DNA of 64,000 nucleotides from Vermamoeba vermiformis. Lineage: Eukaryota. The stretch spans positions 1 through 64,000 of the forward strand of contig JBEWZL010000149.1 in the NCBI GenBank assembly GCA_045837725.1, in the 5' to 3' direction. A program made the position numbers and the translations under genes. Positions 1-64,000 of this stretch are shown piece after piece (positions within the stretch are counted from its first letter, which is position 1; each line of letters starts with the position of its first letter). The notes beneath the pieces are model-generated. The model did no database searches and was not told where the DNA came from. It saw only the letters and a program-made list of their open reading frames with translations.

Positions 1-1139
1 CCCTTACTAGGACAGCTACTGAACCAAGACTGGTACCATTTTGCAGGCCTTTTAAAGCCCTATTCAACCATGCATCAAACTCTAGGATCACTGAAACAAC
101 CCAAACTTTGATTTTACCAAGCCACAGACCTTTGGTCTCACCTTAGATCCAACGATCAGATCAAGCTATCTTCAACACAGATCTGCTATTTTACTTGTAT
201 TAGCTATAACTGATTGCTTAAACTCTGATTCCAAAGTCAAAGCTAAACTTTGGATCTTGACTCTTGGAGCTGACTAAGACCAAGGTGTTGGATCAGGCTG
301 ACTTCAACTCAGATCTGTTATATTCTTCATAGTCACTATGATTCATTGATTAAACACTGACTCAGATGTTAAAACCCAACTTTGGTACTTGACTCTAACT
401 CCTGGGGTAGGGTTGCCTCCTTCTACCTATGACTACCTTGACATTTCAACTTGAAACTGTTAAATACACTGTTTATATCATGTTTTTACATGTTTTTGAT
501 TGATTTGGCATGGGTTTGGATCCTAGCTCAAAGTTACTGTGCAGCTGATCAGGATTCAAATTCTTGAAGTACAGATCAATTGTCGGAATAGGTCAATACT
601 ATTATGATAAATATGCATAAATATAGTAACATAAGAATATGAAAGAAATTCATCAATCCAATATCATGGCTCTGAGATCTGGAGGCAAGCTGGATGCGTC
701 AAAGGCTGCAAACATGCGATCTTTGCAGATATGGCGTCGATCAATGACAATTCATATGAATATACTATGGTCCAAGTATGAGCTGATTCTGATACAAAGA
801 ATCTGATATCCAGATCTGGTGAGAAGTTAGACAAAATCTAGCAAGCGGTGGGCATTTTGTGAATGAATTTACAGCCAAAATGTTATAAACTGTGTTTCAA
901 TACCACAATGGACCACAACATAAAAGCTAATTCCCAGAAAAGAAAACAGGATAGCAATGAGGTGCTGGATCTGAATAAAAAACGAAAAATCATGGATGAA
1001 GGGTAGGAACTCATTTAAAAATTCCCTAAAATAATATAAATTAATGTATATTCATTAGAATTAGCATGGTAAATATTTCAGACATACATGCATGTGTAGA
1101 AGAAAATAAGAAATTTTCATTTGCTCCATGCCTCTTCAG

Positions 1140-1820
1140 ACTTCGCTTTCTACCTTGTAATATTATTAATTGTAGCAAATAATGAATATATGTACTTAAA
1201 CGACTTTGCTTTAGTGATCGATTTACTCACCACCGTCAAGGATTGTGGTACTCTGGTTCAGGCATTAGAAGAAGAGAACTCCATCACCCGAATGGACTTC
1301 AGAGGCATGAAAAAGGATTTTTAAGTTATTTTAACGCATTTAGTGCAGGTTGTAAATTGCCCCCAGCAATCATTACAGTTTTGCTGGATGCAGCTTGGCA
1401 CTGGGATTTGAATGTTTGCAAAATTGATCTAAAAGATACTGCTGAATAGTCTAGTAGTCAAACTATTACTTAGTAGTTCAATTCAGATGCTTATCAGTCC
1501 CATCATGGAGAGACTATACAATTTTATGATGATGGAGTGCACTATTTGAACTACGAAGGTATGCCTCTACCTTCAAAGGAGAAACGCTTGTCTAACAGTT
1601 ACTAGGTGCAGGGATTAATCATTCACCGGATATTTTTACTGGAGTAAAAGCTCAGTCATTGGTTTACTTTAACATCAGTCGTAATGAACTGTCTGCAAAA
1701 CAGTGCAAGGAGCTTGGTGTATTAGTAGCTAACTGCAGACAGCTCGAAGTAGTTAAAGCTCGATGTATGAGTATACTGCATCACTTATGACTGACACTAT
1801 TATTATTAGAAATGTAATTT
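1140..1820 (+). pseudogene. RNI-like leucine-rich-repeat gene fragment, possibly degenerate
   Basis: Exon pieces read TLVQALEEENSITRMDFR, CKLPPAIITVLLDAAWHWDLNVCKIDLK and SLVYFNISRNELSAKQCKELGVLVANCRQLEVVKAR, an LRR-like pattern. Some expected donors are non-canonical and I found no clean start or end. The region is CpG-poor. Confidence 0.35.
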
Positions 1821-1901
1821 ATACTCTTATCAATGTTCAAGTCCAAAGAAAACACTGTTTTATTACTTAATATAGATACACATAACATTAATTATAAAAA
1901 A

Positions 1902-4900
1902 TTATTTTGGAGTGCGGCGATAAAGCACCATAATGTCATCCTTGGAAACTGTGAGCATGCCTTTTCCAGTAGTACGAGAAACTAACATTCCAGTGTCAAT
2001 TAAAACTGGTTTTTTAACATTCCCATAGTGAACAGTTTTGGGAAAGTTTCTCTCAGGGAAATCATCTTGGACTGGCACATGAAAGTATTGGTAAAGAATG
2101 TGGCCAATTATTTCATGAGCTTTGTACTTGATGAGATCTGGGTCATTTCTTGTCTTGAATGGCTTCATTATTGGACTGGGCCTATTGTTTGGGCCTTTTG
2201 CTTCATTTCTTGGGGTTGAAGCCTTTTTCTGCTCCACAAAGGCATCACGTTCACGTTCTATCTTCTTTGCAACTCTTTTAGCCATCATAAAGATGAACGA
2301 GTTATCCACTGGGTGAGGCAATGGTTGTCCTTCTCGAAATTCCATTGGAGACGAGTAAAAAGGAGAGTAGAACTGCGGGACAACTTTATCCAAGAAAAAG
2401 AAGTTGTCTTTCTTAGCCAACAAAGCAGAAACACCAAGAACTGGCACCCACTCCAAGTGATTCACGTACAACAAGATGTTCATTTGGTTATGAACGTCTT
2501 TGGCCTCAATTCTATCCAACATTGGAAAGGTTGCACCATTCTTCTCATCCACATCTTGGTAAATTGCAAAATGCATTTTTCTAATAAAAAATCAGCTATC
2601 GGTTCGACGTAGCTACTTTTTTAACACTTACTCGTTTAATTCGGGGAAGCTTGCATTTGCCGTTTGCCAGAGACGAAAAAATTGTTGGTTTGCTATGGGA
2701 GGGGCAGGGATAAAGCCACCTTTTCCATCCTCTGGGATAATAGGGAAGCACGTCTCGATGAATCGAGTTATAACCTTTTTGGTTTTAGAACACTTGATAT
2801 TTTGCAGTGTGAAAGGTTCTTTGGAGGTGAGTAATTTGAAAACCTGCTTGTGCTTGGATGGGCTAATTTGCCATCCAGCAAAAAAGGATTCAAACAGGGA
2901 ATTCAGCAAGCTTGTAGCCAACACCATAGACTTTGAGGGGTATAACGGTTGAAAAAGCTCTTGCTTGGAGGTAGTTTGAAGTTGAACAGCTGCTTCCAAA
3001 GATTCACACAGTGGCCCTACTTGGGATACACGCCATTTGAAAGCTTGGTACAAGAATCTCCTTGTTAGAGCTAACTGGGGAGCCAATATATTCTGAGCAT
3101 CCTCATCTTCATTAACGATGGACTTCTTGTTAGAAGCGAGCAGAGGGAGATCACAATAACTACTCGCAGGCTTTTCCCAGTTGAAAGAAAATGTTCCTTG
3201 GGGAATGTAGATCTTGTTGTAGGCAAAGATATTTTCGATGATGTTCAAAGATGAAAACAGTTTTGGGTTGTGCAAGGTTGGGATGCTTCCAGACCAAATA
3301 AGTTGTTGAAGCTGTACAAATAAATTAAGCTTTCACTTGGCTCTATACACTTTACTTACATCCTCTAGCAACGCCAGCGCATTTATAACTTCGATATTGA
3401 GAACATCTTGCTCTACAGTAAAAAATCAGCTACGGGACCTTGGTAGCTACTATTATGCAACTTTTAGCTTTACCTTTCAAAGCTTCCTTATAAATTTGTT
3501 CGAACATTGTGTGCAAAGTAATTGCTTGTTGCTGCGTCAACAATTTGATAGATTCTGATGAAACTAATTGGACAGGGCTGAATCTCATCGACTCATCTGG
3601 GATTTTCCTTTCGCAACAAAGTCGATACAACTCCAGGTGAGTTTCAATGATGCTATCTGCAATCTCTTTCATTTCATCAAAAGCAGCTAGAAGGCGCTGC
3701 ACTCCCAAGTTTTGAAAACTAACTTCAAGCCTGATGCCTGCAGAACTCTCTTTCAAGGTTTGCAATATTCTGTCAATGTTCGCCTTTTCAGAACTTTTAA
3801 GAAAACTCTGTCCAATTTGAAGAGACCTAACTCGAACAATTAGACTCGTATCAACTAAACTTTTGTCCTTACTTGTTGAGTATAAACTTTTGAGTATCTT
3901 CTGGAATGTTGGATCCATGACAAACAATATCAAATGGAACCACTCCAACAGTATAGCAAGTATCGTTGTAGGGAGCATTATTTCTCCAAAACTGACTTGC
4001 AGAACAGTACACTTTCACCTCACGTACTGCATACTGTTTGGAGTGCCATTCTATCATGCAGCTTGACACTTGTCCCAAGCCCAAGTTTGGGAACAAAACA
4101 AAATGTCCCTTTGGTTGTTTTGAAGCAGCTTCATCTTTGGTTGGGGGGTGTCTCTCGTTTAGTTGCATGAGGTTTCCCAAAGGAGATTGAGAGGGGATTG
4201 CAAAGCATTCCAAGTATTGAGGAGACCAAACTAGAGACATGATGCTTCTGTAATCTGCTTCAGGACTAAAAACTAGATTAGAATAACATAGATTAGGTAA
4301 CCACGTACCTAATTGTGAATGCTAAGTCTTGTATGAACTGGGTGTTGTCAAAGAGGTGGTTATTGGGATCTGTTATGTCATCCAAATTGAATACTGATGC
4401 CACATGCTGCATGTGAGCTTCAAATCCAGCATGACTTTCAAAAATCTCTTTCTTGCCAAAATATTGAAACGAGAAACACAAACGAATCCTACACAATACT
4501 AAGCTACCATCGCTCTATTATCTATCAACTTACTTTTGACCATTGTAGGTAAAGTGATCTAGCTTGTTCTCAATGCAGACAAAGGACCCTACTTCAACAA
4601 CTCCCTGAATCTTATTGTGGAACTTGTTTTTGGTGAAAGCAAGCAGCTGATTATGCCATATCCCCATGGATCCCCTCTGCGGGCTTTCAACAATGCCTAA
4701 ATGCAGCTATCAGTCATCGGTAGCTAGTTTTTTCCAACAGCTATGTTTACGATAAAATACGAGCTATTGAAACTTGATAGCTAGTTTTACCTTGGAGTAG
4801 ATGCAAGTAGAATTGATCGATGAGCTGCTTTGGTTCTGGGAATCTTGATCTTGGACAATCCAGAAAACAGACATATACTTTCCACTTGCCAGCAACCTCT

Positions 4901-5778
4901 CTTTGATCAGGAGTTAATGAATTTCTAACCTAATATGTAACGTACCCTATCTGCACATTAACTACGTTGTGTAGAGTCACACCTTTGTATTCGTGCTTTA
5001 TCTTCATAGCCCACGAAGAGTATTGCGGTGTTAAGCTTAAATTTAAGCACTGCTTGAGTACTTTGAGCGTGTCCGTGTGCACAATCGTTGCATCAGCGTC
5101 TTGTGACAACTTGAAAGTCGAAGGAAGCACATTCGCTGGCTTGGATTCCAATGAATACACTTTTCTTGAGTTAATCCACTTAGTCCAGTGCGACTCAGTA
5201 GACTTATTCTTGATAGAACCAATGCTTGGGAAAAGAGACTGAGAGCTAGCAATTACTGCTTGCTCTAGTTCACTCGTGTAAACACCTCTTTTTTCTTTCC
5301 CTCTCTTAAGCCTTGCTAACAACTCTTGTTTGTTCTCCTCTGGTAACTCCCGCCATTCATCTTGAGTCACATCCAAGCTAAGTAGAGGTAAGCAATCCAC
5401 TACGCACCTTATGCCTTCACTTACTTTTCAAGTTTGAATATCACTTTCTTTTTGTCAGAAGAGGTCAACTTGCAAAAATCTTGTGGATGAAGACAAGGGT
5501 TATCAGCTTGTAAAGCGTTGTATTTTTCATAAGTAAAGTCTTTCTCCTATAGATATAATTGGCATTGGATCGACAATACTACAATGACTTACTTGCACTG
5601 CTTCGTGCTTTTTAATAACTTCTTGATCATCTTCAATATCCATTCTATCGTCGAGTTGGATCGCTTCATAATCAGCCTCAAAATTAACGACGAAATCAGA
5701 CGAGAGGTTGTTCTGGTCACTGACGCGTCCATTATCCGAGGACATGTCGTAAAAGCGGTTGCGGTTGCGACTGTCCAT
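1902..5778 (-). CDS. Large orphan multi-exon protein B (roughly 1,100 aa), unknown function
   Basis: ORFs 5527-5781, 4930-5400, 4293-4496, 3869-4240, 3430-3978, 2628-3275 and 1902-2576 join through ~45-95 nt GT-AG introns. Starts MDSRNRNRF and ends VLYRRTPK*. Confidence 0.65.
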
Positions 5779-5867
5779 CACTACAAATACAATTTATTTA
5801 GTATACAAAATATGACCTATTTACTAAGACAGATGGAAAAAAACTCGTCGGGAAACGGAGAAAAAAT

Positions 5868-8427
5868 CTATCCAAGTAAATAGGGAGGTAACTCTTTGTC
5901 AAGAGTCCACGCAGAAAAGTAGGACGCATGTAGATACGTCGGAGATCTACAATCTGCTTTAATCACACTCCAGCTCTTCTCCAATGTCGAAGTAGTAGGA
6001 GCTCTTTTGATTAGAGAGGAATAAGGAATGTCGCAAAACAGAAGGGCTGGAATCAGACGACATATCTCAAGGAACTTGAACATATCGCTCTTGCACCTAA
6101 ACAACAACTGCTTGAGCTCAAAGCAGATTTCTTGTTTAAACTTACGTTCGAAAGGCTTGCTTAGGGGCCTTTACACCAACTAGTCGTCTAGGAAAGCAAC
6201 CAAGACGCTCAAGTTTGATAAACATTGGATGCTTCACAAGTTTGTCAAACAGTGCCGAGTTAACTGCTTGCGAAAGAGCTGATGTATTTTTGGAACCAAA
6301 TTCGGATCTGTTGGCAAGCTCTGCGGTAATGTTGCATGACCAAGAATGCAGCACAGTGCAAAGGACGAACATAACCAGTTTCACTTTGATCTGAATTATG
6401 GTAAAATATCAGCTACGGCATTCTCGTAGCTAGTTTTTTGGAAACTTGCCTTAAGCTTCGCTTGTTGCGGGAGAGTATCCTCCAAAGTCAATGCCACCCA
6501 GTTTAGCATCGCTTCTTTGTCTGCTCCTGCCAGTGTTGGATCAAGCCAGCTTCGCAAAAACGGTTTTGGAATGGCCTCCACATTAACCTTGTTGAATAAT
6601 GAAAACTCTTTGACGGCATCGCTTTGAAGGGTCTCGTGTACAGCAATGAAGTACTCCGATTGAAAGTGAGTTCGTTCGTGAAGCTCCAAGAAGAATTCCT
6701 TGCTAGTTTCTAGTGTCCAACAATTAGAAGCTGAGATTTATAAGTATAAACTCCTACCCTCCACTTTCAGTTCAGCTAACAACAAACCAAACGCAACTGC
6801 AGGAGCATCCTCGATCTCCATATCATCGGCGTCAGTGTTTTCCTTATCTTTAGTTCCTGCGCCCTTTTCTTTTGCTTTATCATCGGCTTTGCCCTTGTCG
6901 TTAACATCATCTTCGTCGAGAAGCATTTTGAGTTCACTTATTTCGTTCTTTTTTGGTTGGGCTTTTGATTTCTTCGGCTTCTTAGGCTCTTGGAATGAAC
7001 GGTCAGAGTTCTCATCAAGTTCCACAACAATAGCTCGCTTTTTCTTGCTCTTGGTCGGGCTCGCAGGAGGCTCATCGGCATCAGAACTCTGCGAATCGAT
7101 AGTGGTTCGCTTTTTCTTTGGCTTGGTCGGACTTGCAAGGGACTCGACATCGTCAGAATTCTGCGAGTCTGACTCTATGCTATCGCGCACTTCGACTGAA
7201 ACATAGTGACGAAGTTTCACTGTATAAAGCCAGTTAGCAAAGTGCATATACATCCCTCCAATAACATACCAGACTTCTCTTTCAAGCGCATTGCCACAAG
7301 CTTGTTAGCCTCAACTAAGAACTGAGCATCGATGGAACTTAGATAGTGCATGCAAACTTCGAACAGAGCCATTGGATCTGGTGAAAGTTGTAGTTAAGCA
7401 ATTGATTACTAGGGTTCTAATACGCACCATTTGCAGTCGCCAAAAGAGACTTTGCAAACTTAGTGAGATCTATTTGCAAAAAAATTAGCTATCAGCGGTC
7501 CATAGCTACTTTTTCCTTACTGTTATTGCTTCCATCTCCCTTAGACTTGGTCGGAGAGGATAACTCTTCATTGCTCTCCTCGTCCTCCTGGTCGCTATAA
7601 CTTTCTTCGAATCCATTGCCATCATAGTCGTCAGTTACTTTCTCGTTCAGGTTGAGCTTATCGGTCTTCTTTGGGTTCGGTCTAAGATTGCCTCTTCGTG
7701 GTTTGGGACTGCTGATGCTTAAAGCCTCGGATTGGTTCGACGAGGCACTTGAAGCCTCGGATTGGCTCGATGAGGCACTTGAAGCCTCGGATTGGCTCGA
7801 CGAGGCACTTGAAGCCTCGGATTGACTCGACGAGGCATCATCTTCCTCCTCTTCTTCTTGCGAATCTTTTGAATGCGACTCAACCGAAATGTCCCGCTGC
7901 TGTAAAAACGAATATCAGATCCCTATAGCTGCTTTTTGGCGCGCTCTGTATTGCAAACTTACCACCAACTCTGAAGATCGATTTCCGTCGCCAGTCGCCT
8001 TGTGCCTCGATTGCCGTGAGCTCATGTACTTTTGCAACACCTTCATGCCCTCTTCGATGCTCTCTTTGGTCACTTTCAACTCCGGCCAGGTATCAGACAC
8101 CCACTGAGCGATATCATCCTGAGAAACAAAAGATTTATCGAGCATGTAGTGCGCGTAAAAGGTACTCACCCAGATTCTTCCCGGATGAGGGGTGGGTACA
8201 TTGTTTTTAGCGCCAATATCTGCCACGGTTAGTGTAGACACAATCTTCTTGATTTCTCCCAAAAGAGTATCGTGGGGAATCATTTTGAAGAGTGCAAACT
8301 TACTAGATACAAAATCCAAAAAAAATTCTAATTTCTGTTTAAAATTGGATTTGCTGAAGTCTCCCGACGAGACATTTTCGTTTAAGATCTTTTTAAGACT
8401 AGTGATTGCTTTTTGTATATCAGACAT
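5868..8427 (-). CDS. Orphan multi-exon protein A (roughly 730 aa) with Ser/acidic/basic low-complexity middle
   Basis: Starts MSDIQKAITSLKK at 8427. Exons join through short introns (e.g. 7962-7900, 7520-7470, 7269-7221, GC-AG 6449-6391). Has NLS-like PTKPKKKR and PTKSKKKR. Stop at 5868. Confidence 0.6.
7720..7838. repeat. 30-bp coding tandem repeat x4 (ASSSQSEASS on the minus strand)
   Basis: GAAGCCTCGGATTGGCTCGACGAGGCACTT repeated four times with few changes. Confidence 0.9.
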
Positions 8428-8559
8428 ACCTCGTGTTGTTGTAACTACAATCAAGGATGAAGGTTAAAACAACCGCCAAAAAAAAACCTGGTCAAATCAT
8501 TTTGGCCAAAAATGTACCGGAGGATATTTTAATACTAGCTATTGACTTTTAATAGCTAC

Positions 8560-9840
8560 TTGCACTTTATTTACAATAGTTGGGTACAACAAAAGTTCGT
8601 TCCATCATGCACCAGCAGCGCGCACAAAGAGGCCTCCGCATCGGATTTCGCAGTTGTAAAGCTTTAGCCACCATCACTAAGTAACGCACGCGTTAGAGAA
8701 TGTGTGGAATCAACGCATATTAACGCTTTTAAATCACTTACGGGTTGGGCAGTCTGCGGGTACTTGCTAATGGGGATCGAGTGAACCGAAAGAGTGAAGC
8801 TGTAAATCTTCAGCCACTAAAAGCAACTAACGCACGCATTAGTATATGCACTATTTTAACGTGTGTTAACAATTTTAAATAACTTACGCGTCAGGCAGTG
8901 TCAGAATCTGCGGGTGCTTGCGAATCGGGTATCGTGCAGATTCAAAATTCGAAGCTGTAAAGCTTCAGCCATGGAAACTAATAAAACAACGCGTTAGTAT
9001 ATGTATTGTATTAACGCGTATTAATAATTTTAAGTCACTTACGCGTCGGGCAGTGTCAGAATCTGCGGGTGCTTGCGAATCGGGAATCGTGCAGATTCGA
9101 AATTTGAAGCTGTAAAGCTTCAGCCATAGAAACTAATTAAATAACGCGTTAGTACATGTGGTCTATCACGGGTATTAATAATATTAAATAACTTACGCGT
9201 CGGGCAGTCTCAGAATCTGCGGCAGTTGCGAATCGGGAATCGTCCAGATTCGAAATTCGAAGTTGTAAAGCTTCAGCCATACAAACTAATAAAACAACGC
9301 GTTAGTATTTGTATTATTATGACGCGTATTAACCTTTTCAAACGACTTACGCGTCAGGCAGTCTCAGAATCTGCGGGCTGCTAAATCCGGCATCGGTCGG
9401 CAGATTCTAAATTCGAAGCTGTAAAGCTTCAGCCACGGAAACTAATTAAATAACGCGTTAGTATTTCTATTATATTAACGCGTATTAACAAATTTAATTT
9501 ACTTACGCGTCAAACAGCCTTAGAATCTGCGGGCGGCTAAATCCGGCATCGGTGGCAGATTCAAAATTCGAAGCTGTAAAGCTTCAACCATTAAAACTAA
9601 TAAAATAACGCGTTAGTATTTGTATTATATTAACGCGTATTAACAAATTTAATTTACTTACGCGTCAAACAGCCTTGAATCTGCGGGCTGCTAAATCCGG
9701 CATCGGTAGATTTGAACCATCATGCGTTGGAAATGTGCTAACGCACCGTTAGTAGTGCGTTACACCAACTACGCGTTGTATTTAACCGCGTAGTGTACAG
9801 AATTACCACGTGTGTTGTTCGTGGTAATAAAATTTAACAA
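8560..9840 (-). ncRNA. Putative spliced long non-coding RNA with 8 introns and repeated ~90-nt hairpin exons
   Basis: Each repeat unit has a minus-strand GTAAGT donor, a CTAAY branch point (mostly TACTAAC) and a TTAG acceptor (introns ~65 nt). An extra intron lies at 9806-9738 and AATAAA at 8571-8566. Spliced exons have no conserved long ORF. Confidence 0.55.
8640..9710. repeat. ~155-bp tandem repeat, ~7 copies
   Basis: ACTTACG anchors at 8736, 8882, 9037, 9191, 9345, 9501 and 9656 (spacing 146-156). Well-preserved units contain GAATCTGC...GCAGATTC, GAAGCT-GTAA-AGCTTC and up to three ACGCGT. Confidence 0.95.
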
Positions 9841-10218
9841 ATGCGAAGATTTTCTTGGTTGGCCAATTTTTTTTGGCCGATTTTTTTTGGCTTGGTTTTT
9901 TTTTGTTTCCTTTTTTAGTTCTAATTTACCGTTACTCACAACACCACTACACAACCTAGGTAAGTAATTGACATTAAAATTTAGTTCGCGTTAATAATTT
10001 ACTTGTATAGATCGTGGTTACGACCATCACGAAGACTTAGATTCGGAGTGAACCCGTTACGGACGGGATACGCACAGAAAAAATCGTAAGGTACGTAATT
10101 TTAATTTAAATTACATCAATAACGACAATTTAATACATTAATATTAATAAAAAATAATAGAACGGATTTTCAAATCTAGATCTGCTCGATCTCGGAATCT
10201 GCCGAGTGTTTCTCGGGG

Positions 10219-10455
10219 CTAGTGGCACTGCATGGTTCACGTCGAACCGCGTGCCTACTAGCATTACCAACGGTTCATCCGGGTAATGTCCGAGAGCACT
10301 GGTAGATCGATCAGTGCGCGATCCTTTGATGGTTCACGCCGCGTGCAAACTTGGGACTAGTAGGCACTGCCTGGTTCACGACGAACCGCGTGTCTATTAG
10401 AATTGTCGACGGTTCATCCGGGCAATTTCCAAGTGCATTCGGATGCGATCGGTTT
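10219..10455 (+). repeat. Duplicated (~138-bp period) structured element upstream of the Fpg/Nei start
   Basis: CTAGT(A)GGCACTGCNTGGTTCACGNCGAACCGCGTG...ACGGTTCATCCGGG at 10219 and 10357, with conserved stems. Confidence 0.75.
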
Positions 10456-10493
10456 TCGAGCAGGCACGTCCAGAGCGTAGCTAATAATTTACA

Positions 10494-11985
10494 GATGCCA
10501 GAGTTGCCAGAGGTGGAAGTTTTCGCACGAGAAGTAAAGAAACGAGGTAAGTCAAGTCTTCATTTAATTTACAATTTTTATAATAATTAATTAGCAACTG
10601 GTGCCGTCATTACGGCAGTGAATAAGATTAAATTCCACGCAAAATACGACGCGGAGATATTGGCAATACGCCAAAGTTTGCCAATGGAAGTCACAAATGT
10701 AAGTAAGGTTATTTTTGAATTATTTGCTCGTTACTAACCCGTGCTCACCAGGTAGTTTCACGTGGCAAGGAGATTGCCATCATGACCGACAAGGGCTCGG
10801 TGTTGTTTGGAATGGGCACTGGTGCTGCTTTTCACGTGGGGAGTCTGACGGAGCTCGCAGAGTGTCCACTGGACACGCGCTGCAACGCGTACTTCTCCTT
10901 AGACGACGGTAGGGCAATCTTCATTCTGGATTGCCAAACAAAGCAAAACCAGGTTTCCTTCAAGTGGAAACAAGGAGGAGATTGCCCTTTCGATCCAGCT
11001 CGTGGTCCACACGCGTCATCCAGCGAGCTGCTTCCACACGTCACGAGTTGCCTGATGGACGAAGGCAACGCCAAGTATTTCAAGGTATGTATGGGCATCG
11101 ATAACGAGTAGATTGAATAATATTGGACCAGGTAGCCACAATACTGGACGCATTGCTAAACCAGTCTCTGTTTAATGGAGTTGGTGCCTACTCGTCGAAT
11201 GAAATTTGCTATTGGTTTTACGAGTACACGGGTATTGCAAAAAAAGCGGATATTGGGAGCCCGTAGCTACTTTTTTTAACGGAATCATACTTGTAGGAAC
11301 TCGTCCGTGGGCAAACTTCAAGCATGCAATGCTTGACAGGGGTTTACTAGAGCAATTCATACGCCTAGTTCAAACCTACTTCAATTTCATGTCAGAGTAC
11401 TTGCGTCTACGGCCGTACATACCACCAACAAAGTACGACGAACGAGAAGAGCTCTCATTCAGAGCTGTTTTTCTCAAGGTTTATCGTGCGCAAAACGTTA
11501 CGCTGACTTCAGGAAATCGCGTTCCGGTGGTGACGATGGCGGCTGGCTTGACAAAAGCAGGGGCCTCCCACATGCGCATTACGAAAAGCAGTGCCAGGGT
11601 GTACGTGCCGTCATTATCACCCCAGGAGATAGAGGAGTTGCCCAAGTCATGGGGAAATATCGCAACCCCGAAGAAAGAAGATCCGCAAAATCTATTCGTT
11701 GGTGCGTTCTCGTGGTGGGGCATATCCGATAAACTTAAAGCAATTGATTCCCCACAAAAGGTAAGTATTACAAAGACAATTAATTCCACTAACATTATGC
11801 AGAATATCAACTTGCGCCCAAGCACCGCGTCACGATTGATGGAGTCCGAGTCAGACCAGAGCGAGAAGAGCGAGAAGACTAATGCAGTTAGCCCGAGGAA
11901 ATTTAAAGGAAGGGGGGCTTCACGGTTGGGGGGAAGAGCCAGGAAGATACACTGCTTCCAAAAAAAAATAGAAAGTATTTTTTAA
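10494..11985 (+). CDS. Fpg/Nei family DNA glycosylase/AP lyase (no zinc finger evident)
   Basis: N-terminal catalytic MPELPEVE. After splicing (introns ~10548-10594, 10699-10751, ~11085-11131, 11232-11297, 11761-11802) it has VVSRGKEI...LFGMG and the H2TH motif LLNQSLFNGVGAYSSNEIC. Basic C-terminal tail. Confidence 0.85.
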
Positions 11986-11999
11986 ATAAATAATTTTAT

Positions 12000-13156
12000 T
12001 TACATAAAATCATCGTCCATGAAATCAGAAGGTGATTCTTCGCCACTTTCGTCACCTTCTTCATCCTCTTCCTCTTCCTCGTCGTCCTCTTCCTCGTCCT
12101 CGTCTTCCTCCTCGTGTTCTTCCTCGCGCGAGAGCGATTCTACATCCGAACTATCTGAATGTTCGGAGTTGTGCTGTGGACCGCGTACCAGCTGTTGGTA
12201 TTTGACGTGATACGCATCAAACAGAGGGATAGTGTTTGATTCTGTATCTAGCTGCTTTATCTCGGCCACGTCCACGCCAAACTTCGCAGCAATGACCTCG
12301 GCGATATCTGGAAAGGCACTCCAGCCTTTCTTCAGCCTTTCAGTGGCCGTTTTCTTGCGTAATTCACTCTCGGAAAGAAGCTTGTGATCGCCAACAGCAA
12401 CGGGCTCAGATTTAATATCATCGCGACGAAAGAGCTGTAGATTATTTAGTAAATAAATAGTTAAAAGTTTTATTAGTTCGGCGTACCTTGAGAAAAGACT
12501 TTTCTTCTTCTTCCACGAGGTCGGCTTCGATAATATCCACGAGCTTCAGTCGTGCGATCGTATTTCTAATCAATTAATAATTTAGAACAGTAATAAAAGA
12601 GTTACCTTATTTTCTGAAGCTGTTCCATCTTTGAGATCTTCGTTTTTATTTGAAGTAGCGTATTGATATCGTTGATATCGAACCAATACCCTTCGCGTTT
12701 GCTTTGGTGAAGCTTGACGTTGGGGCCTAGCGAGCCTACGGGAAGTTTTTCACCTACGAAAAATAGCTATGAGGATCTGATAGCTAGATTACACACGTTA
12801 TTACCTAATCCTCCAAGCTTTGCATATTTTTTAACAGTAGGGCAGGCAATGCCAGTAATCTCGTTTACCCCGACCACCGTGCAGCGCAAATCTTGGTTTT
12901 CCTCGTCAACGAGGAAGTCTTCTTCAATTAACCTGTAATAAATTAAAGCGTCAGGAATTTTGTAATTGAAATCAAAATATTATAATAAAATATAAAACAT
13001 CGTGTGGATTAGAAACTGGAGACGTAAAAAAATTAATTAATTAAAATAAAAATTATTTCAGTTCGAGTTCGTGATCCGGATCTGGAAACTTTCAATTTTA
13101 AACGCAAAGCACTGATATTAAAGAATTTTATGCGTTACTTACTTAAAGTTAGCCAT
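12000..13156 (-). CDS. Orphan protein with long acidic C-terminal tail
   Basis: Starts MANFK|LIEEDFLVDEE; 5 exons join in frame (introns ~13142-12933, ~12804-12754, 12605-12566, 12486-12436). Ends EEEHEEEDEDEEEDDEEEEEDEEGDESGEESPSDFMDDDFM*. Confidence 0.7.
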
Positions 13157-13241
13157 CGTGTTGCAGTTTTTCCGTCACGTGTTTGTTTGTGTTCTCGATC
13201 TGAGCAATTTTACAAAAATCTTCCGAACGAACACCTCAACT

Positions 13242-15912
13242 ATGTCACGAAGACGTAGTTATCAGTAAGTAAGCGTTATATTTCAACGTAAATACTAATT
13301 AAAAATATTTAGGGCCTCAGACGATACTTTGATCCGGGCAATGTAAGTTTTTTAATTTAAGAAATAATATTATTAAAAATAAATTAAATATTCGTAATTA
13401 AAATTAGTTAAAGCATTGTTATATTACAAAATTAATAAGTAATAATTACGACTAAAATTTTATTTTAAAAAGGGCTCGAAACACTACGTACGAGACGACC
13501 GTCAACGACATTGAAGCACGGGTCAGGCGAGAGGAGCAACAAGCTGCCGACAGAGCCGCTCGGCTAGCATCTCGCAATGGGGAGCGTGCGAGTCAAGAGA
13601 GCGCAGGGCAGCAAACTCGTGGAAATGGACGCGGTCGTGGTCAAAGCCAGAACTCTAGTGGTAGTCAATCTGGGCGCCGCCGCCCCCCGCGAAGAACAAG
13701 AGAGCAGTCGCAAGGACAAGCCGACCCTGATGCGACGCAGCTAGTTTCGTCGGCACCGCCAACGCAGGCACTACCGCCAAACAGTTCAGCTAGCCAGGTA
13801 CGTTAAAAAACTAGCTACGAGGGTTTGATAGCTAATATTTTTCACGTAGGAGGGCAATGACCAAGCATTGGTGCCTGAACCTTCGAACACCAATGTGATG
13901 ATACCTGAGCCTGATGCAGTGAGGCAAGACAACCAAAGTGCCTCACGGGAGAACGAGCGCATTGTCCCGCCAGAGTCAAGCAGTGGGGAGAAAGCAAGCC
14001 AGCACTCTTCGGGGGAGAATTCAGGTGTCGGTCATTCCGAGTCTGGCAGCGGCAAGCAATCGAGTGGCAGTGCATCCCAGAATAATGCCAACGTTATCCC
14101 TGAGTCTGGAGATGGTGTTAATTCGTTGCCTGACGGTGAGCAGGAAAGTGCGGACTCAGCGAGCCCCTCTCCCAGCAGCGCCGTTGGCGCTGATCAATCG
14201 AATGCGGACTCAGCGAGTCCCCCTCCCAGTGGTGCAGAGCAATCCAATGCGGACTTAACGAGCCCCCCTCCCAGTGGAGTAGTTGCCGAGCAATCTTCCT
14301 CTGTTGAAGGCTCAAACCAAGCCACTCCGGGGCAGGTGAGAAAAAACCAGCTACAGGAAGCCAATAGCTAATATTTTATAGGCAAGCAATGCTGTTGCAA
14401 GTGGTGTGGTGCCAAATGACTCAGCTGGCTCATCTCAGGACATTGAAAGCGCCCAGGTAAGTCAACTTTTCCTTTCCTTTACCTTTGTTCTAACTAATAA
14501 CCTACAGCGACCTCGAAATAACATTGATTTGGATCAGCCAATGGCTTTATCTCGTTACATCAACCACATCACGTTCACCAGTGGTGAACTTGAGGAGAAA
14601 ATAGACCTGCCCTTGGCAAACGAAGGGCGGCAGCTATCAAGCTCCGCGTCAACACCACAACCGCGAATGGTATGCTGTTATTAGTTTAAGATAAAAAACT
14701 AAATTTATCTATTTTAGACGACTCGCGCAGCATCTGCTCGTGAGGAGGATGTGACCGAGCAGATTGAGGACACAGAACTTCAGTCTGGCCCACGAGAAAA
14801 GTCTGCAGCTCCCAAGAAGTCCTCACCAAAGAAAAAGTCTACGCGGGAAGAGAAAAGCCAGGAGGAGGAGGATAACGAGCAGCCTCGTGCAAGAGATGCA
14901 GCCACCAAGTCCCCGGCAAAGAAGAAGAGGGTGGTGGAAGATAGCGAGGAGGAGGAAGAGCGACCTCCTTCAAAAAAACCAGCCTCCAAGTCCCCATCAA
15001 AGAAAAAGCAGGTGGGCAAGGTGGACGACGAGGAGGAAGAGCGGCCTCGGTCAAAAAAAGCAGCCTCCAAGTCCCCGTCACCAAAGAAAAAGCAGGTGGG
15101 CAAGGTGGATGAGGAGGAGGAAGAGCGGCCTCGGTCAAAAAAAGCAGCCTCGAAGTCCCCGTCACCAAAGAAAAAGCAGGTGGGCAAGGTGAGCGACGAC
15201 GAGCGGCCTCGGTCAAAACATGCAGCCTCCAGCAAGTCTCCGGAAAAACCTTCTGGAAAACGAAAAGCTCGCGATGGGGACAGTGGCGAAGATGAGCCTC
15301 CTCAAAAAAAGGTACGCATCTAAAATTAAAATTGTTATTGATAACTAACTTTAGTATTTGCAGCGAAAAGTACAGCCGTACTTCGTGAAGAAGGTTCAGG
15401 TCTTGAAGCATGCCCAGTACGATCCTAATGTGGATGAACTTGTGGCCAAGTACCGACAGGATCACCCCGGGACAACAAAGAAGGAGGCCAAGGAACAAGT
15501 CGAGAAACAAATTGCCAGGCGGCGAAAAAAGGACCGCAAGAAAAGAAGTAAGTTATTAATTATTTTTAAATGCTGACTTTAACTTGCTCTTGTAGAGTAC
15601 ATAGAAATGAAGAAGTACCAGGAGAGCGACGGTATTTTCTTCGCCAGGTCTCGCTTCCAGAGAATTGTCCGCGACATCACTGCTGATGTCGGACAAGAGT
15701 ATAGGTTCCAGAGGAGTGCTCTGGAAGCTCTTCAATACTCCTCGGAAATGTTCATCACGAACGTTTTCGAGATGGCTACCTTGGCGACCGTTCACGCTGG
15801 TCGCCAAACATTGCAGGTCAATGACATGCGATTGGTGTACAATGTACACAGCATGGCAGAAGGATCTGCAATTCATTTGTTAAAAGATCGACTTCAACAG
15901 AGTCGCCAGTAG
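13242..15912 (+). CDS. Giant histone H3-like protein (~731 aa; C-terminal H3 histone fold, ~630-aa disordered N-terminus)
   Basis: Nine exons (13242-13264, 13313-13342, 13473-13797, 13850-14335, 14382-14456, 14508-14669, 14718-15311, 15364-15547, 15596-15912) total 2196 nt in frame. The last exon IEMKKYQES...RFQRIVRDITADVGQEYRFQRSALEALQYSSEMFITNVFEMATLATVHAGRQTLQVNDMRLV aligns without gaps to H3 REIRRYQKS...[30 protein letters not shown]...HAKRVTIMPKDIQLA. Confidence 0.85.
14860..15245 (+). repeat. ~75-84-bp coding repeats (EEEEERPRSKKAASKSPSPKKKQVGKVD) x~5
   Basis: Visible in ORF 14751-15323; several copies are nearly identical at DNA level. Confidence 0.9.
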
Positions 15913-16002
15913 TCCCTTGTAAAATAAATGGGTTTTTTATATCTACAGTCGCAAAAGCAGCTATGGGAATCCTATAGCTATTATTTTCGTGTCAGTAGTT
16001 GA

Positions 16003-16489
16003 TAGACCGTCCGATTTTCGTACGCCTGTCTTGGACTGGTGAAAGAGACCGTCCGATTTTCGTACGCCTGTCTGCGTGTGGTTAAAGAGACCGTCCGACT
16101 TTCGTACGCCTATCTTGGACTGTTTAAAGAGACCGTCCGATTTTCGTACGCCTAGCTTGGACTGGTTAAAGAGCCTGTCCGATTTTCGTACGTGTACTTG
16201 GACTGGGTACACAGACCGTCCGACTTTCGTACGCCTGTCTTGGACTGGTGAAAGAGAGCGTCCGATTTTCGTACGCCTATCTTGAAGGGCTAAAGAGACC
16301 GTCCGATTTTCGTACGCCTGTCTGCGTGTGGTTAAAGAGACCGTCCGACTTTCGTACGCCTATCTTGGACTGGTTAAAGAGAGCGTACGATTTTCGTACG
16401 CCTGTCTGCGCGTGGTTAAAGAGACCGTCCGACTTTCGTACGCCTATCTTGGACTGGTTAAAGAGAGCGTACGATTTTCGTACGCCTAT
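16003..16489. repeat. 42-bp tandem array, ~12 copies, partly alternating variants
   Basis: Unit AGACCGTCCGATTTTCGTACGCCTRTCTTGGACTGGTTAAAG starts at 16004, 16046, 16088, 16130 and onward. CTGCGTGTGG and CTTGGACTGG variants alternate. Confidence 0.95.
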
Positions 16490-16586
16490 CATATGACATT
16501 AAAAAAACAGCTATAGAAACTTTGTAGCTACTTTTTACAATATTTTATTTTTAACCCTCTCACCCCCAAACCCTAAAGCTATATTA

Positions 16587-16985
16587 ATTGGTCAGGGATC
16601 GTCTGATCTTCAGACGAATGGTCAGGAATTCTCAGAAATTGGTCAGGGATCGTCTGATCTTCAGACGAATGGTCAGGAATTCTCAGAAATTGGTCAGGGA
16701 TCGTCTGATCTTCGGACGAATGGTCAGGAATTCTCAGAAATTGGTCAGGGATCGTCTGATCTTCAGACGAATGGTCAGGAATTCTCAGAAATTGGTCAGG
16801 GATCGTCTGATCTTCGGACGAATGGTCAGGAATTCTCGAAAATTGCCTGGGATCGTCTGATCTTCAGACGAATGGTCAGGAATTCTTGAAAATTGCCTGG
16901 GATCGTCCGATCTTCAGACGAATGGTCAAGAATTCTAGGAAATTGGTCTGGGATCGTCCGATCTTCGGACGAAAGGCCTAGAATT
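16587..16985. repeat. 51-bp tandem array, 8 copies
   Basis: Unit TGGTCAGGGATCGTCTGATCTTCAGACGAATGGTCAGGAATTCTCAGAAAT, degenerating rightwards. Confidence 0.95.
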
Positions 16986-17586
16986 CTTCAAAAGTTTTAG
17001 GGTACTACCATCCCAGCCCTAGCCTTTTAAGTAGAATAATCATGTGGAAATGATCCAGCAAAAGAACATAAGAATAAATAAAAAAGTAAGTTTATTATTT
17101 TGCCTAATTATTTTAATTATAATTGATACTGATATTGTTTTTGTTTGCAACAGCTTTGACTTCACTGGTCTTCTGCATGCATTATGTGTTCCAAAGCATC
17201 TTGGGCGTCATTGCCAATCTGACTAACATCTTCAAGGTGCCCATCTTACCTTTCAGCCTACCAGATCTCAAGAGTACTGGCAGGAGCAACTATCCTTGAA
17301 AGTTTCTTCATTTTCATCCATAGCATAGACTCACAGTCCTACACTCTGTAGCAACAGCACACTTTTGAAATACCATCAGAACCTATTTTGACACAACACT
17401 TGATTGTTGTAAGCCTTGCAACTAACTCTTCATAACAAACATCAATCCCTTGAGTTGCATAAATATCAAATATTATTGAGATAGCCCCAGCCCCAATCAA
17501 GTAAAGCTTGAAACACATGTTTTTGCAGGATTTTTTATTTGAAACAGAGTTTTTTACACTACAATCACTGCTTTCCAACATTTTCT

Positions 17587-19800
17587 TTATTTAAAAAAAT
17601 TGGGATCATAAACCATGTCAACAGGGACCCAAGTTCCATGTTTAAACTCTTCCTTGTAAAATATTGCAGCACCAACAACTCTCTGGCTCCATTGAGTGTT
17701 GAATTTAGTTGACATTGTGAGGGACTTTGCATCATTAGCAGAGCTACTAAAAATTAGCACTGGAGTGGAAAAGTGGGAAAGTAAACCTACCTTGTTGCAA
17801 CTAAGTTTATGCTTGTTTGAAAATCTCTGACATTCTGGTTCAGAATTTTGGTTGCAAGGTCATTTACATTCTTGTTGTCTGCAGCTGAAGGTGCCAAAAA
17901 TGAAGCACCAGTATATGCCATTGATATTCTGTGTTGCCTTAGTTAAACTTTTACAAAATGAAGTTATTACCTGTAATTATCTGATTGGGTAATTAACACA
18001 GACACAATTTGTCCAACAGAGACATTGTTGTATGTGGCAGTGTATTCCAAAAGCTTTCCAAATTGTACAAATTGGGAGCTCTTGTGTTTGGAGTCTATTA
18101 CCACCACTGCAATTTCAGAATCAATCGAAGCAGATTCAAAATCTAGCACTCGTGCAGTTGATTCACTTGCTACTATAAATTTGCCTGCTCCATACTAAAT
18201 ACTAGTTTAAAACCAAAACAAAGGATGATTTCCACTTACACTTGACAAGTGAGCATTAGCACCAACATAAGCAGAGATACCATGCAAATTGAGAGTTGAT
18301 ATGCAAGAGCCACTGTCCTTGTTGAAAAAATATAACAAAGAACCGTGTCTAATGACAACATAGTTCTTATGAAGTAATGGAGAAACAAAAGCATAACTTC
18401 CCCCTGACAAAGAAGTCAAAAACTTCTTTGCCGTTCGGGTGGCCACATCAATTATCAGCCAAGAGTTGGCCAGTACAATCAATAACTGGTTTGAAACAGA
18501 TTAATTAACTTTAACAGAGTAACAGACAAGCTTACGTGTGACTCATCGAAATAAAATGTTGCCGAGTCCTCTTGCGACAAAGGAAATGCCATTACTTCTT
18601 TATCACTCTCAGTATCAAGGATATGAATGTTGTCTTTTGACGCCGACTTGAAAACGAAATACTTTCCGACGAGTTGACACGCGTCAACGTAAAGCGGAGA
18701 CTTCCAGTGGTGAACAGTATAATGACCGGTGACGAGATCGATGATAAAATACTCTTGGTTGCTAATATAATATTATAAATCTTGATATCATTGGTCGACC
18801 AAATAAAAGGTACGCACCGAAGAACGGCAATAGTTTGGCACTCCACATTAGAGTTTGCGAGCCACATAGCTTCCTCGTCCGCCTCTATTTTACCGTGTTA
18901 CTAAATGAAATAAATCGAGTCAAGTAAGCTTACTGATCTCGGTGATCGTAACACTCTTAGCTTCCTTGCTGGAGCGATCTGTGATTAATAGAGTTCGCTT
19001 GCAATTGAAACTACCTGGTGCGTAGTCCTAATAGCATAAAACTTAATCGAAAAACGACTAGTAAAACGTTGCTTACTGTGCTAACGATATACTTTGAGGT
19101 AAGTAGTGCCTTTGGGTTCGGCAAAGTAACAGGAGTTCGCACCCAAGTCTCCAAATTGATGATTTCATGCGACATAAAGTGCGTGAACCAAAAAGAACTG
19201 AAATAGCGCGGTTAAGTCGTTGACGAAGTAGGAATTTCAGGTACCTGTAATTCTCAAACTCCGCCCAGGTGATGAGCACCTCGTTGCCAGCAATTGAACA
19301 ATATGCTTCTATCGTACCGTAACGCCTTTGTCCATCGCGCGAGGTAGCAAAGGCGCGAGACAAAAATCTATTGAACAATAGTTCAGAAAAAGTAAAGTAA
19401 TTTAATTATGTTAGAACTACCTGTTGTTTTCCATATTCTTTCTAACGACATGGTACTTCAAGGCGTAGACTTTCCAAGACTCGTACGTATTTTGAAGTTG
19501 CCCACGCGTATGACACAACCCCTAAATACTTATTTTTAATCATTTGGGAACTTCCCAACTCCATGATTGAATTTATAGAATTTGTATTTCGATCCAATTT
19601 CCTATTAAAGACTCGAACGGTCAATAATAAAGCATTAAATAATTTTTACGTAATTAATTAAAATTTACCTGCCAAATTAAATCGTTTTTAAGGTTCTCAT
19701 TCCACGTTTTGCAAACCGCCTCGAGCTTGACTGCATCGTCAGGTTCAACAATAGCAACGACTAAAGCGAAGAGATCTAATGGTAAAGCTGACCAGCTCAT
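17587..19800 (-). CDS. F-box protein, multi-exon
   Basis: Starts MSWSALPLDLFALVVAIVEPDDAVKLEAVCKTWNE (F-box pattern). Downstream exons match ORFs 18207-18482 and 17967-18149; the last exon ends MVYDPNFFK*. Confidence 0.6.
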
Positions 19801-20115
19801 TTGTGTTGATCCGTAAACCGGTGAAATAATTAATCCCGAAAAGCACGAAAGTAATTGTTGGTGGTTATTTCGTTATTTCCTTTCTTAACAATTTAACGAT
19901 AAAGCTATTCGGATAAAGTTATTTATTACATTCGCTTTGAGCACAACCTAATCCGGGCTCACTTAGGCTTTTGCCACCAGGTCAGCTTCTCGTCTTGAAC
20001 TTTCGGCTGCGATTTTATATTGCTAGCTAGTGGATATAATTTACCGGTTTTAGGACAAAAGTAAACGCGGTAATGATGGAGCACTGAGTTGCAACGGGAC
20101 ACAAATCTAACCATG

Positions 20116-20789
20116 TTAGGGGCTGTTAATGATACGAGCGAGAACCTGAGACATATGATTATTGTACCTGTTTGCGTCGCGTATTTTGTTTTTGTAAGCG
20201 GCGGATAGGCAATAGTAGCCGACGCATGCCAAGGAAACGGCTAAAGGGAGGAGTGCCGACGAATCACCCTCAATATTATCGAGATAGAACGATAATTTAT
20301 TCGATTTTCCAAAGTAGGCAACGGGATTACCCTGCAGTACGAAGATCAGTTTCAGATCAAGTGTCAAGTTAAGTCGGTGTCCTTACTGCTTCCGTTGGCC
20401 AAAATATATTTACCCATGCTACTAAATTGCATAACAAAAGTGCGCTTAATATGACTGAGGAACGCAAGTTAGTAACCAAAAGAAAAAATTTATGTGTTTC
20501 TCACTCACGCAGGGATCTCCGCTTCTCACGCTGTAAAATCTTGTATTCTTCTCGTAGATGCGTTTCAAAAATTACAATATCTAAATGAAAACGTAAAATT
20601 AATATTCCGAAACAAGATCCGCAGTTTTAGGGATCCAAAAAACCTCCAGAACAGCCAAAATTAATTAAAAAATTAAATTAATTTCTTTGATTTATTTAAT
20701 GACTTGCCCTGTAGTTGCCTCCTCCGATCCAGTGTGAAAGTCTGTTTTGCAATTGCTTCTGCCTGTCTAACGTCGTTATGACTCGCCAT
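20116..20789 (-). CDS. Spo7/CNEP1R1-like small membrane regulator of Nem1/CTDNEP1 phosphatase
   Basis: Spliced DIVIFETHLREEYKILQREKRRSLLILSALLLCNLVAW resembles the Spo7/CNEP1R1 pattern (DLxxFExxL, then a TM segment). A second TM is followed by YKNKIRDANRYNNHMSQVL. First intron is GC-AG. Confidence 0.5.
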
Positions 20790-20934
20790 TGCTTTTCCTC
20801 GTCATTAATTGCGTATTACAATTTTGGTGACGTATTGCAGTCCGCTGAAGGACTGGCAAAAAAAATGACCGAAATCTTGTTCCTAATTCATTTTATTTAC
20901 AATTTAAATATATTCCAGGGTAGTATTCGCTAAG

Positions 20935-22187
20935 TTATTCGTGACTCGGCTCGGATTCCTCCGATTGATCTTGGTCCACCATTGTCACACCGTCGGTGGG
21001 TTGGGTCAAGGCACCCATTTGCTGCTGCGGCATTGGGAATGAAATGACATATGGCCGTCCTTGTTGTGCTTGTTGAAGTGCCATAAGCTGTGAAGTAGCG
21101 TTAAAAACGAATGAGCCTGAAATTTCAGCAGCTGTTTAGGGCTGCGACACGTACCTGTTGTTGCGACACCATGAAGACGGTATTGCCACCGTGAGCGTCG
21201 GGTAAACTGTAATACTGCGGCATGTACTCGCCCATGCCCTGCACCAGTCCCATAGCGCGCAGCTCGTCTGCAGATTGCTGCTGTTGTTGCTGAATAAACT
21301 GAAGGTAAATTACGTGTACAAATGCAATTGATAACAGACTACGATGCAGGCCGCCAAGTAGGCTCCTCAACCAACGCTCAATGCTAAAAATGATTTGCTT
21401 TTGTGAGAACTTACTGCTTTCTTGGGTTTGACAACGTCCTCTCGTGGCACGATGTCGATCAAAAAGTCATAGCTGTCTGTCTTCGCTACCGCCAGTGCCA
21501 CATCGTTTTTCTATTCGCGGTTAAGAACGTAAATTAGCGATAAACCAATAATAAACGGCAATAATTAGCTACCTGTAATGTCTTCCTTCGGTTCTCATCT
21601 GTGTTCAACCATGCCCGCAACGTCAATTCTCGCAAAAATAATTCGCAGGCCTTTGAAAATAAATCGAGTACTTCGGCACTAATCATCTGTAGAATAAGAC
21701 GTTAGTACGCGGGCGAATTAATCATGAAGTCTTGGAAAAACAGTCCTCTTGTTAAAATATCGATTATAAACCGTTAATAATTCCAAAAATATTATGACAA
21801 ATATTTCTACAATAAATTACGTTCAAATTTAGCATTTTCGGCAGATCGAACAATAATGAAAATTGTTCATAATAATTAAATAAAGCTTACCTTGACGTCT
21901 TCATCTGACTTCATAATTTTTTTAATTCTTGAAAGTGGTAACAAGTGGTTTTTAAGTTCAGGGCCGGACATAGCTTCAATCTCTTGGGAGATCTGCTGCC
22001 AAAAGCTGTTTAAATTTAAACTCTGTTGATACGCTGCCGGTAATTGAATGCCCTGTGGGGCTTGTGCGGTAGGTTGAAACCGATCTCCAACCAAATTTAA
22101 CAGAGGATCGGTTTGCACCGAAACAGCATGATCTCCGTTGGTCGGTGCCTCTTCATGATTATTATTATTAATTGGCCTATCTGTCAT
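20935..22187 (-). CDS. NFYC: Nuclear transcription factor Y subunit C (HAP5)
   Basis: HLLPLSRIKKIMKSDEDVK|MISAEVLDLFSKACELFLRELTLRAWLNTDENRRKTLQ|KNDVALAVAKTDSYDFLIDIVPR with a Q-rich tail. Confidence 0.92.
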
Positions 22188-22290
22188 TATCGTATCATGC
22201 GTGTTTTTCCAAAGGTCAGCGCGGGGACAAAAACCAAAAAAGATTGACACACAAATCAAATATTTTTTTCAATTCAAATAACAAACACAA

Positions 22291-22986
22291 ATGGCTGCTA
22301 AGGGTCCTCCTGGTCCAGTTAAAGCTCCTGTAAAAGTCGGTGCTCCTGGCCCTGGTACTCCACCTAAGGTCGGCGCTGGTCCACCAAAGGTTGGTCCCGG
22401 TGCTGGACCCGTATCTCCAAAAGGTCCATCTGGCCCCGGCGCTGCTCCTCCAAAGGTCGGCGCGCCTGGTACAGGTGTTCCCCCTAAGGTAGGCGCCCCT
22501 GGCCCTGGAGTACCACCCAAAGTCGGTGCTCCTGGTCCTGGCGTTGGTCCTAAAGTCGGAGCTGGACCACCAAAGCAAATCGGCGCTGGAGCTCCTGGAA
22601 CTCCTCCTAAAGTCGGTGCTCCTGGTCCTGGAGTTGGTCCTAAGCAACCTGGCCCTGGCGTTGGCGGTGCTCCTAAACAGGCACCTCCTCCACAAGCCAC
22701 GCAGCCCCCTCCAAAACCTGTATCTGCACCGCCTCCAAGCTCCTCGAACGACGACGACGATGACTGGGGAGATGATGAACCTCAACAAAAGCTCGAGTAC
22801 GAAATGGGAGAGGTTATTCAAGATTATATCCCCGAGAAACCTTTAGAAGAGTTGACGCTCATCAAGTACGACCTCGTCTACGTGTTCAAGAAGGGGCCCG
22901 GTCCTTTCTGGGAAGGCGAGACTAAGGGCGTGTATGGCAAATTCCCTGCTAAGTTCGTCAAGTTGCTTGGAAACGCCAAGAAGTAA
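22291..22986 (+). CDS. Pro/Gly-rich repeat protein with C-terminal SH3 domain
   Basis: PPKVGAPGPG repeats, an acidic DDDDDWGDD motif, then SH3 pattern DYIPEKPLEELTL...WEGETKGVYGKFPAKFV. Confidence 0.85.
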   Translation: MAAKGPPGPVKAPVKVGAPGPGTPPKVGAGPPKVGPGAGPVSPKGPSGPGAAPPKVGAPGTGVPPKVGAPGPGVPPKVGAPGPGVGPKVGAGPPKQIGAGAPGTPPKVGAPGPGVGPKQPGPGVGGAPKQAPPPQATQPPPKPVSAPPPSSSNDDDDDWGDDEPQQKLEYEMGEVIQDYIPEKPLEELTLIKYDLVYVFKKGPGPFWEGETKGVYGKFPAKFVKLLGNAKK

Positions 22987-23555
22987 TGCTTCGGTAATTT
23001 TCACAATTAATCGAAAAATAATCATTAAAAAATCAGATAAAATGCTGAATATTACGTCCATTTTACCCATTGCGAGGACGTAAGATTTAGCACGTTATTG
23101 ACGTGTATTAAATAGAAAAATAAACAAATTAATTTATAGAATATCTTTCCCAAAGATACGCAACCGAAAATCCTGACAACAACGGGAAAACACAATACAC
23201 TAACCAATATAGTTTATGTGATATTCATTTTTAGCATGAATACAGCGAGTTACTATTGGAGTATCGGCGAAAATCTTCGGCCAATCTCAGAAAATCTCGA
23301 TTGCAAGGTTGTGCCAATATTAATAAAAGGTAAAAGTGAATTACAGTAACCTTAACATTAGCTGTTTTTAATTCCCCGCTTTTGAAAGCATTCAGTAAAC
23401 TGTACAGATGAGATCGCCAAAGAGTCACGTGTAAATATCTCCAATTGCTATTCCAGTTCCTCACTAACAACAATTTTTGCAGTTCTTTTATTAATAACGC
23501 AGTGCAATACCTAATTAAATAAATCATGTCTGACACCGCTGTCGTGTGAAGTACT

Positions 23556-24601
23556 TTAGAGCTCAGTCTTGATATCTTCTTCAACGGGAACAGGGAGCTC
23601 GCCAGAATCAGCAATAGTGACAGTCTTAGAGGGCTTGCCGCTGCCACTACCTTGAGCTTCGATGGCCTTGACGACGTCCATGCCTTCCAAGACCTCACCG
23701 AACACGACGTGCTTGCCGTCCAACCACGAAGTGACCACAGTGGTGATGAAGAATTGTGAGCCGTTGGTGTCCTTGCCTGTGGAATGAATGAGCGGTGAGT
23801 ACACGCGTGCGTTATTAATTGTCTGTCAATCAATGCTGATATTTAACCGATGCAATGATGTGCACATTGCGTTGCCACACCACAAATAGATGCATCTGGC
23901 ACTACGACATGCAAAACAACACGTACCAGCGTTAGCCATGGAGAGCAAACCGGGCTTGTTGTGCTTCAACTTGAAGTTTTCATCAGCGAACTTGGCACCA
24001 TAGATGCTTTCGCCACCAGTACCATCACCGCGAGTGAAGTCACCACCTATTTGATATGTGGATCAGGAACAATTCCTACCACGGCTCAGATCAAGGCGCT
24101 GCTTACCTTGAATCATAAAGTTGGGGATAACGCGGTGGAAAGTGGAGCCCTTGTAGTGCAAGGCCTTGCCGCTCGAACCAGTGCCCTTTTCACCTGTTTC
24201 GGGTAAGTATTAAGTTTCGCCACGTCACAAATTGCGGATTTGAAAATATTTCAAAAATTGTATTCTAGCGTCGTATAAAATTAAAATTAATGCTAAAAAA
24301 AATAATGCTTACCAGTGCAAAGAGCGCGGAAGTTTTCGACGGTCTTAGGGACAGTCTTGCCGTACAAACCCATAACGATGCGACCAGCGGCTTCACCACC
24401 GATCTCAACATCGAAGTAGACCTTGTTAGTGATCTTAGGACCCTATAAAAAAATTATTTGAGTCATATGCTCACGTTTCTTCCAATTTAGCGAATTTCCT
24501 TCTCGATCGAGCTGGTTACTCACCTTCTTGGCCTCAGCGACCCACAAGAAGACAGTAGCGATGACGAGCACCGACAAAATAACGTTGAACTTGATAGCCA
24601 T
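23556..24601 (-). CDS. PPIB: ER cyclophilin (peptidyl-prolyl isomerase B-like)
   Basis: Signal peptide [77 protein letters not shown]-terminal KTEL. Confidence 0.93.
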
Positions 24602-24718
24602 GTGTTGCTCAAGCAAAAGAAATTCTAGCAAATTCAAACAAAGGAAAACGAATCTTTTAGTAGCCACAACAAGACTCATCTAATTTATACACATCAATGA
24701 CGGAGGAGAGGTAGCAAT

Positions 24719-27450
24719 ATGGATAATAATGATGGTTGCAAATACACACTGCGATTTCAAGACGCAGATGAGAGCGAGAAATACCAATCGATGGTTGTCT
24801 CGACGTATAATCGCGGCACTTTATTGAAAGCAAATTCAGCGTATTTTGCAATGCCTTTTCAACGAGGAACAGTCGGCAGGTAACAATCAGAATTACCGAT
24901 CGAAGTGTAAATTTAAAAATTAATTCAAAAGACTACTAAATGATATCTTTAACGCGCTCAATTATTTAATATTTATTTTTAGTAACCTCGCGATCATTGA
25001 TCAATTATTTACTGGCAACTCGTTCAATGACAACAAAGTGCCCTTGCTCTCTGGTAATTACACAGTCCCTAACCGTATTTATATTAATTAATACCCCTGT
25101 TAGGTCATAAGAACACGATCAATGACTTCAATTTTCACCCTTTCAACGAGAATATTATAGCCACCGGTAGCGAGGACAATACTACCAAAGTAGGGCGATT
25201 GTAATTGAACTAATCAACAATTTCTAATCATAATTGTGTTTGTGTTTTGTTAGCTGTGGAAAATTCCTGAAGTTGGTTTTTTTGACGATATCAACACTCC
25301 TGTGGCAAATTTAGCACTGAAACGCAGTGTTCTCGGGGTAAGTTGTCTCGTCTCTATCGATTCAACTACTCATCTCTAACGTGCAGGTCGAATTCAATCC
25401 CGTGGTCGATAATATTCTGGCAAGTCTGACTAAAGATAAAGTGCTGCATGTGAGCGACATTGAGCACGAATGTACAGTGGTTCGTCAACATAATTTGAAA
25501 GTCGAGGCCCTCTCACACTAACCTTGAACAGTTCTCTACGGTGCAAGTAGATACAGACGTGAGCTCATGTGCGTGGGATCACAATGGAGGACTCGTGGCA
25601 GTGTTCGGCAAGGCCATCAACATTATTGACCCGCGCAAGAAAGAAGTGGCTCTAGTACGTGTGCATTTAAGATTCGAATGCAGTATTGACGACGTGTTGA
25701 TTAGAAAGGACCTGGTCACGGAGGACCTCGCATGGGCTTCAAAGTACAGTGGCTCGAAGGATTAAATCGATTGCTCACGACGGGCGTCAATAGTCAGATC
25801 AATCGCGAGATTTGTCTTTGGGACTTGCGACGCGGTGACTTGGTGCAAAAGATGCACTCCGAAGAGATCGACAACAGCAGCAGCACATTAGTGCCCTTCA
25901 TGGACTCGAGCGCTGGAATATTGTATCTCTTTGGCAAGGTACGTTAGCCAGCTATACCATCGCAAACAGTTATTCTAACGACACGAAGGGCGATCGCATT
26001 GTGCACTGTTTCAGAGTCGAGGACGATTATCCGTACTTCACTCGTCTGGCTGATTATCAGACCACACAACCGATGCAATACGTTGCATTCATGCCCAAGA
26101 AGGTGCTTGATTTCTCGCACAACGAAGTGGCTCGATTCTTGAAGCTCGGACACAACAACATTGTGGAGCCTGTTCGGTGCTTTGTGGCCGACAAGGTACC
26201 TTGATGATTGCATTTGCCAGCTGAGATAATAACCTCAATTATAGGAGGAAACTAACTCGTCCGAACATTTATTCTACGAAGAGTTTTTCCCGTACTTTCC
26301 TGCAACAAAACCATCGCTCAGCAACAACTCGTGGATGAAAGGCGAACAAGCAACGCTCATCAAAAAACCTGTCACCGTTGGTACGTCCACTCAATTGACG
26401 AATTTCATTGGATCTAACCTTCAACCAGGGCTGTATGGCATTGGCGATTTTGCGGACAAAGAGTTCGCGGATTTGACGCTAGAATTCGAAGATTCAAGTC
26501 AGATCAAAGTTCATAAATTTGTCTTGTGGGCTCGATCAGCAAAGTTCGAGCAGCTCCTTCACTCCATTAATAGCAACCGACTGCCCATGCCTGGTGTGTC
26601 GGTAGGGCCACGAGATTAGTCGATTATTTTAAACTAATTGCTGTGGTTTAGAGAGTGATCTGCGAGGCGTTCTTGGGTTATTTGTACACCGACAAAATCA
26701 CAGTGAATCACGAAGACATCAACAGTCTCGTGCAGTTCGTAACAGATTTCGAGTTAAATGACTGGCGAAAAGAAGAGTTGTTGAAGCGACTAGACGCCCT
26801 GACAAGATACAAAATCGTGCCGTACAAATCAAGTTTTGTGGAAGATCTGAAAAAGACGTACAACAACGAACAGGCATTCCCAGACTTTGAGGTTAGGTTA
26901 GCTAATGATAATCACGTGCTTAAAGTCCACAAGGTAATTATCACGTAGTTAGTGCAATCAAGGTTATTAAACTCCAATTCAGAGAGTGCTTTACTCGCGA
27001 TCGACCTACTTTGAAACAGTGTTGACGAGTGGCATGGCCGAGGCTCAGAATAGCTTTATGACATTTGGTGATCTTTCGTTCGAAGTCGCCGAGCTCATTA
27101 TGCATTACCTCTATTTCAACGACGCCGACTTTGCACCGAACATTGTCCTTGACGTTTGGAATGCCGCGTTATGCTACAACATCAAATCGTTGCAGAATGA
27201 ATGCGAAGCTATTTTGAAATTAGCAATCGATGAAGACAACTGCATTAGTCTGCTATTGATAGCGCATCAGTACAATTCGCGACTGACGTATTTGCTCATC
27301 AATTACATCGTCGATAATTATCCCTACTTGATCACCAAGCCAGACGTGTTCAAAGAGCTGAGCGAAGATCTCAAAAGCAGGATTACAGAAAAATTACCAG
27401 CTTCGATGGATCAAAGCATTCGTGACAAATATATAAACATCGCTAAATGA
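24719..27450 (+). CDS. Coronin-like WD40 protein fused to tandem BTB/POZ(-BACK) domains
   Basis: Coronin motifs LLSGHKNTINDFNFHPFNENIIATGSEDNTTKLWKIPE and STLVPFMDSSAGILYLFGKGD. BTB motifs FADLTLEFEDSSQIKVHKFVLWARS and FPDFEVRLANDNHVLKVHK..LYSRSTYF. Confidence 0.8.
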
Positions 27451-27492
27451 GTTGCGAAGGATCGATTTATTATTACCCCACTTCAACGCTCT

Positions 27493-30400
27493 CTAGTTTT
27501 TGGCGTTCGTATTATTGGAGTTGTTATCACCCTCAATTACTGGCGTATTATTGTTCTTCACCTCAAGGTTACCGACACTGCCAGATCGCTTCAGCATTGC
27601 AGCAGACGACGATCGCACGAGTTGAGGCTTGTTGTCCTTTGTCATCACGACTGTGGTGTCTTCATTCACATCGTTGTTGCGAAGATACAATGCATGCTCA
27701 ATCGTGTTGCGAACAACGAAACGAACAATGGTGATTTGTTTTGTTTGTCCTTGTCTGTATGCACGACCGATGGCTTGTGACTCGATCGCCTGTGCCTCTT
27801 TCTTCGTGCCTGTCACGGGATCTGTAAAGAGACAAATTAGACATCCACTGTCAATTGATCATCTTCGTCATTGTTTACTCACCCATGAGAATGACATGCG
27901 TTGCTTCGACCAAGTTGGTTCCTGATGCAGCGTTCTTGAGCGACAACATGATCACTTTGACGTCCTCGTCTTTCTTGAAATTGGTCAATGCTTTTGTTCG
28001 CTTCCAGATATTTCTGCTCGATCGTCAATTAGAAAACTACTCAATCAACAAGACAGCGCCAAGTACTTGCCCTTCAACGAACACGTTGGGCACACCATAC
28101 TCTGTCAAGATTTGCGAAACATTTGTCAAGGTATTCTCAAACTGTAATATCTTAAGTAAGTAACATTGCTAGCAATATAACGGAGGCCGACTGACCTGAG
28201 AGAAGAAGATGACGCGACTGTCGGGCTTGCGTTCAAACAACTTCTTCAGATAGACAATCATTTGGACTAATTTGGTGCCATGCCGCTCAATGAGCTCAGC
28301 GTGTTCTTTTCGTACCTGTAACAAACCGCGTTAGACTGAAAATAGCAATGTGAAAGGAAACAAATACCCTGGAACCAGAAGGAGGCACTTTCAGAGCCAT
28401 TTCAAGGACCTTTTTGTGGTGCTCGAGAGTTGCCTTGGCTTCCACTAGTTCTTTTTTTCTATTCTCGAGCACTGTTAATGCAACTGCTTTTTTGAACGCA
28501 TCTTGCTCGGTATCGAAATATCTCTGCGCTCCTGCCAAAGCAGCGATTGCCTTGGGAACACCATGCTTCTCAGAGTACTCGAGGTCATTCTGATAAGAAG
28601 GAATAAGCGGCGCTAAACATAGTTTTTTCGACGTACTCTGCAATTGTTTATCAATGCGGCAAGTCTCGCATCAAGCGTCGAGGTTTGTAGCAAAGAGCCG
28701 CACATCCGAGATTGATCCTCTGAAAATTGCGTTAAATAAAAATAGGGATATTAGCATACTGTTTATGTACCTTCTTTACGTTCATTGGCATAGAGCACCT
28801 TCTCGATCTCGTCGAATTCAACCAGCACAAGATCCTCAACGTAATCTGGAATTTTGTATTCGCCTTGGACAGACGCCTAAACATGTTTTAAGAAAGAACA
28901 GATCAAATAAGCTTTAAGAGTAAATACCTTGGTGTGTCTCCAGTACAACTCGCGCAACATCAGATCCGTCATTAAGGTTCTAAGAAATCAATGTTATGCA
29001 CCCAATCAACTGCATTTGAGCGTTATTTGGACTTACTCTTGCTGTTGTGTGTACTGCTTGTAGCTGCTCTGCACGCCAATGAGTCGTTTCACGTACTTGA
29101 AGTGGTCGCTGCAAATGATTAGATCCGGTACTACTCGGTCACACTCGGTACTTACTGCGTCGGGAATGGGGTGCCAGTGACGTACCAAGCGAATCTGCTG
29201 AAGCACGTGCTGATAATGTAGTTGAAGTACGGCTTGGCCAAGTACTCGTGACCTTCATCGAGCACAATTCTGTGCCAGTAGAAATGTTCTAAAATAGGGC
29301 ACTTCTTCTTCATGCCTTGCTTGCTTCGCTTGGTCTCCTGCGTGAATACTTTAGTATCGTGATGAAGTTGGGCGAGACATGCTGCTGACCTTCAGACTTG
29401 ACTCGACCCATTCGGACCGCTCTGCCTCTTCGTGTTGACGAATGCTCGATCTTTTCTTCTCGCTCGACTCCAAGAAGAAATATTTGGGGTTTTCAAGGAG
29501 CTGGTACGAAGCAATGACGACGTCGTAATCTATAAAGTCTTGGTACGAAAACTTTTTCAGTTGTACGATGGTAGCTGCCACCGCTACTTTCAGCGTAGTT
29601 GCTTTGGTCAACTCGTCACTCCATTGCGTTACGAGATGATTCGGACATAAAACTGCACAACAAGTCAGACTTTCACGCCAAAATACACGAATCACTTACC
29701 CAATGTAGCACGAGAGGTTATCAAGGCACGGTGTTTGGGCAGTTTAATGGGAGGAGGACTCGCCAAGATCAATCCGACCACTATTCAGAAGTGAATAAGA
29801 CAAACCCATCATTGTAATTATTTGACAACTTACTCTCCAACGTCTTGCCAAGACCCATCTCGTCAGCTAGCACTGCACCCTTTGGCAGTGCAATATCAAC
29901 GTACTTTTCGAGGTCAGTGACGACATTCTTTCTCTGTTCTTGCAGGTCAAAGAGCAATTCAGTCTTGGCTCGTCTCCAAGGATACGCTGTGAAGTACGGA
30001 AGACCTGTGAAATACTGTTAGAAACAACCATTAATCGCTTCGCACTACTCACCGTCTTTGTTTTCTTCGATCGATTTCATCCAGGCAATTGCGTCAAGCT
30101 GATATTTGTACAACTTGATCTCGTCCTTGAACCCTTCAGGCTGTTGTTGTGCCGTGAGCGAGCGCTATTTGAAAGTGTTAAAATCCCGTGGCATATTTTG
30201 AAACGAACTTACTCGAGGAATGGAAGAGAATTTTGAAGAGCTAATGCTCGTCAGTCTTTGCAAGAAATCTGATTCCACCAACGGGTAGATCAGCTTCATG
30301 CCAGGAATGGCGGGCTTCTTATCCTTTTCGTGATAGCTGAACGGATCGTAACTGGCATCGAACTGCGCAATAAGTTCCTCCAACCTGCCAAATAACGGTT

Positions 30401-31472
30401 ACATTTTAATTTCAGAAGATCTATATGCATACCTTTTAATGTTGATCTCGATGTCGACAATCCACTGATCGTTTTCGGGCGTTGTATTTTTATAAGTATC
30501 ATAACCGCTGAGCTCTTTCACTTCTTCGGCAGTCGCTTTATGTATGCGGTAAGACCACAGCTCTGGATCAGAGTTCAATTGTACCCAGTCAATGGGCAGA
30601 TCTAAATGATGATTGAGTCGAACATTGGGGCGTTTCGGTTCGGCGTAGCGAACAACGAGGCCATCTTCATTGCGAAGCTCGAGTTTATCGTAGTATTTCG
30701 ACAAGGGAACTACAGTGACTGGTGCACCTGGATTTTCTTGCAAGAATTTGGATTTGTATTGTTGCAAAGTTGCAATCTTTTCATCAGCTGACAACGCCCC
30801 GCTTGCCATCATGAAACGTTGCCCTGTTGTGTCGAGTAATTTAGACGCGCCTCGTAAAAATTTAAACTTACCCTTGTAGTGATCGAAGTAAATGCTTGCA
30901 TCCTCCAGCAATACTATGGAATGAGCAAGATGCCAGCCCAATGATTGATCGTGCGTCAAACGAAGCCACTGACGACAAGTCAAGCCAACCGCGTGCAATT
31001 GCTTTCTTGTAAGACCAGTGAAGATTTGCAATACCAACTCGTCTGGAAGCGTGTACTCTTCTTCTCCCAAGGACTGGTAAGCACTGCTGTCCGCTGAGGC
31101 GAGGAGCTTATTGAGAGCTGTCACTTTAAGTTCGGACAAGTCGGTTTTTTTTCTAGGATTTAAAACTGCCCAATCATCCGCGTCTTCTGCGCTGTCGTCG
31201 TCATCGGCATAAGAGTCATCGTCGGCGTCGGCTGCTTTTTTCTTGGAATTATTTTTTGGCTCATCCGAGTCAGAAATATCTTCTTCGCTCTCTTCGCTTT
31301 CTCCTTTTTTCTTTTTTTTATTATTGGTCTTTTTTGGGACAGAAGAAGATTTTTTGGTGATTTTCTGCTTTTTCTTAGGTCGCTCTTCCTCTTCGTCCGA
31401 CGGATCGTCCTCTATTATCGCTACCTTGCGCTTTCTTGCTAATCTGTTAGATGTACGTGTATTTGTAAGCAT
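27493..31472 (-). CDS. F-box / SNF2-family helicase, paralog 1
   Basis: F-box TLPDELVLQIFTGLTRKQLHAVGLTCRQW; YKYQLDAIAWM, GAVLADEMGLGKTLE, WHRIVLDEGHE, AASGTNL, ESQAIGRAYRQGQ. Confidence 0.88.
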
Positions 31473-31605
31473 AATGAGTTCCGTTGGCGACCTGTGGTGT
31501 TTTGATCTGAAAAGAAATTAAAGTGCCGTTCACTTCGGCGTAAAAAAAAGTGTCAAAACGGCCACAAAAAAAAACATGACACACAGCTTTTATTTAAACA
31601 ATTGG

Positions 31606-34600
31606 CTAATCTTCCATAATGTTGTTATTATTGTTCGGCAAAACGTTGGTATTATTCACTTCCTCCAATGGTCTCGCAAAACTGCCTGAGCGTTGCAACG
31701 TCGTGTTAGTAGCGACGAGTGAAGTCAAGCTAGCTGTTTTGACGAGTTGAGGCTTGTTGTCTTTTGTCATCACGACTGTGGTGTCTTCATTCACATCGTT
31801 GTTGCGAAGATACAATGCATGCTCAATCGTGTTGCGAACGACGAAACGAACAATGGTGATTTGTTTTGTCTGTCCTTGTCTGTGTGCACGACCAATGGCT
31901 TGTGACTCGATCGCTTGTGCTTCTTTCTTTGAACCTGTCACGGGATCTGGAAAGAATGATCAGCGTGGCGATCAAGCGTTGTGTTTAGCGGAAACTTACC
32001 CATGAGAATGACATGCGTTGCTTCAATCAAGTTCGTTCCCGAAGCTGCATTTCTCAACGACAACATGATCACCTTAATATCATCTTCGTTGCGGAAACTA
32101 GAGATGGCTTTGTTTCGCTTAAATACGTTTCTACGCGAGTTGCATTAGCATTCGTATGAAGAAGATTTTTATCATTTTCGCCTTACCCTTCTACGAAAAC
32201 ATTGTCTATGTTGTGCTCAGACAAAATAGCAGAGACGCTGTTCAAAGTGTCGTTGAACTACGGATGTGTTAGCAAGGAATTACGAGACCGATGATGTGTG
32301 CGTACCTGCGAGAAGAAGATGACCCTGCTCTTCGGCTTGTGCTCGAATAACTTGCGCAAGTAAACGATCATTTGAGAAAGTTTTGTTCCGTGTTGAGAAA
32401 TGAGATCCGTAAGATCCGTTTTGTTCTGGTGTCCCCGGTTAGTTCATTTAGATACCAAAGTGATTACCCTGTTTGATTTCGTACCTTGGTACCTCTCTTC
32501 TTGAATGGCACGACCTTCTTAGCCATTTCAAGCACCTTTTTATCGTGCGCGAGCTGTTGTTCAGCCTCGGCAAGTTGGTCCTCTTGCTTCTTGAGCACAC
32601 TTTGCGCTAAGCTCTTCTGCAAAGTATCATTCTCAGTCTCGTATCGACGCTTAGAAGCAGCAACAGCCTTCACCAAGTTAGGAATAGACTTCTTAAGGCC
32701 CGGAATGGACCCTTCCTTGCGTGTAATCAGCTGTGCTAATCTGTCGTCCAGGCCCATGTCATGCAGAATAGATCCGCAAATACGAGATTGGGCTCCTGTT
32801 TAAATGTGTTAGTCTATTGATGCAACAAGAGACGACGACCACTACCTTCATCGCGTGCATCAGCGTATAAAACACTCTCAATCTCGTCAAAGTCCATCAA
32901 AACCAAGTCTTCAACACACTCAGGGATTTGATACTCGCCCTTCACTGTCTCTTTCGTGTGTCTCCAGTACAACTCTCGCAACAGCAAGTCAGTCAACGTG
33001 CTCCTAATAGATGTTAGGACAGTTCTCTCACTCTAAACAACATTGTAGACGTACTGTTTTTGCTCTCCCCAAGCATGGCGATTGCCCCAATAGTCATTGT
33101 GTTTTACTGGATCTGGTGTTTCTAGACCAAGGAACTCTTTGACTCTCGTGAAAAGGAATCTGACGAATAAATTAAGTACACTTGCATTACTACACGCAGA
33201 GATACTTACAAACTCGGAAACGGTGTGCCAGTCACGTACCACGAGAACCTGCTTTGGTAGGTCCCAATGACGTATTTGAAATACGGTACGGCCAAGTACT
33301 CGTGACCTTCATCCAACACCAGTCGATACCAATAGAAATGTTCCAGAATGGGGCACGTCTTACCCAGTCCACCGTTTTTGCCTGATTTGATTGTCTGCCG
33401 TGCGTTAGTAGCAATAACAGTGCTTAATAACTTGCCTCAAGACTAGACTCCACCCAAGCTGTTCGTTCAAGTTCTTGCTTCTTTTTAACGTTGGTCTTCT
33501 TAGCGACATTAGAGCCGAGGAAGAAATAATTAGGGTTTTGTAACAGCTGATAGGACACAATGACGACATCGTAGTTCGTGAAGTCTTCGTACGAGAACTT
33601 TCTCAGTTGAACAATTGTCGTGACCACCGCAACCTTCAGGTCAGTCACTTTCGTTAACTCGTCACTCCATTGTTTTGCCAAGTGATTAGGACACAAAACT
33701 ACGAACGCAAAGTTAGTACTAGCAATAGCTCGTTGATTTAACAATACCTAACGTAGCGCGAGAGGTGAACAACGTGGGGTGTTCCAACATCTCAGCTGGG
33801 GCAGGGTTGGCAAGTACAAGACCGATCACTGCCAGGATTAGTCGCTGTTTAGATTATAGTAATAAGTAACAACTTACTTTCCATCGTCTTGCCGAGACCC
33901 ATCTCGTCAGCGAGCACACCTCCTTTAGGCTTTGCTACTTCGACGTATGCTTCGAGGTTAGTCACAATTTCTTTCTTGGCAACGTCAAAGATGAGTTCAG
34001 TCTTGGCTCGTCTCCAAGGATACGCTGTGAAGTATGGGAGACCTGTGCAAGTCAATGTGAGAACACACGACTTAAACTTGCTATCGGTGTCACTCACCAT
34101 CTTTGTTATCTTCTACGGACTTCATCCACGAGATTGCATCCAGCTGATATTTGTAAAGCTTGATCTCGTCCTTGAACCCTTCAGGCTGTTGTTGTGCCGT
34201 GAACGAGCGCTGTTTAAAGTCAGTACATGAAGTGGAAGTCTGTCTCGTCGTACCTTAGGAATAGATGACTGTTTTGTCGAGCTGATCGTGTTCAGTTTGT
34301 CAATGAAATCGTATTGCACGAGATGGTAGATGAAATTCATGCCCGGTACTTCTTTTTTGCTTTCAACCAGTTGTTCCAGTCTAACCAAAAACATTACATT
34401 AGTGACCGTTATATTTAACAAAATGAGTACCCACCTCTTCACATTGATTTCAATATCAACGATCCATCGTCGTATGTCTTTGTATGCATCCGAGTCAGAG
34501 TAAGACATGTCCCTGGCCTCGTCGTCGTCGAATATTCCAGAGTCTTTGACTTCTTGTTTCGTAGCCTCTCTGATACGATAGCCCCATAAATCCGTGTTGT

Positions 34601-35738
34601 TATTGAGTGCTGTCCAAGGTATGTTATTGATCGTGTAGCGATGGAACTTGTAAGAGTACGGCACGAACAGCTCTGCTAAAGCCACGACATCGTCTTTCTC
34701 ATCTTGAAGTTGCATCACTTCGCCATATTCACCGCCTTCACCATCATCGTTGTAATGGAAGTGCCACGCGTTGCGAGGTTTGTGGAAACGAATGGTGACA
34801 GGAGTGCCCTTGTGCTTCGCCATGAACTCTTTGCGAACCAAGATGTGCAGCTGGTCCTGCTCATCCCAGTCGTAGTTGCTTATCTCGTCGCGCTTCTCTT
34901 GAAACTCTGCATACAGACGTTAATCATCACGAAGAAATTATCATCAAAGGTAGAACGTACCATCAAGTTGAAGGTAATATTCAACATTCTCCATTAGAAC
35001 GGTAGAATAGGCGTTATGCCAGCCCAATGACTGATCGTTGCTCAATCGAAGCCATTGACGGCATGTCAAACCAACGCCATACAGATCTCGGCGTCGTAAG
35101 TTTGAAAATATTTGAAGAATTAACTCGTCAGGCAACGTGTATTCTTCATCCTCCAACCTGTGATTATACTTCGCTGCCTCTCTAGTTGAGGTCAATTTAC
35201 GCAATGCTGCTGCTTTTAGTTCGGCTGGATTTGGCTTGTCTTCGGTAGAAGTCTGGACATTTGTATTGTTTTTCTTTGCCGGCTCTGATTTTCTCTTGGG
35301 TGATATTATTTTAGGTGCCTTTTGCTTTGTTAAATAACTTGTTTTCTTTGGGCGCGGTTTTTTGACCTCGATCTCTTCCGAACTTTCTGAAACTGATATT
35401 GAACTGCTTGAACTCTCATCGTCGCTTTCTTCTACTACGATTTTCTTCGTTGCTCTGGCAGTTGCCTTTTTAGCAATTTGCCTTTTTGGCGGCTTTTTTG
35501 CTGCTGATTTTTTTAATTCTTGATCTGATTTTTCATCTTCGCTGCTACTGCTCTCCGACGACTCTGCCTTCTTTTTTGTAATTTTGGCGATAGTTTTCTT
35601 TGCTGGCGCTTTTTTTATGACTTTTTTTTCAATTTTTTGTTTTTTCTTTGGTCGATCTTCTTCTGACAGATCTTCAACTTCATCGGCTTTTCTTTTCTTG
35701 TTAGCCAATCTCGAAGATACTCTTGTTTTTGGAGGCAT
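31606..35738 (-). CDS. F-box / SNF2-family helicase, paralog 2
   Basis: TLPDELILQIFSNL..CRQW; GGVLADEMGLGKTME; VLDEGHE; ESQAIGRAHRQGQ. Confidence 0.88.
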
Positions 35739-35844
35739 TTTGCAGCTCCTATGGTATCAGCCACAAGTTCGGAGAAAAAATGCAACGAAATTTTGAACAG
35801 CAATTTTAAATGACCGATGGTACAAGGTACCTGGTAAAATCAAA

Positions 35845-38800
35845 TCAAACATTAGTGTTGTTCGTCTGTTCTTCCGCGATATTGCCCAAACTAGTCGATC
35901 GTCTTAACGCCGCATTGCTTGCAACCAACGAAGTCAAACTGGATGTACGTACGAGCTGTGGTTTGTTGTCGGAGATAACAACTGTATTATCCTCGTTGAC
36001 ATCGTTGTTGCGAAGATACAATGCATGCTCAATCGTGTTGCGAACAACGAAACGAACAATGGTGATTTGTTTTGTTTGTCCTTGTCTGAATGCACGACCA
36101 ATGGCTTGTGACTCGATCGCTTGTGCTTCTTTCTTTGAACCTGTCACGGGATCTAAAGAACGTTAGCCACTCGCAGCCTTATAATATCATATAAGGTGTG
36201 TTACCCATTAATATGATGTGCGTCGCCTCTACCAAATTCGTTCCCGAAGCTGCATTCCTCAACGACAACATGATCACTTTAATCTCGTCCTCTTCTCTGA
36301 AACTCTTGATGGCACGAGTACGATTGTGGACATTACTGCATAAATGTTATTATTGATCAAAAAGGCAAATCTAATAAACTTACCCTTCCACAAATACATT
36401 ATCAATACCGTTCTCGTACAAAATGTCGGATACGGTGTTCAGAGTGTCAGTGAACTAATTAAGAATTAATGAATAAGAACGCCAATGCATTATTGATGGA
36501 CTTACTTGCGAGAAGAAGATAACGCGACTATTCGGCCTCTGAGCGAATAATTTTCTCAGATAAACGATCATTTGCGTCAATTTCGTTCCGTGCTTAACAA
36601 CCAGCTCCGCCAACTCGCCTTTTTTCTAAGAGTATTGTTTAATCCTGATACTTGCTAGTAAAAATGACTTACTGTACGGTCTTTAAAAGGAATAGTTTTT
36701 TCCAGGGCTGCCAAGACAAGTTTATCGTGCGCTAGTTGGTCTTCAGCCTCGGCAAGTTTTTTCTCTTTCTTTTTCCACAAATTTTGCGCGACGCCCTTCT
36801 CCAAGCCATTTCTCGTCGCTTCATAATCCTCCTTCGCCTTCGCAACTTCTTCCCTCAGACTGGGTATCCTCGCCTTGAGCGATGAGATAGAAGACTAACA
36901 AAAAAGGTCAGCGCTGACTGACAACAGTTGTTCAGTGGGCATAAGTCTTACTTTCTTCTTTTCGATTTCCCCCTTGCGTTTTTCGTCCAAGCTTTTCTTT
37001 TGAATCAACGAACCACAGAACTGTGACTTGGACTCTACGTGAATAAATGAATTAGAAACGCCATCACTCTTGCAGAGTCATCGTACCTTCATCGCGTGCA
37101 TCCGAGTACAAAGCTGACTCAATCTCGTCAAAGTCCATCAAAACCAAGTCCTCGACACATTCAGGGATTTGATACTCGCCCTTCACCGTCTCTTTCGTGT
37201 GTCTCCAGTATAACTCTCGCAGCATCAAGTCCGACAGGGCAGTTCTAAGTGCTGTTAGCACATCACGTAACAACATGGAAAACGTACTCTTGCTGTAAGC
37301 CGAAATTCCATCCAGTCATCATTATCTCGCCCTCCAAACTAATGCCTAAGAACTTGCGCACTCGCTTGTACATATCACTACCAGCTATATTAGTACAGTT
37401 TACAAGCGACGAACGTAACTTACATCTTTGGGAATGGAGTGCCCGTGACGTACCACGAGTACCGTGAAGAGAAGGCTGAAATTGTGTTCTCGTAAAATGG
37501 AACGGGCAAGACTTCATGACCTTCGTCCAGTACAATTCGGTGCCAATGAAAATGATCGATGATGGGCGACGAGCCTTTGGTCCAGTCCTTTTTCGTTTTG
37601 ATGCTCTACCCCTCGTTAGCAAAAGAGTACGTGCATTTGTTCGACTTACATCTAAGTACTGGGCCACCCAGGTAACTCTCTCGATCTCGCTGCCCTTCTT
37701 GACACTTTTGCTGGATGTAGCAGCACCGAGGTGAAAGTAGTTTTGATTTTGCAAGAATTGATACGACACGATCACCAAGTCACTATTTATGAAGTCTTCG
37801 TACGAGTATTTGCGATGTTGGGCGATAGTTGTTACGACAGCAACTTTGAGTTGAGGTGCTTTTGCTGCTTCAGCTTGCCATTGATGGGTCAAGTGACTCG
37901 GACATAGCACTACAAAACAACATTAGAATGACGGTAATTTAAACAGGTGAGCTTACCAAGAGTAGCCTTCGAGTTGATTAAATGAGCGTGTTCGGTAACG
38001 TCGGCAGGAGCAGGGTTAGAAAGGATTAAACCAACAACTGTGGTGGCGTTGCCGTTAGCTTACTTGCAATCAAACCATTGTCATACCTTCAAGAGTTTTT
38101 CCAAGACCCATTTCATCAGCCAATACGCCACCTTTGGGTTTGGCGATCTCAACGTACTTGATCAACTCTTTAGCTATGCGTTTATAATGTACGTCGAAAA
38201 TGAGATCAGTCTTCGCGATACGCCATGGGTAAGCATTAAAGTACGGCAAACCTGGTGGACTATAATCAGCCTTGGTTCCAGCACTATAAGGTATCGATTG
38301 GCCTTACCTTCCGTATTATCTTCAACAGATTTCATCCAGGCAATTGCGTCAAGCTGATATTTGTACAATTTGATTTCATCGTTGAATCCTTCAGGCTGTT
38401 GTTGCGCCGTAAATGTTTTCTATGCTGTTGTTAGATTCGAGCTCCTAGTAACGAAGCGAGTTACTTACGCGTGGAATAGAGGACTGTTTGGCTGAACTAA
38501 TCTGTTGAAGTTTGCGACAAAAATCAAGCTCTACGAGGGTATAAATAAACTTAATGCCCGGCACTGCCTTCTTAACTTGCACCAATTTTTCCAACCTGAT
38601 TTACACATTAATGAGATAATCACCATGACACATCTTACTTACACTTTGATATTAATTTCAATATCCAGGAACCAAAATCTCACATCATTATCCTCGTCAT
38701 CTTCATCGTCGTTGGGAATTTGAAATTCGCCTTCTTTGATTTGATTGATCGTACACGGTCGAATTCGGTAGTGCCACAGGTCAGGATTATTGTTGAGATC

Positions 38801-39862
38801 TTTGCACGGAGGGAGAAAGTTACCGAAATTGTATTGCATGTTTACGGTTGGCGGAAAAATATCTGCAAAGGCAACTACATCTCGGTTACTGTCGCGCAAT
38901 TTGATGAGACGCCCACACGTGTAACCCTCTTCGACACTGTCTTCAGGATTATCTTCCGCCCAACTGAGCCACCGCATATTTTTACTATAGTGGATCGTGA
39001 CAGGCTTGCCAGGGTGTTTTTTCATGTAAGAGTTGTAACAAGCCCGTTCCCATGCAGTCTGTTCTCCTTTCGTACGAAAATGATTATTTCTTCTTCCTCC
39101 CTTCTTTCGTTCAGGGTCTGTTTAGCGATAAAAATTAGTATGTTTTGCGATCTGAATTTGACCGTCAGTTGTGTTTGCTTCTGAGAAGGCAATCGTCCGA
39201 AAGTCAAAGTCAAAAAGTGAGCCGAAAGTGAGCTTACCTTCGTACGCAGAGTACGTATCCATTTTTTCTCGCAAAGTTAACGTGAGCGCAAGGTGCCAGC
39301 CAAGCGATTGATCATTGCTCAAGCGATACCACTGACGACACGCTAAAGCAACTGAATACATCTCACGTCTCTTCAAATACGATAATATCTGAAGAATCAA
39401 CTCGTCAGGTAGGGTATACTCTTCGTCTTCAAATCGTGTTGCTATTTGACGTTGCTCTTTGAGTGTTGTCAAGCGCTGCAGAGCTTTTTCTTTTTGAGCT
39501 AGATCTTCGGCAATTTTGATCGAGTCATCAGCAGTAACTGTATTCGTTACAATTTTAGACACTGCTACTTTTTTAGCTCGGCGTGAAGGGCGCCCTGAAT
39601 CAACTGTCGATGTTTGATCCATCAAATCATTTTCGGCGGTTGTTGCAACATTAGTGTCACTATTATTTTGTGATTTGATATCATTATTATTAACAACCGA
39701 CTTGCTAATTTTTGGCACTTTAGAATTTCTTTCTTTTTTTTCTGGTTCAATTTTCGCTTTCTTTTTAGGTCGATCTTCTTCCTGGTTGACTGGATCCTTC
39801 TCAATTTCCTCCGCCTTTCGCTTCTCGGCTAATCTGCCTGATACCCTCGTTTTGGGTGGCAT
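35845..39862 (-). CDS. F-box / SNF2-family helicase, paralog 3
   Basis: TLPDELILQILSYL..CRQW; GGVLADEMGLGKTLE; VLDEGHE; ESQAIGRAFRQGQ. Confidence 0.88.
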
Positions 39863-40325
39863 TTCTGGTGGTCAACTGTAGTTCTTCGAAAAATGATCGT
39901 TTTTTATCAATGCAAAAAGGTTATTCGCGACAACGCCGTCTTTTCATCACAACTTATCGATGCATCACAACACACCGTGCATAATTTATACAAACTTTTG
40001 CAAATCTCAAATAACGAACGTTTACATCCATTCTTAGGGCGCAGAATGGGAATAATGGATCTAAAACTTGCCCGTTACTCGTTTGTTCGGTAAGGAAAAC
40101 TCCACGAAAGCATGCAGTGCTTAAATAACAAACGGCAATATTAAATCGAAGCAAAGCAAAGATTTATTTTGGAAATATCATTTGGATTTGAACTAAAAAT
40201 TCAATTTTTCTCTCGTGGTCCTCGCGGTTCGATACTATTTAATAAGTTTTATTTGCGACACATAATTATTTAAATTTTCGAACAATCGGATCAAGCACAA
40301 CTTACTTGACTCTAATCCGAAAACC

Positions 40326-41491
40326 ATGCCCAAAAACAAGGGAAAATATGGCTGCCATTGTCGCGGCACCTGTCCAACTAACTTCTATGTGCCCGCGATG
40401 CCTACGACTTTCATAGATTCGCGAGGCCAGGACTGGCCCACAAGAAGAAAAGGCCTCAAAATTATGTGGCTTTATGACTGGTCAATATTATTAGCCCTTG
40501 CTGCTTTAATCGTCGGTCTCCGTTTCGTCAACGCACCGACTCACTGGTTCCGATTGGACGATCCAGAACTTGCGTAAGTAAATGAGAATTAACAAGGCTA
40601 TTTTCCGCTCCGCAACTAACGATAAATCACAATTAGATACCCTGATGTGCCTGAAACCTTCTCTGCCACTTCTTCTATGGCTATTTCCGTCGCTATCCCT
40701 GTGTTCTTCATTGTTATCACTCAGATCTGGATCCGTGACGCGCGATATTTCTACCACGCAATCGTTGCGTTAGCGCAAGCTCTTCGTAAGTTTAATCGAA
40801 CCAAACAATGGCATATGCATAGCTAACAATATGCGGATAGTATTGGCATTCGTGTTTGTGTCACTGCTTTGGGCCACTGTTGGTGGTCTGCGTCCTCGAT
40901 TCTACGCCGACTGCAAGCCCGACTTTAGCAAGGCAGTTCCGGGACAAGTGTACTACAACATCTCTATTTGCACAGGTCTCGGTGGTCAAGGTGGATCCAA
41001 CAACTTCGTCGGGGCCACTCCAACGGAAGGGTACGCAAACAAAACTCCGCGAAATTTCCGCAAATTTGCTAATCGAATCTTGTATCCTCAGATTTCCTAG
41101 CGGCCACGCTGCAAACGCAATCGGAGCCACACTGTTCGCCGTCATTTATTTGAACGCAGTGCTCAAGACTTACGACGGTTTCGCTCACTTCTGGAAGCTC
41201 GTGTTATCCGTTGGCATCATCTTCTTCGGAGTTTATGTCTGCTTAACGCGATGGTTGGACTTCAGACACAACCCTTGGCAAATTTTCTGGGGCATGGTCA
41301 TTGGCATTCTTGCAACTTTAATTAGCTATCGCTTGCATTATGCATCAGTTTGGGGCCCTGACAACCACATTCCTTATCACGTGCTCTGGCGACAATACTA
41401 CGCCAACAAGGGCAAGAAATTGAATGAGTCGAGAAACCCGAATGACCCTACGATGGATAACGCTAACAGCGTTGCATTGAACAATGTCTAA
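40326..41491 (+). CDS. PAP2-family lipid phosphate phosphatase
   Basis: VGGLRPRFYADC, FPSGHA and TRWLDFRHNPWQI motifs with TM segments. Confidence 0.88.
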
Positions 41492-41600
41492 ATACTATGA
41501 CTTGTAAATGTTGTAAATAACTAATTATTTAAACTAAATTATAATTATGCGAATACTTGTTATTCTAATTACATTTTATTTACTTGTTGCTTTTGTATTG

Positions 41601-44600
41601 TTAGTTGTCTATATCAACATCGACGTCCATATCGTCATCAACTAGTGGCGGGACATCAGCTTCAGTGTACTTGAGCGCTGTGTCAGTGCTTTGACTGGCA
41701 GTACTTGTGTTCGTAGGCGTTGATGAAATGTCCATTACATGTGAATTGCTCGTGCTCAGCGCGGCTTGATTGGTCGGTGCTGCTGTGTCCGTCGCAGGAG
41801 CATTGTTCGTACTTGTAGCGCCACTAGCACCCGTAGTACCACTAGTACCACTAGTACCAGTAGTTTGTTGCGTGCTCGCTGAGGTTGCACTGGTGTTCTC
41901 AGGAATAGGGTCCAAAGGTGAGTGTTCAACGTTGTCAATTTGTTTGACCAAGGCAATTTGGTCCTATTAAAATACATTAGAAAACGCTCGTGTGGTACGA
42001 AATAGTGGTCGCTCACCTTGCACTCGGTCTTCAGTCTTCGGAACATCTCTTGTGTGCGAGTCAATGCTGAGTCATAACGGTCCTCATCGAGATCTGAAAG
42101 CCATTAACAATGCATCCAGCAGTAAATCATTATCAAATGATAGTTACCCTTAATCGTGGGCAGGATCCAGTTGGCAGGCATTTCTTTCTTCACGTCGGGA
42201 TTTAACAAAGCTTCTCCAACAATCTCTAAGCGGTCGTAGACTACGAGGGTTAAATACTGCAATGAGCTACAGATATCGATGACACTTACTCTTAGTCGGG
42301 AACGAGCCTTGTTGGAATGTAACTTCGTTCAAGAACGCATCACGCAAGTGCACCAAGAACGGATCGTTTTCACTGAAAGAGTGAGTGACGCACGTGATGA
42401 GGTCGTCGAACATGTTGACAAGAACGGGCTCAAGTGGGTCTTTCAAGGCCTCAGCTTTGATGTGCTGCATGAGGTGCGGTTAGTATAATCTTCTTCAACA
42501 CAGGCTCCGAGAAGTACTTACTAAGGCAAACACTTTAATGAGGTCCAAAATGTCTGTTCGGCGAGCTTTCTCGAACTCAATAGTCTCGTTCTTCTTTTTA
42601 GCGCTGTACAGTGCCTTCAGGGCGTCTGTCCACTTCTTATCGAAGAAGGCAGTCAGAGCGTTAGAAACGAGCAAGAAGACCTGTTTGAACTTGTCGTGCT
42701 CGGACCGCAATGACTGTACAACTTTGGGGTCAAGACTCAACTCGACTGCTTGACGCATGTGTTCTTCGGGTATTTGTTGCAGTGCCAAGTTAAACGCTTT
42801 AGACTCAAGGTCTTTCTGTATTCACACGCCGTTAGCACGTGTCGCAATTAACATATGGCGAGCACTTACGTCAATACCACGCTCGAACACAATAGTCCAA
42901 TGATCTCGCACGGAACAAGCTTTCATTTGGTCGCGCATACCAATGCTCTCGAGGAAAGCGTAGAAACTACAATAGGGATTAGTTATATAGCTATGAGTAC
43001 GTGTACCAGGGTTTACCTCTTGACTCGCAGATCGCGTTCAAGGTTAGAAGTTGCAGCGTAATCAATGGCCTGCTGCACTTTGTTCTGATATCGCTCAGCC
43101 AATCGCTTGACCTTGCTCTCATCAGTGTTCTTAGTGAAGTTCTCCAAGGTCTCGCTGAATTTCTTGTTGGACTCCTCGACCTCTTTCTGTACAGCATTCC
43201 CAGTTAGACAAGCCCCCACTGTTGCTCATTATACACTTGACTTACCTTCAAATACTCGGGCATCATGGCCTCGTAATCAACGCCCTTAGCAGCCTCCTCA
43301 GCGAACTCTTTGCTCACATAAATCTATTGCGTGTTAGTGCTGATCAACGTGAAACGTATCTTTCATCGCACTTACCAAGAAATAAGCAGACACGCCAGAA
43401 TTCGAACCACCAATAGCGTCTTCAAAAACTGTCTTCTCGTCGACGTCAGAAACAAAGACGTCGTTGAACTTGCGCCACTTGTTGGCCTTAAAGTCACGCA
43501 AGTACGCCCAGTAGTGGCCCGTCGTAGCAACACCTGAGTGAATCCACACAGCGAACAACTCGTACGGTGTTTTGTTCATGTCGTCGTACGCAGTGTTGAT
43601 GTTCTTGCGGAGGATTTGAGACTCGCCTTGAAGCGCTAAACGAACAATTGTGAGGTGTTGAAAGTTAGTACGTTAACAATAGTAATCTACCTTTCAAGGA
43701 AGCAGATTCGTTGTATTGACAGTGCCTCAAGAACTCCAAGTGTGGTTGCAAATCGATGCCGTTGCCGCTCTTATTCTCAGCGGCCTTATCGCTCAAGTAA
43801 CTAATGCAGCACTCGAGTGCAGTATCCAAGGAGACTCCCTTGCCCTACAATCACGTGTCAGAAAATAAACGCATAAAAGGAGCTCTGTTACGTGTTAGTA
43901 CCTTGTAGTTCATTGAGCCAGCAATACGTTGCTCGACTTCCTTGAGCTGTTTGCGCCACTGATTGACAATCTCTCGTCGCTTGGTGGTCTCAGCACGATT
44001 TTGAATTGAGTATCGGTCCATGAACAATTCTTTCGGGAAGTCTAACGGGGCTGTAATCTTTTCATAGTCCTTCTTTTGGGCATTGAACTGCACTCTCTGA
44101 ACAAACAGCACTATTAACACGAGTACAAATACTATATGAAATAGGGCTTACACTTTGTTGGAACATCAATACAGGAGGCAATCGTTGAATCCACTTTGAC
44201 GTGTGCGCACGTGTTTTGAAGCCATTTGCGGTCGTATAATCAACCTCATCCAACAAATAACCCTCTAAACTAGCGTGCACATCTTCATAGCTCTCACCGA
44301 CAGGCAGGATCTACGTTACAATTGTTCGTTAGTGCCGTATTTTTGCATATTATCAATAGACTTACAAAGTTGGAAAACTCGGAGTCAACGCGCTGTTCGA
44401 TGATTGAACCATCAGCTTCGGTGGCATTAAAAAACTCAACGGCGTCATTATAGAACATTCTAAGACAATGTCAGTAGTAGTCTTGACTACGGCATCATGC
44501 TAGTAAGTACTTACTGTTTAGTGAATTTTCGTCGTTCAGGTGCGGCGCTTTCTTCCGGAGAAACCAATTCTAAAGCCTTTTCAATTCGTTGCAAAAACAA

Positions 44601-45860
44601 ATCGCTGAATTCTGTGTATTTCAAATCATCATTAGCTCAGCTTAAAAATTTAATACTAATAAACTACTTACCTGACACGTCTTCTTGAGCACCAATTTTA
44701 ACGATATTTCCGTTGTTGTCAACGATGCTCTTCAAAAAGTTCGACGGATCGACCCACTTTTGGTTCGTGCGAATCAAATTACCAAACAGTCTTTGCAATT
44801 CTTTCATGACTACAAATTTGGTTATTCATTTGCTCAACAAAAATTAGTGAACGAACTTACAGTTCTTAGTATCGTTATCTTTGTTATCAGGACCTTCTAA
44901 TTTTTGTATCGGGTACGATAATATAGTTTTGCAAATTTGAGGAGTAAACAAGTAGGTCTGAATGAACGAGTTGAAATAGCACGTGTTTCCAACATTCTGA
45001 ATACCAGCCGGACTATTGAATTGTTAGTTATATATAATGGTGCTATTAGTGTAGGTCTTACACTCCCTCTTCTCGTTGTCTCTTAGTCGGATCTTGGTTT
45101 ACAATTTGATAAACATCAGGAGTAGTCGATTGAATTGACGCTGAAATTGCTTTTTGCAATTGAGCATCCTCCTATAATAATAACGATGATAAAGTAGGAA
45201 TTAAAGGGATTTTTCTGAATTTTTGCGTACAGCTGAAAGGCCCGGGATCTCGGCAATGCCTGCATCAACTTCCATTTGGTTGGATTGGCGACTTAAATCA
45301 AGTGCACGTTGTAAGTCTGCATCGACGCTCATTTGAATCGCTTTTTGTAAGTCTGCATCTGAAGAAGCACTGAAACGAAAATGACCGAGTGAATAAAGAT
45401 CATTCAAAATTTAATTTAAAAAAAAGCATCATTGTTTTCTAGCATACCCTGCAGGAGGCCCAGCTGCACCGGAGTCTGCGTTAATAAACAAAATTAAATT
45501 GAATTTCCACAGTAAAATTTCGTCAGATGCTTTAAATTACCTCCACGAGTGGCCTATAACGCAAAATTAATACCCAAAAAAATGTAAAAATATTGAGGAT
45601 AATTACCGGCGCTCTAGTAAGCTCATCAATACAGTTGTTAATTTCATTATTGTGCTTCTAAAAAGAATATTAGAAAAACTTTTCGTGGCCTTCATGCAAT
45701 CGTACTATTAACAACTCTCTAGCCCTTTTCTCTGACAATTGAAAGCTATCGACCAGTAGCTGAATATATCCTGGATTAGGTTCGACTTGTTTGCCCTAGC
45801 GTCTAACCATTAGATCAGAACAGCAGTGAGAACTTGACCTACCCTATCACCGACAGTCAT
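41601..45860 (-). CDS. Ubiquitin-specific protease with UBA-like and UIM motifs (USP25/28-like)
   Basis: UIM-like DADLQKAIQMS and DADLQRALDLS; Cys box GIQNVGNTCYFNSFIQ; QEDVSEF; His box HSGVATTGHYWAY...WRKFND. Confidence 0.88.
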
Positions 45861-46205
45861 TGTAGACGTGTTAAGTTTAAAAGTTGTATTGAGAAATGCT
45901 GCGTGGGAGAACGGAAATTTGGAATTGGGTTGACAGAAATCTCCGTGGCGAGAGATAAAATTAATTTGATGTCCGAAATAATAATCGAAATTAATGGGAA
46001 TAACCCATACCTTCCTTTCGCTTAGTATATTGCGTGCTGGGGTATTTATGCATTAATAGTAGAAGCGAAACGAAGCGCATCTGACACACAAAAATCTTTT
46101 TTAATTTTGTTTTTTTATTGAAGTACAAGGAACCGTCTTGAAGACGCAGTTCCATATTAGAGAAACATTTTCTATATTTGTTACAATAAAGAAAAGTTTA
46201 GCTGC

Positions 46206-46897
46206 TTAGTAACCTTGTTCGATCAAGTAGTCAGCCAACTTCTCGACGGTGTTGGCGCATTGACCGGGTTGAATCTTATCGTTGTAAACACCAACGAGGA
46301 CGGCCTTGCCAGTCTTGACGCAAACAATACCAGCGGCACCCTAATTAAAAGAGAATCTTTTTTTAGCAAATTGTTTTTCGAGATGAAGCTAGATTTAAAT
46401 TAAATGGAAAAAATATTTAATTCAATTTTGAGCAATAATTACCTTCTTGCCGTAGACGGAGCGCTCGTCAGCACGGAGAGTGATGTAGTGAACACCACCA
46501 ACGTTGAAGCCAGAGGCACGAATACCGTTGGCATCCTTGAAGGCAGCAACAAGGGTCTTAATTTCGGGGGCTTGGACCTACGAGGTAAATTCCGTTAGTA
46601 TGTTATGTTTTTCAAAATATCAAGCGAGTAAAAGGCAGAAATTAAAGTTAAATTTCAGGATACTCGAGATGAAAAAATAATGGCAAAACTTTCAATTCGA
46701 CGCGAGTTTAGGAAAGCTGAATTTACTGCGCTCGCGATAATTGAAATAAAAAGGTTCGTGGCTCGTAAATGTGTGTTCAAACTTACGGTCAAACCGGGAG
46801 TAGCAGCCCAAACACCACCTTCTTGGCCGAGGATGGCTCCTTGAGTAACAGTCTTGGTGCCAACCAAGTTGTTATCGACGTATGCTTGCCAGCTCAT
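46206..46897 (-). CDS. Profilin
   Basis: Three exons: MSWQAYVDNNLVGTKTVTQGAILG...HYITLRADERSVYGKK|GAAGIVCVKTGKAVLVGVYNDKIQPGQCANTVEKLADYLIEQGY*. Confidence 0.95.
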
Positions 46898-47333
46898 TGT
46901 TGTTGTGTGTTAGATTGAAGTTTAGGGTTTGTAAAATTAGAAAGTCAAAAACCAAAAAAAATCTTTGTCTCTCGCAATCTCCTGATTTTTGCCGGTCAAA
47001 TTTCATTTTTGACGGCCAAAAGCGCAGCCAATCAGGTTCAGGCTCTAAACACGCTTCTATGTGAACTGGGAGATTTTAGTTTGTGATTGCCTATTGATAT
47101 CAACAATTAAATTTATGTACCATAGATTCGATATACAGCATTACTTTGAATTGGTTGTGGGTGGTCCAAACAATTATGAAAATTATGCCCAGGTCGCAAC
47201 CATAAAAAAAAGGTACGCTGAGGTCGACTCCGTGTGTCTACAACATGAAAATTCGGCGACGGAAACTACCGACCCGTGCCGCGAGTTGTGGCCATTTTTT
47301 TGATTACCACCCTGCATCGATAAACCACAAACA

Positions 47334-50300
47334 ATGGTTGCAGATTGGAAGCCCGAAAAAACCCACGCGTTACAGGAGGTTAAGATAACGCAAACGTTTG
47401 AACTTCCTGCTCAAACTATTTCGTCCGTGATCCATTCCCGTTCTGTTGACGAATTGAAAGGGATCGGTGGACCGGATACAATAGCTGGTCTACTGCAGAC
47501 GGATCTACAACATGGCATACCCTCGGCTGAAGCGACCAACGACTATGAGGAGCGCATTCAAACGTAATTACACATTTTACCTCCAAACGTCACGTCAGAT
47601 CTATTTATTGAAAATTGTAAAATTAATTACCCGGTTCTTATTATCTAATTGTTCTTTATGGAAGCTACGGAAGGAACGTGTACCGTACGATCCCTCCCAA
47701 ATCGATCTGGTTTTTGCTTTGGGATGCCTACAAAGATGTGATCAACATTGTGTTCACCGTCGCTGCAGTTGTCTCTCTTGTTCTCGGCATTCTCATCGAC
47801 AACCACGTTATTCCTTCGAACACTGAAGATGATACTGGCCCTCAGTGGGTTGAAGGAGTCGCAATTATGGTTGTTGTGGTCATTATTGTGCTGGTCACGG
47901 TAAGCGCTTTGTATTTCATATCAAACTACAATATTGGTCTCATTTAATTTATTACAGTCTATTAACAACTGGAGTAAAGATCGCCAATTCCGAAAATTAA
48001 ATGAAGCCCGAACGGATGTGCTCGTCAAAGTTGTGCGTGGAGGATTTGATTCTGAAATACACGTGTCAAAGTTGCTTGTTGGAGATATCGCCAAGATCGA
48101 ACAAGGCGATGCGATTCCTGCTGACGGCATTTACATATCGGGATTTAATTTAGTGATGGACGAATCCAGTATCACAGGTGAATCGGATGGGGTACCGAAA
48201 TCAGAAGCCGCACCGTTTATAAGTATGACCTATCATATTGTTTCGAAGCTTGACTAATTTGGACTGTTTCCAGTTTCTGGAAGCTCGGTGACAGAAGGAT
48301 CCGGTAAAATGTTGGTTATGCAAGTCGGTTCCCGTTCAGGTATTCATTAAATTTTCATTGCATAACAAACATATTTACGATATAACCAGAATGGGGTGCT
48401 ATGATGGAGGAGCTACAGCAAGAGGAAGAGGAAACGCCGCTCCAAGAAAATTTGGAGAAACTTGCTCTCCTCATTGGTAAAATCGCTCTCATAGCTGCGT
48501 CTGTAGTATTCGTCGTACTGTTAGTATGGTGGATCGCTACCGAGGCTGCTCAGAAGCCATGGGAGTGGGGCAACATCGTTGACATCGTTGGCTTTTTCAT
48601 CGTGTCAGGCAAGTTGTTTATAAATTATTCTTCTTATCTCAGCTCTAATATTATAATATTAAATAGTCACTATTTTCGTTGTGGCCGTTCCCGAAGGTCT
48701 CCCTCTTGCCGTTACAATCAGTTTAGCGTACGACACCTCCGGCGTCAAAAAAATATTTTAAAATTAACAAATATTTATTTAGCTATTCTGTCGTGCAAAT
48801 GCTCAAAGATAATAACCTGGTCAGACATCTTGCGGCATGCGAGACGATGGGAGAGGTTACTACGATTTGCTCCGATAAAACAGGAACTCTGACACAAAAC
48901 AAAATGACAGTCGTAGAAGTAAGTGATTAAATTAAACTTAGTAGGCTCGTATTAATATTGTCGGCAGGGCTATATAAGTGACCATCAGTTCAATGCTGAA
49001 GAGCGCTTGAATTTTCCTACAAAATCGCTCGATTGGTTTGTTTCCAGCGTTGCAGTCAATTCGAAGGCTCACATCAATCGCACTGATGAAGGTGTTGCGG
49101 AGTTCATTGGCAACAAGACAGAGTGTGCATTACTTCTGTTCAACGATGACAAACTTCATTACAATTACAAAGAAATTCGTGCTGCGCACGAGGTTATTGA
49201 CTTGTAAGTTTATCTCCATTTAATGTATGAACGCCTTATTGATGTCGAATAGGTTCGACTTCTCGTCAGCGAGGAAAAGGATGACTACCGTTGCTAGACA
49301 ATCAACATCACAGGCGACAGTTCTCTTTATGAAGGGAGCACCTGAAGTGATCTTGGAACGAAGTTCGTTCTTTTATAATATGAACGGAGAGGTTCAAGAG
49401 ATGAACAACGTGCACAGGAACAAATTCCAACAAGATGTAGATAATATGGCGAACAAAGGTAAGTCCAACAAGACCTCGTTCAAAGTTTGGTTTTAACACG
49501 TCTTGCAGCACTACGTACGCTAGCCATTGCAATGAAAGAGCTTCCTAATGGCTATAGCCGAGAGGGTGTTGATCTTAACGAGCTCGAATCGAATGTAGTA
49601 CTTCTTGGCATTGTTGGCATTGAGGTAAAACCAGTCGTGTTGCTGTTACAAATACGTTTTGCTGACCTTTCTTAGGATCCTCTTCGAGACGGAGTCACGC
49701 AGTCTATTACAGAATGTAAAGGTGCTGGTATCAATGTACGCATGGTTACCGGTGATAACGTCAAAACTGCTACCGAGATCGCGACCAGATGCGGAATTTT
49801 AACCGCTGAAGGTCTCGTGCTCGAAGGCCCTGAGTTTGAAAAGATGACAGATCAAGAACTAGAGGAGTTGTTACCTCGTCTACAAGTTCTTGCAAGATCA
49901 AGACCCCATGATAAACTTCGATTAGTCCAACTGTAAGTCACATCCAAGTCGGAGTAGTGGAATTGGCTTACTAATCTTTCATTAGTCTCAAAGCAGCTGG
50001 TGAGATCGTCGCGGTGACCGGCGATGGTACCAACGATGCACTAGCGTTGAATGAAGCAAATATTGGCCTAGCGATGGGTATCGCGGGTTCTTCTGTGGCC
50101 AAAGAAGCAGCCGACATTATCATTTTGGATGATAACTTCCTCTCAATCGTTAAAGCCGTTCTATGGGGCAGGTCTATCTACAACAATATTCAAAAGTTTT
50201 TACAGTTCCAGTTGACTGTGAACTTGGTACGTGCGATCTGGATGTGACTTTGACTCGATACTCATCTTCGCTATTATTAGTCTGCTTTAGTTGTTGCTGT

Positions 50301-51071
50301 AGTTGCTGCGTTATCGAATTACGGAACTCCCTTGAAGGCTCTACAGCTCTTATGGGTCAACATGATTATGGACACTCTGGCTTCGTTAGCATTGTGCACT
50401 GAACGTCCGAATCCAGAGTTGTTGAATCAAAAACCATTCGGGTATGAATATAACCGTACTATAATGAGCACGAATTAATAGTGTCGTATTTAGCAAGGAC
50501 GGTTTGTTGTCTCGACGACTGTTGCGTAACGTTTTGTGCCAAGGACTTTATCAAATCACGGTACTATTGATAATCCTTTATGCTGGTGATGCGATTTGGC
50601 ATTTCAGTGTAAGTGCTGGGCTAGTTACCCATTGATATGACTAACGGTTGTGCACCTCAGAGCTACGGAGAGTGGGGCGTTGGAAATCCACGAGCAAGCT
50701 TGCACTACACTTTCTTGTTCAATACCTTCGTGTTCTTCCAAATATTCAACTTGTTGAACGCACGAAGAATTGGTGACGGTACGTAACGGCAGCCCTCGCG
50801 GAGTCTGATCTAATCTGGGTTTTTTTCTGCAGAGAAAAATGTTTTTGCTGGCATTACCAAGGACTGGGTCTTCTCTGCTATCCTCGTGGGCATTATTATC
50901 GTCCAAGTTCTCGTTGTTTCTTTCGGTGGTTTCGTGTTTATGACGAAGAGCTTGCCGTGGGATCTCTGGTTAATATCTATTGGAGTTGGTGCTATCTCCT
51001 TGCCCCTGAGATATTTATTCAACCTGATTCCGTTGTCTAGAACATCGGCACGCGCCTATAGCCGACTCTAG
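47334..51071 (+). CDS. P-type IIB Ca2+-ATPase (PMCA-like)
   Basis: [48 protein letters not shown] and LQFQLTVN. Confidence 0.93.
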
Positions 51072-51345
51072 GATCGCTAGCGAATCTGCAATAAAAAGTT
51101 CGTACAGTGTTTCAGCGATTTCATCACGACTGCAGTCCTTAGTAATATTGCTTCTTCCTCCACTTGTGAAGAAAAATATTTTTTTTAGCAACGCATAAAA
51201 TGTTATTATTATTATTGTTAATAAGACGCACAGGATTGGTGGGTATTTTTGTCTCGGCGAAATCTCGTCGTTATTAAGCGAAAACCAATTTACCTCAAGG
51301 CTACACTCACTCTTTTGTTTCTGGCCTGTAGTCCACAATACCACT

Positions 51346-53727
51346 ATGTTAAATTGGTTTAAGAAATTAAAGGTATCCTCGAAGCGCAGGCGCTCGGGTA
51401 CATCAGCATCCGAGCAGAAAGAAACTGGAACGGAGCCAAATAATGCACAAATAGTGGAAAATACAGAGCAAAAGCCACGTAAAACAAAAAGGTCAAATCA
51501 AAAGCAAGATCCAAGAGCAGGAAAGACCAGTCGAAAAAAGAGCAGGGTAAGTCCGCTTAATTAACCTACAAAAATAAGGACACGTCAAATAATAGCAATA
51601 TTGATGTATTCTAATATATTGTCGGTTTAGTTTGATTTATCGTTTCAGGAGTAATTATTCAAATTTGCTATTCGTTTGACTTTTCAAATAAATTTTGGGC
51701 TAATTGCCTTATCACGGGGTCCCTTTGGCACAATTAATGAAATATAGAATCTATTTCCATATGAATATATTTTTGGATTTGTTATTTATAATTATACAAA
51801 GGACAAGCTCGATAACGCCGAGATTCAAAGTGGAAATCCGCAAAACGCCGGAGAATTTGAAATAGTGACGCAAATTGAAACCGTAAGTGTAAATGGCATA
51901 CAAAATCATTATCAATGACACTGCAAATCAAAAAGTGAATCGATTAATTTAATCCCAGCGTTTCTGATCACTTTTCGTTAAACAGGGTCTGCTCGATACT
52001 AAGCCAGAGATCAATGATGTAACACTTCCCTCACCTAAAGAACGTCTAGACTTCGATACTTCAGCCGAAGAAAGACGCGAGGAGGCCTCTGCACAAGAGG
52101 AAGAACAATCGTCGACTAGCGAGGACGATTACGTCGTGGACTTCGATTTTAACGACAGAATTGACGATGAAGTTGATTTTTCCTGTTTGTCTCCCGAAGA
52201 GATTGTTGTAGAGCAAGCTCGTCAGATCAAATCCGTCGCTGAAATTTTGGATATCTCCGAAGCCGTAGCCGGCAATTTATTGCGACACTATCGATGGAAG
52301 AAAGAAGTTTTGCTCACTAAGTAAGAATTTATCGAAATTTGTCTTTTAATTCGAATGAATTCAAATTAATTAATTCTCGATTAGGTATTTCGAAGATCCG
52401 GCAACAGTTTGGAAAGAGAGCGGCATTCCTAAGCCCGAGAAGCCAAAGAAGGCCAAGACTAAGCGCTCAAAGTCAAAGAAGTTGAATGCTTCAGCTTCCG
52501 CCAGCAAAGTCGGCATGTGCTCTATTTGCGGTGACGAAAAGGACTTTCAAAGTGAATGCACCGCTTTATCCTGCGACCACTGCTTCTGTAATGAGTGCTG
52601 GGAGAGCTATTTGACCATGAAGATCCAAGAAGGTCAAGTTAACAAAATTACGTGCCCTGCTGTCTCGTGCAAAGTGCTTATTGGCGAGGAACAAGTTAAG
52701 AAGTTGGTCGTCGGTGACGTTTACGACAAATACGTGCGCTTCATCACAAAGTCTTTCGTGGAGGACAATTCTCAAGTTAGCTGGTGCCCTGCTCCTGGTA
52801 AGCTTTAACGATAAACAGTGACACAGACGCAGATCTAACTGCTTTTCGTGAACAGGTTGTGGCAATGCTATCACAGCAGACATGATCAGCGGCAAGGTAG
52901 TCAAGTGCAGCTGCGGTTACAGATTTTGCTTCACTTGCCATCGTGAGGCACATGCTCCAGTTACTTGCCAACAAGTTGCTGAATGGGAGCGCAAGTGCAA
53001 AGACGATAGCGAGACATCGCACTGGATTGGCGCTAACACCAAAGACTGTCCCAAATGCAGCGTGAGCGTCGAGAAGAACGGTGGTTGCAATCACATGGTG
53101 TGCCGCCAATGCACACACGAATGGTGCTGGTTGTGTAACAAGCCTTGGAAGGGTCACAACGACTTCTACACGTGCAACCGATACGCCAAGACTCAGAAGA
53201 AGCTCAATGCTGCCAACAAGAAGAAAAAGAAGAGCAAGATCATCAAGGAAGAGGAGGAACGCGAACAAAAGCGTATTGCTCTGGAGCGATATCTGCACTA
53301 CTTTGAGCGATTCGTTAATCACGATAACGCTAGCAAGCTCGAGAAGCAGACTAAAGAGAAGGCCTACAAGAAGATGGAGGCTCTTCAATCAGAGGAGTCG
53401 ACAAGGGCCGAGGTTCAGTTCATCGAGAAGGGCACCAATGTGCTGCTCGAGTGCCACAACGCGCTTAAATACAGTTACGTCTACGCTTACTTCCTGAGCG
53501 AAGACGCGCCCGAGAAGCCGTTGTTTAACTTCTTCCAAGAAGAACTCGAAAAGACAACCGAACAACTTGCTGAGATCTTGGAGTCTCCGTCGACCATGAT
53601 GCGCAAGACAGAGGCTGTTGATGTTACCAAACTGGCCAAGATTAAGCGAGACAACCTTCTTAACGGCGTTGAGAATGCTTTTGTAAACGCTAAAATCGCA
53701 ACGCAGATGGCCGAAGACTCTAACTGA
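51346..53727 (+). CDS. Ariadne-family RBR E3 ubiquitin ligase
   Basis: RING1 CSIC..CDHCFCNECW, IBR WCPAPGC..CSCGYRFCFTC, RING2 TKDCPKC..EKNGGCNHMVC and an Ariadne domain (LKYSYVYAYFL). Confidence 0.92.
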
Positions 53728-54050
53728 GTACTTCGCGCGCTGAAAATGTAATTTAGTAAAACTGATCAGCCATGTAACATAGTTGTAAAATAAAGTGGAA
53801 AACCCATTCAACGACTTCTCTTCCTGGCCAGAAAACACAAATTCCAAAAAGAGAAAGTACGAAAAAATTAATGCAGCGCGCCAGAAAGTTTTGATTTGTT
53901 GCTTATTCTTATTATTTCGAAACTACAGAGGGGCAATTCAGCAACTAATTATCATTGGACGTTGCTTCATTTATTGCTTTCGGTGCTAATACAAAGATCC
54001 TTCGTTGGGTCACCGTCGAACATTTGGTGAAGAGGAAAGGTCGATAAATA

Positions 54051-57000
54051 ATGTCGAGCAGCCCATCTAGCGGATCTCCAAGCATTGGTACGAAAAACCA
54101 CAACATCCGATCTGTACCGAAAAATTCAATTTGGTCACAAATTGCTTTTACGAAGTGGGAATAGCGAATATATATTGGGAAAATTATTTTTCTATTTTTT
54201 TAAACCTTTACTAACATCAAATCGAAACAGCTCGGCGAGGAATTTTTATTGGCCGAGATCGGGCGCCTTCGAAGGAAAAAGTTGGAGAACAATTAAATAG
54301 CCAAGTATCAACCGGCGACCAACTCCATGGAGTTTTAGAATATAATAGTCAAAATGCTAATGTCCCAAGTCCAAAGTTCAATAACCCCATCCCAACACCA
54401 CCAAAAAGAACGGCGGCTGTATCAGAACTTACACCCGCTAACGCCAAGCGCATAACCGCCGCTAACCCTAAAAGTTTGCCGAGAATCACATCTCGCGGGT
54501 ACGCCAAACCTTTGCCAAAATTGATGCCGACGATAAGAGCCGGTCAAGTAGCAGAGTCAAAAGGACAAGATACTGCGCTCAACAACAATAATGCTTTGCC
54601 AAGCGCACCAAATGTAGCAGCAACTCAAGAGCCAAAATTCCCCCCAGTACCCCCAAGAACGGCTATTTCAAAGCAGCAAAGCAACGGTTCGAGCATCCCT
54701 CAACCGCCAAAACGAGCTATATCTGTCGGTCCGAAATTGGCCACAGTGAACCAAACGAGGACGACACCATCAACGCCTTCAGCAAGACCTACCAGCGCAC
54801 AAGTCACAGTTCAAAGAGAGATTTCTCGTGATGCTTCCTTGGTTACAGCAAGTCCCAAAAAAGGGATGGCACAGGCGCAAGGTTCGAAGCGATCGCAGGA
54901 GGGGACAGTCGCTCAGAACAGTCCTGGTTTTACCAACCACGCGGAGCAGACGGATCCGTCTGGGTGTCTTCCTGCCATAACTAAAAGGCCCGTAGGTGAG
55001 ATCACGCCCTCAAACACGAACCAGCGGAGACCAATTACACAAAACGTCACCAACGAAGCTGCGAAAAAAACATCGAATGAACACCGACGCGCGATATCTT
55101 CGTACAACCCCACAAATGGAGTAAGAAAATCTTCCCGAGAGCAATCATTGTCTTTAAGGTCACAAGGCACAGGTTCAACGAATCAGTCAAATTCTACTGG
55201 CAAGAGAACATCAAAAGACTTGTCAGTGAACCAGAGTGGACGAGGAGTGACAAACGCAGCAACACCTTCTCCTGCACAACGCGAAACAACGGCAATTGGA
55301 GCAAACGGCAAGATACCACCTTCTTTCACAAAGACCACAGCAAGCACGCCTAAAAAAGCGGAAGTCAGCAGCGCTCCTCAAGTGCACAGCTCGTCACCTC
55401 AGCCAGGTAATCTAAAACAATCAGCGGTACCGAAGTTAGCCCTTGGAACAATCTCTAGCGCGCAGCCTGAAATTACAAGCGATCCACACCGACTAGTAGA
55501 ACCAGTAGTTCCGAAGCCTCAAGCACCAAACACAGCGAGAGATAGAGTCAGAACTCAGTTTTTGGATGACAAACCCGTTGTGATGGAAGCCAAGCCAAAG
55601 CCGATGCTCAGCACGTTCACAGGAAGCAACCTAAGTAGCACGATCAACACAACCCCAAAGAAACCACCACCTCCGAGATCGGCAACAGTGTCTGGATTGA
55701 AAACTCGAATAGGAGTCGCATCGCCAAAGAGTTAGTTGACAGACTATTTTAACCTACGTATTGACCGCCTGTTATTACAGAAGCAACGATAGGGCTTTCA
55801 AAACAGGAGCCAAAGGGTAAGTTGATGATGATGCCCCAAGTGAAAAGCAAATTATAACGTAAGTAGTTTTGCCAACGAAACTGCGCAAGAGAACTTTCAG
55901 CGTTTCGAAAAAGAAATCAAAGAAGGTCGTGCTGACGAGCGTAGTTTCAAATAACACTCAACAACGAATGTAAGTATCATAGCTTTATAATATTAACGCT
56001 AATCGATCACTTTTAGCACGGCGTTGTCTCCTCGAGGAATTTTAGTTTCAAACCAAAATTTTACGAATTCAGTTACATTAACAACCGTGAACAATGTAAG
56101 AGCTCGACATTAATCTAATCGCAATGAAGACGTAATAATGACGATTTTAGAATGAAAGCAAAGTAATGGATAATTTATCGATGTTGCTTGGTTGGGCTTT
56201 ATATCATTCGCAGTTGTATTGTCTGTACGCCAACGGATCTGTTGTCTTGAACGACGTAGTCGAAAAAGTGTCGGTCATAAGGTTTGCCTTCATATTAAAA
56301 TTACTTCATGGCTAACTTTATAAAGGTTGTACATCCCTTCAATGCGACCAGTCATAGGAAGTCAACAAGGGTAAGCTAGTAGCGTTATCAGTACCGAATA
56401 GCTAACGAAGTTATACCAGAGAACCAAAAAAAATTCAAAATTGCGTCTTGATGGCGACTGAACATCATCTGTTAGCTGTCGTCAATTTAGTAGCAGGTAA
56501 AGGACATTCGAATGTACGCCAAAGCCACAGACAATTACAACGTTATTTTCTCAGATTCTCACCACACGTTCATTTGTTGGAATGCTGCACGATTAGGCGG
56601 CAAGCCCGATGTTTTTGAATTGGATTTGAAGTATGATAACAAACCCTTTTATCCGCAGCATAACAGATGCTCAATGGACGTACGTATTAATATTTTAGTA
56701 ATAAGATGAGACTTACGGTTACATTAGGGCAACATCGTCGCATTGAGCTCCGGCGAAATAGTACTAGTGTTTCTGTACAATGTTGAAAAGGCGCCCAAAC
56801 AGTTGTGTGAACTGAACATCAAAGGCGGATCTGTGTTCAAAGCTTGGCATTTAGGTACGTTCTGAAACATATCTCGCGATATCATACTAAAATAGCAAAC
56901 ACAGTAGATGTGTCGATTGACGGGACTGTCAAGCCAATCCAAGTGGGCGGTCACGTAGTCGATTCAGTGCTAATTTGTGGCGATAATGAAGGCAAAGTGA

Positions 57001-57486
57001 GTGTGCTGGATACGTTTGGACGTCAGTTGTGCTCGGGGACTTTGCCACGACAATCGAGTCACGAGGTTAGTATTAAGTGAAAGAGCGATTATGACACGTC
57101 AAGTTTGACACTTACCTTTGACATGGCAGACGTCTTCATCAAAAATTTTATCACCACGTGCTTCGCCGGCCAAGAAGACAACCGCTTCGCAGAAAGTTAC
57201 TTGTTTTCATATCGTGCGGAACACGCGCATGCTTTTTGCGGGGCACGAAGACGGTACAGTGAGTCTATGGCTGTTGGATCAAGTGGAAGGAAGTTGTATC
57301 CTGAGCCCTCTTAAGGCCTACAATATGCATGGCCCTATTCAAGATTTGTGCATTGACTATAAGGCCCTAAATAACCCTGGCTCACATTTGTTGATCTCGA
57401 TCAGAAAATCAGCCAGCGAGCCTCCTTCGGTATTGTTCTTGGAGCTGCCTAAATTCTTGCGAGAAATTGTACAAAGTAATTTATAA
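54051..57486 (+). CDS. Hypothetical protein: long P/S/T-rich disordered region plus C-terminal WD40-like region
   Basis: A 419-aa low-complexity ORF is followed by short exons with WD-like LICGDNEGKVSVLD and LFAGHEDGTVSLW. Confidence 0.55.
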
Positions 57487-57627
57487 TATTAGAGTGTAAT
57501 AGTAATCAAAGCTATTTTAGATCATTTCACTGAAATTTGTTAGTTTGTGACAAAACTTTTCAATTTGAAAACAAGCAAATTTGTCAATTTTAGTGTAATC
57601 GACAGCATATAATATTATTTTTAAATC

Positions 57628-58556
57628 ATGGCTGTAAGGAGAGGAGCGCGAAACGTTATTCAATGGCTGAGAGACGATCATAAACAATTAGATCACGCTT
57701 TCAAAATGTCAGTAACTGGATACTTTGATAGTTTAGCATAAGTACTGATAATTGAACATTGAATAGGCTTGCATTGCGCGAATATCGCGAGGATCATTAC
57801 GAAGTGAAAAAGAAAGAGCTGATCCGCGCTCTGACGGCGCATAATGCCTTTGAAGAATCAGTAGGTGCTTATTAATAACAGGCAATAATATATATTTAAT
57901 ATTCGCTTTTGCAGCATTTAATGCCAAAATTTAAGTCGCATTTTCTTGTCAACTTTGATCAGCTCAAAAAAGATTACTTGGACCAACATATCGATCTCGA
58001 TAAGTCGTAAGTACAGTAATCATATATGGAGTAGAATAACAAAGTGATATCAGAAATTATGGTGATTGTGATAATAATTACAGATGTCGATAATTATTTT
58101 GCTAACTGGCACTGATTTTGACTGCATTTACAGTGTTAAAGAATTTGAGAAGGTTAAAATAACAGATAATACATATCCTGTGAAGATAAATGATCTCTAT
58201 GCAAAGTTCAAGGTACATCTACAAATCCGCTATTTCTAAAATCCTAATGATTGGTTTAGACGCACACGGAAGAAGAAGAATTTCTATATTCAAAAATAGA
58301 AGAAAATTTTACGCCTGAAGAGCTGGATGCGCTCTGTGATGAATTTGAGAGATCAGGTAAATTGATCTGGCTTAGAATTATTTTGAATGACAAATAATAT
58401 TATCGTAATTAAATTAATATATTGATTATAGTGCATTTAATGCCTACGCACCCTCACACAAAAGTTCCAGGCGAGATTCGGGCGACTGCGCTTGGCGCGA
58501 ACGTTTTGGGCTTGTATGACAAGCTATCTGATAAGTTTAAGAAAATGATACAATAA
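57628..58556 (+). CDS. Hemerythrin (HHE) domain protein
   Basis: Spliced VIQWLRDDHKQL...LTAHNAFEES...QHIDL...THTEEEEFLY...MPTHPH. Confidence 0.75.
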
Positions 58557-58700
58557 TGTAATAAATACATAGTTATACGGCCGTATTGTGGTTGTTCAGG
58601 GGTAAACAGTTGAAAAAAAGGCGATCTATTCGTGTTTCTACTTTCTTATTGTCCAGACCACAAGTGACCTATAATAATCGAATAGTAACAACTTATAATC

Positions 58701-61187
58701 ATGAACAAGTTATTCACTTCATTGGGTATGGAAGGAGAGCGCCACAAGGGCCAGGATGTGCGTGCTCAAAACGGTAAGCCAGATTTATCACCAAAATTGA
58801 AAATAAGGATTTATAATTGTGTATTATTTATATGTGTATTATTTTCACTATTAATAAGCATTTCAACAATTTTTAGAGCGATAAAAATAATCGAATCCAC
58901 CTCAAAAATATTTTTAAAATAAATACGCCATTCTAATGCAATAATATAATTATTAAAATATATGCACTATATTTCATGTCATATATACGTATTATATACG
59001 ATTATTAACGATTATTGCATTTAGTTACTGCTGCGATCGCTTTGGCGAATATTATTAAAACCTCCTTGGGTCCTGTTGGTCAAGACAAAATGTTAGTCGA
59101 CGATATTGGTGATGTGACTATTACCAACGACGGTGCTACTATTTTAAAGAAATTAGAAGTCGTACATCCGGCCGCTAGAGTTTTGGTCGATCTTGCTCAA
59201 TTACAAGACGACGAAGTTGGTGACGGAACTACCTCAGTTGTTATTATTGCCGCTGAGTTATTGAAGGTAAGCAAACGATGCTTAATTTAATACAAAGCTT
59301 CAGATCGAATCTCCAAACAAAAATATTTTATTTTGCTACATCCGTTTTGATTACCTTCAAAATTGTTCAAATTCTTACCAATTCATTTTCGATATAGAGA
59401 GCCAACGAGTTGGTTAAGAAAAAGATTCACCCCACCAATATTATCTCTGGATTCAGAGTTGCCATGAAGGATGCGACCACTTACATTAAGGAGAAATTGG
59501 CCATTCCAGTTGAACAGCTCGGCCGTGAAACTCTTATCAATATTGCCAAGACATCCATGTCTAGCAAGATCATCAGCTCTGACGCTGAATTTTTCGCTAG
59601 TCTCTGCGTGGCTGTAAGTAGATTCGATCCACATCCAACTTTCAAATCCGACCCAGATCACGCTCGCAACTTTATTTTCGTTATTGATAGTGCACTTATT
59701 AATAATATTATATAGGCCGCTGAGAGAATTAAGGCCGTGACTGCTAGCGGCAAAGCCAAATACAACATTAAACACATCAACATTTTGAAGGCACACGGAC
59801 GCAGTGCGAAAGAGTCACAATACATCGAGGGTTACGCCTTGAACTGCATTCCTGCTTCACAAGCCATGCCCCGCCGCGTCAACAAGGCCAAGATTGCTTT
59901 GATTGACTTCACTTTGCACAAAGCTCGCATGCCTCAAGGTGTGTTGATCAACGTCAATGACCCGACCAAGCTCGATCTGATCCGTCAACAGTACGTACCA
60001 CCTTATAACACATTACTTAGCACAATATAGTATAGTTTAATAGTAAGATAGCACGTGCATTAGAACTGCAATCGTAATATTGTGTTGCCATTATTTTTGA
60101 TGTAGATCTGTTTTTTTGAAGTAATGGGAAGTACTAATATGTTGTCTTTGTGTTACTATAGAGAGAGCGAGTTGGTGAAGAAACAAGTGCAAATGATCAT
60201 CAACGCCGGTGCCACAGTTGTTCTCGGCACCAAGGACATTGATGACGTCGCCTCCAAGTACATGGTCGAGGCTGGCATCATGGGTGTCAAGCGCTGCAAG
60301 AAGTCAGATCTCGAACGCATTGCCAAGGCTACTGGCGGTCAAGTTTTGTTGACTCTCGCTAACCTCGAGGTACCTTGCTGAGCACTTCCACAACACGACA
60401 TTGCACTGGTGTTAACGCAATTGTATTATTTAGGGCGAAGAATCGTTTGACCCGGCAATGCTCGGTGAAGCTGAGACCGTGAGCGTCGAGCGCATTGCCG
60501 ACGAAGAATTGGTCGTGATTAAGGGCACTAAGATCAACAACGCCGCCTCGATCATTTTGCGCGGTGCCAACACTTACATGCTCGAAGAGATGGAGCGATC
60601 AGTGCACGACGTCTTGTGCGCTTTGAAGCGTGTCCTTGAGAGCGGCAGCGTCGTACCTGGTGGTGGTGCCGTCGAGACCGCTGTTGCTATGCACTTGGAG
60701 GTACTGTCAACTGCTGGCATATGTCGTGCTTGACGGTGTTAACTAACGCATTGCAATTACAGAACTTTGCCCGCACTATGGGCTCGCGCGAACAATTGGC
60801 CGTGGCTGAGTTCGGCGAGGCTTTGCTCGTCATTCCCAAACAGTTGGCTTTGAACGCTGCTTTGGACGCTACTGACATGACTGCTAAGCTCGCTACTCTC
60901 CACAACGCCTCGCAAAAACAAAACGACAAGGCTCAATACGCCAGGTACAGATCCAACACAATTTCCTTTTTTAGTAATTATAATTAATCTCGGGTATCAG
61001 ATACGGTTTGGATTTGTTCGGCGGCAAGGTTCGCGATAACGTTGAAGCTGGTATTTTGGAGCCTGCGATGTCCAAGGTCAAGTGCATCCAGTTTGCCACT
61101 GAAGCTGCTATTACCATTTTGAGAATCGACGATATGATCAAGCTTGCTCCGAGAAAGGAACCTAGCCACGACGATCACGATCATTAA
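58701..61187 (+). CDS. TCP1: T-complex protein 1 subunit alpha (CCT-alpha)
   Basis: [59 protein letters not shown] and [14 protein letters not shown]. Confidence 0.96.
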
Positions 61188-61339
61188 GCACGATCATAAA
61201 AGGTTATGCTTATGTGACTTGTATTGTTCTGCCACACCAAAAAAATAAATTATTTTCCGAAACAATGCAGCGCAAAATCACGCCTTAATCTCGTTGATCT
61301 TGTCCGTTATTTTTCTGTTATTTTCGTTACTAATTCACA

Positions 61340-62125
61340 ATGAAGTACACGACTACTCTTATTATATTGCTCGGCATCATAGCCGTTTGTTGGGCCGGTA
61401 GAGAGTACAAAATTTACAAAGATCAGCTTTGTGTTCAGGGCTACTCAGCCTACTACTGGGTAAATAATTATAGACAATTCCAGTATAATAATGTGCGCTA
61501 ATCAATTGCTGAAAGACTACCGATGCTTGTCCTGTAAAGCGCGCAGTCCAAAACGAGTGCCTGCAGATCGGTACTACTGGCTATTACTACGAGCCGTCAT
61601 GCTCCACCTCTGCTAATGTTACTATTGGTTGGCCTACATACATTTTATACCATTCAACTAAAGATTGCACTGGAGACTACGACCTTTACGCTGGTAATTC
61701 CTAAATCCAAAACTAAAAAAATATTGTGAGCTCGTAGTAACTCTAAATTCTACGCAGTCCCCAAGTATGATGAGACCACGCCTTCAGTTATATGGAATGT
61801 CGACTCTATCATTGAGATTAAGTTGAACGTTACTTGCAACCAAGGAACCCTGACGGGTACACGCTGTTCTGACTCCGGCTGTGCTATCGATGCTATGGCG
61901 TATAACACTTGCGTTGCGTTTGATCTTTATTCCGGAAAACAATCAAGTTGCCAAGGTGAGTTGAATTTTACTTTTACGGATGTAGACTTCGTTTTAACTT
62001 CGATTTGATTAGGCTCTGCTACGCCTACTTCATCTCCTGTCGCAACCACTCCTGCTAAAAAGTCTTCTGCATCCGTTGCTGCTTTCAGCGGATTTGTTTT
62101 GTTGGCTGGATTATTTGCTTTTTAG
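61340..62125 (+). CDS. Secreted Cys-rich, probably GPI-anchored protein
   Basis: Signal peptide MKYTTTLIILLGIIAVCWA, Cys-rich exons, a T/P/S linker and hydrophobic tail SSASVAAFSGFVLLAGLFAF*. Confidence 0.65.
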
Positions 62126-62176
62126 AAGCGTATTTGCGTTAATAAATATGATTTTATTTGTTCGTATTTATTTGTA

Positions 62177-64000
<1,824 letters not shown>

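Follow-up and report, generated by a model that had tools for sequence, protein, structure and literature searches.

Gal4 recognizes CGG-N11-CCG, and regulators of the MerR family use dyads of about 21 bp. The baculovirus factor IE1 is a dimeric binder with an acidic activation domain. The duplex between U2 and the branch site, and domain VI of group II introns, are branch helices that contain an unpaired adenosine. Palindromes scattered through a genome are represented by the baculovirus hrs, imperfect palindromes of 24-30 bp dispersed in non-coding DNA that, according to two reports, act as enhancers and replication origins via a virus-encoded factor (PMC4535591, PMC2834656). Inverted-repeat modules that are capable of forming hairpins and common to many introns are described, in two further papers, for introner elements and internally symmetrical (stw)introns (PMC7789003, PMC8469720).

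Here we analyze a stretch of DNA of 64 kb (the window) in which an earlier reading, referred to below as the original prediction, had placed a family of exact palindromes. For such an arrangement, rigidly spaced palindromes that lie mostly in the short introns of a block of orphan genes, we found no description in the literature.

The island and its motif

The palindromes fall within an island of about 15.1 kb (1846..16985, ends approximate, no strand) that holds six intron-rich genes and three tandem arrays and is 65% coding. Contigs from a run of another organism (X3) match the window at 90-99% identity from 1846 to about 16985 and do not cover the flanks; one of them continues for 171 unlike letters past 1846, and X3 depth is 0 in 16986-17500. 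The flanks encode ordinary eukaryotic domains. The island is a repeated unit, found in the read sets of other organisms without these flanks, and three RNA runs with the same species label have next to no reads on it.

Gene C (1902..5778, minus strand) encodes an orphan protein of 1116 aa, has 10 introns and no Pfam match, and is related at 27-58% identity to 17 public representatives; none of the 13 members read had an informative name. Genes B (5868..7372, minus strand; 432 aa, 4 introns) and A (7417..8427, minus strand; 298 aa, 2 introns) are likewise orphans, the former with a middle rich in lysine and acid and the latter with a tail formed by an acidic serine-rich repeat. Gene D (10495..11985, plus strand; 411 aa, 5 coding introns) is an open frame whose product is possibly Nei/Fpg-like: a 33-aa exon (11132-11230) gave weak Nei2 and Fpg matches (E 0.024 and 0.078), and the N-terminal MPELPEVE, read by eye, points the same way. 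Gene E (12000..13156, minus strand; 267 aa, 4 introns) is an open frame with an acidic C-terminal tail, for which domain-family and structure-sequence searches found no family; a possible helix-turn-helix and coiled coil can be made out by eye only. Gene F (13242..15912, plus strand; 731 aa, 8 introns) ends in a histone H3-type fold (Pfam Histone, E 1.8e-17; PDB H3, E 6e-14, gap-free alignment) that follows a repeat-rich extension of about 630 aa. Searches of Pfam, NCBIfam, PDB sequences and the Atlas found no DNA-binding domain in the island proteins besides this histone fold.

The arrays (no strand) are a 155-bp tandem array between the divergent gene groups (8796..9712, 5.9 copies) and, at the right end of the island, 42-bp (11.6 copies) and 51-bp (7.9 copies) tandem arrays (16004..16987). 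They hold other palindromes, different from the motif; palindromes of this sort are common in replicon-like or virus-like elements, and we counted them on the side of the dyad-site reading presented below.

Within the window, AGCTA-N11-TAGCT matched 12 times, at exactly the coordinates first reported and all within 2594-16529. The 49 kb outside the island contain no exact copy, as had been claimed. In 100 dinucleotide-preserving shuffles the mean was 0.06 matches and the maximum 1, and none reached 12. The asserted fixity of the spacing also held: when spacers of 0-30 nt were scanned in the window, 11 gave 12 matches, 8, 15, 19 and 20 gave one each, and the other 26 gave none.

The dyad symmetry reaches beyond the arms to the R/Y classes and the A/T tracts. 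All 24 half-sites read AGCTA, with a Y flank on either side in 23/24 and 24/24, and each of the 12 spacers has Y first and R last, in agreement with the original prediction. R at positions 8 and 9 and Y at positions 13 and 14 fill 45 of 48 cells (p 6.6e-11), and the central positions 10-12 are without consensus. The full unit is a dyad of about 37 bp that reads A-tract, N, Y, AGCTA, Y, N, RR, NNN, YY, N, R, TAGCT, R, N, T-tract. The spacers are mutually unrelated, the arms and tracts being the sole shared parts of the copies. The half-site cores lie about 16 bp apart, that is, 1.5 helical turns, which is unusual but known, for example, from the Gal4-type site. The sites are single, with neighbors 57-2711 nt apart and a density of about one per kb of island.

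There is hardly any halo of decayed copies around the motif. Allowing one arm mismatch yielded 3 sites, all in the island, of which two were register shifts overlapping true sites and none had A/T flanks; two mismatches yielded 22 sites, no more than chance would give, of which 3 were in the island and 19 elsewhere, and only the one at 11248 had A/T flanks. That copy, with two mismatches, and another at 7910, with three, had been noted as degenerate in one arm; both are real, and in each the mismatches are confined to a single arm. Solo half-sites in the island, outside the sites (13 AGCTA and 12 TAGCT), occur at a density near that of the rest of the window, without excess.

Placement in introns and age of the sites

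The 12 exact and 2 degenerate copies, to which no strand is assigned, all avoid the coding exons of the gene models, so that the claimed absence from exons stands. The six island genes have 33 coding introns, and 10 of these contain eleven of the 14 copies, an enrichment over the island's other non-coding DNA (11/14 against a 36% share, P 0.0015). Gene C has exact sites in introns C10 (2594..2614 in 2581-2631) and C8 (3428..3448 in 3413-3473), and two in the 94-nt intron C4 (4697-4790), of which, in the sense direction, 4762..4782 is the first and 4705..4725 the second. Gene B has one (6411..6431) in intron B3 (6391-6449), a GC-AG intron. Gene A has an exact site in intron A2 (7487..7507 in 7470-7520) and the degenerate copy 7910..7930, with its A/T tracts retained, in intron A1 (7900-7962); the other degenerate copy, 11248..11268, is in intron D4 (11232-11296) of gene D. 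Intron E2 of gene E (12754-12804) has a site at 12765..12785, and gene F has sites in introns F3 (13813..13833 in 13798-13849) and F4 (14349..14369 in 14336-14381). Nine exact intronic copies had been predicted and were found, distributed over five genes (A, B, C, E and F) rather than the predicted four. When the degenerate copies are counted, each of the six genes has at least one, which is not significant in itself (P about 0.22 when simulated with 34 introns, where the final gene models have 33).

The three copies outside coding introns lie 110 nt upstream of the gene A start codon (8537..8557, with weak A/T tracts), 47 nt past the gene F stop codon (15959..15979), and between the 42-bp and 51-bp arrays (16509..16529). 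The flanks of the latter two, on the minus strand for 16509, are intron-like by eye only.

Intronic sites always fall between the 5' and 3' splice sites and end 8-28 nt before the AG. On the sense strand, the 3' arm and the next three bases usually look like a branch site, and the T-tract resembles a pyrimidine tract; TAGCT followed by RAT supplies the branch-site word CTRAT in 6 of the 9 exact intronic copies, and likewise in a relative of gene B (L015). Site-free introns have CTAAC, CTAAT or CTGAT at the corresponding place. The original prediction had named a by-product of the GCTAA branch point, equally frequent in ordinary host introns, as a refuting case, and the overlap of the 3' arm with CTRAT bears out half of that clause. 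As an explanation in its own right, the motif would be a functionless outcome of the branch-point consensus of short, AT-rich introns. The branch word, however, accounts for at most the CT of the 3' arm, and not for the 5' arm, the spacing or the A-tract. Moreover, no site turned up in the window among about 63 crudely called intron-like candidates from the host genes of the flanks, and 12 sites against 0.06 expected are not compositional. The by-product reading is already contradicted within the window, and we find it hardly credible.

By eye, site-free introns of the same genes are without A6/T6 tracts, which indicates that the tracts are part of the element and not a local intron style. The 5' splice site reads GTAAGT in 2 of 10 site-bearing and 7 of 15 site-free introns (not significant).

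In L015, which is 73% identical over window positions 6143-6714, the orthologous intron B3 keeps the site: the arms are conserved at 10/10 positions, the spacing is the same and 3/11 spacer positions are identical, the one case of half-site conservation amid spacer drift. The position of intron C10 is old: most of 16 aligned relatives, some with only about 24% identity, share the residue at which exon 10 stops. Neither C10 nor B3, the two introns whose age was judged, was inserted recently. In the more distant relative P0001 (57% identical in exon 10), the frame reads through the intron equivalent to C10, where the exact motif is not encodable, a test that is biased by the in-frame stops that site-bearing introns usually carry.

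These data bear on the idea of a selfish miniature palindromic element, introner- or MITE-like, that created or invaded introns and was mobilized by an island-encoded enzyme recognizing its arms. Intron-borne inverted repeats common to many introns are the hallmark shared with introner elements and symmetrical (stw)introns. Site-bearing introns consist of splice signals and the element and little more, intron C4 resembles two site-intron units in tandem, and the family to which the island belongs exists in many copies, among them deletion derivatives. What the sites have in common, however, is limited to the arms and tracts, without a decay gradient. Target-site duplications were not seen in the flanks by eye, and the age of the C10 position, the retention of the B3 site in L015 and the lack of any copy among the host intron-like candidates all count against this idea. 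We consider this explanation quite improbable.

The same contigs from X3 also bear on recombination, which the original prediction had offered as one role for the sites. They contain six deletion or copy-number joints (5810/8316, 7721/7782, 10258/10404, 12995/14693, 13995/14233 and 14822/15162), none with an end within about 60 nt of a site and most more than 200 nt off; three of the six are tandem-repeat copy-number changes. Rearrangement at the sites was thus not borne out. A target of a site-specific recombinase or nuclease that cuts in or near the spacer, causing rearrangement, copy-number change or replication initiation, would typically be a dyad with a free center, and gene D, on its weak match, may encode a DNA glycosylase or lyase. 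Fourteen dispersed targets in the element's own genes would nevertheless be a hazard, and the domain searches detected neither family. This role is very improbable.

Column constraint, RNA structure and a possible protein dimer

Watson-Crick pairs occur at positions 7-15, 8-14 and 9-13 in 14 of 36 cells, against 12.7 with partners shuffled among copies (P 0.38). When 15 sense-oriented copies are fitted to a 16-pair hairpin model, the paired share of cells is 77.5%, compared with 76.9% after shuffling within columns, a value equalled or exceeded in 183 of 500 shuffles for the observed set; covariation at the variable pairs of the dyad did not rise above shuffled controls. Because pairing is no better than after partner exchange, the symmetry belongs to the columns, as for a protein-read dyad, and not to a selected stem.

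Other observations concern the RNA. Over 39 nt the copies fold with modest energies (-5 to -12 kcal/mol), the sense strand is not consistently better, and the antisense strand often folds equally well or better. Site-free introns fold no better than shuffles (z -2.4 to 1.5), and site-bearing introns fold better than site-free ones (z down to -3.0). Positions 0 and 22 pair in 10 of 15 sense-oriented copies (UG 5, UA 4, CG 1), and five of the 14 window copies have C mismatched with A at positions 6 and 16 of the sense RNA. The pattern is also asymmetric with respect to the gene strand: all 11 intronic copies have G or C at position -1, and six of these 11 have A at the dyad mate, position 23. 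This asymmetry implies that selection on the RNA shapes the pattern at least in part and, with the intron enrichment, leaves room for an RNA-level role.

Such a role would be that of a pre-mRNA element, in which a hairpin, or a protein on it, controls the splicing of these short introns. The A-tract would pair with the U-tract and AGCUA with UAGCU, leaving the putative branch adenosine (position 23) unpaired between two helices; the branch site and pyrimidine tract might be masked until a factor opens the hairpin, or the branch adenosine might be presented in a pre-formed helix. The concentration of copies in introns, their position between the splice sites, the branch-site word, the 0-22 pairing and the better folding of site-bearing introns are consistent with this. 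So are the base at -1, where neither T nor A ever faces the putative branch A, so that the A would stay unpaired, and the seemingly weaker 5' splice sites noted above. The missing covariation at every variable pair, the C-A mismatches and the folding of the antisense strand argue the other way, as do the three copies outside coding introns and the lack of any Rfam family matching the motif. In addition, an element selected for structure only would not need an invariant stem sequence, and a hairpin would conceal the branch site and pyrimidine tract of introns whose splicing is needed for all six frames to stay open. We judge a pre-mRNA element, the strongest of the competing explanations, somewhat unlikely.

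We tentatively favor the explanation that a dimeric protein recognizes the copies, by their sequence, as dyad sites in double-stranded DNA that have been accommodated within introns. The motif with its symmetry, the missing covariation, the conservation in one relative and the placement are observed; from them we infer that a protein binds, what it might be and what binding might do. Two invariant half-sites, Y-AGCTA-Y-N-RR, would stand head to head round a free 3-bp center, framed by an A-tract and a T-tract, and a protein dimer, either island-encoded or a host factor recruited by the island, would recognize them by sequence and spacing rather than through hairpin formation. The island would need such sites about once per kb over its whole length, for a role that may be enhancer-like, replication-related or chromatin-loading, by analogy with the dispersed palindromes of viral genomes. 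Because the island is 65% coding, the sites sit in introns of about 50 nt, and they would be shaped to double as splicing signals, with the 3' arm and RAT as branch site and the T-tract as pyrimidine tract. The enrichment with exact spacing, the invariance of the arms with almost no decay, the reach of the symmetry into the R/Y classes and tracts, the inconsistent folding advantage of the sense strand, the site-free introns without tracts and the three copies outside coding introns argue for such dyad sites; the lack of a recognized binding domain other than the histone fold, the intron enrichment (with intron-like flanks by eye at two of the three remaining copies), the strand asymmetry, the P0001 read-through and the unusual distance between half-site cores argue against them. 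The original preference for a dimeric DNA-binding or recombination site over an RNA hairpin is therefore upheld in part: column constraint without covariation and the arms kept in L015 agree with it, whereas the recombination option, the intron enrichment and the strand asymmetry do not.

A broader proposal, which we think unlikely as a whole, is that the island belongs to an undescribed class of eukaryotic mobile or episome-derived elements. Its chromatin equipment would be self-supplied, comprising acidic proteins, a histone of H3 type whose tail spans 630 aa and perhaps a Nei/Fpg-like enzyme, and roughly every kb it would bear a private 37-bp dyad as a mark to be read by one of its own proteins, the sites in introns serving jointly as docking site, branch site and pyrimidine tract.

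If the sites dock an element-encoded dimer, they offer a handle on an uncharacterized family of repeated 15-kb elements, and would illustrate how long cis-elements can be accommodated in a compact, intron-rich mobile element that is 65% coding, through intron signals with a double meaning. If the RNA reading is true, these are spliceosomal introns with a conserved built-in helix round the branch point, which would bear on the recognition and regulation of short introns. Under either reading, searching for the motif is an inexpensive and highly specific way to find more copies of the island family.

Comparison with known systems

The outline of A-tract, stem, loop and T-tract recalls REP-like palindromes and the bidirectional intrinsic terminators of bacteria and phages. 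Public loci matching motif patterns number 21 and are mostly of this kind, with fully paired stems in AT-rich DNA, and five of them show one shared repeat. In those elements the stems pair up to the loop and the arms vary between genomes, whereas in the island the inner stem pairs at chance, the arms are invariant and the setting is spliceosomal introns. We rejected an intrinsic terminator, with its G+C-rich stem paired up to a small loop, as island pairing beyond the 5-bp arms is at chance.

Introners and (stw)introns are similar over the whole intron, genome-wide and recent. The island copies differ in sharing only 2 x 6 nt and the tracts, in occupying old intron positions and in being confined to one island within the window. 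If an RNA hairpin forms, the putative branch A would lie unpaired between helices near the 3' splice site, as in the U2-branch site duplex and group II domain VI; the island introns, however, end in the usual GT/GC-AG, and branch words in the host are of the ordinary kind.

For a protein-read dyad, the baculovirus hrs are a close parallel, as imperfect palindromes scattered over a mobile genome in non-coding DNA. The hrs are clustered tandem repeat units, whereas the island sites are single and lie in introns, and our domain and sequence searches detected neither an IE1-like protein nor any baculovirus gene. No Zn2Cys6 or MerR domain was found in the island proteins either, and compared with Gal4- and MerR-type operators the half-site sequence differs, there are extra R/Y and A/T-tract constraints, and the sites lie in introns instead of promoters. 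What the island shares with those operators is the basic design of two short invariant half-sites with a fixed stretch of free sequence between them, which in the operators is read by a dimer.

The dyad and its conservation

The 64-kb window contains 12 matches to the pattern AGCTA-N11-TAGCT, every one of them inside 2594-16529, whereas 100 dinucleotide-preserving shuffles yielded a mean of 0.06 and a maximum of 1. This count recovered, at the same positions, the twelve palindromes of the original prediction. When spacers of 0-30 were scanned, enrichment appeared at 11 only (12 matches); four other spacers gave one match each, and the remaining 26 gave none.

By a count of arm mismatches over the whole window, decayed copies of the site are nearly absent. 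Allowing one mismatch in the arms returned 3 matches, 2 of which are register shifts over true sites, and allowing two returned 3 in the island versus 19 outside it, which is the chance level. Among mismatched copies, the flanking tracts are present only at 11248 (two mismatches) and 7910 (three mismatches, in a single arm), giving 14 copies with these degenerate members included. Solo half-sites are at background level, with 13 AGCTA and 12 TAGCT words in the island outside the sites.

The plus-strand consensus of the 12 copies is AAAAWA-N-Y-AGCTA-Y-N-R-R-N-N-N-Y-Y-N-R-TAGCT-A-N-TWTTTT, so that the unit, a dyad some 37 bp long, is more than two pentamers. Counting the first A of AGCTA as position 1, purines at positions 8 and 9 and pyrimidines at 13 and 14 fill 45 of 48 cells (p 6.6e-11). 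The symmetry is a property of columns and not of single copies; the inner pairs 7-15, 8-14 and 9-13 are Watson-Crick in 14 of 36 cases, versus 12.7 after the right halves had been swapped between copies (P 0.38). A hairpin model of 16 pairs was applied to 15 sense-oriented copies (the 12 exact, the 2 degenerate and 1 from a relative) and revealed no covariation, with 77.5% of cells paired versus 76.9% after shuffling and 183 of 500 shuffles at or above the observed value. Segments of 39 nt fold with modest energies (-5 to -12 kcal/mol), and the transcribed strand is not consistently favoured. Rfam gave no match at the gathering score and five weak ones at E up to 5, none at a site, and a search for tRNAs found none.

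Scanning a metagenome and WGS collection for the pattern identified 14 loci, of which only L015 (1024 nt) is related to the island; it encodes a relative of gene B with 73% identity over window 6143-6714. The orthologous intron in L015 keeps the site, with arms identical at 10 of 10 letters, equal spacing and a spacer identical at 3 of 11 letters; the purine/pyrimidine rule is obeyed, and AAT follows the 3' arm. The adjoining site-free intron is without a site in L015 as well. Each of the other 13 loci is either an AT-rich repeat or a terminator-like hairpin with full pairing, and the 7 matches in the viral collection are all single terminator-like hairpins. Five of the loci (L008, L011, L012, L016 and L018) are contigs from one metagenome, with 19-28% G+C and a common repeat containing AGCTAYTARTAATTTATAGCT after GATA; this is an unrelated AT-rich family that matches the pattern by chance. 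In P0001, a more distant relative of gene C exon 10, the equivalent of intron C10 is read through and the exact motif is not encodable, so the site is not universal in the family, although this test is biased to introns without in-frame stops.

The invariant arms, the rigid spacing, the column-wise purine/pyrimidine and A/T symmetry without covariation, and the persistence of the arms beside a drifting spacer point us, tentatively and on sequence grounds, to a candidate double-stranded DNA element that would be read by a dimer.

Placement in introns and the splicing alternative

Our hand-made gene models have 33 coding introns, and 10 of these hold 11 of the 14 copies. No copy extends into an exon, in agreement with the earlier observation that exons are free of the site. 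Because introns make up only 36% of the non-coding DNA of the island (enrichment P 0.0015), we regard the intron bias as real. This bias favours the main rival to a dimer-read DNA site, namely that the site is a pre-mRNA element controlling splicing, as does an asymmetry that is linked to gene strand. All 11 intronic copies have G or C at position -1, but 6 of them have A at position 23, the dyad mate of -1, and in 6 of the 9 exact intronic copies a branch-like word is formed by TAGCT followed by RAT. The asymmetry and the branch word suggest that splicing, or an RNA helix with an unpaired branch A, has imposed local departures from the dyad. On the sense strand the order is constant: 5' splice site, A-tract, site, T-tract, and AG 8-28 nt on. 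Against a splicing element stand the absence of covariation, the frequent C-A mismatches on the sense strand and the three copies outside coding introns, and on balance we think it rather unlikely.

Site-bearing introns measure 46-65 nt, with 94 nt for the one that holds two sites, and 21 of the 23 site-free introns measure 40-53 nt. By eye, A6/T6 tracts are missing from site-free introns, and the 15 of these that were folded did no better than shuffles as a set. One site-free intron, B4 (6097-6145, minus strand), contains another kind of near-palindrome, with GAGCTC at its centre, and its fold is better than those of its shuffles (z -2.4). The optimal GTAAGT begins 2 of 10 site-bearing versus 7 of 15 site-free introns, a difference that is not significant. 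Intron B3 (6391-6449, minus strand) has a GC-AG boundary (GCAAGT), and its ortholog in L015 begins GTAACA.

The window is eukaryotic. Its flanks encode SH3, BTB, PAP2, Ariadne/IBR and four F-box domains, and the introns of the flank genes are short, with GT-AG ends and branch words of the CTAAC or CTGAT type. A local F-box gene cluster in the host flank consists of three long open frames with this domain inside 10 kb (30402-31517, 34947-35756 and 39125-39871, minus strand). The motif is absent from about 63 crudely called intron-like candidates in the rest of the window. That absence makes it scarcely credible that the site is purely a by-product of the branch point, which would in addition leave both the 5' arm and the spacing unexplained.

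Island genes and the age of their introns

Removal of the 33 short introns from the six hand-modelled genes of the island (about 1846 to 16985) leaves uninterrupted frames for proteins of 298 (A), 432 (B), 1116 (C), 411 (D), 267 (E) and 731 aa (F). The sole Pfam family found on the island exons is Histone. Gene F (13242-15912, plus strand) encodes a C-terminal histone H3-type fold (Pfam E 1.8e-17; PDB H3 E 6e-14) that aligns with H3 ungapped and without a loop insertion. Preceding it is a repeat-rich N-terminal extension of about 630 aa, which includes an 84-nt (28-aa) lysine/glutamate/serine-proline repeat in 4.4 copies at 14877-15231. Gene D (10495-11985, plus strand) may be an island-borne DNA glycosylase: one 33-aa exon gives weak NCBIfam matches to Nei2/Fpg (E 0.024) at the expected helix-two-turn-helix position, and the product begins MPELPEVE, which we take to be typical of the Nei/Fpg family. 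To the eye, gene E looks like a candidate helix-turn-helix followed by a coiled coil and an acidic tail. Pfam and NCBIfam gave the helix-turn-helix no support, nor did a PDB sequence search (nothing usable for this exon or for one gene D exon), a word-index search against longer proteins (no homologue) or the Atlas (no usable match). The structure predicted for exon 1 of gene A from a single sequence had pLDDT 57.

Exon 10 of gene C has 17 representative relatives in public assemblies, at 27-58% identity. None of the 13 members read, from 10 clusters of these relatives, has an informative name. Word-index searches found no match for exon 10 among longer proteins and two unnamed relatives for exon 11 at similar length. 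The viral collection held no relative of gene C, the metagenome collection returned nothing for the relative P0014 alone, and Atlas recognition of gene C was low, with unrelated bacterial clusters. The fold of exon 10 is not callable from a 17-sequence prediction with pLDDT 65.5 and pTM 0.33, for which the best of 48,161 chains reached Z 4.2.

Most exon 10 relatives are exon-sized frames with exon 10's own start and stop points, and introns C9 and C10 are therefore old; C10 is missing in the relative P0010. Old intron positions bear on the idea of a selfish introner- or MITE-like palindrome, whose outline resembles that described for Amoebophrya and Hypoxylaceae introns (PMC7789003, PMC8469720). 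The spacers, however, are unrelated and the copies are confined to the island within the window, and with the age of the positions this makes such an element improbable. A literature search on palindromic introns led to these two introner papers and to no description of the site motif.

A repeated unit and its relation to known systems

Contigs of X3, a sequencing run with another organism label, span 1846 to about 16985 and stop short of the flanks; one has 171 unlike letters past 1846. The 83 X3 pieces comprise 13 at 99% identity or above, 27 at 95-99% and 43 at 90-95%, and X3 thus holds several diverged island versions. Six joints were found, among them internal deletions at 5810-8316 (2.5 kb) and 12995-14693 (1.7 kb), together with copy-number variants of coding repeats at 7721-7782 and 14822-15162. 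The picture is of a multi-copy family that includes deletion derivatives. The joints lend no support to the sites as targets of recombination or cleavage, a role that we consider quite improbable. Thus, where the original prediction preferred a dimeric DNA-binding or recombination site to an RNA hairpin, the DNA-binding part is favoured by the invariant arms and absent covariation, and the recombination part is not sustained.

Three RNA runs with the same species label gave 47, 52 and 30 partly fitting reads against 1500-17500, mostly poly-T artefacts at 9881-9916, and the island is essentially without reads. A few reads from one of the RNA runs, X10, fit the island over 30 nt at 6284-6314 and have loose ends on both sides that match L015:121-210 exactly, which argues that an L015-like copy is transcribed, at a low level. 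Therefore, the 73%-identical gene B paralogue is expressed and the island copy is silent in the three libraries.

Palindromes of other kinds are found in the island's three tandem arrays (155, 42 and 51 bp). The 155-bp array (8796-9712, 5.9 copies) lies between divergent gene groups; each unit contains several ACGCGT words and the palindrome GAAGCT-GTAA-AGCTTC (6-4-6), and its minus strand also has a segment that resembles a complete intron (GTAAGT, branch-like word, TTTTAG). The two right-end arrays (16004-16987) consist of 11.6 copies of 42 bp and 7.9 copies of 51 bp, the latter 93% alike, and each 51-bp unit has a perfect 7-3-7 palindrome, CGTCTGA-TCT-TCAGACG.

For a dimer-read DNA site there are precedents of two kinds. 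Gal4-type sites have short half-sites at long fixed spacing. The hrs of baculoviruses are dispersed palindromes that act as enhancers and origins of a mobile genome via its own factor (PMC4535591, PMC2834656). Unlike either, the island sites are single, lie in predicted introns and double as putative splicing signals.

Follow-up and report, generated by a model that had tools for sequence, protein, structure and literature searches.

A 155-bp tandem array with intron signals in every unit in Vermamoeba vermiformis suggests a spliced noncoding RNA or a gene leader

Is a satellite in which every unit carries a full set of splice signals inert DNA, or is it a gene built by duplicating one exon together with its intron? 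A locus on contig JBEWZL010000149.1 of Vermamoeba vermiformis (assembly GCA_045837725.1) raises this question. In the window analysed, which comprises the 64,000 nt at positions 1–64,000 of the forward strand, a 155-bp tandem array occupies positions 8640–9737. TRF called the array at 8796–9712 (period 155, 5.9 copies, 84% matches, score 1064) and returned further rows for it at periods 308 and 464. A BLAST search with one unit against the window recovered decayed copies that widen the array to approximately 8647–9661, and outside the array gave only chance-level matches (E ≥ 0.17). The copies lie head to tail, as in any tandem repeat or minisatellite, and the array is a 1.1-kb stretch of seven exon-plus-intron copies between two genes. 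The same 17-kb region contains further noncoding palindrome arrays (42 bp × 11.6 and 51 bp × 7.9).

On the minus strand of 8480–9960, each of the seven units has GTAAGT followed by a branch-site motif at +44/45 (CTAAC in six, CTAAT in one) and a YAG at +61 to +71, 11–21 nt beyond the branch site. GTAAGT occurs seven times on the minus strand of 8560–9840 and never on the plus strand. The array introns are 64–71 nt long, AT-rich and without snoRNA boxes; by their splice signals they lie at 9597–9661, 9442–9506 and 9286–9350 (introns 1–3, 65 nt each), 9133–9196 (intron 4, 64 nt), 8978–9042 (intron 5, 65 nt), 8817–8887 (intron 6, also found by the regular-expression scan; 71 nt, shortening to 61 nt with the earlier AG at 8827) and 8677–8741 (intron 7, 65 nt). 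TRF and the signals in all seven units thus bear out a preliminary description of this DNA, which had proposed units of about 155 bp with these minus-strand introns.

The scan of the window returned 65 candidate introns, seven of them in the array, and 33 of the 58 outside it were 40–59 nt long with GTAAGT, CTAAC and YAG. The array introns show the features of U2-type introns in this genome, with an invariant GTAAGT 5' splice site (7/7), a CTRAY branch site near the YAG and lengths that fall within the range seen locally. These data support the reading of each unit as an exon plus an intron of the type that this genome uses. Upstream of the repeats, a candidate first intron of 69 nt (9738–9806, minus strand) reads GTAATT...ACTAAC...TTAG. 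It had been described as non-repeat; it is present and its 5' end lies outside the repeat, while at the 3' end it is similar to the introns of the array. Another candidate intron, at 12804–12754, uses GTAATA as its donor, and excising it would leave open frames of 58 and 50 codons to its two sides. The first intron of the divergent plus-strand gene (9960–10011) is an inverted homologue of the array intron (BLAST, 72.9% over 59 nt, E = 0.001), a relation also seen in five inverted repeats. When 7400–11200 was compared with four sequencing runs at 95% likeness, the matches (1, 1, 3 and 0 records) showed no joints and none fell on the array, three of the runs evidently lacking this organism; the other gave one 267-nt contig, of RNA or DNA, at 9753–10019.

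Removal of the introns would leave eight exons, U0–U7, with predicted lengths of 76, 90, 91, 89, 90, 90, 75 and 117 nt and a spliced product of 718 nt. The three frames of this predicted product contain 9, 10 and 10 stops, which upholds the earlier exclusion of a conserved protein. We rejected a protein-coding repeat gene on the basis of these stops and of the 89-, 90- and 91-nt exons, which shift the frame. Short frames of 23 codons within single exons were likewise rejected, being intact in three of six units with no sign of constraint at the peptide level.

The exons had been credited with a stem around a variable loop and a second hairpin. Both stems are intact in four of the seven repeated exons, namely U1 (9507–9596), U2 (9351–9441), U4 (9043–9132) and U5 (8888–8977), so that part of the description stands. 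It does not extend to U3 (9197–9285), in which each stem has one mismatch, to U0 (9662–9737), which has the loop and the 3' framework and lacks hairpin 1, or to the decayed U6 (8742–8816), from which the stems have been lost. The last exon, U7 (8575–8676), is homologous to the unit start (ATGGTGGCTAAAGCTTTACAA...) over its first 35 nt or so. The loops proved less variable than proposed, falling into two subfamilies (U0–U2 and U3–U5) with a common skeleton, CGAT.CC.GATT..GC. With two loop types, and no complementary target in a BLAST search of the window, a guide-like role for the loops was overstated.

Covariation across the copies, which the preliminary description had looked to, was not above chance. 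In the stem alignment 93% of cells were paired, with only two double-sided changes; 28 of 500 shuffles reached that number, and both changes belonged to U0 and U6, whose rows align poorly. With seven paralogues as its sample, the test has little power. Fold z-scores were modest (−0.5 to −2.4), with folding just as good on the plus strand. Given chance-level covariation, uncompensated stem breaks in U3, U6 and U0, modest z-scores and equal folding of the plus strand, the exon palindromes could act as DNA.

The palindromes are one element of a rival explanation in which the array is a dense set of binding sites at the DNA level, upstream of divergent genes. The other is ACGCGT, which we take to be the yeast MluI cell-cycle box of MBF. 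Sites are as dense as an MBF cluster would require, since of 26 ACGCGT in the whole window 17 fall within 8560–9840, up to three per unit, and two of the three overlap the conserved blocks GACGCGTAAGT and TACTAACGCGT; factor binding and cell-cycle control would be predictions of this explanation. The term and the motif occur together in PMC3290606. The array also lies between two promoter-like tracts, its unit is about the length of a nucleosome, and palindromes kept without covariation are what such a site array would show. However, the conserved blocks take in an entire GTAAGT and TACTAAC, more than an ACGCGT site calls for, and the third ACGCGT is lost in three of seven units. Within the intron, the two copies can form a stem between them, which would explain their presence. 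The strand-specific signals (GTAAGT, 0 v 7) also argue for RNA, and we consider the DNA-level explanation improbable.

Conservation within the unit is uneven. Across the full units U1–U5, variable columns number 14 of 66 in the exon framework and 28 of 49 in the intron interior (P = 9 × 10−5, Fisher test); at the splice signals they number 2 of 16, again fewer than in the intron interior (P = 0.003). Compared in pairs, the units diverge by 31% in the intron interior, by 10.8% in the framework and by 0% at the 5' splice site. Invariant columns form three runs of 12, 11 and 11 (P = 0.0017, permutation test). In anchored alignments, two neighbouring control arrays were not clustered to a like degree (P = 0.40 for one; P = 0.02 for the other, in a test biased by the anchor used to cut the units). 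Comparison of U2 with U5 gives a difference of 5% for the framework but of 44% for the loop and 35% for the intron, a pattern which homogenisation of whole units cannot give. When whole exons are compared with whole introns the contrast is weaker (29/93 v 36/71 variable columns, P = 0.015, with six of the intron's variable columns being gap columns), and as the units are paralogues within one array, the columns are not independent samples.

Such unevenness fits a transcribed and spliced unit better than a drifting minisatellite. The array shares with ordinary minisatellites its head-to-tail units, decayed edge copies and variant subfamilies, but unlike them it has a whole intron, specific to one strand, in every unit, and its conserved columns cluster according to the exon and intron parts. 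It could still be inert if an exon-intron piece of a former or neighbouring transcript had been amplified by unequal crossing-over and were now unselected. One ancestral unit with real intron signals would then account for the signals in every copy, and the decay of the edge units U0, U6 and U7 and the lack of covariation agree with this. The two other palindrome-bearing noncoding minisatellites in the same 17-kb region raise the base rate of inert arrays. Homologous sequence was also absent from the rest of the window by BLAST, and a degenerate 31-nt exon pattern had no match in metagenome contigs and none in viral contigs. A search for the loci of relatives by the protein of the neighbouring gene likewise returned none. 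Against inertness stand the gradient of divergence from about 31% in the intron interior to about 11% in the framework and none at the 5' splice site, the clustering of invariant columns, and the difficulty that whole-unit homogenisation cannot spare two exon blocks yet skip the loop between them. On balance we think it rather unlikely that the array is inert.

The closed frames and the uneven conservation suggest either a spliced noncoding RNA or a gene leader. We tentatively favour an independent spliced lncRNA, to which we assign a probability of about one in three; its transcription, splicing, 5' and 3' ends and any function are what we infer. On this reading a single module, consisting of an exon of ~90 nt and a spliceosomal intron of ~65 nt, would have been duplicated in tandem to build the array. 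A minus-strand Pol II unit would start at a tract of poly(dA:dT) runs and the palindrome TTGGCCAA at 9859–9916, shared with the divergent plus-strand gene. Removal of eight short introns would then yield a noncoding RNA of ~0.7 kb with six to seven ~90-nt modules, ending near TGTAAATAAA (8566–8575), upstream of the promoter-like tract of gene A, the next gene on the minus strand. The conserved framework, with its closing stem of 3 bp, UUAC hairpin of 7 bp and further stem of 8 bp, is kept in four to five modules, so that the RNA would present a binding partner with the same two-hairpin module several times over. Since the unit runs toward the gene A promoter, transcribing it could also influence that gene in cis.

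The tract at 9859–9916 lies between the array and the plus-strand gene and is promoter-like, with a 14-bp repeat called by TRF at 9859–9891, and we propose a promoter role for it. A run of at least seven T followed within 0–3 nt by GGC occurs only four times in the window, each time upstream of a gene start in the sense orientation: at 9867 and 9881 (adjacent), at 31574, and at a point 47 nt before the gene A ATG. TTGGCCAA occurs five times in the window, and two copies flank the array. The gene A copy of the T-run/GGC motif, together with TTGGCCAA, forms a minus-strand tract at 8466–8512, and its likeness to other gene starts favours a unit separate from gene A. So does TGTAAATAAA, a possible poly(A)-type signal which occurs three times in the window, always on the minus strand (8575, 12004 and 20901), since the copy at 12004 overlaps the end of a long minus-strand ORF. 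Gene A belongs to an orphan family, without a Pfam match, and its first coding exon (7915–8427, minus strand) starts at Met 8427. Three homologues, 53–65% identical to gene A and beginning with MSD, have this start in common, which again favours separation. The presence of intron signals in all seven units, on the minus strand only, favours the lncRNA.

Both motifs near gene A may be read differently. The AATAAA at 8570 may instead belong to a GTAAAT splice donor at 8574, and 8466–8512, if not a promoter-like tract belonging to gene A, would supply the pyrimidines ahead of the TTGTAG (8445) that closes a leader intron of 130 nt. Gene A would on that view own the array as a 5' leader with several introns, or as upstream exons, with the 130-nt intron and the hairpin inside it spliced out and with module AUGs (as upstream ORFs) or structures throttling gene A translation. 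Array and gene A are on the same strand, with ~130 nt from the last array exon to the gene A leader. In four of the seven repeated exons U0–U6 an AUG opens a short frame with homology to the beginning of the U7 ORF; in U7 the ATG at 8674 opens a frame that reaches the GTAAAT, and splicing from 8574 to 8445 would set it in frame with gene A.

The hairpin in question, AGCTA-N11-TAGCT at 8537–8557, belongs to a local family usually found inside introns. Ten of the window's 12 exact elements lie in the nine candidate introns tested (two in one intron), and removal of eight of the nine leaves open reading on both sides, with at least 82 aa per side in four (199/200, 114/173, 162/100 and 96/82). The GTAAAT is 17 nt before the hairpin, within the 8–18 nt donor-to-hairpin spacing of the family. 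That this family sits in ORF-joining introns, and that the join to gene A is in frame, count against the lncRNA. The plus-strand neighbour likewise appears from its sequence to have leader exons and introns ahead of its ATG at 10495. The leader motif ACAACAC was not enriched (12 matches v 9.3 expected). However, an in-frame join is expected one time in three by chance, the first usable AG is 47–92 nt past the hairpin as against 11–20 nt in the family, and the promoter-like T-run/GGCCAA tract would fall inside an intron. The homologues of gene A start at Met 8427, in gene calls that are blind to spliced upstream exons. The module AUG frames are not conserved as peptides, with GTG and an early stop in U2 and a frameshift in U3, and the few framework changes are mostly nonsynonymous. 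A gene A leader thus strikes us as a doubtful but substantial alternative to an independent RNA.

Known classes of RNA gave little to identify the product. Rfam returned no match at gathering score in the window; at E ≤ 10 it gave seven weak, unrelated matches in 8400–10600. A tRNA search found none. Box C/D snoRNAs combine box C (RUGAUGA) and box D (CUGA), joined by a terminal stem. We rejected this class, as U1–U5 have no RUGAUGA, CUGA lies 4 nt off the only terminal pairing and Rfam had no match; H/ACA snoRNAs were rejected in the absence of an H/ACA layout in the exons. A snoRNA host gene of the SNORD116/UHG type was set aside, as the introns are 64–71 nt without boxes and Rfam found nothing. 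Spliced-leader RNA genes have a donor only, without an acceptor, plus an Sm site; an array of these was rejected, as every unit here has a branch site and an acceptor and AAUUUUGA is in only two of six units.

The exons could also be small-RNA precursors, snoRNA-like or hairpin-derived, from a noncoding host transcript. Their size of ~90 nt, the conserved framework and a CUGA near the 3' end in four of the six exons U0–U5 are in keeping with this. However, box C in U1–U5, a terminal stem by the boxes, an H/ACA layout and support from Rfam are all lacking, and an 8-bp stem is too short for Dicer-type processing. Noncoding multi-intron hosts have a fungal precedent (PMC2780460), but we regard a small-RNA precursor as very improbable here.

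That precedent is Neurospora crassa, where the same source (PMC2780460) describes an exon-encoded C/D snoRNA (CD6) in a multi-intron noncoding host. Like the array, N. crassa clusters I–V, which are UHG/gas5-like, have short introns, multiple exons and only short ORFs; they are not tandem repeats and have recognisable C/D boxes, the opposite of the array on both counts. The SNORD116 array has noncoding IPW-A exons with intronic snoRNAs (PMC4742849). Hosts of that type share with our locus a tandem repeat of one noncoding exon plus one intron, the lack of a protein frame and a Pol II transcript (here predicted); their units are kilobases long, whereas ours are 155 bp. The conserved product of mammalian snoRNA arrays is in the intron, while here the exon framework is conserved and the 64–71-nt introns hold no snoRNA. 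A keyword search, not exhaustive, of the literature on tandemly repeated noncoding exons in fungi found no like case.

In mammalian snoRNA host arrays, the exons drift. The lncRNA might have an inverted host-gene layout, with introns as disposable spacers, duplicated exons under selection that each fold into one and the same two-hairpin module, and splicing assembling a multivalent platform, a proposal we make with considerable reserve. NORAD and the Xist A-repeat are repeat-unit lncRNAs that act as multivalent platforms with known partner proteins, and like the predicted array RNA they place several short structured modules in one noncoding RNA; their repeats lie within exons, whereas each array module is separated from the next by an intron. 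In yeast, noncoding transcription of SRG1 upstream of SER3 regulates the next gene in cis, and it shares with the putative array unit a tandem-oriented noncoding unit that runs toward the promoter of a downstream gene. SRG1 is not known to involve repeats or introns, unlike the array, whose transcript is predicted.

Should the transcript prove real, the array would represent a compact noncoding gene grown by duplication of an exon-intron module, with selection visible on the exons and not on the introns, the reverse of classical repeated snoRNA hosts. Its size of ~1.2 kb and its eight predicted junctions would make it experimentally tractable, and it could reveal the reason for keeping noncoding exons and whether repeated RNA modules are strung together by splicing. 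As a gene A leader, the array would be unusually dense in introns and upstream ORFs; as inert DNA, it would show how a duplicated intron can imitate a gene.

The identity given to the neighbouring genes in the preliminary description fared less well. An H3-like gene had been placed nearby, but short H3 motif probes in six frames, a search that was not exhaustive, found no such ORF. The plus-strand gene had been labelled Fpg/Nei; the label rests on its N-terminal MPELPEVE at ATG 10495, and Pfam had no match at E ≤ 0.001 for three exon-size pieces and a PDB sequence search no relevant match for two pieces.

Positions 8640–9737 are occupied by 155-bp units repeated in tandem. TRF reported 5.9 copies with 84% matches at 8796–9712 (score 1064), with extra rows at periods 308 and 464, and BLAST of a single unit against the window returned six good and two decayed copies; outside the array, the only above-chance match in this search was one inverted piece at 10019–9964. 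All seven minus-strand GTAAGT motifs in 8480–9960 were followed by CTAA[CT] at +44/45 and by YAG at +61 to +71, and no GTAAGT was found on the plus strand of 8560–9840. The array observation is confirmed: the predicted introns, 64–71 nt each, match exactly the seven minus-strand introns of the preliminary description, the sixth having two possible acceptors (8827 or 8817). The exon pieces between them (exons numbered U0 to U7 in minus-strand order) measure 76, 90, 91, 89, 90, 90 and 75 nt, and the last piece extends to about 8560–8575. A simple regular expression found 58 other intron-like segments in the window, mostly of 40–59 nt, with GTAAGT, CTAAC and YAG, which suggests the short-intron style of fungi.

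Because one ancestral unit with an intron would explain the signals in all copies, these are not seven independent observations, and the pattern of divergence is more informative than the mere presence of intron signals. We partitioned the unit into exon framework, loop, intron interior and splice signals. Across U1–U5, 14 of 66 framework columns were variable (pairwise divergence 10.8%), against 28 of 49 in the intron interior (about 31%; Fisher P = 9 × 10−5); the loop varied in 15 of 27 columns (33.9%). Splice-signal columns varied in 2 of 16 (P = 0.003 v intron interior), with pairwise divergence of 0% at the 5′ splice site and 5.7% at the branch site, and over all seven introns the counts were 4/16 for signals and 31/49 for interior (P = 0.01). 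The contrast between whole exon and whole intron was weaker (29/93 v 36/71, P = 0.015), six of the intron's 36 variable columns being gap columns. In a test independent of this partition, invariant columns clustered in runs of 12, 11 and 11 (TGAAGCTTTACA, CCGCAGATTCT and GACGCGTAAGT; permutation P = 0.0017). Two neighbouring control arrays showed less clustering: P = 0.40 for a 51-bp array (16586–16987), and P = 0.02 for a 42-bp array (16004–16490) in which the longest run was the anchor used for cutting units. U2 and U5 differ at 5% of the framework, 44% of the loop and 35% of the intron, a contrast that whole-unit homogenisation cannot produce. From this divergence pattern we read framework and splice signals as constrained, with the caveat that the units, as paralogues within a single array, do not count as independent samples. 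The pattern fits in part the spliced lncRNA proposed in the preliminary description, and we give a putative independent spliced lncRNA about one chance in three.

The proposed RNA structure fared less well. In RNAfold, U2, U4 and U5 adopted a Y shape in which GGC/GCC forms the closing stem, UGAAGCU-UUAC-AGCUUCA folds as one hairpin and GAAUCUGC pairs with GCAGAUUC around 24–27 nt; U1 formed both hairpins without the closing stem, and U0, U3 and U6 lacked the structure, so the stem hairpins described earlier hold for some exons only. Fold energies were −20.5 to −26.8 kcal/mol (z-scores −0.6 to −2.4), and the plus strand of U4 folded equally well (−28.4 kcal/mol, z −1.8). In the seven-exon alignment 93% of cells were paired, with just two double-sided changes, both in rows that align poorly; 28 of 500 shuffles did as well, so covariation is not above chance. 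The palindromes are real, but none of these results shows a role for them at the RNA level. Nor were variable guide-like loops borne out: the loops are of two types (U0–U2 and U3–U5) on a common skeleton, and BLAST of the unit found no complementary target within the window. That the array is a small-RNA precursor seems very improbable.

The hexamer ACGCGT, the MluI cell-cycle box of yeast, occurs 26 times in the window, 17 of them within 8560–9840. There are up to three per unit (across the exon end and donor, after the branch site, and mid-intron), and the two intronic copies could together form an 8-bp stem within the intron. This density and the motif match make an array of sites acting at the DNA level a fair rival, but the conserved blocks span the entire GTAAGT and TACTAAC, which an ACGCGT site does not need, and we consider such a role quite improbable. 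A protein reading was rejected. Removing the seven introns gives a 718-nt product with 9, 10 and 10 stops in the three frames, in agreement with the earlier exclusion of a conserved protein, and exons of 89 and 91 nt do not keep the frame. ATGG opens U1, U3, U4 and U5 as well as U7, the last exon, and heads a frame homologous to the U7 ORF; this frame is intact over 23 codons in only three of six units, with few changes, mostly nonsynonymous.

Where the transcript would begin and end bears on whether it is independent of gene A, an orphan-family gene downstream on the same strand. The first coding exon of gene A is 8427–7915; Pfam gave no match, and its three homologues (53–65% identity) all start at the same Met. 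Two tracts, 9859–9916 and 8466–8512, flank the array; both contain TTGGCCAA, a palindrome, alongside poly(dA:dT) runs, and together they form an inverted repeat (I1). T{7+}N0-3GGC has only four copies in the 64-kb window, every one sense-upstream of a gene start: two adjacent copies at the plus-strand neighbour, one 47 nt before the gene A ATG, and one at an F-box gene (31574). An AT-rich box, GGCCAA(T), T7–9 and GGC recur in that order at 8466–8512, 9859–9916 and 31574. We read these as promoter tracts; the array would then be served by a bidirectional promoter upstream, and gene A by a separate promoter on the array's downstream side, while TGTAAATAAA at 8575 would act as 3′ signal for a noncoding unit distinct from gene A. 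The array transcript would start at the bidirectional tract and end near TGTAAATAAA. Another copy of TGTAAATAAA, at 12004, overlaps an ORF end on the minus strand.

Alternatively, the array may be the leader of gene A, which we regard as only slightly less likely than an independent lncRNA. The relevant evidence comes from a 21-nt palindromic element, AGCTA-N11-TAGCT, with an A-run on one side and a T-run on the other. Twelve exact copies (2594, 3428, 4705, 4762, 6411, 7487, 8537, 12765, 13813, 14349, 15959 and 16509) and three with one mismatch bring the total to 15, a count reached in 0 of 100 shuffles; about 1.9 would be expected at up to one mismatch. All are confined to the first 17 kb (2594–16529), and the remaining 47 kb have none. 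Most are inside introns of ~50 nt, between donor and branch site: ten of the 12 fall in nine tested candidate introns (two share one), and removal of eight of these nine leaves both sides open (e.g. 199|200, 114|173, 162|100 and 96|82 codons). The donor lies 8–18 nt before the hairpin, whose 3′ arm overlaps the branch site (TAGCTAAT or TAGCTGAT), a layout resembling introners, the stereotyped, possibly mobile introns of other eukaryotes. The copy at 8537–8557 belongs to this mostly intronic family and is preceded at 17 nt by GTAAAT, the same GTAAAT as inside TGTAAATAAA; with the TTGTAG acceptor ending at 8445, this donor would define a 130-nt intron bringing ATG 8674 in frame with gene A, a join with a 1 in 3 chance of being in frame. 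However, the 8537 element lacks the nearby acceptor of its family, and the promoter-like tract would fall inside the 130-nt intron.

In inverted orientation, the array intron is homologous to intron 1 of the divergent plus-strand gene (9960–10011; BLAST 72.9% over 59 nt, E = 0.001), with several inverted-repeat pairs as well, and the start of U7 resembles the start of the repeat unit. Most simply, unequal crossing-over would have amplified a segment running from mid-exon, across the intron, to the next exon start. Intron divergence of roughly 31% suggests that the amplification was not recent. That the array is now an inert relic is unlikely; the remaining probability goes to something else. 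Mammalian snoRNA clusters offer known arrays in which every repeat pairs a noncoding exon with an intron; the SNORD116 region is described as noncoding IPW-A exons in an array that hosts intronic snoRNAs (PMC4742849). Neurospora has noncoding multi-intron snoRNA hosts, one with an exon-encoded snoRNA (PMC2780460). Unlike these hosts, the putative array transcript has introns too short to harbour any other product, C/D and H/ACA features were found in it neither by sequence nor by Rfam, and its conserved part is the exon framework.

The window is eukaryotic, with F-box and IBR/Ariadne domains; no tRNA or Rfam family was found in it. The proposed identities of two neighbours were not confirmed. 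The divergent gene upstream of the array (ATG 10495, product beginning MPELPEVE) had been called Fpg/Nei, an identity not confirmed by Pfam (0 matches at E ≤ 0.001, three exon-size pieces) or by PDB sequence search (0 relevant matches, two pieces), and short H3 motif probes found no H3-like ORF. Before this ATG, 10090–10495 holds two direct repeats (10224–10298 and 10363–10437; 139-bp spacing, 84% identical) rich in small hairpins, and it closes with TAGCTAATAATTTACAG immediately 5′ of the start codon, a sequence resembling the 3′ terminus of a long leader intron. A hairpin with a 9-bp stem, ATTACCACG-N9-CGTGGTAAT, lies at 9809–9835, where the array transcript would have its first exon and donor; on the plus side, hairpins like it (ATTACC...GGTAAT) occur at about 10270–10290 and 10409–10430. 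Sequencing run X1, which may be RNA or DNA, gave a 267-nt contig of depth 9 at 9753–10019, the only stretch covered within the 3.8 kb compared; the contig stops close to the edge of the array and may represent a transcript, a multi-copy DNA element or patchy coverage.

Elsewhere, a minus-strand F-box cluster occupies 30402–39871 (F-box-like ORFs 30402–31517, 34947–35756 and 39125–39871). Coding-looking tandem repeats lie at 7718–7837 (30 bp × 4, within a minus-strand ORF rich in Ser and Glu that closely follows gene A exon 1) and 14877–15231 (84 bp × 4.4, plus-strand ORF). The 42-bp (11.6 copies) and 51-bp (7.9 copies) arrays look noncoding; the former is bracketed within 25 bp by the AGCTA-N11-TAGCT elements at 15959 and 16509, and the latter carries a CGTCTGA-TCT-TCAGACG hairpin and is bracketed by inverted ACCCTAAAG and TTTTAGGGT.

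Follow-up and report, generated by a model that had tools for sequence, protein, structure and literature searches.

Gene structure and genomic context

Nine exons on the forward strand of the 64,000-nucleotide stretch of Vermamoeba vermiformis DNA analyzed here (the window) join in frame, in silico, to give 731 codons and a TAG stop (2196 nt within positions 13242 to 15912; Table 1). A preliminary description of the locus had proposed nine exons encoding a 731-aa protein with a histone H3 fold, and the model that we rebuilt independently agrees with it. All eight introns begin with GT and end with AG, are 46 to 130 nt long, and have CTAAY- or CTGAC-like branch motifs, read by eye, 10 to 25 nt upstream of the AG. 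Seven of the eight donors fit the pattern of an independent donor scan, the other being GTGAGA, and a single frame is kept across all eight junctions at consensus sites. The G+C fraction ranges from 0.39 to 0.61 in exons and from 0.12 to 0.35 in introns. Because the 51-nt intron after exon 5 contains no in-frame stop, its retention would preserve the frame. Introns of ~50 nt with CTAAY motifs and a G+C content of 42% were also recorded for the gene structure, and together with the parallel in Dictyostelium (see below) they may point to a microbial eukaryote of fungus- or amoeba-like type.

Table 1. Positions in the window of the exons and adjoining features of the gene
Feature	Position	Strand	Length (nt)	Remarks
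Spacer	13157..13241	.	85	Between the gene's ATG and the ATG of the divergent minus-strand neighbor
Exon 1	13242..13264	+	23	ATG, then 7 codons plus 2 nt; GTAAGT donor
Exon 2	13313..13342	+	30	Flanking introns 0.21 and 0.12 G+C
Exon 3	13473..13797	+	325	aa 18-126; R/Q/S/G-rich beginning of the tail
Exon 4	13850..14335	+	486	aa 127-288; S/Q/E/P-rich, K/R-poor
Exon 5	14382..14456	+	75	Spliced gene model
Exon 6	14508..14669	+	162	aa 314-367; more hydrophobic patch of the tail
Exon 7	14718..15311	+	594	aa 368-565; carries the tandem acidic/basic units
Exon 8	15364..15547	+	184	aa 566-627; precedes the fold
Exon 9	15596..15912	+	317	H3-type fold (alpha-N, alpha-1, L1, alpha-2, L2, alpha-3), 20-residue C-terminal extension, TAG
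Extra C-terminal helix (predicted)	15865..15900	+		aa 717-728; after alpha-3
AATAAA	15923..15928	+		Begins 11 nt past the stop

On the minus strand, the divergent neighbor has its ATG at 13156, with 5 codons and then a GTAAGT donor after it, and the spacer between the two start codons presumably holds a shared promoter and short 5' untranslated regions. The AATAAA downstream of the stop is likely the poly(A) signal. Across the window, all Rfam families stayed below their gathering scores, so that we found no histone 3' stem-loop. With eight introns, an AATAAA past the stop, and no histone stem-loop by Rfam, the gene is of the variant type.

The neighbors are ordinary host genes with introns, namely, F-box, SNF2, BTB, SH3, PAP2, UCH, P-type ATPase, CCT, aconitase, and RBR/Ariadne genes. 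The ESM Atlas clusters for the Ariadne neighbor were plant dominated and carried no usable taxon signal. The "island" mentioned in the preliminary description was not found in these flanks. The locus is a host nuclear gene in an ordinary region of a eukaryotic chromosome, and nothing suggests a virus or mobile element there.

It could be supposed that the histone belongs to, or was captured from, a host-integrated giant virus or mobile element. Among the three best ESM Atlas clusters, one is commonest in Nucleocytoviricota, which is a lead only, and the clusters found with the fold were generic histone clusters. Lys-rich C-terminal tails, as described in medusavirus H2A-like histones (PMC9145170), occur in five relatives of the protein but not in the protein itself. 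In two pattern scans of IMG/VR, however, none of the candidate stretches was confirmed (0 of 52 and 0 of 39), and the best Foldseek match in BFVD (E 0.013, 32% identity) is an H2A-domain protein. The gene also has eight host-type introns and a host-like composition, a divergent host gene lies 85 nt away, and housekeeping genes surround it. With no viral relatives in the IMG/VR scans and host genes on both flanks, we rejected a viral origin, which appears extremely improbable.

Sequencing reads over the locus

Three RNA-seq runs bearing the same species label (~13 million records each) contributed 0 reads on 12950 to 15990, a count that is uninformative as a test. The contig from DNA run X1 (depth 38.8) has one base fewer than the window in each of two exonic homopolymers. 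The missing bases are at 13683, in the C7 run of exon 3 (13677 to 13683), and at 14011, in the G5 run of exon 4 (14007 to 14011). Either deletion truncates the product (codon 108 or codon 262), and the frame of the X1 version closes within ~20 codons.

If the true sequence carried both deletions, the open frame would depend on the assembly, no full-length protein would be made, and the locus would be a decaying pseudogene. The two truncating differences point that way, as would the empty RNA runs if they were informative. We nevertheless consider a pseudogene very unlikely, as both differences fall in homopolymers, where they are typical of sequencing or assembly error, and two chance insertions would hardly open 731 codons over nine exons.

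The C-terminal histone fold

Judged by sequence comparison, the last exon encodes an H3-type histone fold. Its product (15598 to 15909, 104 aa) matched the Pfam family Histone (PF00125) with an E value of 1.8e-17 and 64.2 bits against a cutoff of 26.4, and it was the only one of the exons tested (3, 4, 6, 7, 8, and 9) to match a Pfam family. The best phmmer matches in the PDB were all H3 chains (best E 6e-14). Residues 3 to 83 of the exon 9 product align without gaps to residues 50 to 130 of H3 in solved nucleosome chains, with 30 of 81 positions (37%) identical to canonical H3. The equivalents of H3 Q68, F84, H113, and T118 are retained (Q648, F664, H693, and T698), and loop 1 has 0 extra residues relative to H3; the preliminary description had noted the kept glutamine, phenylalanine, histidine, and loop length, all of which this alignment bears out. 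The T107 equivalent is alanine. As we read the PDB alignment, the equivalents of the key fold residues R69, R72, R83, R116, T118, and D123 are likewise retained, and the fold lysines K56, K64, K79, K115, and K122 are replaced by E, R, G, G, and N, respectively. Twenty extra residues extend the C terminus beyond that of H3. The protein thus resembles H3.1, H3.2, and H3.3 in its gapless register over residues 50 to 130 and in these four retained residues, but differs from them in its low fold identity, in having no ARTK or ARKS motif, and in its 629 N-terminal and 20 C-terminal additional residues.

A long disordered N-terminal region followed by a C-terminal histone fold is also the layout of CENP-T. 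The CENP-T_C profile (PF15511) matched at an E value of 0.00016 and 22.1 bits, which is under its cutoff of 28.1 and far under the 64.2 bits of the Histone match, and CENP-T was rejected as a candidate. An alpha-N helix, which is specific to H3, and the gap-free match to H3 residues identify the fold as H3 rather than CENP-T.

AlphaFold2 modeled the fold alone with a mean pLDDT of 65.5, and Foldseek matched this model to H3 chains in the PDB at E values of ~3e-3. Past alpha-3, the model of the exon 9 product has a helix at residues 90 to 101, in a block of low pLDDT (53 to 65), and the sequence of this predicted helix is common to the closest relatives. Modeling of the exon 9 product with a stand-in canonical H4 (record P0079, residues 133 to 222) gave a pairing score of 0.77, compared with 0.00 for the best of three controls; since H3-H4 is a textbook pairing and a substitute H4 was used, this score speaks for likeness to solved H3-H4 structures and not for binding. 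Among solved complexes, 51 of 78 attain the mark applied to such scores, as do 2 of 108 mismatched pairs. The runs with the stand-in H4 showed at least 90% contact agreement and a partner pLDDT of at least 74.

The N-terminal tail

The residues standing before the equivalent of H3 E50 number 629 and form a domain that is mostly disordered. Neither ARTK nor ARKS occurs anywhere in the 731 aa, which confirms that the canonical H3 tail is absent. It had also been proposed that incorporation of the protein would give nucleosomes without the standard silencing lysines; this is true of any CenH3 and is not special to the protein. Exons 3, 4, 6, 7, and 8 matched no Pfam family at E values of ≤1, save for one meaningless match at 0.8.

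The earlier report of a tail of SPKK and acidic repeats proved accurate. Exon 7 contains five tandem units (14805 to 15221) of 30, 27, 28, 28, and 26 aa, all in frame as multiples of 3 nt, and the repeat has an 84-nt period and 4.4 copies. Each unit has a K-S-P-(S)-(P)-K-K-K block together with an E/D-rich one that finishes in RP. The stretch from aa 403 to 541 holds six [ST]P.[KR] sites, of which three are SPKK and the other three SPxK. Exon 4 carries three in-frame units of 15 to 18 aa at 14131 to 14274, spaced 54 and 45 nt apart (repeat family D8).

Repeated S-P-K-K-type motifs in a histone tail are known from other systems. Sea urchin sperm H1 and H2B tails bear SPKK motifs. In plant H2A.W, which wraps more DNA, the SPKK motifs of the tail are putative minor-groove binders (PMC3380720). 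Unlike in these short tails, the motifs here alternate with acidic blocks in units of 26 to 30 aa within a 629-aa tail on an H3.

Exon 8 showed no alignment to H3 or H4. Its single-sequence AlphaFold2 model (pLDDT 79.5) has helices at residues 23 to 33 and 39 to 60, the second of which is long and Lys/Arg rich and continues into alpha-N. Because exon 8 has no in-frame ATG, the fold cannot begin there.

A different reading of the gene model is that exons 1 to 7 encode a separate disordered nuclear protein and that the fold is made on its own, as a product of ~101 aa from the methionine in alpha-N. The exon junctions were drawn from the DNA letters only, and read-through of intron 7 brings the frame to a stop 4 codons on. 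In the public protein collection, this fold appears solely as a product of 101 aa that begins with that methionine (P0001), and several relatives likewise begin at a methionine just ahead of alpha-N. There is also precedent in Dictyostelium H3v2, a short H3-like gene of 96 aa (PMC2995078). The starts of P0001 and its relatives say little, however, as intron-blind gene calling on short contigs produced them; the relatives are last-exon-sized products on contigs of 593 to 3033 nt. A good acceptor lies ahead of exon 9, and one frame runs through all eight consensus junctions. Exon 8, with a G+C fraction of 0.49 compared with 0.25 in the introns on either side, is open in the joining frame without an ATG of its own, and it provides the Lys/Arg-rich stretch expected just before alpha-N. 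We regard such an artifact as quite unlikely.

Relatives of the fold

In a tree of 149 H3-like rows and 95 columns, the fold groups with seven relatives in a set of 8 rows with an SH-aLRT support of 98. Loop 1 is securely aligned in six of these (P0085, P0020, P0005, P0026, P0024, and P0151), and in all six it is longer than in H3, by 1 to 5 residues; in the seventh, P0076, it is longer by 0 or 2 residues depending on the alignment. Q68 is replaced in four of the six (residues given as G, A, T, G, A), and P0020 alone retains it. At position 84, four have W, one has I, and one has F (P0151), and T118 is kept in all six. Family members are 36 to 62% identical to the fold studied here. Among 139 other full-length matches, only P0076 (19 of 81) has lower identity to H3 than this fold, and the next after these two have 36 to 37 identical positions of 81.

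A word-indexed search for near proteins returned only the identical 101-aa product, and one for longer proteins with this fold returned 0 matches among 105 candidates. A search for longer proteins with a profile of nine family members found 17 long H3-fold proteins; of the six examined, none had the family's C-terminal extension. Scans for related loci found none in GTDB genomes and none in a first pass over JGI metagenomes, and a second pass over JGI metagenomes returned only two loci (L001 and L002), which are CenH3-like or H3-like but unrelated.

Comparison with centromeric H3 proteins

The protein is a very divergent histone H3 variant in which a disordered N-terminal domain is joined to an H3 fold and a short extra C-terminal helix. 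As in the CenH3/CENP-A class (human CENP-A, yeast Cse4, Drosophila Cid, and C. elegans HCP-3), the fold is divergent, the N-terminal tail cannot be aligned, the C terminus is not conserved, and the gene is of the intron-bearing variant type. Published sequence diagnostics of CenH3 are a loop 1 longer than that of H3 (PMC4359364; bioRxiv 10.1101/706580) and the lack of three H3 residues, namely, glutamine Q68/69, phenylalanine F84/85, and threonine T118 (PMC4359364). By all four, this protein does not look like a CenH3, since its loop 1 is unextended and Q68, F84, and T118 are all kept. It does share with CenH3 proteins a tail unrelated to the H3 tail in sequence and length and a rapidly diverged fold. 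Reported CenH3 tails measure 20, 39, 123, and 130 aa, with one called "unusually long" at 189 aa (bioRxiv 10.1101/2020.12.28.424576), compared with 629 aa here.

The closest known parallel in overall layout is the CenH3 of Dictyostelium discoideum (H3v1, DDB_G0291185), a 619-aa protein whose loop 1 does not exceed H3's in length (Dubin et al. 2010, PMC2995078) and whose tail is given as "> 520 residue" (PMC9145170). Both proteins place an H3-type fold at the extreme C terminus of a very long chain (619 and 731 aa), have an unextended loop 1, and show low similarity to H3 for a histone. The likeness is one of description and not of aligned sequences, and the centromere location, experimental in Dictyostelium (GFP and ChIP; PMC2995078), is a prediction here. 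For the Dictyostelium protein, the cited part of that report (PMC2995078) mentions no counterpart of the five SPKK/acidic repeats or of the C-terminal extension of 20 residues.

The preliminary description had concluded that the protein is "not a typical CenH3." This is correct for the residues and loop 1 of the sequence itself, but it carries less weight as a statement about class. The supported relatives have a longer loop 1 and mostly lack Q68 or F84; the Dictyostelium CenH3 is centromeric despite an unextended loop 1 (PMC2995078); and CenH3 is a functional class whose members are "not clearly separable" by sequence from other divergent H3s (PMC3380720). Because a longer loop 1, loss of Q68, and W84 are published CenH3 diagnostics (PMC4359364; bioRxiv 10.1101/706580), the family as a whole counts in favor of CenH3.

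We favor the reading that the locus encodes the host's centromeric H3, a member of the CenH3/CENP-A functional class of a giant-tail type, and put its probability at roughly 0.55. The fold would pair with H4 and take the place of H3 in centromeric nucleosomes. The tail, which has a cluster of six [ST]P.[KR] sites of the CDK type as well as acidic blocks and SPKK motifs of the minor-groove type, may serve in loading, in kinetochore recruitment, or in both, and the conserved C-terminal extension may be a surface recognized by a centromere partner.

Alternatively, the protein could be a lineage-specific, noncentromeric H3 variant, with the true CenH3 elsewhere in the genome and the SPKK/acidic tail acting as a built-in linker-histone or H2A.W-type tail. 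Such a tail would bind extra DNA and compact or mark certain chromatin, such as that of cysts, spores, or the germline. This is a possible reading that we consider rather unlikely. With 37% of fold positions identical to H3, the divergence seen here goes far beyond that of familiar replacement and tissue-specific H3s. The kept Q68, F84, and T118 and the canonical length of loop 1 would suit a noncentromeric variant, as would the three SPKK and three further SPxK sites within five repeats, given that the SPKK tails of H2A.W are putative minor-groove binders (PMC3380720). The 0 reads in three RNA runs would also suit stage-restricted expression, formally uninformative though they are. Relatives with a loop-1 extension, W84, and loss of Q68 argue against it, and centromere function is compatible with a giant tail plus an unextended loop 1, as the Dictyostelium protein shows (PMC2995078). 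A noncentromeric variant of this kind would be an unusual instance of linker-histone-like motifs on an H3.

If the protein is centromeric, as we favor, it would be a second, independent CenH3 after that of Dictyostelium with a tail of >500 residues and an unextended loop 1. To our knowledge, it would also be the first long CenH3 tail with a regular SPKK/acidic repeat architecture. This would bear on which features are truly required for centromere targeting and on the role of long CenH3 tails. Since intron-blind calls catch only the 101-aa fragment and the usual diagnostics reject the protein, automated surveys could score this organism as "lacking CenH3."

A more speculative proposal, which we think unlikely and offer tentatively, is that the protein and its relatives form a new H3 subfamily defined by the conserved helix after alpha-3. 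Here, that fold would have been joined to a tail of 629 residues containing five SPKK/acidic modules. Such a tail would unite in one centromeric histone two tasks usually divided among different proteins, namely, the recruitment under CDK control of outer-kinetochore or loading factors, as by CENP-T or the tail of C. elegans CENP-A, and the binding of linker DNA. In that case, the longer loop 1 and the missing Q68 and F84 that are regarded as typical of CenH3 would be dispensable.

Gene structure

A preliminary description had nine exons splicing in frame into a histone H3 fold, and we reproduced that model in silico by reading 12800-16400 and testing splice sites. The exons sum to 2196 nt, or 731 codons followed by TAG, and all eight introns (48, 130, 52, 46, 51, 48, 52, and 48 nt) are bounded by GT..AG, with CTAAY- or CTGAC-like motifs read shortly 5' of each AG. 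G+C spans 0.39 to 0.61 in exons and 0.12 to 0.35 in introns, a contrast that supports the nine-exon model. There is no in-frame ATG in exon 8; the fold therefore depends on upstream exons for its start codon, unless a Met in alpha-N is used. We consider a mis-joined gene model an unlikely alternative. An AATAAA lies 11 nt downstream of the stop; no histone 3' stem-loop was found, and no Rfam family reached its gathering score anywhere in the window. Three RNA-seq runs bearing the same species label (about 13 million records of each) placed no reads on 12950-15990, an outcome that counts neither for nor against the junctions. Judged from its sequence, this is a real-looking gene, and the observation is confirmed in silico.

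Exons and tail segments of the H3-like gene (exons by sequence reading and splice-site test), with tandem arrays and F-box ORFs elsewhere in the window
Feature	Position	Strand	Description
Exon 1	13242-13264	+	
Exon 2	13313-13342	+	
Exon 3	13473-13797	+	
Exon 4	13850-14335	+	
Exon 5	14382-14456	+	
Exon 6	14508-14669	+	
Exon 7	14718-15311	+	
Exon 8	15364-15547	+	
Exon 9	15596-15912	+	
Tail, start	aa 1-126		R/Q/G/S-rich
Tail, middle	aa 127-313		S/Q/E/P-rich, K/R-poor
Tail, exon 6			patch of higher hydrophobicity
Tail, repeats	aa 403-541		five acidic/basic units; six [ST]P.[KR] sites (three SPKK)
Tail, exon 8			two predicted helices, second long and basic, running into alpha-N (AlphaFold2, single sequence, pLDDT 79.5)
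Tandem array	16004-16490		42-nt unit, 11.6 copies
Tandem array	16586-16987		51-nt unit, 7.9 copies (93% matches)
F-box ORFs of tandem pairs	30402-31517, 34947-35756, 39125-39871	-	

Over 13088-15990, the contig from DNA sequencing run X1 (depth 38.8) shows no base substitutions relative to the window, but is one base short in a C7 run (13683, exon 3) and a G5 run (14011, exon 4). Either loss would truncate the product, as expected of a pseudogene. Because the window version keeps an open frame through all nine exons and both sites are homopolymers, we take the losses as probable errors in the X1 contig, and a pseudogene as very unlikely. An antisense open frame of 237 codons (14839-15552, minus strand) reaches from exon 7 across intron 7 into exon 8; we attribute it to the purine richness of the sense strand and do not count it as a gene. 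AT skew is 0.19 in 14001-16000.

The N-terminal tail

The canonical H3 tail had been described as replaced by ~630 aa with SPKK and acidic repeats, and this was borne out: 629 residues precede the E50 equivalent, with no ARTK or ARKS motif among them, and no Pfam family was found in exons 3, 4, 6, 7, or 8. Exon 7 holds five repeat units with starts spaced 90, 81, 84, and 84 nt, and exon 4 three with starts spaced 54 and 45 nt, the frame being kept in both.

Another gene in the window (6741-7914, minus strand) carries S-P-T-K-(S/P)-K-K-K-R motifs and Ser/acidic repeats, so SPxK-plus-acidic tails are seemingly common in presumably nuclear proteins of this genome. The F-box proteins of 27496-40000 also start with acidic stretches followed by RPKKK, the composition of the exon 7 repeats.

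The histone fold

Of exons 3, 4, and 6-9, exon 9 alone matches a Pfam family. Its Histone match (1.8e-17) is far stronger than that to CBFD_NFYB_HMF, which also passes its cut-off (28.7 versus 21.4 bits), and its CENP-T_C and Bromo_TP matches both fall below theirs. A PDB sequence search returned 176 distinct chains at E<=0.01 (best E 6e-14), the best 60 of which are all H3, aligned without gaps to H3 residues 50-130; read from this alignment, E, R, G, G, and N stand in place of K56, K64, K79, K115, and K122. In a MAFFT alignment to an H3 reference and 151 stored H3-like proteins, 30 of 81 positions of the fold are identical to canonical H3; the fold retains the Q68, F84, H113, and T118 equivalents, has A for T107, adds no residues to loop 1, and extends 20 residues past position 131. 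The Q68, F84, and H113 equivalents and canonical loop 1 length claimed earlier were thus all seen.

A modest AlphaFold2 model of exon 9 (8-row alignment, pLDDT 65.5) contains alpha-N and alpha-1 to alpha-3, plus a further helix at residues 90-101, and its top Foldseek matches are nucleosomal H3 chains (E about 3e-3). H3 with H4 is a textbook pairing, and a canonical stand-in (residues 133-222 of P0079) served as the H4 partner, so the score of their modeled complex, 0.77 versus 0.00 for the best of three controls, expresses likeness to H3-H4, not binding. Of 78 solved complexes, 51 reach the mark for such scores, as do 2 of 108 mismatched pairs; contacts agreed in 90% of cases or more, with partner pLDDT 74 or above.

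Relatives of the fold

Scanning 1.84 billion representatives in full with phmmer gave 5622 proteins at E<=1e-3. The top match, P0001, is an identical last-exon product of 101 aa on a 593-nt contig. A handful of further stored proteins, P0005, P0016/P0151, P0019, P0020, P0024, P0026, P0085, and P0076, have the fold's distinctive post-alpha-3 sequence in common; all of these come from contigs of 593-3033 nt. A quick IQ-TREE search (149 rows, 95 columns), from which we excluded fragments P0016 and P0019 as well as P0001, whose sequence equals the window product, groups the window fold with seven relatives in one set with SH-aLRT 98.

Loop 1 is longer by 1-5 residues in all six relatives with a secure loop 1 alignment (P0085, P0020, P0005, P0026, P0024, and P0151); in that order, they have G, Q, A, T, G, and A for Q68 and W, W, W, W, I, and F for F84. 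The alignment of P0076 is ambiguous. The relatives' first Met lies at, or just upstream of, alpha-N, as would be expected from an intron-blind gene caller on a last exon, and their true N termini may differ. P0005, P0020, P0024, P0026, and P0076 have Lys-rich tails at the C terminus, about 10-45 residues long and closing with [AG]KK; no such tail is present in the window protein, whose chain stops 20 residues past alpha-3.

JGI metagenomes yielded only two other H3-like loci. One (L001, 1003-1428, plus strand, on a GC-rich contig) encodes an H3 variant, intronless and about 140 aa long, that starts with ARTK; by ORF reading, its loop 1 is longer than usual and its tail is unusual and His/Arg/Thr-rich. 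It is unrelated to the window fold's clade.

Proposed centromeric identity

According to PMC4359364 and bioRxiv 10.1101/706580, CenH3s are diagnosed in sequence by a divergent N-tail and a lengthened loop 1, together with the lack of Q69, F85, and T118. The window protein has the divergent N-tail and none of the others, and to this extent the earlier view that it is not a typical CenH3 stands, its interpretation being supported in part. Alternatively to a centromeric role, it could be a lineage-specific, non-centromeric H3 variant, a possible but doubtful reading. What weakens the inference from the failed diagnostics is that most members of the fold's clade carry CenH3 hallmarks, that the CenH3 class is a functional one, "not clearly separable" from other divergent H3s (PMC3380720), and that Dictyostelium offers a precedent: a 619-aa CenH3, centromeric by experiment, with an unextended loop 1 (PMC2995078). 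The tail of the latter is "> 520 residue" in the relevant passage of a review (PMC9145170), compared with 629 aa here and 20-189 aa in other published CenH3s as excerpted from bioRxiv 10.1101/2020.12.28.424576. We therefore put at 0.55 the probability that the gene encodes a giant-tailed centromeric H3 of the host. Our analysis suggests an unusual, but not unprecedented, H3 variant, best read as a giant-tailed CenH3 of the Dictyostelium type.

Genomic neighborhood

A divergent intron-bearing gene lies 85 nt from the H3-like gene, and neighboring genes are F-box-like, SNF2-like, BTB, SH3, PAP2, UCH, P-type ATPase, CCT, aconitase, and RBR/Ariadne. A viral or mobile origin is highly improbable, as no viral or transposon-like features were seen adjoining the gene and no relatives of the fold were found in IMG/VR, GTDB genomes, or BFVD.

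The two tandem arrays begin 92 nt downstream of the stop. A second histone-fold gene (exon 21876-22268, minus strand, continuing to about 21125, with a Gln-rich exon next) is read as a putative NF-YC/CBF-type subunit; its Pfam CBFD_NFYB_HMF match (E 0.0066), truncated by the exon end, is below the cut-off. At 27496-40000 (minus strand), a gene pair of an SNF2-like helicase and an F-box-like protein occurs in three tandem copies.
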